Shown: positions 1 through 64,000 of the stretch, piece by piece | Position numbering within the stretch: the first letter of the stretch is position 1 | How the letters are laid out: each line of letters opens with the position of its first letter | Source: Escherichia coli | Lineage (GTDB): Bacteria > Pseudomonadota > Gammaproteobacteria > Enterobacterales > Enterobacteriaceae | Direction: 5' to 3' (one strand) | Assembly (NCBI RefSeq): GCF_051903065.1 | Contig: NZ_CP178438.1 | DNA length: 64,000 nt | The notes under the pieces: model-generated | Seen by the model: the letters and a program-made list of their open reading frames with translations, nothing else | What the model was told of the DNA's origin: nothing | Database searches by the model: none | Program-made: the position numbers and the translations under genes

Positions 1-1245
1 CCCTTTGATCTCTTTTGCTGCCTGCGCGCTACGGCTGGCAAGATTGCGCACTTCACCTGCCACTACCGCAAAACCACGCCCCTGCTCTCCGGCGCGAGCC
101 GCTTCCACTGCCGCATTCAGGGCCAGAATATTGGTCTGGAAAGCAATTCCGTCGATAACGCTGATAATGTCGCCAATTTTTTGCGAGCTGGTGGCGATCC
201 CCTGCATGGTGTGAGTCATGGTACTGACCTGAACACCGCCCGCCTGCGCCGTTGTCGCGGCATTTTTTGCCAGTTCCGACGCCTGTCGTGCGTTATCGGC
301 GTTTTGCCCTACCGTGGCGGTTAATTGCTCCATACTGGCGGCCGTTTGTGCCAGCGATGCCGCCTGCTGTTCGGTACGACTTGAGAGATCGTTATTGCCT
401 GCGACAATCTCCGCGATCCCAATGTGCATCTCCTGGCTTCCCTTACGCACATCACTCACCGTCCCACGCAAAGCCTGCTGCATGGTCTTCAGGCTGGCAA
501 AAATGGCGGTGATCTCATTACGACCATATACCGCAATCGGACGCGCCAGATTACCCGCAGCAATGCTGTCAAAATGGCTACCGATAATGGCCAGTGGTTG
601 AACAATCATCTTGCGCGTCCACCACAGCGCACTGCTGATGTAGATCGCCGCAACAATAATCATGCTGATAAACACCAGCGCCGAAATCTGATAGTTACGC
701 TGGCTTTGCGCACTGGCGGCTTCCAGCACATGGTTGATCTCCAGCTGCCAGGCCTCAAAGTTAACGTCAAACGCATTCTGTGATCCCTGCACCGGCGCAG
801 TGAGGAAATCCGAAAGTTGATTACTTTCAAGCCAGGTCGCCTGATGTTCGAGATCGTTGTGCCAGCGGGCAAAACTTTTCTCCGTCTCTTTTTGCAATGC
901 CCTGACGTGCTCGTTGCCCGCAGTCATCGCCATAAAACTTTTAAACAGCGTGGTGGATTGCGTCAGACTGGCGCGCGCCGTCGTCATCAACGTTTTAATG
1001 TCATCCGCCGGATAGCTAAGCGCTGTCAGAGTGCCTGCTTTGTTCAGCGCGGTACTGGCCTGTAACATTACCGCCCGAGTTTGCGCTAATGCCGCACGTT
1101 GCTGATTGCTCTGCTCGACCTGATTCAGTCGTTGCAAATCGTCGCGAAATGCCCAAAAAGACATGCCGTTACTGCCAATCTGCAAGATCCCGCAGAGAAT
1201 CAAAATTAAAAACAGCGTGGTCGAAATTCGAATACGATTAAACAT
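1..1245 (-). CDS. tap: methyl-accepting chemotaxis protein Tap, 3' end cut by window edge
   Basis: Reverse translation from 1245 reads [35 protein letters not shown] and stays open to position 1; lies downstream of tar as in K-12. Confidence 0.9.
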
Positions 1246-1290
1246 CAACGCTCCCCATCAGGCGGCAATGACCGCGTTAGTAAATACTCG

Positions 1291-2952
1291 TCAAAATGTT
1301 TCCCAGTTTGGATCTTGTTCAGCAATTCGCAGTCGTGGCTGTGCCGGTGGTTGCTCACTAGCAGGACGGGATGGTGTTTGCGGTTTATTGGTGAGTGGGC
1401 TGGCTGCCAGACGAAACGCGGAAACCGCTTGCGTTAAACGACTTGCCTGTTCTTCCAGCGCAGCTGCGGCGGCAGCTGATTCCTGCACCAGCGATGCGTT
1501 CTGTTGCGTGACGCGATCCATTTCCGAAACCGCCAATGCGACTTGATCGATGCCACGGCTCTGTTCATCCGATGCCGATGCAATCTCGCCCATAATGTCA
1601 GTCACGCGAGTGACAGCATTGACGATATTGTTCATTGTTTCCCCGGCGCTTTCGACCAGCACCGAACCGGTATCAACGCGCGAGACGGAGTCTTCAATGA
1701 GAGCTTTGATCTCTTTTGCCGCCTGGGCGCTACGACTGGCAAGATTACGCACTTCGCCCGCCACCACGGCAAAACCACGGCCCTGTTCACCCGCTCGCGC
1801 GGCTTCAACCGCGGCATTCAGCGCGAGGATATTAGTCTGGAAGGCAATACCGTCGATAACGCTGATAATGTCGGCAATTTTCTTCGAACTATCGGCGATC
1901 TCATGCATCGTTTTCACTACGCCATCCACCACTTTGCCGCCGTGCTGGGCGGTGTCGGAGGCACTTTGCGCCAGTTGCGAGGCCTGGCGGGCGTTATCGG
2001 CATTTTGCTTCACTGTCGCGGTGAGCTGCTCCATGCTGGCGGCAGTTTCTTCCAGCGCGGATGCCTGCTGTTCAGTACGGGAGGAAAGATCGGTGTTGCC
2101 CGCCGCAATTTCACGGGTACCGGCATAGATGGCATCTGAACCTTCGCGGACATGAGTGACGGTGTCAGTCAAAGAGCGTTGCATATGTGAAACGCTCTGC
2201 GCCAGGTCGCCCATTTCACTGCGCCCGTCAATGGTCAGGGTATTCGCCAGGTTACCACCGGCGATTTCGCGAATGTGAGCAATAATTTTTGCCAGCGGTG
2301 TAAGCAACATACGGCGAATGCCGTACCACGCCACCAGCAGAATCAATACTACCACCAGCGCGATAACCGCCAGTTGCCACTGGGCAAATCGGTAATCATC
2401 TGCGTTGTCAGTGACGATATCGCGATACAGTTTTTCACTGCTGAGGGCGTACTGAGCAAACGCTTCGCCCATTGCATTTTGCATTCCCTGGGTTGGCTGA
2501 GCGAAATAAGCTCCAGTATTGCCATAATCAAGATAATCAATCAGCTCAGTTAACGCTGTGTAATAGTTTTTATATTTTTCATCAATATTACGACTGGTAG
2601 CGACCATTTCAGGTAACGGTGCCATGCTTTTGAATTTTTTATAATGAGTCGCGGCCTGGGCCAATGTTTTCCTGGCGCTATCGAGCAATTCAACTTTGGC
2701 ATTACTTTGTTGATTGGAGGAATCCATCATCATCCGCACCGCTGAACGACTCAGGTTAATGCGCGTTTGCAGCATTAAATCCCAGGTTGACGTCAGCTCG
2801 CCCTGCTGTTCCCGTAATTGATTGGAAACCACAAAGCTCTTCTGGCTATGGTGAAGGGAAGAAAAAAACAGACTGCCGGAAATAAGCTGTAACAGTGCGA
2901 ATACCCCCAGCACCATTACCAACAGCGTGACTACGCGGATACGGTTAATCAT
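1291..2952 (-). CDS. tar: methyl-accepting chemotaxis protein Tar (aspartate/maltose chemoreceptor)
   Basis: ORF 1291..2973; canonical N-terminus [11 protein letters not shown] gives a 553-aa product; MCP signalling domain motifs; synteny. Confidence 0.95.
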
Positions 2953-3035
2953 AAGGCACCTTCCTGAAAACAAGTTGATCTCGTTATCGGCAAGAAGGGG
3001 GGAAACTTTATTGCTGATGCCACCCGCCGCGAAAT

Positions 3036-3066
3036 TGAAATAAAACCCGATGCGCAGATCATCGGG
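3036..3066 (-). terminator. Rho-independent terminator-like hairpin after cheW
   Basis: Stem cccgatg/catcggg (3046-3052 / 3060-3066) followed on the minus strand by a T-rich run. Confidence 0.5.
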
Positions 3067-3094
3067 TTCATTTCAATTGAGGAAATCGGGAGAA

Positions 3095-3598
3095 TTACGC
3101 CACTTCTGACGCCGCGCTATCTAACAGCGCCATCTCTTCGCTGTTCAGCAGTTTTTCGATGTTCACCAGAATCAACATCCGGTCGCCCAGTGCGCCCAGT
3201 CCAGTGAGATATTCTGTTGAAAGCGTCACGGCAAATTCCGGTGCCGGACGAATTTGCTCCGCCGTCAATGAAAGCACGTCTGAAACGCCGTCAACCACGA
3301 TGCCGACCACCCGCTGTCCGAGATTCAGGACGATAACTACCGTGTTGTCGTTATAGTCCACATCCACCTGGCTGAACTTAATTCGTAAGTCAACAATCGG
3401 CACAATAACGCCGCGCAGATTCGTGACGCCTTTGATAAACGCTGGCGTGTTCGCAATCCGTGTTACCTGATCGTAGCCACGGATCTCCTGCACTTTCAGG
3501 ATATCAATACCGTACTCTTCATCACCAAGGGTAAATACCAGAAATTCCTGGCCTGACGGCTCGCTGGCCAGCTTTGTTACATTCGTCATACCGGTCAT
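3095..3598 (-). CDS. cheW: chemotaxis coupling protein CheW
   Basis: 167-aa [35 protein letters not shown]...; synteny. Confidence 0.97.
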
Positions 3599-3618
3599 AT
3601 TGTTACCTTTTTACTCAT

Positions 3619-6510
<2,892 letters not shown>

Positions 6511-6514
<4 letters not shown>

Positions 6515-7398
6515 GCTTCCTCGGTTGTCGTCTGTTGTTGCGGATTTTTCACCGCACGCACATGCTCTTCCAGTTCAATAAACGACGGACGTTCGCTGGA
6601 ATAGAGCGTTTTGCGACCAAACTCAACGGCGATAGGCGGTGCGTAACCGTTCAGATTAGAAAGCAGTGTGACTTTGACGCACTGCATCATTTTGCTGGTT
6701 TCGGCGCTTTTCTGACGTAAAACACTCGCTAATGGGGAAATAAATCCGTAAGCCAATAAAATGCCGAGGAAAGTCCCCACCATCGCATGTGCGATAAGCG
6801 CCCCCAGCTCGGCGGCAGGACGATCGGCTGAACCTAACGCGTGAACGACCCCCATTACAGCCGCGACAATACCAAACGCCGGAAGTGAGTCCCCGACCAG
6901 CGCCAGACTGTTCGCCGGGACTTCTGCCTCGCTTTCGTGCGTCTCAATCTCTTCATCCATCAGGGCTTCGATTTCGAAGGTGTTCATGTGACCGCTGATA
7001 ATCAGGCGCAGATAATCGACGATAAAATCAAGCATGACGCTATCCGCGATGATGCGTGGGTAGCTGGCGAAGATCTCGCTCTCACGGGGATTTTCAATAT
7101 CACGTTCCAGCGAAAACATCCCCATCTGCCGCGATTTCGCCATCAACCGATAAAGCAGAGCCAGCAGATCCATATACATTGCTTTGGTGTATTTGGAGCG
7201 ACGAAACAGCAATGGCAGCGCTTTAAGCGTGCCTTTAATCGCTTTGCCATTATTGCCGACGATAAACGACCCAATCCCTGCACCGGCAATAATCACCAGT
7301 TCAGCGGGTTGATAGAGTGCTCCAAGGCTTCCACCGGTCATCAAATAACCGCCGAAAACTGTACCGAGAACAACCAGGTAACCTAATAAGATAAGCAC
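6511..7398 (-). CDS. motA: flagellar motor stator protein MotA
   Basis: 295-aa [37 protein letters not shown]; 4-bp overlap with motB. Confidence 0.97.
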
Positions 7399-7466
7399 GA
7401 CATCATCCTTCCACTGTTGACCATGACAGGATGTTCAGTCGTCAGGCGTTAACGCGCGATTGGGGC

Positions 7467-7499
7467 AAAAAAAAGCAGCGGTACGTCGTTACCGCTGCT
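7467..7499 (-). terminator. Rho-independent terminator downstream of flhC
   Basis: 9-bp stem gcagcggta/taccgctgc followed by a run of 8 T on the minus strand, between flhC stop and motA start. Confidence 0.7.
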
Positions 7500-7524
7500 G
7501 GAATGTTGCGCCACACCGTATCAG

Positions 7525-8103
7525 TTAAACAGCCTGTACTCTCTGTTCATCCAGCAATTGTGGGATAATATCGGCAGGATTCTGGGAAAGTTTACGTCTT
7601 TTTACTGCCCGGGATGGCGGTTGACATAAGCTGCAGGCAAAGCTGCCAACAGGCTGGTGAGCGTGGGTAATAAAATTGCCGCCGCAGCAGTTGCAGCTGG
7701 AAAGTTGCAGTAATCCACTTTCAACAAACCGCACCAATGTCCAGGCACGGGTTAATGCCAGCAGCGGTCCTTCTTCTGCTTGCGGGCACTGTTCGAGGTA
7801 TAAACGGTAGGCTTTGATCACCGCATCGACGCCATTACACAAACCGGTTTTCAGTAAAAACTGCCATGCATTACAGAACATCGAAGCATGAACGTTTTGT
7901 TCCCAGGTCATAAACCAGTCGGTTGAAAATGGCAGCATGCCTTTCGGCGGTGGGCTTCCGCGCAGTTCTTTATAAAGTTTTATCAGGCGTCCGCGACTTA
8001 ACTGTGTTTCGCTTTCCAGCATCTGCAAACGAGCGCCCAGGGTGATCAATTCCATTGCCAGCTGAATATCCCGCGCTTCCTGAACAATGCTTTTTTCACT
8101 CAT
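7525..8103 (-). CDS. flhC: flagellar master regulator FlhC
   Basis: 192-aa [30 protein letters not shown]; synteny. Confidence 0.97.
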
Positions 8104-8105
8104 GA

Positions 8106-8456
8106 TCAGGCCCTTTTCTTGCGCAGCGCTTCTTCAGGCTGATTAACATCATTCAGCAAGCGTGTTGAGAGCATGATGCCGGTATGAATTTGCTGGAGAT
8201 CGTCAACGCGGGAATCTTGCGTCAACTGAGTAATCGTCTGGTGGCTGTCAAAACGGAAGTGACAAACCAGCTGATTGGTTTCTGCCAGCTTAACCATTTG
8301 CGGAAGAGTCAGTGCCGCTAATGTTGTCGCCATTTCTTCATTTATGCCGAGACGAAACATAGCGGACGCTTTGTCCTGAACAATCAGACGCTGTGCAAGT
8401 AGTAAATATGACAAGTTGATGTCATAAATGTGTTTCAGCAACTCGGAGGTATGCAT
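8106..8456 (-). CDS. flhD: flagellar master regulator FlhD
   Basis: ORF 8106..8465; conventional start at [24 protein letters not shown] gives 116 aa. Confidence 0.95.
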
Positions 8457-9235
8457 TATTCCCACCCAGAATAACCAACTTTATTTTTATGCGGTTTCAC
8501 CGCACCCCGTGATGTCGCCGGGAAGCCCCGGTAAAAAATAATTAGCATTAGAATAGTTGCGATAAGCTGCAATAAGCAGAGCCACCTTTTTGGTTTAATA
8601 AGTCCTTACAAATAGAAGGGGGTCTTTACACTTATCTAAGATTATTCCTAAATCGACGCAACTGTACTCGTCACTACACGCACATACAACGGAGGGGGGC
8701 TGCGATTTTCATTAATGTGTGATGCAGATCACACAAATCACTCAATTACTTAACATAAATGTATAAGTCATACTTTTGTTTTGGGTGTATTTCAATCTGT
8801 TAAAAAGTTTTTCGCTACGCTAGCAAGCAAAAATGAAACAGGAATAATCGAAATGGGATGTTGCGCACAGTTAAAATAACTCACCGTAAATAATCATCTG
8901 CTATAAATAATCACTTTCATGCAATACCAGATAAGCTATTTTTAAACAGACACTTACCGCACAACAAACTAATTAAATACAAAGAAAGGCAACAATCAAC
9001 TTAATGTTAATAAAATGTTTTGCATATATTAACCACTTGTTTAATGCGGGGAATCAGTACATTATTTTCTTATAATTACAGTTGAAATCATATGATCACC
9101 GAGAGTGATTGATTAATTGTCTTTACTAATAATCAGACTAATATTTACCTGTTTGACTGAGTTGGGATTGCGTCGTTTCTCCATTAGGAGTAAAGCTTTA
9201 ATGTCACCTGAAGTTCACAGAATAAGGAACAGGTT
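8457..9235. promoter_or_regulatory. flhDC upstream regulatory region, AT-rich, no IS element present
   Basis: About 780 bp AT-rich intergenic between flhD and uspC; exact promoter and factor sites not mapped here. Confidence 0.5.
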
Positions 9236-9664
9236 ATGAGCTATAGCAATATTCTTGTCGCCGTTGCGGTTACACCGGAAAGTCAGCAACTGCTGGCAAA
9301 AGCGGTATCTATCGCCAGGCCAGTAAAGGGACACATCAGTTTAATTACTCTCGCTTCCGACCCAGAAATGTACAATCAATTAGCTGCGCCGATGCTTGAA
9401 GATTTACGCAGCGTGATGCAGGAAGAAACGCAAAGCTTTCTTGATAAGTTAATTCAGGATGCGGGGTATCCCGTTGACAATACGTTTATTGCCTACGGTG
9501 AGTTAAGCGAACATATTCTGGAAGTTTGTCGCAAATATCATTTCGATTTGGTGATTTGCGGTAATCACAATCACAGTTTCTTTTCGCGAGCATCCTGCTC
9601 GGCGAAAAGAGTGATTGCCTCAAGTGAGGTCGATGTGCTGTTAGTTCCACTTACGGGAGATTAA
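9236..9664 (+). CDS. uspC: universal stress protein C
   Basis: 142-aa ORF MSYSNILVAVAVTPESQQLLAKAVSIARP; Usp fold; synteny. Confidence 0.95.
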   Translation: MSYSNILVAVAVTPESQQLLAKAVSIARPVKGHISLITLASDPEMYNQLAAPMLEDLRSVMQEETQSFLDKLIQDAGYPVDNTFIAYGELSEHILEVCRKYHFDLVICGNHNHSFFSRASCSAKRVIASSEVDVLLVPLTGD

Positions 9665-9670
9665 CCGCTC

Positions 9671-13026
<3,356 letters not shown>

Positions 13027-13037
13027 ACTCTCCTTAC

Positions 13038-14552
13038 TCAGGCAACTGCCTGGCTGACTTTAGGCATCGCAAGGCTCAGTGCCTGACGCTCATCTGCCTG
13101 CTCGTGTAACAATTCACCGGCGATTTCACCTTCCCGCATCACCACAATCCGGTCGGCAACGCCGAGGACTTCAGGTAAGTCGCTGGAGGCAAACAGCACC
13201 GCCACGCCCTGCGCCGCCAGCGCATAAATTACGTTATATATTTCGTGCTTAGCGCCAACATCAATGCCGCGCGTAGGTTCATCCAGCAAAATGACCTTCA
13301 TCTCTTCCGATAACCAGCGGCCCAGAATGGCTTTTTGCTGATTTCCACCTGAGAGATTCATAATCAGTTGCTCAGCGCCCGGCGTTTTGATGTTGAGCGA
13401 ACGAATGTGGTGATCGGCATTGTTTTCTTCCCAACCGTTGTTGATTACACAACCGCCGAGCACATGTTTACGTCTGGCACTGATGTTGATATTGTCGCGA
13501 ACGGAGTGCACAGGAATAATGCCTTCCGCTTTGCGATCTTCCGGGCAGAGCATCATGCCTGCGGCAATGGCGTGGCTCGGTTTACGAATATCGATCGGCT
13601 GTTGGTCGATATAAACCTGACCGGCGGTGATTTGCGTCCCGCCAAACATGCCTTTCATTAATTCGCTACGCCCCGCCCCTACCAGACCAAACAGCCCAAC
13701 AATTTCACCACTGCGAACCGCCAGACTTATTGGCGTACGCACGCCTGGTGCTTTCACAGCATCAAGACGCAGGCGCTCCTCGCCATAACTACGCGGTTGC
13801 CAGCCGTAGATATCGCCAATGTCGCGCCCGACCATCGCCTGCACCAGCGCGTCGTGGTCAACCTGCTGCATATCGGTAAAGGTTTTGACATAACGTCCAT
13901 CTTTAAAGACAGTGATGGCATCGCTGAGGGCAAATATTTCTTCCATACGGTGAGAAACGTATAAGATCACCCGCCCCTCTTTTCGCAGTTCACGAATAAC
14001 GCTGAAAAGATTGTCGATTTCGCGGGCAGAAAGGGAGCTGGTTGGCTCATCAAAGGCGATAATTTTAGCGTTACGCGCCAGCGCCTTGGCGATTTCAACC
14101 ATCTGCCACTGACCAATGGAGAGATATTTCAGCGGCGTGTCCGGGTCAATATCCATACCAAGATGTTTAAGTTGTAAACCCGCCTCATAATTCAGCAATG
14201 AGCGATTCACAATGCCGCCTTTATGCGGCAGCTGGCCGAGATAGATGTTTTCCGCGACGGTCATTTCCGGCACGAGATGCAGTTCCTGGTAAATAATCGC
14301 CACACCCGCGTTAAGTGCTGCGGTCGTGTCGGAAAAGGACATTTCCTGCCCATTAATCACTACAGAACCCGTGGTTGGCGCATAGTTGCCGCTGAGGATT
14401 TTTAAGAGAGTTGATTTTCCTGCGCCATTTTCACCCATCAACGCATGAACCTGACCGGCATAGCAGTCAAAACTAATATCCGTCAGCGCCTTAACGCCGG
14501 GAAACGTTTTACCGATGCCGCGAAATGAGAGATACGGGGTAGACTGTTGCAT
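13038..14552 (-). CDS. araG: L-arabinose ABC transporter ATP-binding protein AraG
   Basis: ORF 13038..14597; canonical start [17 protein letters not shown]; two ABC cassettes (GENGAGKST Walker A). Confidence 0.95.
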
Positions 14553-14621
14553 AACGTCTCCGTGAATCACTGGTCGTTCACACCCCCTCTGCATCATGCA
14601 GAGGGGAATTTTTCCGGCAAA

Positions 14622-15611
14622 TTACTTACCGCCTAAACCTTTTTTCTCCAGTTCTTCTTTAAAGTTGTCACGCGTGATCAGCACCACGTCGGTAACTTCG
14701 GTGAATTTGGTCGGTTCAACACCTTTTGCTACCCAGTTGTAAAGCATTTCGCTGGACTTATAACCATGTACGTCCGGGCTTGGCAACAGGGAACCGTAGA
14801 AGCCGGTTGCCTGTGCCTTAGACAGTTCGCTCACCGCATCCACACCGTTAATACCGATACCGATGATATCGGCCGCTTTAAAGCCCTGACCTTCCGTCGC
14901 GCGTACGCCGCCCAGCACGGTGCTGTCGTTCATACCGACGATCAGCCAATGTTTAACTTCCGGATGTTGAACCAGCATTGAGTTGGCAGCGTCAAATGCC
15001 CCGGGGATGTCGTTAGATTTGGTAGGTACCTGATAAATTTGTTTTTCCGGGAATCCTGCAGCTTTCAGCGCATCCATAGAACCCGTAGTACGGCGACGAG
15101 CCGTATCCAGTTCGTTGGAGGTAATCGCCATCACCGCGCTTTCTTTGACATCCCAGCCACGTTTCTGCATCTCTTTATACAGTTCCTGGCCCTGACGTTC
15201 GCCAATTTTGGTCGCCGCCATCATCACCAGAGGAACGGTATCCATTGGCTTACCTTTGGCGTTAACAAACTGGTCATCCACGGCAATGACTTTCATATCG
15301 TAGCCACGCGCTTTCGCCACGATGGCAGAGCCGAGTTTCGGGTCCGGAGTACAAATAACGAAACCTTTTGCGCCACTGGCGGCCAGGCTATCGATCGCGT
15401 TCAATGTTTTTTCGCCATCCGGCACGGCAATCTTAATAACCTCAAACCCTAAATCCTTCCCGGCTTTATCGGCAAACTTCCATTCGGTCTGGAACCACGG
15501 CTCTTCCGGTTGCTTCACCAGGAAACCGAGCTTCAGGTTCTCCGCCATAGCGGATTGTGACATAACGGCTGCCAGACCAATGGCTGCCAGGGCTTTAGTA
15601 AATTTGTGCAT
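14622..15611 (-). CDS. araF: L-arabinose periplasmic binding protein AraF
   Basis: ORF 14622..15662; canonical start MHKFTKALAAIGLAAVMSQSAMA (signal peptide) gives 329 aa. Confidence 0.95.
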   Translation of the reverse strand: MHKFTKALAAIGLAAVMSQSAMAENLKLGFLVKQPEEPWFQTEWKFADKAGKDLGFEVIKIAVPDGEKTLNAIDSLAASGAKGFVICTPDPKLGSAIVAKARGYDMKVIAVDDQFVNAKGKPMDTVPLVMMAATKIGERQGQELYKEMQKRGWDVKESAVMAITSNELDTARRRTTGSMDALKAAGFPEKQIYQVPTKSNDIPGAFDAANSMLVQHPEVKHWLIVGMNDSTVLGGVRATEGQGFKAADIIGIGINGVDAVSELSKAQATGFYGSLLPSPDVHGYKSSEMLYNWVAKGVEPTKFTEVTDVVLITRDNFKEELEKKGLGGK

Positions 15612-16406
15612 GGTTCTCTCCAGCTTTAGTGTCGTTTTGTGTAGGGCAAAAACGAATGACATTCGTTAAATTAATCGGAAAACAAAGCATTACCTTTTAA
15701 CTAAAAGATAAGTGACTGTGTTGACATAGTTTTAGCGAGAAATTAATTCTCCATAGGAGAGCAATATCACATCGCAGAATTACAGTGAGAACGTGCATAA
15801 ATTTAGCGGGAAAAGACATAAGGAAAGCCAATTTGTCAGACAAATTGTTGAATGCACAGCAGATTAATCCATAAGATTAGCCTGGAAATCCTTGTTGTCT
15901 TTGGTACCCATGCGGGATGTCTTCTTTGTAACCAGTCAATAGGCCGCATTACCTGGCGTTGAGTTTTTGAAATGGTGTAATAACCGCAACTCAAAGATGT
16001 GGAAAATGCACGTCATTCATTTCGTCATTAATTATCACTGTGCTCATTAATTAACAGAACACGTATAATGAGAGCCATCTCGCAAAAATGAAAAAACGTT
16101 TTATAAAATCATCACTTCATCATGAATTCAAATTCATTGATTAATATCAACAAGATACAAAAAGCACTATCATTAAAATTCATTGCAGTTACATTGATTT
16201 CATCAATGAAATGTAAAAATATATAAACTTGATGATTTAAGCATTTTCTTATACCCGTTCAGACGTTATTCTTATTTCAGATCATCGTCAGAATTGACTC
16301 CACGATCACATTTCGGACCGGCAGAAAGGAATTATTCTGCAAACAGTAATTATGGTGTTTTGATTTATCTTGCACCTCTCCACTTCTGGATATAAGGATA
16401 TTAGGT

Positions 16407-16910
16407 ATGGCAACCGCTGGAATGCTTCTCAAACTCAACTCTCAAATGAACCGCGAGTTTTACGCATCCAATCTCTACCTTCACCTGAGTAACTGGTGTT
16501 CTGAACAGAGTCTGAACGGCACCGCCACTTTCCTTCGCGCCCAGGCACAGAGTAATGTGACCCAAATGATGCGCATGTTTAACTTTATGAAGAGTGTCGG
16601 CGCTACCCCCATCGTTAAAGCCATTGATGTTCCCGGTGAAAAACTGAACTCTCTGGAAGAACTGTTCCAAAAAACGATGGAAGAATACGAGCAACGTTCT
16701 AGTACGTTGGCACAGTTAGCCGATGAAGCGAAAGAACTGAATGATGATTCAACCGTCAATTTCCTGCGCGATCTGGAAAAAGAACAGCAGCATGATGGCC
16801 TGTTGCTGCAAACCATTCTTGATGAAGTGCGCAGTGCGAAACTTGCGGGTATGTGCCCAGTGCAGACCGACCAACATGTTCTGAATGTCGTGTCGCATCA
16901 GCTGCATTGA
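16407..16910 (+). CDS. ftnB: ferritin-like protein FtnB
   Basis: 167-aa [36 protein letters not shown]; ferritin fold; synteny. Confidence 0.93.
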
Positions 16911-16954
16911 TCATACATCGGCGCTAATGCATTGCGCCGATGAAGTTTTTGAGA

Positions 16955-16990
16955 AACCGCTGCCTCATCTTTTTGAAGCAGCGGTTTTTT
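16955..16990 (+). terminator. bidirectional Rho-independent terminator between ftnB and yecJ
   Basis: Stem ccgctgc/gcagcgg (16957-16963 / 16978-16984) followed by tttttt. Confidence 0.65.
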
Positions 16991-17240
16991 AATGGGATTC
17001 GCCTTGTGGGGTAAACTTGAGTTCAATCAGCGCGATGGCTTTTTGGATTGCCCGCATGGTGACCGGGTCTGCGGCGGCGGGATGGTTAGTAAAGTCGATA
17101 TTCTTCAGCTGGCTGGACATTTTTTCGCGAACTTCAACGGGCGCGATTACATCGAGAACATCCAGAATTTGTTTGATAACCAACTGGCAAGCAACCACAT
17201 CAGAAACCAGTTCCTGATCGGCATTCAGCGGCTGGGACAT
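16989..17240 (-). CDS. yecJ: DUF2766 family protein YecJ
   Basis: 83-aa [34 protein letters not shown]; synteny. Confidence 0.85.
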
Positions 17241-17354
17241 CGTAAACTCCTGATAGCATTTTGAAAGCCGTTATAGTAGCGGCTTCACATCTTCAGCGAT
17301 AGTCACATCCACCGTCATCAGGACACAAAAAAACCTGCCGGAGCAGGTTTTTTG

Positions 17355-17441
17355 TTATCGGAACATATTGCCTGGCGGTACGTCTTTGAACGTCTTGCAA
17401 TAGTTATTGAACATACTTTTCAGGATTTTGCGCAGTTTCAT
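17355..17441 (-). CDS. azuC: small protein AzuC (28 aa; the transcript is the dual-function sRNA AzuCR/IsrB)
   Basis: Reverse translation gives MKLRKILKSMFNNYCKTFKDVPPGNMFR then stop; below the 60-aa ORF-track cutoff, found by reading the sequence. Confidence 0.85.
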   Translation of the reverse strand: MKLRKILKSMFNNYCKTFKDVPPGNMFR

Positions 17442-17702
17442 CGCGGCACTCCGACCATTTGTTATACAGGTGTTATTGTCTTTGCGCTTATAATATGACA
17501 ACCATCACAAAAATCAATCTTTATGTGATGCAAATCACATAAATACCCCTTTAATGTTATAAAAATGATAATCAAAAAGCAGCCCCCCCTTTCTGACACC
17601 TACAGATGGCGAGAAATAGCGCCTGCCAGGCGTCTTTTCCGGCCATTGTCGCAGCGCTGTAACGCGTAAAATACTGCTTTCTTTTACTCTTCTGGCTGGA
17701 CC

Positions 17703-18026
17703 ATGAGACTTCTGATTCTGACTCTTTCATTAATAACGCTGGCGGGGTGTACGGTTACTCGCCAGGCCCATGTGAGCGAAGTTGACGCGGCAACAGGTAT
17801 TGTACGGTTGGTTTATGACCAGGCTTTTTTGCAGCATGCCCATACCGATCGTTATGTCAGTCGCGGGATCGCCGATCGCGCATGCCAGCAGGAAGGCTAT
17901 ACCCACGCGATCCCCTTTGGTCAGCCAGTAGGCAACTGTGGCCTTTTTGCGGGTTCCTTATGTTTGAATACGGAATTCACTTTGTCATATCAGTGCCATC
18001 ATTCCGCCTTCCCTGTCTTTCTCTAA
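17703..18026 (+). CDS. yecR: lipoprotein YecR
   Basis: 107-aa ORF MRLLILTLSLITLAGCTV (lipobox LAGC); synteny. Confidence 0.9.
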   Translation: MRLLILTLSLITLAGCTVTRQAHVSEVDAATGIVRLVYDQAFLQHAHTDRYVSRGIADRACQQEGYTHAIPFGQPVGNCGLFAGSLCLNTEFTLSYQCHHSAFPVFL

Positions 18027-18196
18027 ATATTTTAATCAGCGAGGGGATCTTCGCTGATTAAAGAAATAGCGGTAATGCGTTTTATTCCCATTCGTATTTT
18101 TAATAATTGAAGTTTATATTTTACCTTTTGCAAATAATAAAATAACAAATTATAGTGACGCCACAGCAACAAATATAACCTTTGTGGAGCACTATC

Positions 18197-18694
18197 ATGC
18201 TGAAACCAGAAATGATTGAAAAACTTAATGAGCAGATGAACCTGGAACTGTACTCTTCACTGCTTTATCAGCAAATGAGCGCCTGGTGCAGCTATCATAC
18301 CTTCGAAGGTGCTGCCGCGTTCCTGCGCCGTCACGCCCAGGAAGAGATGACGCATATGCAGCGTCTGTTTGATTACCTGACTGATACCGGCAATTTACCG
18401 CGTATTAATACCGTTGAATCTCCGTTTGCTGAATATTCCTCACTTGATGAATTATTCCAGGAAACCTATAAACACGAACAATTAATCACCCAGAAAATTA
18501 ACGAACTGGCTCATGCTGCAATGACCAATCAGGACTACCCAACATTTAATTTCCTGCAGTGGTATGTTTCTGAGCAGCATGAAGAAGAGAAACTGTTCAA
18601 ATCGATTATTGATAAATTAAGCCTGGCAGGCAAAAGCGGCGAAGGTCTGTATTTTATCGACAAAGAACTCTCTACCCTCGACACACAAAACTAA
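18197..18694 (+). CDS. ftnA: ferritin FtnA
   Basis: ORF 18182..18694; canonical start [21 protein letters not shown] gives 165 aa. Confidence 0.95.
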
Positions 18695-18730
18695 TGCTCT
18701 CCGGCGGCAGGTTTCTGCCGCCGTTTCAAA

Positions 18731-18970
18731 TCAGTGACGGCAAATCTTACTCTGATCGGTCGAAAAACCGTATTCTGAAGGTATAAATTTGCCTTTTGCT
18801 GCCAGAAACGCTACCAGCTCTCCCGCTGTCATCCCTTCTGCCGAGCAAGTGTGAAAACGTGCCTGTTCACCAAAACGCGCTTTAATCGCAGCTTCCAGAC
18901 TGGCATGCGTATATTGCTCGCCTGATTCAATCATCATATTTAACACTTCATGACCGTGAATAGAGTCCAT
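18731..18970 (-). CDS. yecH: DUF2492 family protein YecH
   Basis: 79-aa ORF MDSIHGHEVLNMMIESGEQYTHASLEAAIKARFGEQARFHTCSAEGM; synteny. Confidence 0.88.
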   Translation of the reverse strand: MDSIHGHEVLNMMIESGEQYTHASLEAAIKARFGEQARFHTCSAEGMTAGELVAFLAAKGKFIPSEYGFSTDQSKICRH

Positions 18971-19051
18971 CGTTCCTCCTCAAAAAAAGCCTAGCGTAGC
19001 GATTGCCGCTTATGAAGACTTTGCGCCAGCGCAGGACTGAATGCTTTTTAT

Positions 19052-19069
19052 TGTACATTTATATTTACA
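19052..19069 (+). promoter_or_regulatory. TyrR box in the tyrP promoter
   Basis: tgtaca-tttata-tttaca fits the TGTAAA-N6-TTTACA consensus about 90 bp upstream of tyrP; a weaker second box tgtaac-N6-ttgacg follows at about 19075-19092. Confidence 0.7.
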
Positions 19070-19160
19070 CCATATGTAACGTCGGTTTGACGAAGCAGCC
19101 GTTATGCCTTAACCTGCGCCGCAGATATCACTCATAAAGATCGTCAGGACAGAAGAAAGC

Positions 19161-20372
19161 GTGAAAAACAGAACCCTGGGAAGTGTTTTTATCGTGGCGG
19201 GAACCACAATTGGCGCAGGCATGCTGGCAATGCCGCTGGCTGCGGCAGGTGTTGGTTTTAGCGTCACGTTAATCTTGTTGATTGGGCTTTGGGCGTTGAT
19301 GTGCTACACGGCGCTATTACTGCTGGAGGTGTACCAGCATGTTCCGGCAGATACCGGCCTGGGCACGCTGGCAAAACGCTATCTGGGACGCTACGGTCAG
19401 TGGCTGACGGGCTTCAGTATGATGTTCTTAATGTATGCTCTGACTGCGGCATACATCAGCGGTGCTGGTGAATTGTTGGCTTCCAGCATCAGCGACTGGA
19501 CAGGTATTTCAATGTCGGCAACCGCTGGCGTGCTGTTGTTCACTTTTGTTGCCGGTGGCGTGGTTTGTGTCGGGACATCGCTGGTCGATTTATTTAACCG
19601 TTTTCTGTTCAGCGCCAAAATTATTTTTCTGGTGGTAATGCTGGTACTACTGCTACCGCATATTCACAAAGTGAATCTTTTAACCCTGCCGTTGCAACAG
19701 GGGCTGGCACTGTCTGCAATCCCGGTGATTTTTACGTCGTTTGGTTTTCACGGTAGTGTGCCGAGTATTGTCAGCTATATGGATGGCAACATTCGTAAGC
19801 TACGCTGGGTGTTTATAACCGGTAGTGCGATCCCCCTGGTGGCATATATTTTCTGGCAGGTGGCGACGCTTGGCAGCATTGATTCAACAACCTTTATGGG
19901 ATTGCTGGCTAATCATGCCGGATTAAACGGGCTGCTACAGGCGTTACGCGAAATGGTGGCCTCTCCGCATGTTGAACTGGCGGTGCATTTATTTGCTGAT
20001 TTAGCCCTCGCCACGTCATTTCTCGGCGTTGCGTTAGGCTTATTTGATTATCTGGCTGATTTGTTTCAGCGTTCAAATACCGTTGGTGGAAGATTGCAAA
20101 CGGGTGCAATTACCTTTCTGCCGCCGTTGGCGTTTGCACTGTTTTATCCACGAGGATTTGTGATGGCGCTGGGTTACGCCGGTGTGGCGCTGGCGGTACT
20201 GGCATTGATTATCCCTTCACTATTGACCTGGCAAAGCAGAAAGCACAATCCTCAGGCGGGTTACCGGGTCAAAGGTGGTCGTCCGGCGCTGGTGGTGGTG
20301 TTTCTCTGTGGTATTGCTGTGATTGGCGTGCAATTTTTGATTGCGGCAGGGTTGTTACCAGAAGTGGGGTGA
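19161..20372 (+). CDS. tyrP: tyrosine-specific transporter TyrP (GTG start)
   Basis: 403-aa ORF (V)[32 protein letters not shown]; HAAAP family; synteny. Confidence 0.95.
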
Positions 20373-20433
20373 TTAGATAGCCTCAAATTCCTTATTGGGT
20401 GCCAGAATTAACGCTGACACCCAATTTGACTTC

Positions 20434-21099
20434 TTAATGCAGGCAGCACTGCTTAAATTTCTTACCACTACCGCACGGGCAAGGATCGTTACGCCCCGGT
20501 TTCTCTTCTGCTATGATCGGTTGCTGAACAGCTTTTTCCTGCGGATGCGCCATCCAGTATGCATGTAAATCAAGCGCCGCCAGTCGAATGGCATCTACGC
20601 TCTCTTCAAACGCTTCTGGCGACATCTTCTCTACCCGCTCGAAGTTTTCCTGAGTACCGTGCAGCGCTATCGCCTCCAGCGCTGGTTTTAACGAATCGGG
20701 CAATGTTGACCAGTCAGAAAGTGCCACGCCCCGCATATAGCCAAAGCACCACTCCTCAACAATCGTCAGCTCGCTGCCATCAACTTCTCGCAAGCCGAAT
20801 AACGGCTCAAACTGCTCCGGGAATTCGTTCAGACGCTCTGCGGTATCGGCCATATGTTGAAAAGCCAGGTTCATAAAGCGCGTCATCTCTTTCTCTGACG
20901 CCCAGCGCGGCACATAGTCAGCCCCACCCCACACGGCAACCAGCCACTGTGCCGGTTCAATCTCTTGCGGAGAACTCAACACCGCCGTCAATAAACCGTC
21001 CAGCTCCGCCACATCAAGGATGGCGTGGTCAGTGTTGTATTTGGTCAGAATATCGTCCAGCCATTCCAACTCACTTTCGTTTAACGGTCCCGTTTTCAT
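20434..21099 (-). CDS. yecA: UPF0149/SEC-C motif protein YecA
   Basis: 221-aa ORF ending in the SecA-type metal-binding motif [15 protein letters not shown]; synteny next to leuZ. Confidence 0.95.
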
Positions 21100-21222
21100 A
21101 CGCTTTTCCTTGTGGATCTCAACTCGCCAGCACCTATCTTACATGCCGGTCCGTATCAGAGATACTTTTTGAGTGGCTTTGCCGGTGATTAAAAATCAAG
21201 GAGGGTGTAACGACAAGTTGCA

Positions 21223-21400
21223 GGCACAAAAAAACCACCCGAAGGTGGTTTCACGACACTGCTTATTGCTTTGATTTTATTCTTATCTTTCCCATGGTAC
21301 CCGGAGCGGGACTTGAACCCGCACAGCGCGAACGCCGAGGGATTTTAAATTCTACGCAGGATCAATGAGTTACATAGCAGTGCATTGCGAAACTTTGCTG
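21223..21400. repeat. att direct repeat copy 1 (host-side leuZ terminator, displaced 56-nt 3' end of tRNA-Leu at 21295-21350, and about 50 bp of shared element-end sequence)
   Basis: Near-identical to 23538-23712; the part through gggattttaaat matches 58630-58754 inside intact leuZ. Confidence 0.85.
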
Positions 21401-21630
21401 TAATTGTTTACTCATTTTACTGTAATTGGCAGTAAATAGATAGACTTGGATAACTTTGAGCACAGAATCTGCACAGGTAAGTCCCCTCTCACGGAGGCCT
21501 ACCTGTGCTATATCTATATGACTGCAAAGTTACGAGTTTGACTGGAAATCTTCAATTATCTTCTGATTGTAATCATCCAGATACTTTTGCAGTTCATCCC
21601 TGTCGATCAGACGTACCAAGGCTGATTCAG

Positions 21631-22171
21631 CTAACTCTTTCGCAGAGCGAGTGAGTAGGAATTAGTCACAACCATCGCCTCATCACAACCATAGAATGTT
21701 TTAGCAGAGATCACCTGCTGCACCGCCGAGTTACCTACAGAACCAGAATAATTTTTCGCCTGAATAACCATATCCTTACCAAATCGAGTGACGAAGAGAT
21801 CTGCCCCCTGATCTTGCGTTCTCTTGGTTTCTTTGACGTCATAGCCCATAGTCTGGAATACTTCCACAAGGAAATCTTCAAACTGGAAACCGTCCATTGC
21901 ATCAACTAAATACATGGTGACGAATTTGTTAGGGTTAAAATGTTCGAGCCGTGTAGCTAATCTATCAACCAGAATATCAAAATAAATATGTTCGCACACA
22001 GCTAAGTATTTTTTAACTTCATCAAATGAAACTAAAGGAACACCAGGCGTAGCCTCCACTTTTTCATTGAACTCTACTGATGAGAACTCTATTTTATTGC
22101 TCCATATATAGAATAGAAACAATGAAAGATCTGCCCTAAAAGTGGTACCCGCTTCCTCAATCCATGACTTC
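21631..22171 (-). pseudogene. Mrr-type restriction endonuclease domain gene, 5' end removed by IS1
   Basis: ORF 21631..22185 begins inside the IS1 left end; product has the Mrr_cat-like motif GADLFVTRFGKDMVIQAKNY (D..QxK). Confidence 0.6.
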
Positions 22172-22939
22172 GGTGATGCTGCCAACTTACTGATTTAGTG
22201 TATGATGGTGTTTTTGAGGTGCTCCAGTGGCTTCTGTTTCTATCAGCTGTCCCTCCTGTTCAGCTACTGACGGGGTGGTGCGTAACGGCAAAAGCACCGC
22301 CGGACATCAGCGCTATCTCTGCTCTCACTGCCGTAAAACATGGCAACTGCAGTTCACTTACACCGCTTCTCAACCCGGTACGCACCAGAAAATCATTGAT
22401 ATGGCCATGAATGGCGTTGGATGCCGGGCAACAGCCCGCATTATGGGCGTTGGCCTCAACACGATTTTACGTCACTTAAAAAACTCAGGCCGCAGTCGGT
22501 AACCTCGCGCATACAGCCGGGCAGTGACGTCATCGTCTGCGCGGAAATGGACGAACAGTGGGGCTATGTCGGGGCTAAATCGCGCCAGCGCTGGCTGTTT
22601 TACGCGTATGACAGGCTCCGGAAGACGGTTGTTGCGCACGTATTCGGTGAACGCACTATGGCGACGCTGGGGCGTCTTATGAGCCTGCTGTCACCCTTTG
22701 ACGTGGTGATATGGATGACGGATGGCTGGCCGCTGTATGAATCCCGCCTGAAGGGAAAGCTGCACGTAATCAGCAAGCGATATACGCAGCGAATTGAGCG
22801 GCATAACCTGAATCTGAGGCAGCACCTGGCACGGCTGGGACGGAAGTCGCTGTCGTTCTCAAAATCGGTGGAGCTGCATGACAAAGTCATCGGGCATTAT
22901 CTGAACATAAAACACTATCAATAAGTTGGAGTCATTACC
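22172..22939 (+). mobile_element. insAB: IS1 copy 1 (768 bp, insA 22227-22502, insB frame 22421-22924), no target-site duplication
   Basis: Left end ggtgatgctgccaacttactgat and right end aagttggagtcattacc; Ins[40 protein letters not shown]; flanking 9-mers differ (catgacttc vs gccgcttca). Confidence 0.95.
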
Positions 22940-23364
22940 GCCGCTTCACGCAATATCATTTCAGGCTGGCCCGGGAGCTTAATATTCCTCCCCAGGCAAT
23001 CGTGTATGCCAATCTACTGGCGTGGGATTACGACGGACTGACCCCTCTCAATCGCCCTCAAAATGAAGTGCAGGAAGTTATATTAGCCTCGCTGAAGCTG
23101 CTGGCGGTACAAATTAAACACCTTGAGCCTGATTTCATCATCTTTGCATCTGGAGCCCGGAGAACAGACTACATCATAAAACAGGTGCTTACTGAGCTGG
23201 GCGGCTATGAGACTTCTGCAGTCATTCCGGGGAAGCTATGGGAGTTCAAAACAGGTAATGCAATCTGTTTCAGAATTGCCCATCCAAGGGCTATGCGCGG
23301 ACACAAGAAGTACAGAGATGAGGTGATTGCACGAATTAAGCAACTTTGTACTCAGGGTGGCTAG
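22940..23364 (+). pseudogene. 3' fragment of the 57717-58457 gene (UDG-like), truncated by IS1
   Basis: 22940-23600 is near-identical to 58033-58698; translation YANLLAWDYDGLTPLNRPQNEVQEV... matches the C-terminal 141 codons of the 246-aa protein. Confidence 0.8.
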
Positions 23365-23537
23365 AGCATTACAGTTTGCTCAGCAGGCCCCCCCTTCCCG
23401 GAAGAGTACCGGAAAACAGGCAAAGCGGCCTGGTTCTCTATGCTGGAGGCGACACGTTCAATTCGGCATTGCCAGGCTGTAGATTGCAGCTCATTGCACC
23501 CCGTGAGCACAGGATATGCACAGGGCGTGAATTGCAT

Positions 23538-23712
23538 GCACAAAAAAACCACCCGGAGGTGGTTTCACGACACTGCTTATTGCTTTGATTATTCTGATGT
23601 TTCCCATGGTACCCGGAGTGGGACTTGAACCCACACAGCGCGAACGCCGAGGGATTTTAAATTCTACGTAGGATCAATGAGTTACATAGCAGTGCATTGC
23701 GAAACTTTGCTG
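23538..23712. repeat. att direct repeat copy 2 (internal; terminator plus tRNA-Leu 3' fragment 23607-23662 with two substitutions)
   Basis: Aligns with copy 1 and copy 3; followed by element-end sequence that diverges after gaaactttgctg. Confidence 0.85.
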
Positions 23713-23938
23713 ACGTTGAATGGTCGTCTTTGCAACCACTGGCAGAAAATGGATAGCCGTAGATTGCGTTGAGCACAGAAACAGCACAGGGTAATCGTCT
23801 ACCTGGTCCTGTAAAGGAGGTTGTTGCCACACAAGCTAAAGCGCTTGACCTGCCCCCAGTATTCGGTACAACTGTCAGTTAGTAATGGACTGACCCCACC
23901 CCGGTAGACGATCCTGCCCTATAGTTACCTTTAACTAA

Positions 23939-26900
23939 TTATGCCAATTCAGACTCAAACGCTGCATCATTCGCTTCAGCCTCTGCGCCATCAATTAATG
24001 CCAAGACTCGGTCAAGAAAGCGTTGCGCTTCGTATACATCTGTTGCTTGCCGCAGATAATGAGGTATTCGTTCAACAAACTCGGAACGTGATAAAGGCTG
24101 ATGTTCCAGCAAAGCCTCAAGCATTGCGGGCCGCAACAAACGACGATCAGCATCAACATTAGGAAGCTCAACCTCAATGACATGTGTGGCAAAATACTTA
24201 AGTTGCTCCTTAAGCCCCAAATTGGGCATAAGAGAATCAATTGAGTCAGACGCCACTTCAGCGCTTGACTCAATCGTTTCTACATATTCATAGGAAGGTA
24301 CAACAACGTCTGGAGCCAATGTTTTAAGCTCATGGAGTTTACGGATAATCGGAGATAGAACCTCATCAGGATTACTGAACCAATCAGTGGACCAAATGCG
24401 GCTAATTCTCCAACCCAAACGCTCCAGAACCTCTTGACGCAAACGGTCACGATCACGAGCAGATTTAGCTGAGTGATAAGCCGCACCATCACACTCTATG
24501 CCCATTAAGTAACGGCCAGGACAACCTGGATCTTTCACAGCTAGATCAATAAAGAATCCTGCAACCCCTACCTGAGGTTCACACTCAAACCCAGCGTGAT
24601 TGAGTGCTTCCATTACAGCAACCTCAAAGTCACTATCTGGAGCCCTGCCGGTATGCGTTGTGAGGGAATCTAGTTTGCCACTTTCGGCAAACTGTAAAAA
24701 ACCTTTCAACGAAATAACACCAAGTTTACTGATTTCACTCGTCAATACATCTTCAGAACGCATTGAACTAAACACATGCATCCGTTTTTTTGATCGAGTG
24801 AAAAGCACATTCAAGCGACGCCAGCCAACATCGGAATTGATAGGTCCAAAGCGTTGATAAACCTTTCCACCATGCTCAGAAGGTCCATAGGTAAAGGAAA
24901 TAAAGATTACATCACGCTCATCCCCTTGAACGTTCTCAAGGTTTTTCACAAAAAGTGGCTCTTCCATGGCATATAAGCCATCGATTGCATCGTTAAATTC
25001 AGGGCGATTTCGGCGCAATTCATCGATAGCGCGCTCAATTTGATCGCGTTGCTTGGAACTCATGGCCACTACCCCGAGTGACTCACCCGGCCGGTGTTGC
25101 GCATGATGAAGTACGGCCTCAGCAACTGCTTGGGCTTCTTCAATATTGTGTTGATTGGAGAACCGACCTTTTGACACATAGGTAAATTTAATCCCATACT
25201 CTGGAGACTCAGCATTTGGGGAAGGGAATATCACCAAATCACTGTTATAAAAATGGCGGTTAGAGTATGCAATCAACTTTTCATGTCGTGAACGATAGTG
25301 CCAACGCAAACGTCTCATAGGAAACAGTGGCAAAGCAGCATCCAAAATGCTGTCAGTATCACTTAAAGCCGCGGCATCATCGTCATCTTCTCCGTCGGCA
25401 CTTCGATCAAAGAAACTGGTTGGTGGTAGCTGTTTCGGGTCACCAACGACCACTAGTTGCTTGCCCCTCGCGATGACACCCAATGCATCCTCTGGCTTCA
25501 CCTGAGACGCTTCGTCCATCACCACCAGATCAAATTCCATTCGTCCAGGTTCTAGGTAATGAGCTGCTGACATTGGCCCCATCATGAAACAAGGTTTAAT
25601 TGCAACCAGCGCATTACATGCACGGTTAACCAATTGCCTAATTGGAATATGTCTGGTTTTTTTACCCAACTCATTTTTGATCAAAGCTAGTTCTGTATAT
25701 TCACTTTTCTTACCACCAGAATTCCCTTCTGGTATATTTCGGCAAGCAATTTTTGCTGCAATCCGCTGACGTTGTAATTCAATCAGTTTTTTATCGTAAT
25801 CTTTAAATGACTTCTGCAAAGCATTGCGCTGTGAGCCGGAAACTCTCATCAATTCAGGGTGGATGTGAATAACCTCCCGCGCCAGCTGGTCATGAATTGC
25901 TAATGCTAAACCCAATTCAACTTTTTCAATCGGGAGCGAGCCCGCAAGTACAGCACTCCAGATTCGCTGCAATCCATTTTCATGCATCTGCTCGTAACAA
26001 CGAATAAAGTTAACCCACCCGTTCAACCAACGGGGTTGCTGTATTGCTCTTTCGTTGCGCTCGATTAATGTATTAAGAGAACCATCAGTCGACTTGAGCC
26101 ACTGACTCCGCTCTAACTTTGTTTCTAGCGCATATAACTCAGCATTTTTAATCTGTTCATTCCATTTCGAAACTATTTCCCCACCATCACGACATAGTAA
26201 ATCGTAATCACTACCACTAGCCAAATGTCTGATCTGGGTAGCCAAGGATACGCAATTTATCTTATCAACCAGTTGCTCGGCAAAATTCAGCGTGTCGTTA
26301 ATAGTGTCTAACGTCAGTTGATTATTTTTATACGCACCGCAAGCCAATGGGGTTAATTGTAAAAACGCCCCTAACTGTAACGAGTCATTTTCAAGGGATA
26401 TCTGAAGATCGTTTATGTTTTGCAAAATCTCGGAGGAATGAGTCATCTGCTCTAATGATATATCTGGATTGATAAACCATCCCTGCAAGGCAATGAGAGT
26501 ATTCCGCACCTGTCGGTAAGATTGCATCAATACACCTTGCTCACCTAACCAAGATGCATGTTCTTCCAACAAGCTAGAAATACGCGGTAATAACTTAGCC
26601 TCGTGCTCGACCCGTTTAACCAAAGTCATTAATCTTGAGCTAATCTGCGATTTCTCGATTAAATGCACACCTTTGATAATCTCACCATCTAGGTTAAATA
26701 ATCCAGAGCCTATCGCAACTCGCTTTCCAAAACCTATCCCGTAACAAGCTCGGACCTTCTTGTACCAATCACGCAATAACATGAGTTGTTCACAGTCGGT
26801 GTCCAACCCTCGGAATGCATTACCAAGTTGATTACCAAAGTCACTTTGTTCAAACCGTTGTAACAGCTCCGAATACTTGAGCAAATCAGCTGAGCAGCGT

Positions 26901-29686
26901 TTTAACTCAGCAAACTTAGTGTCAGGCTTACGAGATTGCGCCATGAGCAGTGCCTTGGCACTACGCCAATCACTCTTAAACCATGCAAATAATCCCCCTT
27001 GCTGGATAACAGCAACGGCATGCGCGAGCATCTCTTGGGAAGGCAACTGGTCCAATTGATACAAAGTAGATAGACCATCTCTTAAAGGACGCAATGTTTC
27101 GATTTGACACATTAAGTCGCGCAATACTGCATCGATATCATCATCATCAAAAAGAGGATCTCGAACTCTAATAAGCTCAGTCGGTAAAGCACCCAGAATC
27201 GACAACAACTCAGAGCAGAATAGCAATCCAGCTTGCGAATCATCGATATACGAAGCAATACCATCTGGCAAAGCATTTTTGAAATCGTTTAATTGCGCAT
27301 AAATAGATGATAACTCATCATGAATTGATTGGATGGATTCAAGCCACCTGACCAAATCACGTAAAGTGAAATCCTCTGCTGCACCATATTTTTCCAGCTC
27401 TTCACGAGGAAAGTCACACGATTGTCCTTGTTCTAAAAGTCGTAGCTTTTGAGGCTCGATAACCTGGCTCAAGGCCACATAATGACCTTGTAGCAACTCG
27501 AACCTATCTAAATAGTGACGCACCCGTGCAATGGCATCGGGTGAATCTAGCTCACTAAGTGCTGGGAAATGCTCTGAACCACACAACACTGGAAGATTCG
27601 ACTGATCTTCTACCAATTGCTCAATATATTGAAGCGTATTAAGGCTTTCGCCTTCTAACGCCCACTTATCTACATATTCTTGATAGCTATGTTGAAAGTC
27701 GATAATTGATGTCTGCCAAGTTTGTAGCAAATCGACTATACGAGCGCTGTCAAACAATTGAATTTGTGTGTTATTCACACCGCTCCAAGGGTGCTCATAT
27801 ATTTCTGCATTAGCCCCCACCTGCTCACGAACCTCTTTGTAGATGCGGCTAAACTCTACTATTTGGTCACGCAGCCGTAATTGGGTCACTTTATCCAACT
27901 GCTTCCCGGAAAGGTTTTCGATATGAAGTGCTGTTGCATCAATATCTAATTTGTGACGATAACGGGTTGCACCACTCAAAATCTGATGGATCGTTTTGCC
28001 TGTTTGCGCCCATTGGTTATTGATCAATGCGGCATATTCATTGAGCTGCTGCTTAAGATCTTCATAACGCAAAATCTGAGCATCAATCTCTTCCATAGTA
28101 GGCATGGTCGCCTGACTCACCAAGCGAGCATTAATATCATCCAGCACCTTGCGCTTATGAGTTTTATGACTGTGCAACTCTAAGCAAAATTGACCTAGCC
28201 CCGCACGATCCAAGCGACGTTTGACGACCTCCAGTGCAGCCATCTTCTCTGCCACAAACAGGACTTTCTTACCGTTGAGCAGAGCTGCTGCAATCAAGTT
28301 GGTGATCGTTTGTGATTTGCCACTACCAGGAGGGCCCTCAATGACTAAGTTTTGACCACGGATAGCATCGATCAACGCACTGTGCTGCGAGCTATCCGCA
28401 TCATCGATTAGTGGAACCTTGTCATGAATATCAGGGTAACTATCGATGCAGTACTCATGCTGACCGAAGCCACCAGGTAAGCCGGAATTCTCTTGACCAC
28501 AGCTCTGACTGGTGAAAAAGCGACGAATTACTTCATGAGACAATATATTGCGCTTGTCACAAGGCCAGCGGGCAGGATCGAGGTCAAGATACATCATCAT
28601 CTTGCCAAAATTGAGCAAGCTAAGTGCACCATAACGTTTCACAGACCATTTAGGTTTGTGCTGCTCTACAACCTTCTTCACCGAAGCAAAATAAGACTCT
28701 GGAGTTTCCTCTTCATTGAACAAAGGAAGAGCGAGGCCAAAGTCAGCCTGAAGTTTTTCCTTCAAAGAGAGATTGGGCAAAATATCTTCACCCGTGTAAT
28801 AAAGTTGAAACTTGTAAAGACCATCCTTCGGATCTAATTTTCCTCGTTCACATCTCACCGGAATTGTAAATAACGGTGCATAACGTGCCTTTTCAGAGGA
28901 ATCGCTTTCATACCACTCAAGGAACCCTAACGCCAAATACAAGATGTTGGCGCCACTCTCCTCCAAAGCAGTTTGAGCCTTACCATAGATGGCGCGCAAA
29001 CAAGCTTCCAGTTCATTTGGATAAAGCAGAGCCTGTATCCGATTATCGTCATGAGAGGGATTGGAAGAAGATATACTAATCTCATTCCCAGCCTTTGCCT
29101 GTCGTTCAAAATCCTCAAGCCCTTCATAGCCTGCTAAGCAGCACGCCTCCTTCAACGCTGACAAAGCTATACCTTGATTAACGTATTCAGAACGAATCCC
29201 TGTTAATTTTCCATTCTGGCCTTGGGCATATTGCAAGATAAACTGATGGGCTTTTTCCAGCAACTCTCTATCTGAATCAGAAACAACCGTTTTATGGCTA
29301 TCTGGTAAATCAAAATCTGTACGGATTCCTAAGACGTGCGCCCAATCCTTAGCGCTAGGATGAGCTCTTAACTGTATATCTTTACCATCTGGCCCAACTT
29401 TGAGATAGCCATGCTCTAACAGCTGCGCTCTAGTTGGATCGGGCACAGGAGCAAATTCCATCGGGATTTCCGAGCAAAGGGTTTCATAAAGCTGTTCTGG
29501 TAATTCATCAACAATACGTAGTGAAGACCCTTTTTGAGTGATAGGGAAATTCAAAAGTCGATTTCGAGACGTAAGGTCCAATAACTTCTTACGCATAGCC
29601 TCGAGGGAAGTCAGAATAAAATCTGAGCCTCCTTGATTGAGTTCCTCTGCTGTAGAGGTATCTACAGTCGACATAATGTTCTCCAT
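23939..29686 (-). CDS. 1915-aa DUF4011 / SF1 (Upf1-like) helicase / Vsr-like (DUF559) endonuclease protein; resembles single-gene Hhe-type defence proteins
   Basis: N-terminus LLDLTSRNRLLNF; Walker A GPPGSGKSQT; Walker B and motif III DLVVMDEASQ...VVVGDPKQLPP; C-terminal GFFIDLAVKD...GIECDGAAYH...RDRDR. Confidence 0.75.
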   Translation of the reverse strand: MENIMSTVDTSTAEELNQGGSDFILTSLEAMRKKLLDLTSRNRLLNFPITQKGSSLRIVDELPEQLYETLCSEIPMEFAPVPDPTRAQLLEHGYLKVGPDGKDIQLRAHPSAKDWAHVLGIRTDFDLPDSHKTVVSDSDRELLEKAHQFILQYAQGQNGKLTGIRSEYVNQGIALSALKEACCLAGYEGLEDFERQAKAGNEISISSSNPSHDDNRIQALLYPNELEACLRAIYGKAQTALEESGANILYLALGFLEWYESDSSEKARYAPLFTIPVRCERGKLDPKDGLYKFQLYYTGEDILPNLSLKEKLQADFGLALPLFNEEETPESYFASVKKVVEQHKPKWSVKRYGALSLLNFGKMMMYLDLDPARWPCDKRNILSHEVIRRFFTSQSCGQENSGLPGGFGQHEYCIDSYPDIHDKVPLIDDADSSQHSALIDAIRGQNLVIEGPPGSGKSQTITNLIAAALLNGKKVLFVAEKMAALEVVKRRLDRAGLGQFCLELHSHKTHKRKVLDDINARLVSQATMPTMEEIDAQILRYEDLKQQLNEYAALINNQWAQTGKTIHQILSGATRYRHKLDIDATALHIENLSGKQLDKVTQLRLRDQIVEFSRIYKEVREQVGANAEIYEHPWSGVNNTQIQLFDSARIVDLLQTWQTSIIDFQHSYQEYVDKWALEGESLNTLQYIEQLVEDQSNLPVLCGSEHFPALSELDSPDAIARVRHYLDRFELLQGHYVALSQVIEPQKLRLLEQGQSCDFPREELEKYGAAEDFTLRDLVRWLESIQSIHDELSSIYAQLNDFKNALPDGIASYIDDSQAGLLFCSELLSILGALPTELIRVRDPLFDDDDIDAVLRDLMCQIETLRPLRDGLSTLYQLDQLPSQEMLAHAVAVIQQGGLFAWFKSDWRSAKALLMAQSRKPDTKFAELKRCSADLLKYSELLQRFEQSDFGNQLGNAFRGLDTDCEQLMLLRDWYKKVRACYGIGFGKRVAIGSGLFNLDGEIIKGVHLIEKSQISSRLMTLVKRVEHEAKLLPRISSLLEEHASWLGEQGVLMQSYRQVRNTLIALQGWFINPDISLEQMTHSSEILQNINDLQISLENDSLQLGAFLQLTPLACGAYKNNQLTLDTINDTLNFAEQLVDKINCVSLATQIRHLASGSDYDLLCRDGGEIVSKWNEQIKNAELYALETKLERSQWLKSTDGSLNTLIERNERAIQQPRWLNGWVNFIRCYEQMHENGLQRIWSAVLAGSLPIEKVELGLALAIHDQLAREVIHIHPELMRVSGSQRNALQKSFKDYDKKLIELQRQRIAAKIACRNIPEGNSGGKKSEYTELALIKNELGKKTRHIPIRQLVNRACNALVAIKPCFMMGPMSAAHYLEPGRMEFDLVVMDEASQVKPEDALGVIARGKQLVVVGDPKQLPPTSFFDRSADGEDDDDAAALSDTDSILDAALPLFPMRRLRWHYRSRHEKLIAYSNRHFYNSDLVIFPSPNAESPEYGIKFTYVSKGRFSNQHNIEEAQAVAEAVLHHAQHRPGESLGVVAMSSKQRDQIERAIDELRRNRPEFNDAIDGLYAMEEPLFVKNLENVQGDERDVIFISFTYGPSEHGGKVYQRFGPINSDVGWRRLNVLFTRSKKRMHVFSSMRSEDVLTSEISKLGVISLKGFLQFAESGKLDSLTTHTGRAPDSDFEVAVMEALNHAGFECEPQVGVAGFFIDLAVKDPGCPGRYLMGIECDGAAYHSAKSARDRDRLRQEVLERLGWRISRIWSTDWFSNPDEVLSPIIRKLHELKTLAPDVVVPSYEYVETIESSAEVASDSIDSLMPNLGLKEQLKYFATHVIEVELPNVDADRRLLRPAMLEALLEHQPLSRSEFVERIPHYLRQATDVYEAQRFLDRVLALIDGAEAEANDAAFESELA

Positions 29687-29860
29687 TTCTTAGGGTCCAC
29701 AAGTAAAACGTTTTATGCTGATGCATCACAAAAAGACCGCAGTAAACTGCTGCAAAGAAGAGGAGATTTTTAGTCTCCCCTTCTTTATCAATCAGATCAT
29801 ACAATCAACTTAACGCCCATTAGTTGATAGCAGCCAAATTTCATAAACAGATTCAATCCG

Positions 29861-31903
29861 TTATTGCTGAATTTGATTGGATAGTAAGACCTGCAACATA
29901 TCTTGTTGATGCACAGCTATCTCATCTTCCAGCCAACGACCTTTATCTTTCATCAGCCGAATCATAGCAAGCAATTTAAGACTATCAGTCTGGTTATTGG
30001 CAAGGCTTGCTTCAAAGTGCTCCTGCTTCTGTTGCGGCTGGAAGTTACTCAAGCGCGAGTTCTTGCTGTGGCTGATAAGGCAAAGGTTGCCAAACGAATG
30101 GAGTGCACTCTGCTCAACCGGTTTATAGCCATCCATCGGATGCTGGGGTGAGAAGTGCTCCACCGAGCTGCGGAAAGTGAACTCAAAGGAGCCAGCAACT
30201 TTGTCGCTATTCCGATCTCGTACCCACAGCAGATAGTCGAGGAAGTTGAAGACAAAGTTGTTCTCGATATGACCGAAGCGAAGTTTGGATGTAATCACCT
30301 TGTGCCAACTCTCATCCACATTGATGGCGGGCAACAGGGCGTTATCAAGGTAGAGCATCTGGTAATAGGAAGCCCCTTCACCAGGCGCCAAAAAGCGCTG
30401 GAAGACAAAGCGGCGAGCCTGACTCTCCAGATAGGACAGATAAGCCCCGGCATCCACCGGTTGATCAGGGTGACAATTGTCGAACAGATATCTCAGTGCA
30501 CCATTCAGCCAATGTTTGTAAACCAGGGTCGGGGTCGACACATGAAACGCCGACAGCAACATCAGGACCCGCCGGTTAACACCAGAGAAACCATTCTCAT
30601 TTTCATCCTTGTCAAAGGTATTGATGTAACTGACGCTCTTTTCCGAATACCAGTGCAGCCGCTTCAGACTCCAACTATCCTTGCCATCGGCAAACTCGCG
30701 CTTGATGATGAACTGATCAAACAGATACTTGCTCTTTAACAGGCCATAGATAAAACGCTGAACTGCCGCTACTGGATCCGGTTGCCTTATCACTCGCAGC
30801 TCAAACTGATCGACCAGTTGTTTATCATCAAGCGGCACCCCCTCCGTATCACCCGGGTCGCGGCTCACGAGTCGCAGCACATGGAGCAAGAAGTTGGAGA
30901 AGTTGATGACGCTGTTAAAGCGCTCGGAGCCTGCGCTCTCCTCCTCCACCGTCTGCTCACCATCAAGCTTGTCATCCTGCAAAATGGCCAACAAGGTGCG
31001 CCCTTGGCTACCGGCAGCTGCACGGCTTTTATCGGCAGCGTCGGCCGTGTTTGGGGATCCTAGCAGATCAAGCAGATGGGCAAAGTCACGGGGCACAAAC
31101 TGACCCCAGTCGCTCTCACCAAACAGACGGTGGCGCTCTTGCGGGGTAAAGCCGTACTGGATATAGCGCTCCATATTGGCGCAGGCATCCCATACCCGGG
31201 TCAGGATATGAATACTTTGGCGACGATGCTCTTCCTCGGGTATCTGGTTCAGCGTCTCCATCAGCCGCGCCTTGATCACTTCATGCTTTTCCAACTGCTC
31301 GCCGCGATTGTTCATCGCCTCGAAGAAGTGATTGAGATCGGTATCCTTGGGTACTTCGATACGAGAGATCTGCACATGCTTGAAGAGGTAGTCGCAAAAG
31401 GTCGTCAGTTTAGCCCCTACCAAACCAAGATCCGCCATTGCCTTGCCAATCAGCTCAAAACCGTTCACCAAACCTTCATTGAAGGTACTCCCCCGCAAAT
31501 CGTAGGGGGCAACACCCTGCCATAAGCGCTCGAAGGTATGGCTCGATATCGGGCGACTCTCAAAAGCGAGGTTGATGGTCTGATACCAGCTCATATCCAC
31601 CGAATCTATCGCGTGATGTTTGAGCCAATTGGCCAGCAGAGAGAGGGTAGTAAAGCGCTGCTGGCCATCGATTACCTCGAAACTGCCATCGTCCCGGGCA
31701 AACACCACCAGGGTGCCGATATAGTAGGTTTGCGGCCCCTTACCACTGACCAATTTTTGCTGATAATCCAGCACATCCTGCAGCAGCTGGGTGATCTCTC
31801 CCTCACCCCAGGCATAGTTGCGCTGGTACATGGGCACCAGATAGCGGGCGCGATCTTCAAGCAGTGCACGAATGGAAAAGGGGCGAACGCCTGCATCATT
31901 CAT
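29861..31903 (-). CDS. GmrSD-like protein (N-terminal DUF262, C-terminal DUF1524 His-Me finger nuclease), putative type IV restriction component
   Basis: DUF262 motifs [16 protein letters not shown] and DGQQR; DUF1524 motifs VEHFSPQHP and [17 protein letters not shown]; 8-bp overlap with the upstream gene. Confidence 0.75.
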
Positions 31904-33350
31904 AATATTTCATCTCCCGAAACAGCCCGACCAGCTCATCTTCGGCACCATTGCGATTGTTCTTGTTCTCTCGACTGCTCATGCTAGGCAAAGGGAAGCC
32001 GTGCAGATCTCCCGGCAGACGAGCATCACGAATGGCACGGATCAGATTGTGCTCCAGCACATAGTTATCCATGGTTGCCAACTGCACTACCTGCTGGCGG
32101 ATGCGGCAGCGATAGGCCCAGATAAAGCACTTCTCGATGGCCAGTGACAGCCCTTGGCTGCCGAACTTGTCGATATAGAAGATCAGGGCGCAGTCGAACA
32201 TGGCCCGCACATAACGATCCCCGGTGCGGTGGCGACGCTCGTAGCTGCCCAGGGTCGATAGCACCTTGCTGGCCATCGGTGTCAGCGTTTCGCCGAGCAG
32301 GGTGGCAGATTGCGCCTTGCCGGAATCAGACTCCTCGGCCACGATGGCGGCCACCCGCGTCTGGTAGTACTCGGCCATCTCGAAAAAGCGCCGACCATTG
32401 ATGATCATCTGGTCGAGATGAAAGGGAAACGTCATGTACTGGCCGTCAATCTTGCGCTGGTACTGGCGGTTGTACTCATCGACAAAGTGGTGGGCGATGC
32501 GCAGCGACTCCACGTAAGGATAATGCCCTACCCGATCTAGGTTGACCCCCTTGAAGAGATCCACCTCCCCCTTGCCAAAGTAGCGGGCCGACTTGCCCTC
32601 GGCCCACTGGCGTACCCGATAGAGATAGAGGGCGAACAGATTGGCCAGCTCGTCGCTTGGCAGGCGCTCCCAATGGGCGACCGCCTCGGCCTTGAGATTG
32701 GCCTCATGACCGGCAAACTCGCGCAGGTGAAATGCCTTGAGCAGATCGTGAGGAGCCAGATCGCGCCCCCGGGCATTTTGCGAATCGAAGAACTGGAACG
32801 CCTCCGAGATATCCTGCAGTACAAAGCAGACCACCTGACAGCGGTTGAGCAGAAAGTCAATTTGCTGCTCGTCAAACTCAGGGCGGGCCACCAGCCGACG
32901 CAACTCCAGATAGTTGCGTCTGAGGTTGAACTCCGAATCCCGGCTGGGGAAGCGCTGGCGCTGCATAAACGCATCGATAGGTCCACGCAAGACCTGCAAT
33001 TGCTCACGCAGATCCTGACGTTGAAACCGGATACTCTTCTCTTTGCCACTGCGATTTTCGTTATCCAGCACCTCGATCAGCGCCTTGACGGTCAACATCA
33101 GGGTCAGGGTGCGTTGCTGACCATCGACGATATCAAGCATCTCGCCCTGCTCACTATCGGTGTGCTGATGAAACACCACCGAGCCCAGCCGGTAGGCGCT
33201 CTTGTCCTGATGGGTTGCCAAATCGGTAAAGAGATCCGAGATATTCTTGGAGCCCCAGCGGTAAGGTCGCTGATAGCTTGGGATGGCCAGTTGGGGAATG
33301 GCCAGCAACTGGCGTACCGACTGCACTTGATTATTAATGCTCTCCATCAT
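31896..33350 (-). CDS. DUF262 (ParB/Srx-like NTPase) protein, GmrS-like, no recognisable nuclease domain
   Basis: Motifs [22 protein letters not shown] and DGQQRTLTL; translationally coupled to the DUF262-DUF1524 gene. Confidence 0.7.
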
Positions 33351-33371
33351 GCCTCCTGCGGTATGAAGTGG

Positions 33372-33973
<602 letters not shown>

Positions 33974-34004
33974 GACAAATGAGCCCATTGGAATAAGTTA
34001 GAAA

Positions 34005-34760
34005 CTACATATCTGCCAACAACATCCCAGCCATACCATCCAGTCGCTTCTTAACCTTTTCCCAGCCCGGCATAACCTGCCCCATCAGACGGTAAAACTC
34101 CTCGCTGTGGTTGTGCTCAGCCACATGGCATAACTCATGTAGCAAAACATAATCGATACATTCTGAGGATGCCTTAACCAGCCATGGATTCAGGGTCAGA
34201 CAGCCTTTTGCTGAACAGTTGCCCCATTGCGTTTGCATCGCCCGCAGACGTATCGGAGGACGCTCACTGACCCAAAGGGTCTGCGGAATCAGTAAATCAA
34301 GCCTGCGCTGAAAAACATCTCTGGCACGTTCCCGATACCATTCAGCCAGCAAGGCTTTAATCTTTTCTGCCGATTTGTGTCTGACAGTCACTTCCAGACG
34401 CCCACGCAACATTTTCACTCGTTGCGGCACAGTAGCGTCTTCTGTCACTTTCAACTGATATTGCTTACCGAGATAATAATGGCTTTCTCCGCTGACATAC
34501 TGACGCGGAACAATGTGTATCTGTTGCTCCCTGAAATCACGCAGTTGCTGGTATATCCAGCGCCCACGTTTTTTCAGCGCAGACAATACCTCGTGCTCCG
34601 GTGTTTCAGGCGGTACAGAGGCCACAACCCGGCAGTCCGGATAAACCTTAATGAGCACCCTGCCCTTTACGACCTGACGCGGAACACACTGTACGACGAT
34701 GACCTCATCACCATAGACAATGCGTAACGCTTTCATTGATGGCGATTCTTTTTCACTCAT
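34005..34760 (-). CDS. DUF45/M48-family zinc metallopeptidase (YgjP-like), often linked to type I R-M loci
   Basis: 251-aa ORF with HExxH motif HELCHVAEHNH; ATGA overlap with the hsdR stop. Confidence 0.7.
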   Translation of the reverse strand: MSEKESPSMKALRIVYGDEVIVVQCVPRQVVKGRVLIKVYPDCRVVASVPPETPEHEVLSALKKRGRWIYQQLRDFREQQIHIVPRQYVSGESHYYLGKQYQLKVTEDATVPQRVKMLRGRLEVTVRHKSAEKIKALLAEWYRERARDVFQRRLDLLIPQTLWVSERPPIRLRAMQTQWGNCSAKGCLTLNPWLVKASSECIDYVLLHELCHVAEHNHSEEFYRLMGQVMPGWEKVKKRLDGMAGMLLADM

Positions 34761-37700
34761 GATTTCATCAAACCAACGCGCAGTATCTGGATGATGGTTT
34801 CCACAATACGGTTAACCTGATTCATTCCGGCACCAATTTCCCGGCAGGCCGTAAACAGCAGTGGTAGCAGACTTGTCTTAACGACTTTCTCAATGTCCTG
34901 GGGGTTCAGGGAGTTTTCTGCCACCGCTCTAACGATAATGCTGTCCACTTCAAAAGCCAGCTTCGTCCACTTATCCTGCACCTGAACGTCTTTTACCACA
35001 AAAACCTCAGGTAGCTCTTTTTTAAATACACCGTAATACGCCTGAGCATGCTTGTTTACCGCCAGTGCATCCGGGATATCGCTGAGCTTACGGGCTTCAA
35101 CCTGTTCTTCAAACTCACGGAATAAGAGGTACTGCTTAAGTGGATGGTCGAACAGTTTTTCAGCCTCTTCGATTGCCATACGCAGGAGTCTGGAAAAGGC
35201 CTCCTGAGCATACGGATCATCACGCAGCTCCTGCTCAATCATCTTCGTCACACGGGTTTTAATGATGTCGGTTTCATTGCGGGTTTTATTGTTGTCCCAC
35301 TCTTCGGGCTTTTCGCTCTTACCCATTTTACCGACTTCATACACGCCATCCGGTTCACGAACCTCAACGCCGGTGACATGCTTATCCAGCAGTTTTTTCA
35401 CCTGCTCGGCGTAGTCGTCATAATTGACCTGCTCTCCACTGACCTGCATCGCCCACTGGCGCAGGCTGGACATCTGTTTTACGGTTTCTTTATAGAGGTT
35501 TCGGTCTTGTTCCGTAAAGCTCTTGTCGGTGAAGAAGGTGGCGGACTGCAGTGCCACTTTCAGGCATCCGGCAAAGGCCGTTAACGCCTCGAAGAAATCA
35601 TCACGGGTTTTCTGATGGATATCGACCATCTCTCCGTCACGTTCTTCCATTTTAGGCACCAGTACCGCACGTAACTGCTCAGTATCATTTTTGTTTTTGA
35701 CACCAGCAAATATGGCCCACAGCTGGTTATACAGATGCGGCAGGCGCTTGTATTCAGAGCTCATGGCGCTGTACAGCCCGTCAATATCTTTGATGTCGTA
35801 TCCGCCCTGAGTTCGGGAGGCGAGGTCCTGATATTTGCCGATAGTCGTGTCCAGCTCAGCCAGAATACCGCGATAATCAATCAGCAGACCGAACTTTTTT
35901 AGTGGATGCAGTCGGTTCACCCGCGCAATCGCCTGGATAAGGTTGTGGGACTTAAGCGGCTTGTCGATATACAGCACGGTATTCTTCGGCTCATCAAACC
36001 CGGTGAGCAGTTTATCAACGACTATCAGCAATTTGAGCTTCTCATCGGTATCGAAACGACTGATGATATTGCGGGTATACACAGACTCATCCTGCGTGCC
36101 GACGTTATCTTTCCACCATTTCGTCACTTCCGGCAGTTTGCTTTCATCCACCTCAGTATTCCCTTCCCGGGTATCCGGCGGGCTGATAACTACAGCTGAC
36201 TCAAACAACCCGGCTTCATCAAGATACTTTTTATATTTGATGGCGGAAATCTTGCTGTCGCAGGCAAGCTGGCCTTTCAGCCCCTCATCAATATTCTTCG
36301 AGAAGTGCGTGGCGATATCGAGTGCGATCAGACGGATGCGATCATCTGCACTATAAACCTCACCTTTACGGGCATATTTACGCTTAAGGTCGGCTTTTTG
36401 CGCTTCGCTTAACCCATCGGTAATACGATCAAACCAGGCATCTATTGCCCGATCGTTAACCTCAAGGTCGGGAATACGTTCTTCATACAGCAAAGGTGTA
36501 ACGGCTTTATCTTCTACCGCTCGCTGCATGGTATAAGCGTGGACAATCGGTCCGAATTTATTGGTGGTCTTATCTTCTTTTAGCAATGGCGTACCAGTAA
36601 ATGCTACAAAGGCGGCGTTCGGCAGTGCCAGTTTCATTCGCACATGGTTCTCACCACCCTGGCTACGGTGTCCTTCATCAATCAGAACGATGATATCGGG
36701 GCTGGTATTGACGCATTCAGGAAGTTTTGTCGCTGAATTAAATTTCTGGATTAGGGTGAAAATGATGCGTTCTTTACCGGAGCCAATCTGTTTCGCCAGC
36801 ATCTGCCCGGATGTCGCCATTGCATTGGCTTTGTCTTTTTTCCCGGCCAACTCGCCGCCGGATGCAAAGGTACTGCTGAGCTGTTCTTCAAGATCGATAC
36901 GGTCCGTCACCACCACGATACGACACCGCTTCAGGCTGTCATGAAGGATCAGCGCCTTGCTGAGGAACACCATGGTGTACGATTTGCCAGAGCCGGTGGT
37001 ATGCCAGATAACACCACCTTCCCTGCCCCCATCGGGTCTGCGGGTACTGATGCGTTCCAGCAGTCTTTTAATCCCGAACACCTGCTGATAGCGGGCAACA
37101 ATTTTTCCGGTCTTTTTATCAAACAGGGTGAAGAAGCGGGTCATCTCCAGCAGACGTTCCGGCGAAAGCAGACTGATGAGCAGCTTATCCTGCCCGCTGA
37201 CAGCCAGTTCCCCCCCGGCGATTAACTGCTGATACCAGTTGAGATCGCCAACAGGACGATGCTCAAATAACGCATCAATTTGTTCAGTCGATAAAGGATG
37301 GTTGCGCAGGGCATACATCTGCGCATCGGTAATATCCTCTTCGCGCCATGCCGCCCAGAATTTCATTGGCGTATGGCATGTACCGTAGCGCCCGTCATGA
37401 CCGTTAATCGAAAGTAATAACTGGCTGTAGACAAACAGCTGCGGGATTTCATCGTTGAACTGGTTGCGGATACTCTGGGATATCCCCTCGTCAATGGTTG
37501 GCCCTTTCTTGCCATGACCAGCCGGGCTTTTCGCTTCAATAACAGCCAGCGGGATACCATTAACAAAGCAGACAATATCTGGCCTCCGGGTTTCAACACC
37601 ACCTGACCGCAATACCGTAAATTCTTCAGTAAAATGGAACTGGTTATTTTCCGGATGTTCCCAGTCGATCAGCGCAATGGTGGGGTTGACCTTCTTGCCA

Positions 37701-38044
37701 TCGACAAACTCCGTGACGGCGATACCGTAGAGCAGATGGTTATACATCCGCTCATTGGCTTTGAGCAGCCCTTCATTCAGCGCCGGAGAACAGACCTGTG
37801 ATATCAGGTTATCCAGTGCTTTTTCCGATAACTGGCAGGTTTTGCCACCCGCCATAAAGGAACGCTTCGACAGCTCTTCACGCAGAACCGGACGCAGCAC
37901 CACCTCATCCTGTTTATAGCCCCGGTAATCCATAATCTGTTTCGGAGATAAAAACGCCCAGCCGAGGCTGGTCAGTAACGTCAGTGCCGGAATTTTGGCG
38001 CTGTATTCTTCCTGGAATTTTGGCGTGTACGTCTGGTTCATCAT
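34757..38044 (-). CDS. hsdR: type I restriction enzyme R subunit
   Basis: 1095-aa ORF MMNQTYTPKFQEEYSAKIPALTLLTSLGWAF; helicase motifs HTTGSGKSYTMVF and VLIDEGHRSQ; operon with hsdM and hsdS. Confidence 0.9.
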   Translation of the reverse strand: MMNQTYTPKFQEEYSAKIPALTLLTSLGWAFLSPKQIMDYRGYKQDEVVLRPVLREELSKRSFMAGGKTCQLSEKALDNLISQVCSPALNEGLLKANERMYNHLLYGIAVTEFVDGKKVNPTIALIDWEHPENNQFHFTEEFTVLRSGGVETRRPDIVCFVNGIPLAVIEAKSPAGHGKKGPTIDEGISQSIRNQFNDEIPQLFVYSQLLLSINGHDGRYGTCHTPMKFWAAWREEDITDAQMYALRNHPLSTEQIDALFEHRPVGDLNWYQQLIAGGELAVSGQDKLLISLLSPERLLEMTRFFTLFDKKTGKIVARYQQVFGIKRLLERISTRRPDGGREGGVIWHTTGSGKSYTMVFLSKALILHDSLKRCRIVVVTDRIDLEEQLSSTFASGGELAGKKDKANAMATSGQMLAKQIGSGKERIIFTLIQKFNSATKLPECVNTSPDIIVLIDEGHRSQGGENHVRMKLALPNAAFVAFTGTPLLKEDKTTNKFGPIVHAYTMQRAVEDKAVTPLLYEERIPDLEVNDRAIDAWFDRITDGLSEAQKADLKRKYARKGEVYSADDRIRLIALDIATHFSKNIDEGLKGQLACDSKISAIKYKKYLDEAGLFESAVVISPPDTREGNTEVDESKLPEVTKWWKDNVGTQDESVYTRNIISRFDTDEKLKLLIVVDKLLTGFDEPKNTVLYIDKPLKSHNLIQAIARVNRLHPLKKFGLLIDYRGILAELDTTIGKYQDLASRTQGGYDIKDIDGLYSAMSSEYKRLPHLYNQLWAIFAGVKNKNDTEQLRAVLVPKMEERDGEMVDIHQKTRDDFFEALTAFAGCLKVALQSATFFTDKSFTEQDRNLYKETVKQMSSLRQWAMQVSGEQVNYDDYAEQVKKLLDKHVTGVEVREPDGVYEVGKMGKSEKPEEWDNNKTRNETDIIKTRVTKMIEQELRDDPYAQEAFSRLLRMAIEEAEKLFDHPLKQYLLFREFEEQVEARKLSDIPDALAVNKHAQAYYGVFKKELPEVFVVKDVQVQDKWTKLAFEVDSIIVRAVAENSLNPQDIEKVVKTSLLPLLFTACREIGAGMNQVNRIVETIIQILRVGLMKS

Positions 38045-38093
38045 TAATCCTTTTCTTTCTGGCGCTACTCGCTACTGGTCACATGAAGATTCA

Positions 38094-38777
38094 TCAATGC
38101 AGACAGCACCTCTTAAATTTTTTACCGCTGCCACACGGACACGGGTCATTTCGCCCGGGCATGTTTTCTGCCCCCTTCACTGGAACAGGCCGGGATGATG
38201 CCTCTGACATTCTCACTGACAACCAGTACTGATAAAGTGCCAGTGCAGCAGGCTGAATAAGGGAAATACTTTTCTCAAACTGCTCTCCGGTCATTTTCTC
38301 AAGTACAGGAAAATTCTTCTCCACGCCATGAAGAGCGATCACTTCCAGAGAAGGCCGTAACTCACCGGGAAGACCAGACCAGTCATCCAGTGACTTTCCT
38401 TTCATATAACCAAAACACCACTCTTCCACAATGGTATATTTTTCCCCCTTTACCTCACGCTCATTGAAAATCGGTTCAAACTGTTCAGGGGCCTCATACA
38501 GGCAGCCAGCGATATCGTTCATATGCTGAAAACACAGCCCCACAAAACGCGTCATCTCTTTTTCGGTGGTCCAGCGAGGGTGGTAATCACCTCGCCCCCA
38601 GATAGCACTGAGCCAGGTATTAGGGGAAATCGTATTCGGGCCAGAGACAATCGCTGTCAGAAAGCCATCCAGCTCAGAGAAACAGAGCACAGAATCATCA
38701 TTGCCGTATTTCAGCAACACCTCTTCCAGCCAGTCGATTTCCCGGTCAATCAGCGGCCCGCTTTTCGTCAGTTTCAT
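38094..38777 (-). CDS. YecA-like UPF0149 / SEC-C motif protein, paralogue of chromosomal yecA, inside the hsd operon
   Basis: 227-aa ORF MKLTKSGPLIDREIDWLEEVLLKYG... aligns along its length with YecA (20434-21099), including [11 protein letters not shown] and the terminal [21 protein letters not shown]; start overlaps hsdS stop, 49 bp before hsdR. Confidence 0.85.
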   Translation of the reverse strand: MKLTKSGPLIDREIDWLEEVLLKYGNDDSVLCFSELDGFLTAIVSGPNTISPNTWLSAIWGRGDYHPRWTTEKEMTRFVGLCFQHMNDIAGCLYEAPEQFEPIFNEREVKGEKYTIVEEWCFGYMKGKSLDDWSGLPGELRPSLEVIALHGVEKNFPVLEKMTGEQFEKSISLIQPAALALYQYWLSVRMSEASSRPVPVKGAENMPGRNDPCPCGSGKKFKRCCLH

Positions 38778-40012
38778 TCGGCAACCGCCTCATCGACCTT
38801 AACACGACGTTTGCCAGTCAGTAGCTGTTGCATCAGGGCTTTTTTCTCATCTCTCAGGCAGGCGAGTTTTTTCTCCAGCGTGGAGATTTCGGCATCGGCG
38901 ACGGACAGGACGGCGGCGATTTTTTGTTGTTCTCTTATACTGGGTAAGTCTAGTTCAAACTCTTTAACCATTCCGGCGTTTAGGTTGGACTGTGTACCTT
39001 GCTGGCCTTGTAGTTTTATTTTTTCTTTTAATGATGTAAGATAGAAATATAAAAACTCATAATTTAAACAATCTTTTGGTCTAATACCCAAGATTGCCTG
39101 CGAAGATGTTAAATTTACAGCAGCAATGCTGCATTCACCTATAGAAGCATACATAGCATAAAGAACCGAGTTTTTTGGATATATTCTTGCGGATGAACTG
39201 TTCAATCCTAATTCAGTCAGATATTTTTCAGTTGTAGCAATCCACTTTCCATTAGATGTCATATCAGAAATAGATACCCATGGGATATTCCCGCCATAAT
39301 ACTCTTCAACCGTTGATTTCGGAGTACCTCCACTGTTCATATCGGCTATCGCACCCAGTTTTACTCTCTTCCACTCCCCACTAAACCTCACCCCATTCTC
39401 ATCCAGCAAGCGTTTCTTCCCGGTAAGTAATTGCTGCATCAGGGCTTTTTTCTGCTGCTGACTATTGGCGAGCAGCTTTTCCGTCACTGAAATCGCGTTA
39501 TCCCAGGTTGACAAGATTTTGGCTATTTTCTTTTGTTCCGCCAGTGGGGGGAGTAATACAGGAAAACCGCAAACATCATCACGTGTAATATTAGGGTCTT
39601 TACGACTACTTGCCGCAAATTTCTTCCATAATTTTACATTCCCGTTTAAGTAATTCAGGATATATGCTGGTTCTGCTTTATCACGATCGAGTATAAGACC
39701 GGATAATGCTTGGTTTATTGCTGCCGGTATAGTGAGAAGTCCAGTTCTTCCGATCTGGTTAAAGCCTCCATACATCGCTACTAAAACAGTACCAACAGGA
39801 AATACAGAGCAAGATGTTTCTAAAAGGGCTGTGTCAGTAATTTTCTCATCAGTTGAGATAATTTCACCGTTATTTAGGTCTAATGTCTTTACCCATGGAG
39901 TACCAGCAGTAGAAAAATAACGCTCTCCCTCAGCCCTCAGCGGAGTAGATCCAGATTTAATTTTTGCTATGTCCGATAATTTGACATGTCTCCAGCCAGG
40001 TTTGAGCTTCAT
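38774..40012 (-). CDS. hsdS: type I restriction-modification specificity subunit
   Basis: 412-aa ORF with two target-recognition halves and conserved HsdS core LLTGK(K/R)RL; overlaps hsdM stop. Confidence 0.88.
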   Translation of the reverse strand: MKLKPGWRHVKLSDIAKIKSGSTPLRAEGERYFSTAGTPWVKTLDLNNGEIISTDEKITDTALLETSCSVFPVGTVLVAMYGGFNQIGRTGLLTIPAAINQALSGLILDRDKAEPAYILNYLNGNVKLWKKFAASSRKDPNITRDDVCGFPVLLPPLAEQKKIAKILSTWDNAISVTEKLLANSQQQKKALMQQLLTGKKRLLDENGVRFSGEWKRVKLGAIADMNSGGTPKSTVEEYYGGNIPWVSISDMTSNGKWIATTEKYLTELGLNSSSARIYPKNSVLYAMYASIGECSIAAVNLTSSQAILGIRPKDCLNYEFLYFYLTSLKEKIKLQGQQGTQSNLNAGMVKEFELDLPSIREQQKIAAVLSVADAEISTLEKKLACLRDEKKALMQQLLTGKRRVKVDEAVAE

Positions 40013-41565
40013 AAGCTATCCTCTTGCATACTGAAGTTTTCTCTTTCACCATAACCCAACTCCTTCAGATAACCCGCCATCTCTGTTTCGAGTTTTGACA
40101 GTTCCACTTTCAATTGCTCACGTTCGGCACGCACAGCCAGCAAGTCAATCTCGTCTTCTTCCTCAAAGGTATCGACATAGCGCGGAATATTGAGGTTGTA
40201 ATCGTTGTCCTGAATTTCCTTCAGGCTGGCGAGATAGGCGTATTTCTCGACGTTATCGCCATCACGGTAGGTCTTGACGATTTTCTTAATGTTTTCTTCG
40301 CTAAGCTGGTTCTGGTTTTTACCTGCCTTGAATTCACGGCTGGCATCGATAAACAGCACCTTATCATCAACTTTCTGCTTTTTGAAAATCAGAATCGCAG
40401 CCGGAATCCCCGTACCGTAGAACAGTTTTTCCGGCAGACCAATTACCGCATCCAGCAAATTTTCGTCGATCAGTTTCTGGCGAATTTTACCTTCGCTGGA
40501 GCCACGGAAAAGCACACCGTGTGGCACAACTACGCCCATACGGCCAGTTCCCGGTTTCAGGGTTTCGATCATATGCGAGATAAAAGCGTAATCTCCTTTA
40601 GTCTTCGGCGGTACACCGCGACGAAAACGGCCAAACTTATCGTTCTCAGCCTCGTCATGGCCCCACTTATCCAGGCTGAACGGTGGGTTAGCGGTCACGA
40701 TATCAAACAGCATCAGGTCGCCATTTTTATCGAGCAGTTTCGGGTTACGAATGGTATCGCCCCACTCGATTTTATGGTTGTCTTCGCCGTGCAGGAACAT
40801 GTTCATTTTCGCCAGCGACCACGTGGAGCCAATCGCTTCCTGACCAAACAACGCATAATTACGGCTGTTATGTCCGGAGACAATTTTACGTCCGCACTTC
40901 ATCAATAACGAACCAGAGCCGCAGGCCGGATCGCAGATGGTATCACCCGGTTGCGGATCAAGCAGTTCAGCAATCAGGTCTGAAACTTCTGGTGGGGTAT
41001 AGAATTCCCCGGCTTTCTGCCCACCGCTGGCGGCAAAGTTTTTGATCAGATATTCGTAGGCATTACCGATAACGTCCAGCGTACCTACACGGCTTGGCTT
41101 CAGGTTGAGATCTTCACCGGCGAAGTCTTCCAGCAACTGACGCAGGATGGTGTTCTTCTGTTTTTCTTCACCCAAGCGGTCAGTGTTAAACGAAATATCC
41201 TGGAACACGCTTTTCCCGGCATCTTTCAGTTTGGTTCCGTTGGCTTCTTCGATTGCATGCAGAGCCTGATCGATACGCTCACCGTTACCCGGCTCATGGC
41301 GGCGTTCGTACAGCGCATAAAAGCTGGCACTTTTTGGCAGTACAAAACGCTCGTTGGCCATCATCGCTTCAATCAGTTCCGGCGCATCGCCATACTGTTC
41401 TTTGTATTCGTCATAGTGATCCTGCCAGACATCTGAAATGTACTTGAGGAACAGCATGGTAAGGATAAAGTCTTTATAGGTATCAGCACTGATGGTGCCA
41501 CGGAACGTATCACACGCGGCCCACAGGGCTTTGTTGATCGTGTCCTGACTGATTTTGTCGTTCAT
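40009..41565 (-). CDS. hsdM: type I restriction-modification DNA methyltransferase subunit (N6-adenine)
   Basis: 518-aa ORF MNDKISQDTINKALWAACDTFRG; motif I DPACGSGSLL; motif IV NPPF in TANPPFSLDKWG. Confidence 0.92.
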   Translation of the reverse strand: MNDKISQDTINKALWAACDTFRGTISADTYKDFILTMLFLKYISDVWQDHYDEYKEQYGDAPELIEAMMANERFVLPKSASFYALYERRHEPGNGERIDQALHAIEEANGTKLKDAGKSVFQDISFNTDRLGEEKQKNTILRQLLEDFAGEDLNLKPSRVGTLDVIGNAYEYLIKNFAASGGQKAGEFYTPPEVSDLIAELLDPQPGDTICDPACGSGSLLMKCGRKIVSGHNSRNYALFGQEAIGSTWSLAKMNMFLHGEDNHKIEWGDTIRNPKLLDKNGDLMLFDIVTANPPFSLDKWGHDEAENDKFGRFRRGVPPKTKGDYAFISHMIETLKPGTGRMGVVVPHGVLFRGSSEGKIRQKLIDENLLDAVIGLPEKLFYGTGIPAAILIFKKQKVDDKVLFIDASREFKAGKNQNQLSEENIKKIVKTYRDGDNVEKYAYLASLKEIQDNDYNLNIPRYVDTFEEEDEIDLLAVRAEREQLKVELSKLETEMAGYLKELGYGERENFSMQEDSL

Positions 41566-41868
41566 GAATCATCCTGGTCTGAAGAAAAAGCTAGCGATGC
41601 AGGGCTTTGCATCTTAAAAATTGCGGTAAATGATACCGTAAGATGCCTCCCCTGACACGCCAATATCGCAGCATTCAGGTTTGCATCATCCCCGTAATAT
41701 CGACATGAGACAGACTGACACAACCTGGCTCGTCACTCGCTAAAAACCAATTATCTTAGTAAGATAGCATCCATATTAGCCATGGTGTAAAACTGCCGTT
41801 GGGGTAATGATGATCCATATATCACCCGTTCTGGTGTGTGGAGCTGACATGATCCATAATCGGCAACG

Positions 41869-43104
41869 TTGATGCCCTTTGATAGTAATGATGACCGTCA
41901 ATGTGATTCCCCTGCTGACTGGAGGTCTCCGGATAGAATGAGTATTGCCAACTGCGCTATCGGCCCACTTTATGATGAGCAAATAAAAAAAACACTTATG
42001 TATGCTGACCATAAATTCAAGCGGCTAATGAATACACGAATGTCGTTACTCGAACATTTATCACCCCACTATGACTTATCTTCCATGTTCAGCTATGAGT
42101 TGGAGGGAAGAGTTTTTCGGATTAAATTGATCAAGCCTGAGATTAAATTATCTCGCCAGCAGTTGATCTTCTCCTCACTCTTTTTAGAGCATGATTTTCT
42201 AAAAGAATATAAAAAACACATCTCAAATACTCTACAAAAAACAATCAAACAGTGCATTAAAAAACACAAACAAAAAATCAAAATCGAGCCTTCTATTTTA
42301 GATTACATATCAGCGTCACCCCGCAATACGTCGAGTTATGTATTACATGAGATAGTTTTTGAATCTAAACATTGCGATGAAATTCGCAATATTAAAAATG
42401 ATATATTGCTTGATGAACTAACGTTGAATGGCCGGATCACTAACATTTCAAAATACATTAAAAATAGTCAAGATAAAATCGTCGAACATATAGAGTTCTG
42501 CACTCATAAATTTGTCAATATAAGTCGTAAGAACCGGCACATTTTCAACACCACCACAATATCTGGCAGAAAACCTAACATCACTGGTGTTTTACTTTGC
42601 CTTTCAGAATTGATAAGCAACCTGCATATTTACCCAACTGAAATTAATAATATAAGCAATGCCATAATATTAAGCATTGCATACTCTGTACTTCAACATC
42701 TTCAATCCGGAAGAGAAACAGAAAAAACCAAAACCTCTCCAGCACTGGATTTTATCCCCACCATCATCGCACCTCATGTTTTCTACCTGGCGAAACGCGA
42801 AAAATCCTCTCAATATAAATACATTGAAAAAGAATATCTTCTCGGCCAGTTACTTATATTTTTGATGTATAAAACAGTTTACTACTCGATTCATAGCATC
42901 AGGGTAAGCCGTAAGCATTTCTATAATGATATAAAACCAAAATTAGTGACACTAAAAAAAGAAAGCTTATTAAGCACCAATTTCATGAAAAATCGAAGAG
43001 AGATTAGTGGTGAAGTCTTTGGTGATGTTGGTAGTATTGAGGCTGATTTTCGAGAAATCAGTACACTGATTCATCGGCGGAAGGCATTATTTATTTCCTT
43101 TTAA
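41869..43104 (+). CDS. hypothetical protein (AT-rich, Lys/Ile/Asn-rich); start codon uncertain
   Basis: 411-aa ORF in a low-GC block; no recognisable motif. Confidence 0.5.
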   Translation: MMPFDSNDDRQCDSPADWRSPDRMSIANCAIGPLYDEQIKKTLMYADHKFKRLMNTRMSLLEHLSPHYDLSSMFSYELEGRVFRIKLIKPEIKLSRQQLIFSSLFLEHDFLKEYKKHISNTLQKTIKQCIKKHKQKIKIEPSILDYISASPRNTSSYVLHEIVFESKHCDEIRNIKNDILLDELTLNGRITNISKYIKNSQDKIVEHIEFCTHKFVNISRKNRHIFNTTTISGRKPNITGVLLCLSELISNLHIYPTEINNISNAIILSIAYSVLQHLQSGRETEKTKTSPALDFIPTIIAPHVFYLAKREKSSQYKYIEKEYLLGQLLIFLMYKTVYYSIHSIRVSRKHFYNDIKPKLVTLKKESLLSTNFMKNRREISGEVFGDVGSIEADFREISTLIHRRKALFISF

Positions 43105-43610
43105 CTTTAAAACGATAAAAACAAATGAGAGACTGAATAAATATCAGCCTCTCACATAGTTAATAAGTTTCAACTTTAATATCTGAGAAATCATTCTATC
43201 TGGGCCTTGTGGACATTAATCCTCCTGGCAACATACGACTCAAAGTTTCAGCCTTGTATAGCCATCATAAATAGTACAGGATTGGGTGCTGCTCGCATGT
43301 ATCATTCTGGTATTAATACTGATCATCAGGGGTAACTTGTATGTAATTTAAAAACCATCATATCTCAAATCTCACAATGCTCATATTTTAACCATAAAAA
43401 CTAACCGATTTACACCCGCCATATATTATCATAACTTATTGTATTTAAATGGCTATAAGCCTCTAACTCACTGATTACACCATTAAATTCAAGCCATATC
43501 CTTACGCAGATACAAGCTTGCCCCTGCTGCCATTCACGTTTTAGGATTACCTCGCTAACACGACATGCTACTTTTTAAATCAGTGTAATAATTCAAACGA
43601 GGATAAAATT

Positions 43611-44741
43611 ATGTTCGAGAAAATGAAAAACAATGTAACCCGTATACCGGGGAATTTAACAAAACTTAATCAATACCAAAAAGACATTGATCACCTGTCT
43701 AAACTATTTTCTGAACAGCAATTACTGGAACTAATGACGACTACCGAATCCGATCAAATATTGCAAATGAAGCCTGCTGTAGATATTCTTCATGTACTAT
43801 CTCCATCAGCATCTACTGCTAAGCATATCAATTTTTTTCAGCACGTCCCAGTGCTCGAACAATGGTTAAAAAAGGAGTGCACTGCCTTTAATTTACTGGC
43901 AGTACATTTCTATTCACAGCAATCCCGTAAAAATGTCATTCCGAAAGAAATCTGTATGCTACTGGATGCATTTATTAAAACTGAACTTTCATCTGCGGTT
44001 AATGGTAATAATAATGCCGAACTCCTTTCTTGTTTTCAAAACACGCTGGATAAAATGTGCAATACACTAACATTTATAGACCACACAGTTACGGAACAAT
44101 CAGGTCAAGTAGCAATGCTTGATTTCAGCGCAAAAATGCATGAATATACTGTTGAAATCAGGACCTTTTTGAAGTCTGAATACTGGCTAAACAAACTACC
44201 TAAGGATATTAATATTCCATCCATTGACCTATCCTGGCTTGTGTTTTGTTACTTTTGCTCTGAATATCTTTTTGTATTTATTCAAACAACGCTCAATACA
44301 ATGAAGGCAGGAAAAATCATTCGTGATAACTACCTTTATCATCCTAAAATGATTGCATTGATCATTTTATCTATGCTGCCTTATGAAGTCATTCATAACG
44401 ATGGATCACTGAGTGAGTTTAAAACGCCTTTAACCAGCCCTGATGAGTTCATAATCAAATCTATTTGCATTAAAGGTAAGCAAAACACTACAGGGCATAA
44501 AAAAGATATAGAACAATTGCTTCGTAAGACATATATCTATATTGCATTACTCTTAAACCCTGAGTGGGCACCATCTTCCAAGGAGTTGATTTCCTTTTTA
44601 TCAGGAAAGTCCACAGTGATAAGTGGTTCACTCAACTTCCAGTCAACCTCCAGTGGTCTGGGTGTTCAAACAAACAATATCACTCTTCTTAAGAATGAGG
44701 TTTACTTCGAAAAAATAGCGAACAAGATCATGAAACTGTAG
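43611..44741 (+). CDS. hypothetical protein (AT-rich)
   Basis: 376-aa ORF MFEKMKNNVTRIPGNLTKLNQYQ; same strand and composition as the preceding ORF; no recognisable motif. Confidence 0.55.
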   Translation: MFEKMKNNVTRIPGNLTKLNQYQKDIDHLSKLFSEQQLLELMTTTESDQILQMKPAVDILHVLSPSASTAKHINFFQHVPVLEQWLKKECTAFNLLAVHFYSQQSRKNVIPKEICMLLDAFIKTELSSAVNGNNNAELLSCFQNTLDKMCNTLTFIDHTVTEQSGQVAMLDFSAKMHEYTVEIRTFLKSEYWLNKLPKDINIPSIDLSWLVFCYFCSEYLFVFIQTTLNTMKAGKIIRDNYLYHPKMIALIILSMLPYEVIHNDGSLSEFKTPLTSPDEFIIKSICIKGKQNTTGHKKDIEQLLRKTYIYIALLLNPEWAPSSKELISFLSGKSTVISGSLNFQSTSSGLGVQTNNITLLKNEVYFEKIANKIMKL

Positions 44742-44884
44742 TTTCTTAATATAATGGCGACATGGAATTGTGTTGCCATTATATCCGAATCTGCGTTTTT
44801 TCACCTGATGAACTGTGAAAGCTGTAACTGGCAGACTATAACCTCACATCGTATTTTTCCAGTGTCATTTACAGGAGAAATACG

Positions 44885-46021
44885 ATGCCTATTCTGGATC
44901 TGCGTTTCAGCAACAAATCACTTCACCAACTTCTACATCCCCTCACGGGTTGTCAGGAATACCGTGATATTCACTGCCAAAACCTGCGTGCTCTGGTGTA
45001 TCCCAATCGGATCACGCTGGCCTTTCGTGCCACTATAAACAATCAGCGTATATATGAAACCCTGGGTCAGTTCCCTCAGCTCTGCGTTGAGGATGCCCGT
45101 CAGCATGTGATGAAACTGCTTGCTGATAAAAATCGTCTTGCGGTTCAGTCCCGTCGATTCACTGTGGAACAGGCCATCAATGACCTGTGGCTACCGGATT
45201 TGCAGTTGTATAAAAAGAGTCCTCAGTCAGAGTTGTCAAAACTCAACCTCTACGTTCGCCCGTTCTGGGGCAAGCGGCAACTTCGCGACATCACGGCAGG
45301 AGAACTAGAACAATATGCTGCTGGCTTACGGGAAAAATTACGTCCGTCAACAGTAAACCGTATCCTCGCAATATTGTCCAAAATATGCTCTCTGGCAGTA
45401 CGTGCTGGATGGATCACGCATTCCCCGATGTCACATGTCCGCTATCTGAAAGAAAATAACATTCGCTATCGCACACTGTCAGCGACAGAAATCCCGCGCT
45501 TTATTGACGCGGCAACAGCGCTGCAAACACCGGCAGCTGATTCTATATTGCTTGCTCTTTATACGGGGATGCGTATTGGTGAGGTATGTACCCTGAAATG
45601 GGAGTACTGGCACCCGGATATGCATCAACTCATACTGCCTGATACAAAGTCCGGACACCCTTTCACCTGCCCACTTGCACCTCCAGCCATTGCAGTTGTC
45701 CAGTGCCAGCAGGACCTGATGCTCAGCAAAACTTACATTTTTCCACAACTAACCGACAATGTCCGCCCTCTGGCATATCCGCGTGCAACCTTTGCCCGTA
45801 TTTGTCGGGATGCCAACATTGATAACCTGCGGATGCATGACCTGCGCCGTACCTTTGCCACCCGGGTACTACAGGCGACCGGGGATATTGCAATCGCTTC
45901 CCATCTGCTAAATCACCATTCACTCACGGCGACCCGTCGCTACGCTTTTCACAATGCAGCGACATCACACGCAGTGGTTTCTCAGGTCATAGAAAGTTAT
46001 GACACAAAAATGAACCTATGA
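44885..46021 (+). CDS. tyrosine-type site-specific recombinase/integrase (P4-like); true start may lie upstream
   Basis: Catalytic region LYTGMRIGEV, MHDLRRTFATR (HxxR) and LNHHSLTATRRYA (Tyr). Confidence 0.85.
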   Translation: MPILDLRFSNKSLHQLLHPLTGCQEYRDIHCQNLRALVYPNRITLAFRATINNQRIYETLGQFPQLCVEDARQHVMKLLADKNRLAVQSRRFTVEQAINDLWLPDLQLYKKSPQSELSKLNLYVRPFWGKRQLRDITAGELEQYAAGLREKLRPSTVNRILAILSKICSLAVRAGWITHSPMSHVRYLKENNIRYRTLSATEIPRFIDAATALQTPAADSILLALYTGMRIGEVCTLKWEYWHPDMHQLILPDTKSGHPFTCPLAPPAIAVVQCQQDLMLSKTYIFPQLTDNVRPLAYPRATFARICRDANIDNLRMHDLRRTFATRVLQATGDIAIASHLLNHHSLTATRRYAFHNAATSHAVVSQVIESYDTKMNL

Positions 46022-46163
46022 TCTGTGATTCGTGATTGATGCAACACTCGTTTAAGGACGGTATTGTCATTGCATGCTTCTGCAGGGCCCTGCATTAAGT
46101 CATCAAAGAATGTGGATTGATATTAAATCCGCGTGGTTTCTTCTTCTCTAAAACCGGAGGTTT

Positions 46164-46364
46164 ATGTATTTAACCATTAAGCAGTTTGCAGAAAGATTTA
46201 ATCTTTCCGCATCCACGGTTGCGTCAGATATATCGCGCAACCCAGGAAAACTCCCGCCCTTCATCAGAATTGGGCGGGCTATACGATTCTCTCTTGATGA
46301 TATTGTTGAGTGGGAAAATGCACATCGTCAAAACAAACTTAAAGGTGATATAAATGGTTACTAA
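46164..46364 (+). CDS. AlpA-family HTH protein (excisionase/regulator-like)
   Basis: 66-aa ORF MYLTIKQFAERFNLSASTVASDISRNPGKLPPFIRIGRAIRFSLDDIVEWE. Confidence 0.75.
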   Translation: MYLTIKQFAERFNLSASTVASDISRNPGKLPPFIRIGRAIRFSLDDIVEWENAHRQNKLKGDINGY

Positions 46365-48058
46365 GAACACAGCAAATAATGCTAATAATGCACTGAACAT
46401 TCTTCCTGAAGCAGCAAACGGCTTTGTTGAATAAATCGAACTTTTGCTGAGTTGAAGGATCAGATCACGTATCTTCCCGACAACGCAGACCGTTCCGTGG
46501 CAAAGCAAAAGTTCAAAATCACCAACTGGCCCACCTACAATAAAGCCCTCATCAACCGTGGCTCCATAACTTTCTGGCTGGATGATGAAGCTATTCAGGC
46601 CTGGTATGAGTCAGCAACACCTTCTTCACGAGGCAGACCTCAGCGCTATTCTGACCTTGCCATCACGACTGTGCTGGTCATTAAACGCGTATTCAGGCTG
46701 ACCCTGCGCGCTGCGCAGGGCTTTATTGATTCCATTTTTTCTCTGATGAACGTTCCGCTACGCTGCCCGGATTACAGCTGTGTCAGCAGGCGGGCAAAGT
46801 CGGTTAATGTCAGTTTCAAAACGCCCACCCGGGGTGAAATCGCACACCTGGTAATTGATTCCACCGGGCTGAAGGTCTTCGGTGAAGGCGAGTGGAAAGT
46901 CAAAAAGCATGGCCAGGAACGCCGCCGTATCTGGCGTAAGCTGCATCTCGCCGTTGACAGTAAAACACATGAAATCATCTGCGCTGACCTGTCGCTGAAC
47001 AACGTTACGGACTCAGAGGCCTTCCCCGGGTTAATCCGGCAAACCCACCGGAAAATCAGGTCAGCCGCCGCCGATGGCGCTTACGATACCCGGCTATGTC
47101 ACGATGAACTGCGGCGTAAGAAAATCAGCGCGCTTATCCCTCCCCGAAAAGGTGCGGGTTACTGGCCCGGTGAATATGCAGACCGTAACCGTGCAGTGGC
47201 TAATCAGCGAATGACCGGGAGTAATGCGCGGTGGAAATGGACAACAGATTACAACCGTCGCTCGATAGCGGAAACGGCGATGTACCGGGTAAAACAGCTG
47301 TTCGGGGGTTCACTGACACTGCGTGACTACGATGGTCAGGTTGCAGAGGCTATGGCCCTGGTACGAGCGCTGAACAAAATGACGAAAGCAGGTATGCCTG
47401 AAAGCGTGCGTATTGCCTGAAAACACAACCCGCTACGGGGGAGACTTACCCGAAATCTGATTTATTCAACAAAGCCGCAGCAAACACAGCTGTAGACAAC
47501 GATGAAAAATATCTGTCCTTTGCATTAGTTCTCGCTATCACGATTATGGACAACTTAGTAAAGCTCATCGGCACAGATGGCTTCGTACTTTATACCTACA
47601 CCCTGCAGGACACGGCTACTGCTCGTGCTGTTTTTAATGAATTAGCCAGGCGTCTCAAAAATTTCAATCGTCAGGAGGAGGTCTACACCACCGATTCCCT
47701 CACCTTTCGAATGAAATACATTTACGGTGTTACCCTGTTCGAACATGATAGTAAATCTATCCTTAACCTCTTTGATAAGAAGGGTTATCCGGTATTGAGT
47801 GAATCAGGAGAACCCGGTTCTCTTGATGATATGTATCTTGACATTCAAGCCCGATTACATGGCGGCTACGCCTCAAAAAAGTTTCTTCATTTACATGAAC
47901 ATTGTCTGTTATCTGCACACGTTACCCCGTCTGTGGAAAAGACGCAACGCGGTATCCTGATTAAAGTAGGCAGGAAACTCGTTTCCTTTATCCATGTAGA
48001 TGATGAATCACACAAAACCGATATTTTCAAATCTGTAGTAAATGTTATTAAATCTTGA
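46354..48058 (+). pseudogene. small ORF interrupted by IS903 after codon 22; the 3' part persists as a 170-aa ORF (47546-48058)
   Basis: ATG at 46354 (MVTKNTANNANNALNILPEAAN) runs into the IS; removing the IS and one TSD copy restores an in-frame ORF of about 212 codons ending 48058. Confidence 0.65.
46420..47476 (+). mobile_element. IS903-like element (IS5 family, 1057 bp; transposase ORF 46452-47420) with 9-bp target-site duplication
   Basis: Terminal inverted repeats ggctttgttgaataaatcg / cgatttattcaacaaagcc; 322-aa DDE transposase ORF; TSD gcagcaaac at 46411-46419 and 47477-47485. Confidence 0.9.
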
Positions 48059-48066
48059 TTCTTTAT

Positions 48067-48094
48067 GCCGGGACACAGCTCCCGGCATTTTTTC
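48067..48094 (+). terminator. hairpin plus T-run between the interrupted ORF and the polymerase gene (terminator or attenuator)
   Basis: Stem gccggga/tcccggc followed by attttttc, 11 bp before the RBS and ATG at 48105. Confidence 0.45.
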
Positions 48095-48104
48095 GGAGTT
48101 AACT

Positions 48105-50705
48105 ATGAGCAATAATTTGCAGGACATCCTCGCTGCCGCCTCGGGGTATCAGTCCGTGACTTCAGAGCCAGCGTTCAATCGTAAAAGACCTAAAACGCTT
48201 GATGATTATCCTGTGATACCACCTGCATCAAAAAAAGTATCTGTTATTTCAAGTGACCTGACACTCCATATCGGTTTTGATACCGAATATGTTTTCAACC
48301 CTGAAACACGACAGAATGATATTCTGTCATATCAGAGTTATGTTGTCTTACCCGATAATACAGGTATATCGAACATTATCTATCCACCTGACTCACAGAA
48401 AAAATCCCGGCTGTCTTTTAAGGAATTTCTCTGTCAAACGATTACACCGCTTCTTGAAACGGGTGTGATTACAAAATGGCCCGGTATTATTAATATATAT
48501 GCGCATTTCATTCGTGCGGATATCGCCTCCTTTGCCAATTTCTGGTCAGACTACAAAATTCTTCTGAAAGGAATACGCGGTACTGTCAGCAGCTTCAAAA
48601 ATCGTTACGGTATCGATTTTGATGAACAGCAGGAACGTCGCGTAAAGACTGAACAGATAATGTTTGACAAACGAACTTCCCCTCCGCGTTGCAGTAACGT
48701 AGCTTTCATCGATACACTGCTTATCACTCCCGGGGGTATGGGTCTGGCTGAATGTGGTGAATTACTGGGTCTTCCCAAACTCACCATTCCTGCACCTTAT
48801 TCCATAACCAATATGCGTGAATATCTTCTGGGCGACAGAGCAGGGTTTGAAGCCTATGCTCTGCGGGATGCCGAGATTGCGGTTCGTTATGCTTTACAGG
48901 TTCGCAATTTTTGCGCCCGGGAGCTGATGATTGATCGTGTCCCCGCCACCATCGGGGCGATGGCAGTTTCACGGTTCACCAAAACACTTAAAGAAAACAA
49001 TATGTCTCCTGAAGTCTGCCTTGGGACACACATTAAAACCCGTGAACTCTGGCTCACGGAGAAACAGGCATTCCGGACGATTAAAAACCCCGCCAGTGTT
49101 CCTTCAAGAGAGTTGTTTGAAACGTTCCCGATCAACTGTTACCACGGCGGACGCAATGAGTGTTTTATGATGGGGGTTACACCGTCTGATCACTGGTATG
49201 ACTACGATCTGGCTGGAGCGTATACCACCGGGCTATTAGATATCCTCACACCCGATTACGGGAACATCCGCCTCAGTAAAAATCCGGACGATTACTGTGG
49301 GCATGTAATGGGATTTGCGCTTGTCACATTTCGGTTCCCGGAATCAGTTCCCTATCCCAGCCTGCCGGTTCGGACCGATCAATATGGGTTATTCTTTCCA
49401 TTAAGTGGCGAATCATGGGCAACGGCACCTGAAATCGAACTTGCTCTGTCGCTCGGGGCAGAGATGACGATCCATAATGGGATCATCGTCCCCTGGATCT
49501 GTGACACCTCCCCACATAACAGCGAATCAACATCGGTGTTTCTTCCCTTTGTTCAACAGGTCCGTGAGAACCGTAATCGCCATATTAAAGGTTCTCTGGA
49601 GGAGAAATTCTGGAAAGAAATTGGCAACTCGCTTTATGGCAAACTTGCTCAGGGCCTTCGCGCCAAAACCGCCTTTGATACTGCCCGTGGATTAAACAGA
49701 TCCCTCCCACCATCATCGGTTACTCAGCCATTCTTTGCTGCGCATGTGACGGGATTTATCCGCGCCGTTGTCGGGGAACTCATGAATGCTTTGCCTTCTG
49801 ATTCATCGGTTGTCAGCGTCACAACCGATGGTTTTTTGACAAATTGCCCACTTGACAAGATAAACATGAGCGGTCCACTGTCTTCCCGCTTCCAGTCGCT
49901 GTGCGATATTGTTGATCCGGGTTCATCAATGTTGACATGTAAGCATGAGGTCAGCCAGCTTATCGCCATGAAAACCCGGGGGCAGTTAACCTATAGAGCT
50001 ATTCAGGGAAAACCTGTTGTTCATGCCAGGGCTGGCGTCAAACCTCCTGCCGATATTCCACGCAGTGACTATAACGACTATATGGTAGATCTTTACCTTA
50101 ATCGTTTACCCGGTCAGACGTTATCCCGAAGTACGTTGATATCAACGCGTGAGATGTGGCTCTCGGAAAGCGATCTGGTATCCCGGGAACAGGATATCCG
50201 TCTTAATCTGGAATTCGATTTCAAACGCCAGCCCGTACAGCCCGCCATGAATGAAGGGCATTTACTGATGTTTTCCCGCCCGTGGGATAATATGGAAGAG
50301 GCTCTGCAGCAACGCTCTCTTTTCGACGACTGGCGGCAAACGCATACACTGAAGACCCTGGCTGACTGGGATGACTGGTGTGATTTTCTCTATTGCCGGA
50401 CGGTGTTTTCTGATATGAAACTAAAAGTCGGAAGCAAACGTAGTGATGATATTTTAGTCAGACTATTTCTCCGGGCGCTGACTCAGTGCCAATGGGGGCT
50501 GATGCTGAAAGATAAAAAAAGTTATTCCTGTAAAGAGGTTGCTGAATGGCTGACGTCAGAAGGCTATTCAGTAACGGTGACTGATGTAAAAAATGCGGTA
50601 AGAGCAAAAATACCCCAAATGAAATTTAGTTCTGTAACACCGCGAATGAAGTCACTGATGGATATCATAGCCCGTAAATATCCGACATTCTGTCTTCCAG
50701 TCTGA
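48105..50705 (+). CDS. family-B DNA polymerase with piPolB-like motifs (pipolin primer-independent PolB)
   Basis: Exo I in LHIGFDTEYVF; YALRD (Exo III-like); KTRG in AMKTRGQLTY; motif B KEIGNSLYGKLAQ; motif C SVTTDGFL; RBS ggag before ATG 48105. Confidence 0.8.
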   Translation: MSNNLQDILAAASGYQSVTSEPAFNRKRPKTLDDYPVIPPASKKVSVISSDLTLHIGFDTEYVFNPETRQNDILSYQSYVVLPDNTGISNIIYPPDSQKKSRLSFKEFLCQTITPLLETGVITKWPGIINIYAHFIRADIASFANFWSDYKILLKGIRGTVSSFKNRYGIDFDEQQERRVKTEQIMFDKRTSPPRCSNVAFIDTLLITPGGMGLAECGELLGLPKLTIPAPYSITNMREYLLGDRAGFEAYALRDAEIAVRYALQVRNFCARELMIDRVPATIGAMAVSRFTKTLKENNMSPEVCLGTHIKTRELWLTEKQAFRTIKNPASVPSRELFETFPINCYHGGRNECFMMGVTPSDHWYDYDLAGAYTTGLLDILTPDYGNIRLSKNPDDYCGHVMGFALVTFRFPESVPYPSLPVRTDQYGLFFPLSGESWATAPEIELALSLGAEMTIHNGIIVPWICDTSPHNSESTSVFLPFVQQVRENRNRHIKGSLEEKFWKEIGNSLYGKLAQGLRAKTAFDTARGLNRSLPPSSVTQPFFAAHVTGFIRAVVGELMNALPSDSSVVSVTTDGFLTNCPLDKINMSGPLSSRFQSLCDIVDPGSSMLTCKHEVSQLIAMKTRGQLTYRAIQGKPVVHARAGVKPPADIPRSDYNDYMVDLYLNRLPGQTLSRSTLISTREMWLSESDLVSREQDIRLNLEFDFKRQPVQPAMNEGHLLMFSRPWDNMEEALQQRSLFDDWRQTHTLKTLADWDDWCDFLYCRTVFSDMKLKVGSKRSDDILVRLFLRALTQCQWGLMLKDKKSYSCKEVAEWLTSEGYSVTVTDVKNAVRAKIPQMKFSSVTPRMKSLMDIIARKYPTFCLPV

Positions 50706-50753
50706 TAACCGTTAAATCTCCCCCAACTCCTTTAACAGAAGTTGGGGGCTTAA

Positions 50754-51080
50754 TCACAGGCAATCGGCATCAAAACAGTGAAATAACTGCCGCGCGTCAG
50801 GATGGCCATTTACATGATAGATCCGCATGGCATGACAGGTGATACTCTGGAGATTAGCCGCCAGCCTTTTCCCCATATTCACCAGTATGCCGTGTGGTAT
50901 TTTACTGCTTGTACTGTTTACTGTCAGAGTAAAACAATTTGTTTCAACGCTGACCTCAATAAAATCATTTCCAAATAATGTACCGACAACCTGCCTGATT
51001 GTTTCTTCATAATCTGTCAGATCAATGACATCACGCCATCTCGCATTTACGAGTTGATACTTTCTGATATGTAAATACAT
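50754..51080 (-). CDS. hypothetical protein (108 aa)
   Basis: ORF MYLHIRKYQLVNARWRDVIDLTDYEETIRQ; divergent from the WYL regulator gene; no recognisable motif. Confidence 0.45.
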   Translation of the reverse strand: MYLHIRKYQLVNARWRDVIDLTDYEETIRQVVGTLFGNDFIEVSVETNCFTLTVNSTSSKIPHGILVNMGKRLAANLQSITCHAMRIYHVNGHPDARQLFHCFDADCL

Positions 51081-51299
51081 AGAACCACCTTTATGTTATT
51101 TCAACTAATATGATGTTCTCCGATATTATGAAAATATTAATCATCATTGTAATTGCTGATAACCTCTCTAACCTTCGGATCTTACGTTCCCCCCTGCCTC
51201 TCCGACTTGATGGCAAAAGTGCATGGTCAAATATGCAGCAAAAACATGTCATGTACAGGTCAGGATAATAATTATCACCCTGAACTTAAAAATACACAT

Positions 51300-51410
51300 G
51301 GACAGGATGAGTCCACATGTTATTCGATGATTCCAGCAATGTTTTAATATATTGATAATTAATGAGTTAATTTTTTTCTCCGTCACAGTAAAAGTGGACT
51401 CATCCTGTCC
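51300..51410. promoter_or_regulatory. perfect 17-bp inverted repeat pair, candidate operator in the divergent promoter region upstream of the WYL regulator
   Basis: ggacaggatgagtccac at 51300-51316 and its reverse complement gtggactcatcctgtcc at 51394-51410, spaced by 77 bp of AT-rich DNA, 50 bp before the ATG at 51460. Confidence 0.5.
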
Positions 51411-51459
51411 GTTACTTTGCTGAAAATATCCTCTTCGCTGGCATTAACCGGATAAACGA

Positions 51460-52362
51460 ATGGGTAAGCACGATAAACTTGGATATCGACTCGGATTGAT
51501 ATTAACTCGCCTGAACAATGGTGAGTCACTAGCCGTCCGGGAGTTATCTGAGGAATTTAACGTTTGCGAAAAAACTATCCGTCGCGATCTTACTCAGCGC
51601 CTGTCCTATCTTAATCTGATTCGACAAAATGGTCGCTATCGCCTGTCTGACGGTGTTCTCGGTCAACGCAGCAATGCTGATTTACGTCATTTCACGCGCA
51701 TCCTGGGTATTGAAGGGCTGTTCCCTCGCTGGGATGACAGACTACTGAGTATTTTGTTAGGTAACACGAAAAATAACCCGTTTCTGATAAAACAACGTCC
51801 ATACGAAAACTGCGGATCATTCATGTCAATTCTGAATGTATTATCCGATGCCATCCTGTCACAGAAGAAAGTAAATTTTAATTACAAAGATAAAGAGTTT
51901 CGGGCTGTTGAGCCATACAGACTGGTTAATGACAACGGATTGTGGTATCTCGCTGCCGCCCATGACAGTACATTAAAAAGCTTTGTTATCTCATCTGTCA
52001 AAGACGTTTGCATGAGTAATATCTCTTTCAGGATAATCCCCGAAATTAATGAAAAAATAGAAAAGACAGATGGTATCTGGTATAGCGAAGACCTTATCGA
52101 AGTTCTCATTTCAGTTTCCGCACATGTTGCTCCGTGGTTTACCCACCGTCATCTATTGCCAGGACAGGAAATAATTCATACTTCCCGGTCTGGCGATTTA
52201 CTGGTGATATCACGTGTAACACACACAGATCAGATAATGCCTTTAATGAAATACTGGATACCGGATGTCGAAGTAATACAACCGGCCTCAATCCGTCAAC
52301 AACTTGCTGAAGATATACAATCCGCACTGAAACGTTACACCCAGCCAAGTAACGCCCCGTAA
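51460..52362 (+). CDS. HTH plus WYL-domain transcriptional regulator (BrxR/CapW-like)
   Basis: 300-aa ORF; N-terminal [37 protein letters not shown]; WYL motif in [13 protein letters not shown]. Confidence 0.75.
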
Positions 52363-52423
52363 TGACACGGATAATATAATTTTCATTAAGTGCTATTTTT
52401 ATAAGCTAAAAAATGGAGTTACC

Positions 52424-53242
52424 ATGAAAAAATGCCCGGTTCTTCTTGTTGTATCAGGGTTTCTGACCGAAAATGATATATCATGGTTTAACCGAATTAA
52501 AGCAGGGTGTGGCCTTGATGTCAGATACTATAAATGGGAATCGGCAAATCTACTATCCATATTAAGTTCTGACATAGCGAACAAGTGGGGGTTATATACT
52601 CTCTTCCCCCTGAGAACATCTCCTTTATTGTCATCAATCTCCATTCCATTTAAAGCGCGTCAGGCCTGGTATAATGCAACGAAAGCAGCAGTTAATAACA
52701 GAGAAAAATTAGCACACGTAATAAACGAGATATACGTTAAAGAAAAGCGTAATGTGATCATAATGGGTCATTCTTTAGGGACTCGATTAATAAACAATAC
52801 ATTACCCTATATAAAAAATGATAATATTCTCTTAACAATCTCTATGGCCGGAGCCACCCCAATAACAAGTTATACAGAGAACATAATGAAAATGGCTTAC
52901 GGTTCAAAAATGGGGCATTTAAATATCTACAGTGAACATGATAAAGTACTTAACACGATATACCCTCTCGTAGAGTCAGTAACGCCAATTGGGGTTCGGG
53001 AGGTGAGATTCAGACCTGCTCGGGTGATCAACTGGAAGTGGGATATTGGTCACACTGAATATATTACTTCAAACAGGATTGATTCATTAACACACTGGTT
53101 AAATGTTACCTGTGCCGATTTAGCTGATCCAGCCGTAGAAATCACTGACGACGACATGAAATCATTTCATGATATTATTAATCTTGCGAATTTAACATGT
53201 CATAAAAACACTGTCGCACCTAAATTAATATCATTTGAGTAG
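52424..53242 (+). CDS. alpha/beta-hydrolase-fold serine hydrolase (esterase/lipase-like), function unknown
   Basis: 272-aa ORF; nucleophile elbow GHSLG in VIIMGHSLGTRL; candidate triad Asp in SEHDKV and His in DIGHTEY; 61 bp downstream of the WYL gene. Confidence 0.65.
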   Translation: MKKCPVLLVVSGFLTENDISWFNRIKAGCGLDVRYYKWESANLLSILSSDIANKWGLYTLFPLRTSPLLSSISIPFKARQAWYNATKAAVNNREKLAHVINEIYVKEKRNVIIMGHSLGTRLINNTLPYIKNDNILLTISMAGATPITSYTENIMKMAYGSKMGHLNIYSEHDKVLNTIYPLVESVTPIGVREVRFRPARVINWKWDIGHTEYITSNRIDSLTHWLNVTCADLADPAVEITDDDMKSFHDIINLANLTCHKNTVAPKLISFE

Positions 53243-53317
53243 TTAAAAAAAGGTTGCATTATAACGGGAGTGTATATTTACTCCCGTTAAGTTTCATATT
53301 TTATAGAATTGATATGG

Positions 53318-54085
53318 GGTGATGCTGCCAACTTACTGATTTAGTGTATGATGGTGTTTTTGAGGTGCTCCAGTGGCTTCTGTTTCTATCAGCTGTCCCT
53401 CCTGTTCAGCTACTGAAGGCGTGGTGCGTAACGGTAAAAGTACTGCCGGACATCAGCGCTATCTCTGCTCTCACTGCCGTAAAACATGGCAACTGCAGTT
53501 CACTTACACCGCTTCTCAACCCGGTACGCACCAGAAAATCATTGATATGGCCATGAATGGCGTTGGATGCCGGGCAACCGCCCGCATTATGAGCGTTGGC
53601 CTCAACACGATTTTCCGCCATTTAAAAAACTCAGGCCGCAGTCGGTAACCTCGCGCATACAGCCGGGCAGTGACGTCATCGTCTGCGCGGAAATGGACGA
53701 ACAGTGGGGCTATGTCGGGGCTAAATCGCGCCAGCGCTGGCTGTTTTACGCGTATGACAGGCTCCGGAAGACGGTTGTTGCGCACGTATTCGGTGAACGC
53801 ACTATGGCGACGCTGGGGCGTCTTATGAGCCTGCTGTCACCCTTTGACGTGGTGATATGGATGACGGATGGCTGGCCGCTGTATGAATCCCGCCTGAAGG
53901 GAAAGCTGCACGTAATCAGCAAGCGATATACGCAGCGAATTGAGCGGCATAACCTGAATCTGAGGCAGCACCTGGCACGGCTGGGACGGAAGTCGCTGTC
54001 GTTCTCAAAATCGGTGGAGCTGCATGACAAAGTCATCGGGCATTATCTGAACATAAAACACTATCAATAAGTTGGAGTCATTACC
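53318..54085 (+). mobile_element. insAB: IS1 copy (768 bp; insA 53373-53648, insB frame 53567-54070) with 9-bp target-site duplication
   Basis: IS1 terminal repeats; TSD ttgatatgg at 53309-53317 and 54086-54094; InsA differs from copy 1 at a few residues. Confidence 0.95.
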
Positions 54086-54100
54086 TTGATATGGATTCGA

Positions 54101-54328
54101 TTAAAAATTTCGTCTAACTCGTTCCCTTATCAAACTTGCCAGCCTTACCCTTCCAGGTGAAATAGTTTCCGTTACAGTTTCAACTCTCAACAAATCACGC
54201 TGTCCGGTTCGGCGACTGACCGCGAAACGCTGACATATATCATTAACCGATACCGTATTACCGGTATACAGTTGAAGTAATATCCAGCACAGCCTTTCTG
54301 CGATCCTTTCACCGCGAGTTTTATACAT
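54101..54328 (-). CDS. small HTH protein (75 aa) resembling the N-terminal HTH of WYL/DeoR-type regulators
   Basis: ERLCWILLQLYTGNTVSVNDICQRFAVSRRTGQRDL parallels the HTH of the 51460 regulator; natural stop 7 bp from the IS1 TSD. Confidence 0.4.
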   Translation of the reverse strand: MYKTRGERIAERLCWILLQLYTGNTVSVNDICQRFAVSRRTGQRDLLRVETVTETISPGRVRLASLIRERVRRNF

Positions 54329-54629
54329 CTGTAAAACCTTCAGTTATCGTCAACGATGACATAGCCCACCTCAAAACCCACATAACTGACTGTATTCATG
54401 AACATTTATTACCGGTGTAATACTGTCGTTGGGGTAATGGATTAACCGTTATCACCCTGCTACAGGAGAATGCTCCATAGGGGGCAAAAACCACGAGGGA
54501 TCTGAGATCCCCCGTGTCTGCACTTGTTTATGCGAACAGCCAGGAAAAAGAGACATCATCTCCATGCTGTGATGCACGCCACATGCAGTAGATTACAAAG
54601 CCGCCCGCTTTCTTCCTGTTCATAACGGG

Positions 54630-55064
54630 TCAACAACTTTCCACAGTTACCGTTACCCGGTAAATCCCCATAGAGAGATACTCCATAAAATTACGCTCCC
54701 ACAGGGACCAGAGTTCATTCCTCTCTGCTGCCAGTGAAATATCCCCAATCAGATAATGGAATACATAATTCCCCGACCAGCAAAAATCAATTTCTTTTTC
54801 CAGCTCAGGGTAGACACGCCCCATATAACTAAAATCTGTGACATAATCAAAATACCATTCATTATTCTTACGGATAAACCGTATTTCAACGGGATGAAAG
54901 CCCCCGGATTCTGCACTGTAGTCCGGATCACGGAAATTAATAACCACTGCCTCAGTTATTTTTTGTAAAACCTGATTTGCCAGAAGAGTAGTAATATGCT
55001 GCTGAAATTCTTTAGTAACAGGCAGAGTTAATCCTGCCTGTTTTAAGGCATATTGGGTTTGCAT
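54630..55064 (-). CDS. hypothetical protein (144 aa)
   Basis: ORF MQTQYALKQAGLTLPVTKEFQQHITTLLANQ; co-oriented with the integrase-proximal small genes. Confidence 0.5.
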   Translation of the reverse strand: MQTQYALKQAGLTLPVTKEFQQHITTLLANQVLQKITEAVVINFRDPDYSAESGGFHPVEIRFIRKNNEWYFDYVTDFSYMGRVYPELEKEIDFCWSGNYVFHYLIGDISLAAERNELWSLWERNFMEYLSMGIYRVTVTVESC

Positions 55065-55136
55065 AATAAATTTTCCTTTAGAAAGTAAATAGCGGTGTGT
55101 GGTGATTTCTGGTTGTATAACAGTGCAGGAAATAAA

Positions 55137-55670
55137 TTAATCCTCTGTAATCTTTTCCTGGCTACTGATCGTATTAAGTTTATTCAACCGCTCCCTCCAG
55201 TCCGGGTATAATACATGAGTAAATAACTTCTCTGGATGTGCCTCCAGCAGACATATATCCGGGGAGCGTAAAACAGCAGCCAGAAAACCTGCATTGTTGG
55301 CGCTTGCCCCTTTGAATAGCGGCCTGAATACTCCGGATGAGAAGCCGGTAGCAGGTTGTGTTTCCAGAACGGTTGCAATCTTTGAAAGTGAGATCCAGTC
55401 CTTAGAGAACAACCCTCCACAGCCATTTGCCACCAGACGAAGATAAAGTTCATTGTCCACCTCTGATATCGCCAGTTGCCATGTCAGCATACCACTTGCC
55501 TTAGGACTGATTTTTTCTGCCTGGCCTGTTTCAATGAGCAACTGATAGTCTTTTACATCAGATAATGTTTGTTCATCTGCACTGAGATTTTCATGAATAA
55601 CCTCTGCCTCATTTTTAATCTCCTTCGAAACTGACTCAACATTATTTTTAACTAATTTTGATTTACTCAT
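55137..55670 (-). CDS. hypothetical protein (177 aa)
   Basis: ORF MSKSKLVKNNVESVSKEIKNEAEVIHENLSADEQ; no recognisable motif. Confidence 0.5.
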   Translation of the reverse strand: MSKSKLVKNNVESVSKEIKNEAEVIHENLSADEQTLSDVKDYQLLIETGQAEKISPKASGMLTWQLAISEVDNELYLRLVANGCGGLFSKDWISLSKIATVLETQPATGFSSGVFRPLFKGASANNAGFLAAVLRSPDICLLEAHPEKLFTHVLYPDWRERLNKLNTISSQEKITED

Positions 55671-55695
55671 TTTGCGTTCCTGGTTTTGCTTGTGT

Positions 55696-56067
55696 TTAAT
55701 AGCGTGATTCGGCCATAGAAATTAATAAATCAATACCCTTCAGAGGGCAATCGGGGTGAAATAACAGATAAATACCGTTCCCGTTATCTTCCGTAACAGA
55801 AAGCATCAGGTAATAGTCATCTGTCAGACGGACTACAAATTCTGGATTTGCAATTAACTGATGAATCACATTTAATACCTGCGCTTTAATATCTTCAGGT
55901 ACATCATCGGGCTCGACATATATTAATGTCACCCCGACTTCATCCCAGAAACTCATTGCAGAGTATTCATCTTCAAATGGGAGTACCAGCTCTGTTTTCA
56001 ACAGACTCATTACTGACTCCGGAAGAGATAGTGATGGCAGACTTTGCCAGTTAGCGATAAACTTCAT
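55696..56067 (-). CDS. hypothetical acidic protein (123 aa)
   Basis: ORF MKFIANWQSLPSLSLPESVMSLLKTELVLPFEDEY; Asp/Glu-rich. Confidence 0.5.
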   Translation of the reverse strand: MKFIANWQSLPSLSLPESVMSLLKTELVLPFEDEYSAMSFWDEVGVTLIYVEPDDVPEDIKAQVLNVIHQLIANPEFVVRLTDDYYLMLSVTEDNGNGIYLLFHPDCPLKGIDLLISMAESRY

Positions 56068-56163
56068 TGTTCAATCCTTATAAGTAAAAAACCCCGATAC
56101 AATTAACGTATCGGGGTTTTTATACATGCGCATAACTATTATTTACAGTTATTGGTTTTCTAT

Positions 56164-56406
56164 TTAAATTCTTTCATAATATCCACAGTCCATACAGATA
56201 AGAACTGGAGCATTATTCCTTTCACACTGTTCAAGGAATCCAAATAGTTTTTTAATAGCCTTAATAATTTCTTTCAGTATTTCAGGTAAAAACTCCAGGC
56301 TAATATACCCAGAGCGTTTATTATCGGTTATTGATGGCAGTTTTCCTGCTGAACTTATCAATGTATTACAACTGCCACACTGTGGGCATTTTAAATGCAT
56401 CCTCAT
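56164..56406 (-). CDS. hypothetical zinc-ribbon protein (80 aa)
   Basis: Two CxxC pairs: CPQCGSC near the N-terminus and CMDCGYY near the C-terminus. Confidence 0.5.
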   Translation of the reverse strand: MRMHLKCPQCGSCNTLISSAGKLPSITDNKRSGYISLEFLPEILKEIIKAIKKLFGFLEQCERNNAPVLICMDCGYYERI

Positions 56407-56436
56407 TCTCCATATTTATAGTTTGCTAAAAAGTAG

Positions 56437-57666
56437 TCACATCTGCTTCGTAGCCGCAGTATTCAGAAGCAGGTCAGTCACTCCCTGCCCTGTCTGACGC
56501 ATACGTTCCGGTGTTAATTTCGCGTAACGTTCTGTACTCTGAATACTGGCATGCGCCAGTTGGGCTTTAACGTCATACAGGCTGAATTGACCACTCGAAA
56601 CCAGTAAAGAGGCAACAGAATGACGTGTGGTGTGAAAACAGACTTCATTCTTGTCTATACCGCACTGTGCCAGTATTTTTTCATATGCCCATCGGGGTTC
56701 CGATATCGGTTTTCCATTATCCTTAATGGCGAACAGATACGGATTACTGCCAACTCGTGGGATAGCATCAATAATCGATAATGCGGCATCGCTTAGATAT
56801 ACCGTCCGACTGCGACCATTTTTTGTATAAGGAATGAACAGAGTACGATTGGCCCGGTCGATATGTTCATGCCTGACATTAAGCATTTCTGATTTGCGTG
56901 TACCGGTTAACAACAACATGGCTATCAATCCCCCGGCAGCTTTGTTGGGATATTGGGTAGCAGCGTCAAGAATGCGCCTGATCTCATCAGCATCAAAAAA
57001 GCGCGTCCGCTGATTATTCTCTTTCAGTAAAGGGATCTTATCGGCTTCATTCTTTTCCAGCACATCCTGTCGCAACGCATAACGCCCCATCGTTTTCAGA
57101 ATAGCAAGGGCTCTGTTACAGGTAGACGGCGCATATTGCTGCCCGTGAATACGCCCCTCCAGCATGTCAAACAGCACCTGTTGTATCTCTCTGGCCCTGA
57201 GATCGCAGTAACGTATCTTTCCCAGACGAGGTTCAATGTATTGCGTGAAACGCTGAACATCCTTATCCCAGGACTTTTTATGGCGCTTGATGAACGGAAC
57301 ATAGGTCTGGTGAAAAAACTCACTAAGCGTTGGCATCGCACGATAATTATCGCGCTCTGCCTTGGGGTCATTTCCAAGTGCAATCGCCTCCTTATGACGG
57401 CGAGCTATCTGGCGAGCTGTCCCCACATCAATTTCAGGGAATCTGCCAATACTGATACTTTTTTTGGTACCGTGGAATGTGTAGCGCAGGAGGAAACGTT
57501 TGTTACCCGTTCGACCTGAGAGACATTTGAGGCCAATAACTTCGGTATCAGATACCTCAAGCTCTGTAGATCGGGTATCTGTGTTTGCCGGAAGGGCTTT
57601 GATGGATGAATTGGTGAATCGGAAGGATTTTTGCATATTTATCCTCATGTATCTGATTGATATCAT
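56437..57666 (-). CDS. tyrosine-type site-specific integrase (P4-like), next to the att/leuZ junction; start may be the internal Met at 57636
   Basis: 409-aa ORF; catalytic motifs LLTGTRKSEM, HTTRHSVASLL and ERYAKL. Confidence 0.88.
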   Translation of the reverse strand: MISIRYMRINMQKSFRFTNSSIKALPANTDTRSTELEVSDTEVIGLKCLSGRTGNKRFLLRYTFHGTKKSISIGRFPEIDVGTARQIARRHKEAIALGNDPKAERDNYRAMPTLSEFFHQTYVPFIKRHKKSWDKDVQRFTQYIEPRLGKIRYCDLRAREIQQVLFDMLEGRIHGQQYAPSTCNRALAILKTMGRYALRQDVLEKNEADKIPLLKENNQRTRFFDADEIRRILDAATQYPNKAAGGLIAMLLLTGTRKSEMLNVRHEHIDRANRTLFIPYTKNGRSRTVYLSDAALSIIDAIPRVGSNPYLFAIKDNGKPISEPRWAYEKILAQCGIDKNEVCFHTTRHSVASLLVSSGQFSLYDVKAQLAHASIQSTERYAKLTPERMRQTGQGVTDLLLNTAATKQM

Positions 57667-57716
57667 GAAAATAATATATATCTGAAGGTGTTTTTATTAC
57701 GGGGCAGGATTGAAGA

Positions 57717-58457
57717 ATGGAAAAGCTATTAGACGCGTACAAACGGATATTGCAGGAAGTTAACGCCCAGTCATTTAACCTGAATGAGGATAAATACTCA
57801 GGCGTATTTTTACCCGTACCCTTTGAAGAATACTGGCATTCACCGGTAAAAATCATGCTGGTTGGACGTGAAACCGCAGGCTGGAATACGCTGAATGGTA
57901 AGAATACGATATCACGGGTGTTGGGACTTATACCTGACGTTACCATCGGGCAAGTGGTTGAAGAAGCTGTAGATCGTTACAGGAAACATCTTCCGGTACA
58001 AAATTATGGCACCGCCAACCTCAAATCACGTAGCCGCTTCACGCAATATCATTTCAGGCTGGCCCGGGAGCTTAATATCCCTCCTCAGGCTATCGTGTAT
58101 GCCAATCTACTGGCGTGGGATTACGACGGACTGACCCCTCTCAATCGCCCTCAAAATGAAGTGCAGGAAGTTATATTAGCCTCGCTGAAGCTGCTGGCGG
58201 TACAAATTAAACACCTTGAGCCTGATTTCATGATCTTTGCATCCGGAGCCCGGAGAACAGACTACATCATTAAACAGGTGCTTACTGAGCTGGGCGGTTA
58301 TGAGACTTCTTCAGTCATTCCGGGGAAGCTGTGGGAGTTCAAAACAGGTAATACAATCTGTTTCAGAATTGCCCATCCAAGGGCTATGCGCGGACACCAG
58401 AAGTACAGAGATGAGGTGATTGCACGAATTAAGCAACTTTGTACTAAGGGCGGCTAG
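57717..58457 (+). CDS. putative uracil-DNA glycosylase-like protein (assignment tentative)
   Basis: 246-aa ORF; possible UDG-like motifs VGRETAGW and AHPRAM by position only; its 3' part is duplicated at 22940-23364. Confidence 0.45.
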   Translation: MEKLLDAYKRILQEVNAQSFNLNEDKYSGVFLPVPFEEYWHSPVKIMLVGRETAGWNTLNGKNTISRVLGLIPDVTIGQVVEEAVDRYRKHLPVQNYGTANLKSRSRFTQYHFRLARELNIPPQAIVYANLLAWDYDGLTPLNRPQNEVQEVILASLKLLAVQIKHLEPDFMIFASGARRTDYIIKQVLTELGGYETSSVIPGKLWEFKTGNTICFRIAHPRAMRGHQKYRDEVIARIKQLCTKGG

Positions 58458-58629
58458 AGCATTACAACTTGCTCAGCAGGCCCCCCTTCCCGGAAGAGTA
58501 CCGGAAAACAGGCAAAGCGGCCTGGTTCTCTATGCTGGAGGCGACACGTTCAATTCGGCATTGCCAGGCTGTAGATTGCAGCTCATTGCACCCCGTGCGC
58601 ACAGGATATGCACAGGGCGTGAATTGCAT

Positions 58630-58754
58630 GCACAAAAAAACCACCCGAAGGTGGTTTCACGACACTGCTTATTGCTTTGATTATTCTGATGTTTCCCATG
58701 GTACCCGGAGCGGGACTTGAACCCGCACAGCGCGAACGCCGAGGGATTTTAAAT
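58630..58754. repeat. att direct repeat copy 3 (element-borne terminator plus the 3' 56 nt of intact leuZ)
   Basis: Matches copies 1 and 2 through gggattttaaat, after which the intact tRNA continues. Confidence 0.85.
58634..58657 (-). terminator. Rho-independent terminator of the glyW-cysT-leuZ operon (also present in att copies 1 and 2)
   Basis: Minus-strand hairpin aaccacc-ttcg-ggtggtt followed by ttttttt. Confidence 0.75.
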
Positions 58755-58785
58755 CCCTTGTGTCTACCGATTCCACCATCCGGGC
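58699..58785 (-). tRNA. leuZ: tRNA-Leu (UAA anticodon)
   Basis: Reverse complement reads GCCCGGATGGTGGAATCGGTAGACACAAGGGATTTAAAATCCC...CTCCGGGTACCA (87 nt, CCA end). Confidence 0.95.
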
Positions 58786-58797
58786 TCGGGAAGAAAG

Positions 58798-58871
58798 TGG
58801 AGGCGCGTTCCGGAGTCGAACCGGACTAGACGGATTTGCAATCCGCTACATAACCGCTTTGTTAACGCGCC
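58798..58871 (-). tRNA. cysT: tRNA-Cys (GCA anticodon)
   Basis: Reverse complement reads GGCGCGTTAACAAAGCGGTTATGTAGCGGATTGCAAATCCG...GCGCCTCCA (74 nt). Confidence 0.95.
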
Positions 58872-58924
58872 AAATTCTTCAGGCCTTTCAGCCAGACATC
58901 CGCTGACGCCGATGTCTTTTAAAC

Positions 58925-59000
<76 letters not shown>

Positions 59001-59151
59001 ATTCATCAAGCAATCAGTTAATCACTTGATTTTATTATCGTCTGGCAATCAGTGCCGCCGTTCGATGCGTTGCATTCTACTTACCTGGCGCGATGAGTCA
59101 ACGATATTTTTCACCACTTTTGATCGTTTGCTGAAAATTGCGCCGAAACGA

Positions 59152-59700
59152 TCACTGATCAAGCAAATCTGCACGCGCAGCGCTCAAATATTGCAACATT
59201 GACCACAGAGTCAGTACCGCAGCCACAAAGAAAAGTGCAATACCGGCGTACTCAACCCAAATGTTCGGACGCCACAGCAGCCATGCCAACGCCACCATCT
59301 GGGCAGTGGTTTTCACTTTCCCAATCCAGGAGACAGCCACGCTACTGCGTTTACCCAACTCCGCCATCCATTCGCGTAGCGCAGAAATAATAATTTCACG
59401 GGCGATCATCGTTGCCGCCGGTAAGGTCACCCACCAGCTGTGGTAATGCTCGGTTACCAGCACCATGGCGATAGCCACGAGAACTTTATCTGCTACAGGG
59501 TCAAGGAAAGCACCAAACCGGGTACTCTGGTTCCAGCGGCGTGCCAGAAAACCATCGAACCAGTCAGTCACCGCCGCGACGCAGAAAATGAGCGCGGCGG
59601 CAAACGGCGACCAGGTGACAGGCAGATAAAAGACCAATACAAAGAATGGGATAAGGATGACACGGAACAGTGTAAGCAACGTAGGGATATTAAATTGCAT
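59152..59700 (-). CDS. pgsA: CDP-diacylglycerol--glycerol-3-phosphate 3-phosphatidyltransferase
   Basis: 182-aa [29 protein letters not shown]; CDP-alcohol phosphatidyltransferase motif region [10 protein letters not shown]; synteny. Confidence 0.95.
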
Positions 59701-59756
59701 AATGACGGGTAACTATCTGTTGTCAGTAAGATTACCCCTATGTTGCTACAGAGACA

Positions 59757-61589
59757 TCAATGTTTCAACGACCAGAAGATCTTTTCTGCCAGACCTTGCG
59801 AAATACCCGGCACTTTTGCAATTTCCTCAACGCTGGCGTTACGTAAACCTTGCAAACCGCCCATATATTTCAACAACATTTGCCGACGTTTTGGCCCGAC
59901 GCCTTCAATGGTTTCCAGGGAACTGGTATTTTTGACCTTCGCCCGTTTCTTACGGTGCCCACCAATCGCGTGATCGTGAGATTCATCGCGAATATGCTGG
60001 ATAACATGCAGCGCGGGAGAATCTGGCGGCAAACTGAATCCCTCACCTTCCGGCTCAAAGAACAGCGTTTCCAGCCCAGCCTTACGATCTGCTCCTTTGG
60101 CAACGCCAAGTAGCAGCGGATGATTTTTATCCCATGAGACATCCAGTTCGGCGAAGACATTTTTCGCCTGCGCAAGCTGGCCTTTGCCGCCGTCGATAAG
60201 TATCACATCCGGGATCTTACTGTCGTCGATGGCTTTACCATAACGCCGACGCAGCACCTGATTCATCGCCGCATAATCATCGCCCGGCGTGATGCCTGTA
60301 ATGTTATAGCGCCGATACTCCGCACGCAGCGGGCCGTTAGCATCAAACACCACACAGGAAGCGACGGTTTGTTCACCCATGGTATGGCTGATGTCAAAGC
60401 ACTCCATCCGCTTCACTTCCGGCAATTTCAACACGCTGGCAAGCGCGGTCAGTCGCTGGTGAACGGTAGATTGCTGCGAAAGTTTGCTGGTTAAGGCCGT
60501 CGCCGCATTGGTGCGCGCGAGTTTCAGATAACGCGCCCTATCGCCGCGAGGTTTGGTTTGAACATTAATCTTGCGTCCCGCCAGTTCTGAAAGGGAATCG
60601 GCGAGCAGCGTTTTATCGCTAAGATTAAAATCGAGCAGGATCTCACCCGGTAAGGTGCGCATCTGGCTGCCTTGTAAATAGAACTGTCCTACGAAGGTTT
60701 CCACCACCTCGCTCAGTTCCGTACCGCCAGGCACTTTCGGGAAATAGCTGCGGCTGCCAAGCACTTTGCCCTGACGAATGAACAATACGTGGACACAAGC
60801 CATGCCCGCATCGAACGCCACACCAATAACGTCAAGGTCGTCGCCGGTATTGGAAACAAACTGTTTTTCGGTGACGCGTCGCACCGCCTGAATTTGGTCG
60901 CGAATACGTGCCGCTTCTTCAAACTCCAGATTGTGACTGGCAGTTTCCATACGGCTAATCAGTTGCGTAAGCACCTGATCATCTTTGCCAGACAAAAACA
61001 GGCGCACATACTCGACCTGCTGAGCGTATTCTTCTTCACTAACCAGTCCTTCAACGCACGGTCCCAGACAGCGCCCTATCTGATATTGCAGACATGGACG
61101 CGAGCGATTGCGATAAACACTATTTTCGCACTGGCGAATGGGGAAAATCTTTTGCAGTAGCGCCAGTGTTTCACGTACGGCATAGCCATTCGGGAACGGG
61201 CCGAAATATTCACCTTTGGCATGCTTCGCACCACGATGCATCGCCAGACGCGGGTGGGTATCGCCACTCAGGAAGATAAAAGGATATGATTTATCATCGC
61301 GTAGCAAAACATTGTAACGCGGCTGATAGAGTTTGATGTAGTTGTGTTCCAGCAACAGCGCTTCGGTTTCTGTATGAGTAACCGTTACATCAATTTGCTG
61401 GATCTGGGCGACCAGCGCTTCGGTTTTGCGCGAAGCGAGGTTGCTACGGAAATAGCTGGAAAGCCGTTTTTTCAGGTCTTTCGCTTTGCCGACATAGATA
61501 ACCGTACCACCAGCATCGTACATGCGATAAACGCCAGGCTGGCTGGTTACGGTTTTTAAAAACGCTTTTGCGTCAAACTGATCACTCAC
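59757..61589 (-). CDS. uvrC: excinuclease ABC subunit C
   Basis: 610-aa [45 protein letters not shown] (GIY-YIG N-terminus); synteny. Confidence 0.97.
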
Positions 61590-62242
61590 TGACTTGATAA
61601 TGTCTCCGCATTACACAGACCATGGCGAATTGCCAGGTGAGTCAGCTCAACATCGCCATGAATGTTTAGTTTACTGAACATACGATAGCGGTAGCTGTTC
61701 ACCGTTTTCGGACTGAGATTGAGCTGTTCTGAGATCTCATTGACCTTCTGGCCCTTCGTGATCATCAGCATAATCTGCAATTCACGTTCAGACAAACTGG
61801 CAAATGGGCTTTCTGTTTTTTCTGGTTCGATCTGGCTTAACGCCATTTGTTGAGCGATATCAGAAGCAATGTAACGCTGCCCTGAATAGACAGAACGGAT
61901 CGCACTCACGACTTCCTGCGGAGCCGCGCCTTTGCTGAGGTAGCCCGCAGCACCGGCCTGCATGACTTTCGCTGGTAAAGGGTTTTCTGTATGGACGGTA
62001 AGCATGATGATTTTTACATCAGCTGTGGAACGCGCGATTTTACGCGTCGCCTCAAGACCGCCAATGCCCGGCATACTCATGTCCATTAGCACCACGTCAA
62101 CGGCATTTGCCCGGCACCACTTAACGGCGTCTTCACCGCACGATGCCTCACCGACGACTTTTATACCCTTTATATCTTCCAGAATGCGTCGTATCCCTGC
62201 GCGCACCAGTTCGTGGTCATCAACAAGTAGAACGTTGATCAA
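61586..62242 (-). CDS. uvrY: response regulator UvrY (BarA/UvrY two-component system)
   Basis: 218-aa [26 protein letters not shown]; receiver plus LuxR-type HTH; 4-bp overlap with uvrC. Confidence 0.97.
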
Positions 62243-62700
62243 AGGAATATCTCCAGAAATAGGGATAACGCTACTGATAGTTAGTCATTCGTATATTAGC
62301 GGTTTTTATTGCAACTTTGAAACGTTAAAAATGGTGGGTATTCGATTTTTCTCTCGTTTTTGTAAATTCGATTGTCCACAGTTATGGTCACGCCCGTCAC
62401 CAACGGCTTCCGGGATCGTTTCACAGTAAGCCCTGCGATGAAATGTGACAAAAATTGACTTTATTCAGCAAAAATGAAAATCAGCCCGCTGAATATGTAA
62501 CATTAATTAACCCGAACAATACGGGCAAAAAACATTCATGATAAAAATATTTATTGGTCATTATATTAACGCATTTAATAGCACCGTTGACGACACGCTC
62601 AAAAAACAACCACTGCTATTTTTAGCAAAGCTTATGGTATACTCCGCCGCCTTAACATTTTTCACCGCAAATTTTCATTGCAACATGACGAGGAAAATAA

Positions 62701-62925
62701 ATGAGTACGCCTGATTTTTCTACTGCCGAGAATAATCAAGAACTGGCAAATGAAGTCTCCTGCCTGAAAGCGATGCTGACGCTGATGCTGCAGGCGATGG
62801 GACAAGCTGACGCGGGCCGCGTGATGTTAAAGATGGAAAAACAGCTTGCGCTGATCGAAGACGAAACCCAGGCTGCAGTATTTTCCAAAACGGTTAAGCA
62901 AATTAAACAAGCCTACCGTCAGTAA
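62701..62925 (+). CDS. yecF: DUF2594 family protein YecF
   Basis: 74-aa [38 protein letters not shown]; synteny. Confidence 0.88.
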
Positions 62926-62930
62926 TATAA

Positions 62931-62965
62931 AACCGGCTGATAGCGTGCCTTTCAGCCGGTTTTTG
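62931..62965 (+). terminator. bidirectional Rho-independent terminator between yecF and sdiA
   Basis: Stem ccggctga/tcagccgg (62933-62940 / 62952-62959) followed by ttttt. Confidence 0.65.
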
Positions 62966-62992
62966 CATCTGGCACGCAGGACAGAAAAGAGA

Positions 62993-63715
62993 TCAAATTA
63001 AGCCAGTAGCGGCCGCGTAACAGGCAACCTGGGTCTTATTTGGTGCATTAATTTTTTTCTGCATGTTTTTCTGGTGGAAATTGACCGTATTCTCAGAGAT
63101 TGACAAAATCATCGCTATCTCTGCTGATGTCTTCCCTTCCGCCGTCCACCTCAGAATTTCTTTTTCGCGCTTGCTGAAATTCATCTCTGGCGTCATCACT
63201 ATTTCATCATTTAAACGCATCAGAGCCATCAGACTTTCGCGCACCAGTAACTGCATTTTTAATTGCAGTTCATCACTAAGAATGGGTATTTCGCGCGCGC
63301 TGCAACGGGAAAAGGACAAAAAGCCCAGCGCCCGGTTTGGCAGCATTAAATACTGAGTGACACCGCGGCGTAAACCATGTGCGCGCGCGGCTTCCCATAA
63401 CGGCTGTGCTTCGCTGAATAAGTCATCATTCCACATTAAATGGCCCTGACTAAAGTTTTCAGGGTTCAGCACCGGATCAATTGCGAGAAAGTTTTTTGCC
63501 TGATAATAACTAACCCACGCCTCAGGGTAATTGGTGTAAAAAGCCACTTTAGGTCGCGTGAATGGTACCGGGTGGCGAACACATAACGAATAGTAATCGT
63601 ACTCCAGCAGCTGAGCCTGAAGCTCTATTTCATGGTAGACCTCTTCTGCGGCCTCCATCCTCTGAAAACGCAACAGCATCGTGCGACGCCAGCTGAAAAA
63701 ATCCGTATCCTGCAT
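62993..63715 (-). CDS. sdiA: LuxR-family quorum-sensing regulator SdiA
   Basis: ORF 62993..63727; canonical start MQDTDFFSWRRTMLLRFQRM gives 240 aa; C-terminal LuxR HTH. Confidence 0.95.
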   Translation of the reverse strand: MQDTDFFSWRRTMLLRFQRMEAAEEVYHEIELQAQLLEYDYYSLCVRHPVPFTRPKVAFYTNYPEAWVSYYQAKNFLAIDPVLNPENFSQGHLMWNDDLFSEAQPLWEAARAHGLRRGVTQYLMLPNRALGFLSFSRCSAREIPILSDELQLKMQLLVRESLMALMRLNDEIVMTPEMNFSKREKEILRWTAEGKTSAEIAMILSISENTVNFHQKNMQKKINAPNKTQVACYAAATGLI

Positions 63716-63944
63716 AGTAAACCGCAACGCCCCTGAGAGTGAGTATCATTTATAATGATAATTCAAACTATCACATAAATAAGATTTATATATAATTTAT
63801 ATTATTCAGGCAATGAATTACTTTTGCAAGCCATCACATTCTCTTATGTTATTAATGAGTTATGCTGATTTGTTAAGCAGTTTTATCAGGCTTGAAATGG
63901 CGTTCCGCCCCGACTGTCGAATCGTCGGGGCTGATTTTTTCTTA

Positions 63945-64000
63945 TTATTGCAGCAGAAACTTCTCGAGGAACTGGCGGGTGCGAGGCTGCTTGGGATCGG
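63945..64000 (-). CDS. tcyN: C-terminal end of ABC transporter ATP-binding protein YecC/TcyN (5' part beyond window)
   Basis: Reverse translation of the window end reads ...RQFLEKFLLQ then stop; position matches K-12 synteny after sdiA; only 18 codons visible. Confidence 0.5.
   Translation of the reverse strand, partial: DPKQPRTRQFLEKFLLQ

Follow-up and report, generated by a model that had tools for sequence, protein, structure and literature searches.

A lineage-specific IS1 insertion with an intact 9-bp target duplication in the core of an Escherichia coli pipolin

The window analysed here is a stretch of 64,000 nucleotides of Escherichia coli DNA (contig NZ_CP178438.1 of RefSeq assembly GCF_051903065.1). 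It carries a complete IS1 between a DUF726 gene and a small convergent gene encoding a helix-turn-helix (HTH) protein (Table 1). The island that hosts this IS1 is recognisable as a chromosomal E. coli pipolin, that is, a piPolB island at tRNA-Leu: the piPolB gene, two tyrosine recombinases, direct att repeats and a tRNA junction are present, and the island matches the core gene set described for enterobacterial pipolins (PMC11551731). The three att-like repeats of the tRNA-Leu 3' end suggest a tandem arrangement of a degraded element of ~2.2 kb followed by a pipolin of ~35 kb. The cargo of the pipolin (23940-41566) comprises Hhe (DUF4011), a DUF262 pair, an M48 peptidase and a type I restriction-modification system, and a frameshifted IS5-family element is located at 46498-47420, just upstream of the piPolB region. 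The pipolin papers, searched for mention of IS1 or DUF726, contained nothing specific on either.

Table 1. Coordinates of the features of the window and of IS1 events in the pipolins of other strains.
Feature	Position	Strand	Basis or remark
att-like direct repeats	21218-21350, 23532-23662, 58624-58754		
Second full IS1, IS1A type, no target duplication	22172-22939	+	sequence
Truncated IS1 (IS1 positions 1-376), inverted	33598-33973	-	sequence
DNA polymerase type-B family gene (piPolB)	48042-50705		annotation
HTH-WYL-WCX regulator gene, intact	51460-52362	+	ORF, domains
DUF726 / alpha-beta hydrolase gene, GHSLG motif, intact	52424-53242	+	ORF, domains, RefSeq annotation
Terminator-like hairpin after DUF726, 11-bp stem	53262-53289	+	fold energy
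Left copy of 9-bp target-site duplication, TTGATATGG	53309-53317	.	sequence; single copy in empty site
IS1, complete, closest to IS1B type	53318-54085	+	sequence and identity
IS1 left inverted repeat (IRL), GGTGATGCTGCCAACTTACTGAT	53318-53340	+	read directly
insA, 91 aa, GTG start	53373-53648	+	ORF and Pfam
Internal ATTGATATGG in the IS1 copies	53541-53550, 22395-22404, 33741-33750 (-)		
insB' reading frame, DDE transposase domain, open in the window	53567-54070	+	ORF and Pfam
A6C motif for programmed -1 frameshift, TTTAAAAAAC	53621-53630	+	sequence
IS1 right inverted repeat (IRR), reverse complement GGTAATGACTCCAACTTATTGAT	54063-54085	+	read directly
Right copy of 9-bp target-site duplication, TTGATATGG	54086-54094	.	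sequence
Convergent 75-aa DeoR-type HTH ORF, natural length	54101-54328	-	ORF, weak HTH_11/DeoR matches
DUF2787 gene	54630-55064		
Integrase gene	56437-57666		
tRNA-Leu	58699-58785		
L4_E1441_ETEC: IS1B, 8-bp duplication AAAATATC	51423-51430	+	30 bp upstream of WYL
2018-05-5CC, W444: IS1A, duplication GCCTTACCC	54142-54150	-	inside small HTH ORF
ET846: IS1 variant, 9-bp duplication	55177-55185	-	inside 177-aa ORF
T28R type: truncated IS1 fused to flank, no duplication	54093		7 bp from window site; 6 records
E66: deletion-type junction, no duplication	26444/IS1/52754		
2452: deletion-type junction, no duplication	51253/IS1/52848		about a third of sampled rows
23CRST007: deletion-type junction, no duplication	51253/IS1/53123		
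600055: deletion-type junction, no duplication	52643/IS1/53089		

The two genes upstream of the IS1 encode a WYL protein with HTH_DeoR, WYL and WCX domains and a putative hydrolase, which matches the DUF726, LCAT and DUF900 models and is named DUF726 domain-containing protein in RefSeq. A PADLOC scan for a known defence system combining WYL and DUF726 returned generic WYL models only and gave no match for DUF726, and hence no defence assignment is possible. The hairpin behind the DUF726 gene (-19.8 kcal/mol, z = -3.98) ends 28 bp upstream of the IS1 and is the likely terminator of DUF726. Folding of the sequence between the stop codon of the HTH gene and the IS1 gave no second terminator-like structure (z = +0.57).

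The stop codon of the convergent HTH ORF (54101-54103) is located 6 nt beyond the right copy of the duplication. Homologs of this ORF, with lengths of 75-78 amino acids, occur in Citrobacter, Enterobacter, Serratia and Scandinavium and align over their full length with 73-77% identity, so the IS1 did not truncate it. The candidate explanation of an ORF shortened by the insertion was accordingly rejected, the stop codon being outside the duplication and present in the empty site, and the homologs being equally long. The ORF is a genuine small gene and no IS1-made stump. It is unannotated in the RefSeq records examined for the locus, and its homologs in the four genera are named DeoR family transcriptional regulator.

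Direct reading of the window identified a complete IS1 of 768 bp on the plus strand. It has imperfect inverted repeats of ~23 bp starting with GGTGATG and GGTAATG, the last bases of the element being ATCAATAAGTTGGAGTCATTACC (end of the IRR), and it encodes InsA with a zinc ribbon and an HTH domain (Pfam matches Zn_ribbon_InsA, 2.6e-21, and HTH_Tnp_IS1, 5.1e-30) and a DDE transposase domain (DDE_Tnp_IS1, 2.3e-78) in the insB' frame, which in the window ORFs is -1 relative to insA. The A6C slippery motif drives the programmed -1 frameshift of IS1 that yields InsAB'. A 9-bp target-site duplication, a single-copy empty site in relatives and a high nucleotide identity to reference IS1 copies likewise correspond to what is expected for a member of IS1.

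The best matches of this copy elsewhere were IS1 copies annotated as IS1B family (99.3-99.6% identity), and its identity to the IS1A-annotated copy at 22172 was 98.7%. When it was used as the query, a 100% identical IS1 was never the best match in any other genome. The ten positions at which it differs from the copy at 22172 are all located at IS1 positions 100-304 (53417-53621 of the window), and IS1 positions 305-768 of the two copies are therefore identical. These differences cluster in the insA region, in a mosaic pattern of IS1 variants. A run of G within insB' (53812-53815) reads GGGG in the window and GGG in both near-identical RefSeq genomes, in which the IS1 copy is 767 bp long and annotated as 'frameshifted', whereas the copy of the window has open reading frames; the difference may be an assembly error in the homopolymer or a real mutation that inactivates the copy.

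The duplication TTGATATGG is a perfect 9 bp directly outside each end of the IS1, and the probability that a 9-mer would match at the two exact ends by chance is ~4e-6. To represent the empty site a 200-bp query was used from which the IS1 and one copy of the duplication had been removed, and a genome was counted if the query was covered to at least 80% in one piece. An empty site with one TTGATATGG and no IS1 was found in 295 of the 5,426 complete E. coli genomes, two of these 295 at 100% identity. The empty site of NCTC9080 (L002) reads tatagaaTTGATATGGattcgatt with a single copy of the 9-mer, and both flanks of the window align onto the same nine bases at positions 6993-7001 of that record. 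The duplication together with the empty site identifies the event as a simple transposition of IS1 in which the target was cut with a stagger of 9 bp. A sequence-only reading of the window, which had proposed an IS1 with a perfect 9-bp duplication at 53309-54094 and had suggested looking for the uninterrupted locus in related strains, is thus confirmed, with the NCTC9080 site as the decisive evidence; its distances are essentially right as well, the IS1 starting 76 positions after the end of the hydrolase ORF at 53242, with 75 nt lying between the ORF and the IS1 and 66 nt between the ORF and the duplication.

The target is an AT-rich spacer between the convergent DUF726 and small HTH genes, with a GC content of 32% in the 111 bp around the site, compared to 47% for the window and 53% for the IS1. 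IS1 was reported to prefer AT-rich targets of 8 or 9 bp, the 9-bp length accounting for 78% of events (PMC10359306), and the AT-rich target and the 9-bp duplication fit this preference. The 9-mer TTGATATGG is also present inside the IS1, within insA, where the identity extends to ten bases (ATTGATATGG) if the preceding A is counted. The a priori chance of such an internal occurrence is ~0.5-1%, and the recurrence is probably a coincidence.

The left and the right IS1 junction were each found in 2 of the 5,426 complete E. coli genomes, namely in 23CRST027 and 23CRST031, which belong to one Ecuadorian collection. The window aligned to the chromosome of 23CRST027 (NZ_AP045789.1) with 0 mismatches over 64 kb and a few single-base gaps. 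Since the junctions are restricted to these two genomes and the empty site is present in 295, the event is best described as a lineage-specific simple transposition. By the same counts the insertion is recent relative to the sampled diversity, as had been proposed from the sequence. The nearest IS1-free relatives diverge by 0.3-0.5% in the 2-kb flanks, and 'recent' therefore means after the split from the sampled relatives, with no date attached. In 23CRST027 IS1 occupies ~37 places, compared to a median of 10-11 in E. coli genomes having any IS1, which suggests an expansion of IS1 in the 23CRST027/031 clone.

In IS1-free strains such as NCTC9080 the gene order is WYL, DUF726, the 75-aa HTH ORF (convergent), DUF2787, two hypothetical genes and the integrase. 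A different gene behind DUF726 in the absence of the IS1 was considered and rejected, as the IS1-free relatives share the gene order of the window. The suggestion that the IS1 had cut off the WYL-hydrolase pair from a partner that once lay downstream is refuted by this identical gene order without the IS1, and it is further countered by the hairpin behind DUF726 and by the opposite strand of everything downstream.

The two further IS1 copies of the island correspond to their earlier description as one copy without duplication and one truncated copy, the latter ending at IS1 position 376. The full copy at 22172-22939 is flanked by catgacttc and gccgcttca, and its right junction had a contiguous match only in 23CRST027 and 23CRST031, which implies a second lineage-specific, IS1-associated rearrangement. 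On one side this copy adjoins a truncated restriction endonuclease gene (flank 21531-22178), and on the other a 723-bp segment (22940-23662) that duplicates 58033-58754 with 97% identity, a region made up of the 3' part of a 246-aa gene and the att/tRNA-Leu repeat. The junction of the truncated copy with the M48 peptidase gene was present in 196 genomes, which marks it as an old copy. An IS3-family fragment (33373-33606) abuts this truncated IS1.

It is classical for IS1 to promote deletions of adjacent DNA, and for IS copies to recombine with each other. If the direct copies at 22172 and 53318 recombined, ~31 kb would be lost, and with it the defence cargo, piPolB, WYL and DUF726. Recombination of the 53318 copy with the fragment at 33598, which is in inverted orientation, would invert the segment between the two, and the 53318 copy could itself promote adjacent deletions. 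The view that these copies are substrates for rearrangement is made plausible by the IS1-associated deletions of this region in other strains.

At least eight further independent IS1 events were identified in the ~4-kb pipolin core of other strains, three of them simple insertions and five deletion junctions (Table 1), so that the copy of the window brings the total to at least nine independent events and the number of simple insertions to four. Three core events are located within ~60 bp of one another in empty-site coordinates, and the IS1 shared by 2018-05-5CC and W444 is ~50 bp from the insertion site of the window. The 2452 and 23CRST007 types have the 51253 junction in common, differ on the other side and appear to derive from one insertion by successive adjacent deletions, in agreement with PMC11708052. 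Published causes of missing IS1 duplications (PMC11708052) match the junctions without duplication in these other pipolins. An 11-nt similarity between the target of the window and the IS1 flank of 600055 was rejected as chance after direct inspection (8/11).

As a rough control, the coverage of three 2,064-bp segments was compared among complete E. coli genomes at a threshold of at least 80%, the results being counts of genomes and not of independent events. The segment with WYL and DUF726 (51254-53317) was covered in 184 of 304 matching genomes (61%), the piPolB segment (48400-50463) in 286 of 294 (97%) and the segment on the DUF2787 side (54095-56158) in 319 of 335 (95%). Most of the loss of WYL-DUF726 stems from one widespread IS1-associated deletion (51253/IS1/52848). 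An IS3-family element within WYL-DUF726 was observed in ETEC1730, ETEC1703, ETEC1717, ETEC1718, PEC422, EC596 and others, that is, in several porcine ETEC and other strains, and represents a further independent IS hit on this module. The coverage data are compatible both with the preference of IS1 for AT-rich targets and with selection against the module, and cannot distinguish the two. If selection and not target preference were involved, the alpha/beta-hydrolase under WYL control would be cargo that is costly or toxic to its hosts, such as a defence effector, and that they repeatedly discard. We consider it rather doubtful that the insertion of the window is an early snapshot of a recurrent erosion of WYL-DUF726 by IS1 in E. 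coli pipolins.

Taken together, the insertion was very probably produced by ordinary transposition of an IS1B-type element into a spacer of the pipolin, with neutral or near-neutral consequences. In this process an IS1B-type element entered the chromosomal pipolin, the transposase making a 9-bp staggered cut at TTGATATGG and gap repair duplicating the nine bases. The AT-rich spacer is located past the DUF726 hairpin and beyond the stop codon of the HTH gene, and consequently no reading frame was broken. The insertion was most likely neutral or nearly so. Transcription of DUF726 should end at the hairpin before the IS1, and the sole plausible effect in cis would be twofold: transcripts of the HTH gene are now 777 bp further from this hairpin, and any rightward transcription out of the IS1 would run antisense to this small gene.

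The frequent IS1 events in the WYL-DUF726 module of other strains may leave room for selection, and the insertion could have been retained through a changed expression of a neighbour, for example by uncoupling the HTH gene from the shared hairpin, by antisense read-out from the IS1 or by damping WYL-DUF726. The repeated hits and deletions of this module by IS1 and IS3 in other pipolins and its lower coverage (61% of matching genomes, compared to 95-97% for the flanking segments) agree with such a role, as does the present position of the IS1 between the stop codon of the HTH gene and the hairpin. However, the WYL and DUF726 frames and the region upstream of them are untouched, the IS1 is located past the hairpin of DUF726, only two near-identical genomes have the insertion, and its position is explained by the AT-rich target preference alone. 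An adaptive insertion is therefore regarded as improbable.

Two other accounts concern the origin of the arrangement itself. In a Tn9-like composite the IS1 copies at 22172 and 53318 would have moved the 30-kb segment between them as a unit, with Hhe, the DUF262 pair, the type I restriction-modification system, recombinases, piPolB, WYL and DUF726 as the cargo, and two full copies in the same orientation, 31 kb apart, do bracket this cargo, both sets of junctions being contiguous only in 23CRST027/031. We nevertheless rejected this account as highly improbable, as the copy at 53318 has its own perfect duplication and is thus a single-element insertion, and the outer flanks are unmatched (catgacttc and ttgatatgg); moreover, the segment between the copies is in the pipolin order of IS1-free strains and the two copies differ at ten positions. 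The misplacement of a repeat copy during assembly is conceivable in this strain, in which IS1 is highly repeated (~37 copies), and the window does differ from its RefSeq relatives by single-base indels typical of long-read assemblies, but two separate complete assemblies have identical junctions, and when nine bases present once in the empty site are precisely duplicated, this is the mark of real transposition and not of misassembly. We regard such an artefact as exceedingly unlikely.

It is textbook behaviour of IS1 to insert into AT-rich intergenic DNA with a 9-bp duplication. The event described here is of this ordinary, already-known kind, and the insertion is already annotated in public genomes. 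The insertion itself is of little consequence. It broke no gene and separated no partners. It provides a documented pair of empty and filled sites, it can serve as a clean marker of lineage by which to recognise the 23CRST027/031 clone, and it illustrates that IS1, with ~37 copies in the host strain, is reshaping the pipolin. The preferential loss of WYL-DUF726, mostly by IS1-associated deletions, indicates that the function of this module could merit a phylogeny-aware study.

Compared to the IS1A and IS1B elements of E. coli, the copy at 53318 has the same length, repeats, genes, frameshift motif, 9-bp duplication and AT-rich target, and nothing essential is distinct; it is a minor sequence variant. 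Relative to IS1-promoted adjacent deletions it represents the stage of the simple insertion, with both flanks intact and no deletion yet. The resemblance to Tn9-type composites consists in two direct full-length IS1 copies that bracket defence genes and piPolB, whereas in the window there is no single duplication shared by the outer ends and the cargo occupies its native place within the pipolin. With E. coli pipolins the window shares piPolB, two tyrosine recombinases, WYL, DUF2787, att repeats and the tRNA-Leu junction, and the finding reported here is a secondary IS1 insertion in the core module, distinct from the pipolin itself.

Follow-up and report, generated by a model that had tools for sequence, protein, structure and literature searches.

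Pipolins are defense islands that transfer horizontally yet carry no conjugation or virion genes, and the hosts between which they move are rich in restriction-modification (R-M) systems (PMC11551731). Their excision has been reported in the literature to be negligible under standard growth conditions. Together with related islands, they represent widespread reservoirs of anti-phage defense without recognizable transfer genes. Their hallmark polymerase, piPolB, is defined by a KH-X8-KTRG motif that replaces KxY (PMC5695915). The gammaproteobacterial pipolin core has been described as an SXT-type integrase (IntSXT), a DUF2787 protein, a WYL regulator, and two orphan proteins (Mateo-Caceres and Redrejo-Rodriguez, NAR 2024, PMC11551731), with "DUF2787 and 2 orphan proteins" serving as core markers in that study. 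Since these genes are the most conserved part of the island besides the polymerase and the integrase, they are obvious candidates for the functions that the islands seem to be missing in excision, replication, and spread.

The locus studied here lies in a 64,000-nucleotide window of Escherichia coli contig NZ_CP178438.1 (assembly GCF_051903065.1), in which five small open reading frames (ORFs; positions 54101 to 56406, all on the minus strand) are located downstream of a tyrosine integrase gene (56437 to 57666, minus strand). The island that carries them is, with very high probability, an E. coli pipolin inserted at tRNA-Leu, and the five genes form its att-proximal backbone, divided among three transcription units. 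We base this identification on the piPolB motif, the att repeats at tRNA-Leu, and a core gene set that agrees with the literature. The polymerase gene (48042 to 50705, plus strand) is annotated as a type-B DNA polymerase family protein and encodes the KH-X8-KTRG signature as KHEVSQLIAMKTRG, with K613, H614, K623, and R625 (PGAP numbering) at the defining positions; the published motif was used for identification because no Pfam or NCBIfam model matches the protein. An att repeat at 58624 to 58804 marks the right boundary of the element and overlaps the tRNA-Leu gene (58699 to 58785), and further direct-repeat copies occur at 23532 to 23712 and 21218 to 21400. The only Rfam matches were three tRNAs. 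A 246-amino-acid ORF on the plus strand separates the integrase from the att/tRNA-Leu site.

The att-proximal integrase that anchors the cluster is annotated as a site-specific integrase (Phage_integrase, E = 8.5e-24; Arm-DNA-bind_3, E = 2.9e-14) and corresponds to the IntSXT type of the pipolin literature. It lies near the integration site and is flanked by the DUF2787 gene, the orphan proteins, and a WYL-domain regulator (51460 to 52362, plus strand; WYL, E = 1.4e-10; WCX, E = 9e-10; HTH_DeoR, E = 3e-8), the latter a co-inherited backbone gene. The gene order is identical in Citrobacter, Buttiauxella, Enterobacter, and Intestinirhabdus. The locus therefore matches the published core in element type (a piPolB island at a tRNA gene), in position by the SXT-type integrase, and in gene content, with no difference in kind (PMC11551731). 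To that description we add fold-level accounts of both orphan proteins, two further conserved and mostly unannotated small genes (here Zn80 and HTH75), and a three-unit transcription layout in which a gene triad is decoupled from the integrase.

All five ORFs are real, strongly conserved genes rather than chance reading frames. Each is preceded by a Shine-Dalgarno-like sequence, and all five frames are intact in the EC24 locus (~80% nucleotide identity) and in other genera. Comparison with EC24 gave dN/dS values of 0.11 to 0.17 across the five genes, indicating purifying selection; for HTH75, synonymous sites are saturated in this comparison, and 77% of residues are kept. An earlier sequence-only reading of this DNA had described five small co-oriented ORFs following the integrase and had ascribed them to a mobile element, and coordinates, strand, frames, selection, and pipolin membership all agree with that description, and the ORFs are conserved in related elements. 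They are not variable, integrase-proximal accessory genes: the cluster belongs to an already-published pipolin core to which the literature assigns no function, it does not look like interchangeable anti-defense cargo, and three of its genes extend beyond pipolins, to islands lacking PolB within 10 kb. NCBI's pipeline leaves Zn80 and HTH75 unannotated in most genomes, so that both are conserved small genes of a kind that routine annotation tends to overlook.

The cluster and the integrase do not form a single operon. Predicted intrinsic terminators at 56116 to 56086 and 54516 to 54492 divide the region into three predicted units: the integrase with Zn80; a triad consisting of p123, p177, and the DUF2787 gene; and a stand-alone HTH75 gene. 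The first terminator (56086 to 56116, minus strand), between Zn80 and p123, has a 9-bp GC-rich stem, a 7-nt loop, and a T6 tract, with a folding z score of −5.0 relative to shuffled sequences; its stem and T-tract are invariant in eight loci from at least five genera. Analogous hairpins of unrelated sequence precede the triad in five of six distant lineages in which integrase and triad are co-oriented. We considered whether the hairpin might instead be a 5′ untranslated regulatory element of the triad and rejected this, since no such hairpin occurs where the integrase is divergently oriented or another gene precedes p123, as expected of the upstream gene's terminator. This conserved, predicted terminator appears to insulate the triad from integrase transcription, narrowing the unit of interest to three genes. 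A second terminator-like hairpin (54492 to 54516, minus strand; 11-bp stem with 7 GC pairs and a T-rich tail) sits ~115 nt past the DUF2787 stop codon, at the end of the triad operon.

Within the triad, p177 (55137 to 55670, minus strand) is modeled with a disordered N terminus that leads into a beta-meander plus a winged-helix-like domain. Its best fold matches are winged-helix DNA-binding domains, and p177 is the putative DNA-binding component of the triad, judging from the model. Neither p177 nor p123 gave a significant result in profile searches against PDB sequences, and no iterons or repeated candidate p177 binding or operator sites were found near the module. In the Edwardsiella lineage, the ORFs of p123 and p177 have 8 bp in common, an arrangement consistent with translational coupling.

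The last triad gene (54630 to 55064, minus strand) encodes a 144-amino-acid DUF2787 protein with a Mam33/p32-like fold (PF10980, E = 3.8e-40), scoring 137.5 bits against a Pfam cutoff of 27 and covering profile positions 2 to 126 of 126. Homologues with solved structures are VC0508 (PDB 2W56, E = 4e-26) and VC1805 (PDB 2V1L, E = 3e-24) of Vibrio cholerae, the latter a monomeric Mam33-like protein (PMC2881812). Like the 144-amino-acid protein, both are encoded on integrase-bearing islands (VSP-II and VPI-2, respectively) and have no known function. The protein is acidic, with a net charge of −7 here and a family median of −10. DUF2787 genes also occur beside RadC in other settings, namely, in integrase-proximal positions on plasmid L014 and in the vc0508-vc0510 region of VSP-II, VC0510 having been annotated as a DNA repair protein. 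The neighbors of DUF2787 on a large E. coli plasmid that carries it with RadC bear no relation to p123 or p177; they were considered as distant homologues of these two proteins and rejected (hhalign probabilities of <1%), as was a 174-amino-acid Aeromonas protein in the p123 position (hhalign probability of <1%).

The first triad gene, p123 (55696 to 56067, minus strand), encodes an acidic alpha/beta protein (pI 4.08; net charge, −14) and is the founder of an unnamed family of ~120 amino acids with 133 representatives at 50% clustering (E ≤ 1e-3). Acidity is a property of the whole family (median net charge, −12; pI of <5 in 93% of 100 representatives). The protein belongs to no Pfam family, and its AlphaFold2 model (pLDDT, 94.4) found no match among PDB structures or viral proteins. 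A motif reminiscent of SUKH/SMI1 immunity proteins ("NPEFV...DNGNGIYLL") was also considered, and the assignment was rejected on finding neither Pfam nor fold support. The sequence-only reading had seen in p123 the general look of a DNA mimic or immunity protein and had called for a structural comparison with mimic folds. The strong acidity stands, and is the one feature that speaks for a DNA-mimic or anti-restriction reading of p123; similarity to a known mimic in sequence or fold does not stand, as no solved mimic or inhibitor resembles the confident model.

A broader version of this idea is that the triad is an establishment or anti-defense module in which p123, DUF2787, or both act as decoys (nucleic acid mimics or protein sponges) that blunt restriction or other defenses on entry. 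Conserved acidity in both families is consistent with such a role, as is the passage of pipolins between R-M-rich hosts. The RadC neighborhoods of DUF2787 point the same way; on islands, genes of the RadC type are frequent companions of anti-restriction genes. The comparison with ArdA and Ocr is mixed: p123 and DUF2787 are likewise small, acidic, and encoded on a mobile element, p123 strongly so, but they share neither sequence nor fold similarity with either protein and do not occur in phages. Known anti-defense families are widely common to phages and plasmids, whereas a search of 50,697 phage genomes found none of the triad proteins, and plasmids carry them very rarely (protein-level search of DUF2787 and p177), a distribution that is atypical for such families. 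Absence from phages and near absence from plasmids therefore mark these as island-backbone genes. The low dN/dS values also describe a slowly evolving core rather than a variable accessory set, p123 has no viral relative, and the winged-helix-like p177 is left unexplained. On balance, we regard an anti-defense function as unlikely.

To place the triad in a wider context, we surveyed loci seeded on p177 with 10-kb flanks, so that co-occurrence figures are conditional on the presence of p177 and PolB may lie further off. The triad recurs beside tyrosine integrases at 45 loci across Gammaproteobacteria. Within this set, p123 is adjacent to p177 in 37 of 45 loci and DUF2787 in 36 of 45, and a WYL regulator lies within 6 kb in 23 of 45. 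PolB was present within 10 kb of p177 at only 13 of the 45 loci, with a DUF927 protein in 10 others. In 43 of the 45, an integrase lies no more than 4 kb away, in three different arrangements. The divergence of p177 tracks that of PolB (Spearman rho = 0.76), p123 (0.59), the WYL regulator (0.55), and DUF2787 (0.51), but not that of the adjacent integrase (rho = 0.13); lineages whose p177 proteins are 51 to 53% identical have integrases only 27 to 30% identical. The triad is thus decoupled from the integrase; its divergence follows that of PolB and the WYL regulator instead.

These figures bear directly on a possible role of the triad as an accessory module of the adjacent SXT-type integrase, supplying a recombination directionality factor or other excision control, as the sequence-only reading had suggested for integrase-proximal small genes. 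The close and frequent association with an integrase is consistent with such a role, and no recognizable excisionase lies beside the att-proximal integrase in E. coli; the annotated small helix-turn-helix (HTH) protein adjoins the second integrase, which is where the literature puts the excisionase (PMC11551731). Moreover, p177, like Xis-, AlpA-, and TorI-type factors, lies next to an integrase, and its model suggests that it may use a winged helix to contact DNA. However, p177 is larger than classical Xis proteins and not basic, terminators stand between triad and integrase where the two are co-oriented, and in some loci an AlpA-type gene lies beside the triad, so that the role of excision factor is already filled there. 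The lack of co-divergence between the triad and its neighboring integrase weighs against excision control tied to that integrase. An integrase-specific excision role of the triad is unlikely, and we give the accessory module as a whole a small probability.

The reading that we favor, though tentatively and at somewhat less than even chances, is that these are pipolin backbone genes whose triad acts as a DNA-bound complex serving the life cycle of the island. The triad would be an ancient co-inherited unit of a gammaproteobacterial family of integrative islands and would most likely yield a DNA-bound protein complex, in which p177 would contact DNA via its winged-helix-like domain and the acidic p123 (with its new fold) and DUF2787 (Mam33/p32-like) would partner or modulate p177. 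Such a complex would govern how the element, once excised or newly arrived, is maintained or replicated, as well as the switch to that state. The triad would then be neither exchangeable defense or anti-defense cargo nor an integrase-specific excision factor. Our confidence in each of DNA binding, complex formation, and the life cycle role is low. A decoy or anti-defense role would account equally well for the acidity that is conserved in p123 and DUF2787.

Horizontal transfer of pipolins without conjugation or virion genes raises another scenario, in which the triad would let integrase-bearing islands that lack transfer genes hitchhike on a helper phage or conjugative element, as satellites do. 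The position of the triad in a backbone that stays constant while the replication gene varies is consistent with this. The triad proteins, however, show no similarity to known satellite hijacking proteins and have no phage homologues, and the negligible excision reported for pipolins also argues against it; we therefore consider helper exploitation very improbable. A more general proposition, that the triad is a self-contained system common to pipolins and to PolB-less gammaproteobacterial defense islands, all with an integrase but without transfer genes, and supplies either establishment or anti-defense on entry or helper exploitation, seems doubtful to us as well. If it held, p123, whose confidently modeled fold has neither a solved nor a viral counterpart, might found a new class of decoys or modulators.

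Variation among triad operons bears on a further alternative, an addiction (toxin-antitoxin-like) or abortive-infection module in which p123 would neutralize p177 or a membrane effector and so stabilize the island or protect the host. The gene order, in which a small acidic protein comes ahead of a larger one and the ORFs overlap in one lineage, would suit such a module, and the host islands are themselves defense islands (PMC11551731). Operons of marine lineages additionally encode a Gly-zipper peptide and a YkvA/DUF1232-like protein, both small membrane proteins, which would be candidates for the effector. Enterotoxigenic E. coli (ETEC) H10407, by contrast, has a truncated p123 and an internal stop in DUF2787 but retains an intact p177 identical to ours (WP_000045627.1 in both genomes), which is hard to square with a toxin restrained by p123. 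PADLOC returned no hit for Zn80, p123, p177, or DUF2787, and no cluster protein matched a toxin or antitoxin family. Taken together, these observations make an addiction or abortive-infection function quite improbable. The lesions in H10407 also imply that neither the host nor continued integration of the island requires the triad. The small membrane proteins of the marine operons are unexplained by a purely DNA-bound complex.

Zn80 (56164 to 56406, minus strand) begins 30 bp after the integrase gene and likely comprises 78 amino acids starting from Met3. The earlier assignment of this 80-amino-acid ORF as a zinc ribbon was confirmed by its two conserved CxxC pairs, from which metal binding is predicted: C7, C10, C71, and C74 (CPxC...CxxC) are invariant in eight distinct orthologues. 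Its match to the Pfam model Zn_Ribbon_YjdM (20.3 bits) falls below the 30.8-bit threshold; it matches phrog_32727 with an E value of 1e-57. Zn80 has a dN/dS of 0.16 relative to EC24, with an in-frame indel, and is left unannotated by PGAP in an identical genome. It is confined to the Escherichia/Citrobacter/Buttiauxella/Enterobacter pipolin lineage, with homologues found nearly entirely in E. coli.

HTH75 (54101 to 54328, minus strand), usually unannotated, encodes a basic (pI 11.3) small protein of HTH_11/DeoR type and is probably a local transcriptional regulator. Its Pfam hits are subthreshold (HTH_11, E = 2e-4; DeoR type), and it is annotated as a DeoR-family regulator in one genome. We found 16 distinct orthologues of 74 to 88 amino acids in three enterobacterial lineages, with an invariant ERL..G..SV..F..RT..RDL pattern; the Edwardsiella orthologue shares 38% identity (E = 9e-14). 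The sequence-only reading had likened HTH75 to the N-terminal half of the nearby WYL regulator. A weak similarity does exist (26% identity, E of ~1e-3), but it covers the first ~45 to 50 of 300 residues rather than half, and a PADLOC match was likewise to a WYL regulator N terminus (E = 1e-4). HTH75 is a small gene conserved in its own right. It shares the N-terminal HTH class of BrxR/CapW-type WYL regulators but differs from them in having 75 amino acids, a size conserved in three lineages, and neither a WYL nor a WCX domain; the HTH region alone matches.

An IS1 insertion (53318 to 54085, plus strand) flanked by a 9-bp target duplication, TTGATATGG, lies next to HTH75. We considered whether IS1 might have cut a WYL regulator gene and left HTH75 as its stump and rejected this, as the native stop codon precedes the target duplication by 6 bp and a same-sized gene is found in IS-free genomes and in other genera. 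The insertion is strain specific and lies outside the module; it is absent from other genomes, in which matches begin at query base 7.

A total of five small open reading frames (ORFs) lie on the minus strand downstream of the att-proximal, SXT-type tyrosine integrase (56437-57666, minus strand): Zn80 (80 aa, 56164-56406), p123 (123 aa, 55696-56067), p177 (177 aa, 55137-55670), a 144-aa DUF2787 protein (54630-55064), and HTH75 (75 aa, 54101-54328). Each is preceded by a Shine-Dalgarno-like sequence, and the intergenic gaps from the integrase to HTH75 are 30, 96, 25, 72, and 301 bp. Since all five are open in the ~80%-identical (nucleotide) locus of comparison strain EC24, and also in Citrobacter, Buttiauxella, Enterobacter, and Intestinirhabdus, they are genes and not chance ORFs; the conservation in related elements on which the sequence-only reading depended is strong. 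Relative to EC24, dN/dS was 0.16 for Zn80, 0.13 for p123, 0.17 for p177, and 0.11 for DUF2787, while HTH75, whose synonymous sites are saturated, retains 77% of its residues. PGAP annotation of an identical genome includes three of the five, with Zn80 and HTH75 absent. The cluster block was recovered from 443 of 5,426 complete E. coli genomes and was chromosomal every time.

The island carrying the cluster spans ~35 kb between direct repeats at 23532-23712 and 58624-58804, the latter overlapping tRNA-Leu, and is flanked on one side by uvrC, pgsA, and a tRNA Gly-Cys-Leu cluster of the E. coli chromosome. Strain 23CRST027 is 100% identical to the window over the tested region. The 887-aa island polymerase (48042-50705, plus strand) matched no Pfam or NCBIfam model. 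Because it carries KH-X8-KTRG (K613/H614/K623/R625), the signature motif that PMC5695915 gives for primer-independent PolB, the island is a pipolin. The pipolin core by the integration site has been described as an SXT-type integrase amid DUF2787, a WYL regulator, and orphan proteins (PMC11551731). The identity of our cluster as this conserved core is secure, and the evidence places its genes in the island backbone rather than among exchangeable cargo. The feature is real, strongly conserved, and already described as a gene module, which will not surprise a specialist; our search of the pipolin literature returned no published function for its genes.

Several other features of the island were observed. 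A 246-aa ORF (57717-58457, plus strand) between the integrase and tRNA-Leu is conserved and adjoins the integrase in other genera too; it had no Pfam or NCBIfam match. The right end of the island (58033-58804) is repeated at the left boundary (22940-23712) with 97 to 99% identity, taking in the 3' part of this ORF and the att/tRNA-Leu segment, and a third att-like copy lies 2.3 kb farther out (21218-21400). Duplication and third copy together suggest tandem accretion or what is left of a second element that had integrated at this tRNA. A gene annotated as YecA/YgfB family (~38096-38779; 4017-4700 in locus L001) separates the S and R subunit genes in the type I restriction-modification operon, an unusual insertion for such an operon.

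A survey seeded on p177, with flanks limited to 10 kb, applied profile searches to 45 loci (7 via individual homologues and 38 from a reference-genome scan) in Enterobacterales, Vibrionales, Aeromonadales, Alteromonadales, Oceanospirillales, Marinobacter, and one Zoogloea. Next to the p177 homologue were p123 in 37 and DUF2787 in 36 loci, and a tyrosine integrase lay no more than 4 kb away in 43. Of these integrases, 20 are upstream and 13 downstream on the same strand, and the other 10 are upstream on the opposite strand. Only 13 of the 45 had PolB within 10 kb. A sister enterobacterial lineage shares the p123-p177-DUF2787 triad, HTH75, the WYL regulator (51460-52362, plus strand, in the window), and a homologue of the 108-aa p108, and also encodes a DUF927 protein; PolB was not found within the 10-kb flanks. 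Its loci (L007, L021, L022, L024-L026, L028, and L030, from Edwardsiella, Enterobacter, Pseudocitrobacter, Buttiauxella, Kluyvera, and Citrobacter) have an integrase, p123, p177, and HTH75. DUF2787 is usually present, several loci also have an LRAT-like gene, and most have the WYL regulator and p108; the 653-aa DUF927 protein sits between two integrases. This distribution suggests exchange of the replication gene on a common backbone; PolB-less pipolin-like islands were already mentioned in 2024 (PMC11551731). Located between PolB and the WYL regulator, the p108 ORF (50754-51080, minus strand; 12254-12562 in L007) could be assigned to no family and is conserved in both the pipolin and the DUF927 lineages (9 of 45 loci).

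Marine lineages have a Gly-zipper peptide ahead of p123 and, separating p123 from p177, a YkvA/DUF1232-like protein of ~100 aa. These inserts are small membrane-type proteins within the operon (L009, L039, L041, L044, and L049, upstream of p123 or p177; also L006, L012, L033-L036, L038, L040, L043, and L053); the E. coli lineage lacks both genes and has the zinc-ribbon gene instead.

In local alignments that include many closely related loci, pairwise p177 divergence correlated with that of p123 (rho = 0.59), DUF2787 (0.51), WYL (0.55), and PolB (0.76, 55 pairs) but did not track the adjacent integrase (0.13). The Edwardsiella-type lineage keeps 51 to 53% identity to the window in p177 and merely 27 to 30% in the integrase. 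Excision control had been proposed for the cluster; this lack of co-divergence disfavors an integrase-specific excision factor in the triad. In the favored model, which is a low-confidence one, p177 would bind DNA through a putative winged helix, called from weak matches to a predicted structure; acidic p123 and DUF2787 would be its partners or modulators, and all three would serve the island's own life cycle. The acidic triad proteins may alternatively act in anti-defense, p123 having been likened to a DNA mimic or immunity protein: their acidity is conserved, and DUF2787 adjoins RadC on other elements. However, the triad proteins are absent from phages (0 of 50,697 records for all three) and rare on plasmids (p177 on 2 and DUF2787 on 15 of 72,556), evolve slowly, and include a DNA-binding-like partner, and p123 has no fold match to a solved DNA mimic or inhibitor. 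In the one examined plasmid with adjacent p177 and DUF2787, an integrase again lies alongside. That the triad is a toxin-antitoxin system is weakened by ETEC H10407 (L002, 12545-13982), where an intact, identical p177 is kept despite p123 being cut to 57 aa and DUF2787 having an internal stop. These broken genes indicate that the module is decaying in some E. coli lineages and is dispensable to the host. The triad is well defined and testable as a candidate for how a widespread class of defense islands moves or becomes established.

An intrinsic terminator (56116-56086; CCCCGATAC-GTTAATT-GTATCGGGG, then T6) lies between Zn80 and p123, ending ~19 nt ahead of the p123 start codon, and its fold is far stronger than that of shuffled sequences (z = -5.0). 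Eight loci, representing at least five genera, share the stem and T-tract without change, while the flanks diverge. Five of six distant lineages with a co-oriented integrase have a GC-rich hairpin and U-tract of unrelated sequence in the same position. Because no such hairpin was found where the integrase is divergent or another gene precedes p123, it is the upstream gene's terminator and is predicted to shield the triad from integrase transcription. With a second terminator-like hairpin downstream of DUF2787 (54516-54492), three units result: integrase-Zn80, p123-p177-DUF2787, and HTH75. A terminator hairpin ends 15 to 25 nt ahead of the p123 start codon in several unrelated lineages (the window, L011, L012, L033, L037, and L043), leaving no obvious promoter room; read-through or a hairpin-overlapping promoter are candidates for triad transcription.

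The zinc ribbon proposed for Zn80 holds, with CPxC...CxxC invariant in eight distinct orthologues; two further cysteines are not conserved, and the protein is restricted to Escherichia and close relatives. The 144-aa protein belongs to DUF2787 (PF10980, E = 3.8e-40). Its homologues include two Vibrio cholerae island proteins with solved structures, VC0508 (2W56) and the protein in 2V1L. PMC2881812 describes VC1805 as a monomer that resembles Mam33/p32, with no function assigned to it. HTH75 is basic (pI 11.3), and its HTH_11/DeoR matches are all subthreshold. Its proposed resemblance to the N-terminal half of the WYL regulator is present but weak (26% identity, E about 1e-3) and confined to the first ~45 to 50 residues. 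An Edwardsiella orthologue is the same size (38% identity, E = 9e-14), and 16 distinct orthologues of 74 to 88 aa span three enterobacterial lineages. HTH75 is a predicted stand-alone small regulator; that it is a gene fragment was ruled out by these same-sized orthologues. Directly upstream of its start, an imperfect inverted repeat (54333-54396; 15-nt arms, 80% complementary, 34 nt apart) could be an operator or equally a chance match. Between a DUF726 gene and HTH75 is an IS1 (53318-54085) whose inverted repeats are 23 nt long and whose target duplication is 9 bp (TTGATATGG); since the IS1 sits 6 bp past the HTH75 stop, it does not truncate that gene. Among the genomes listed, only the two 100% identical ones carry IS1 at this site. 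A second IS1 copy begins at 22172.
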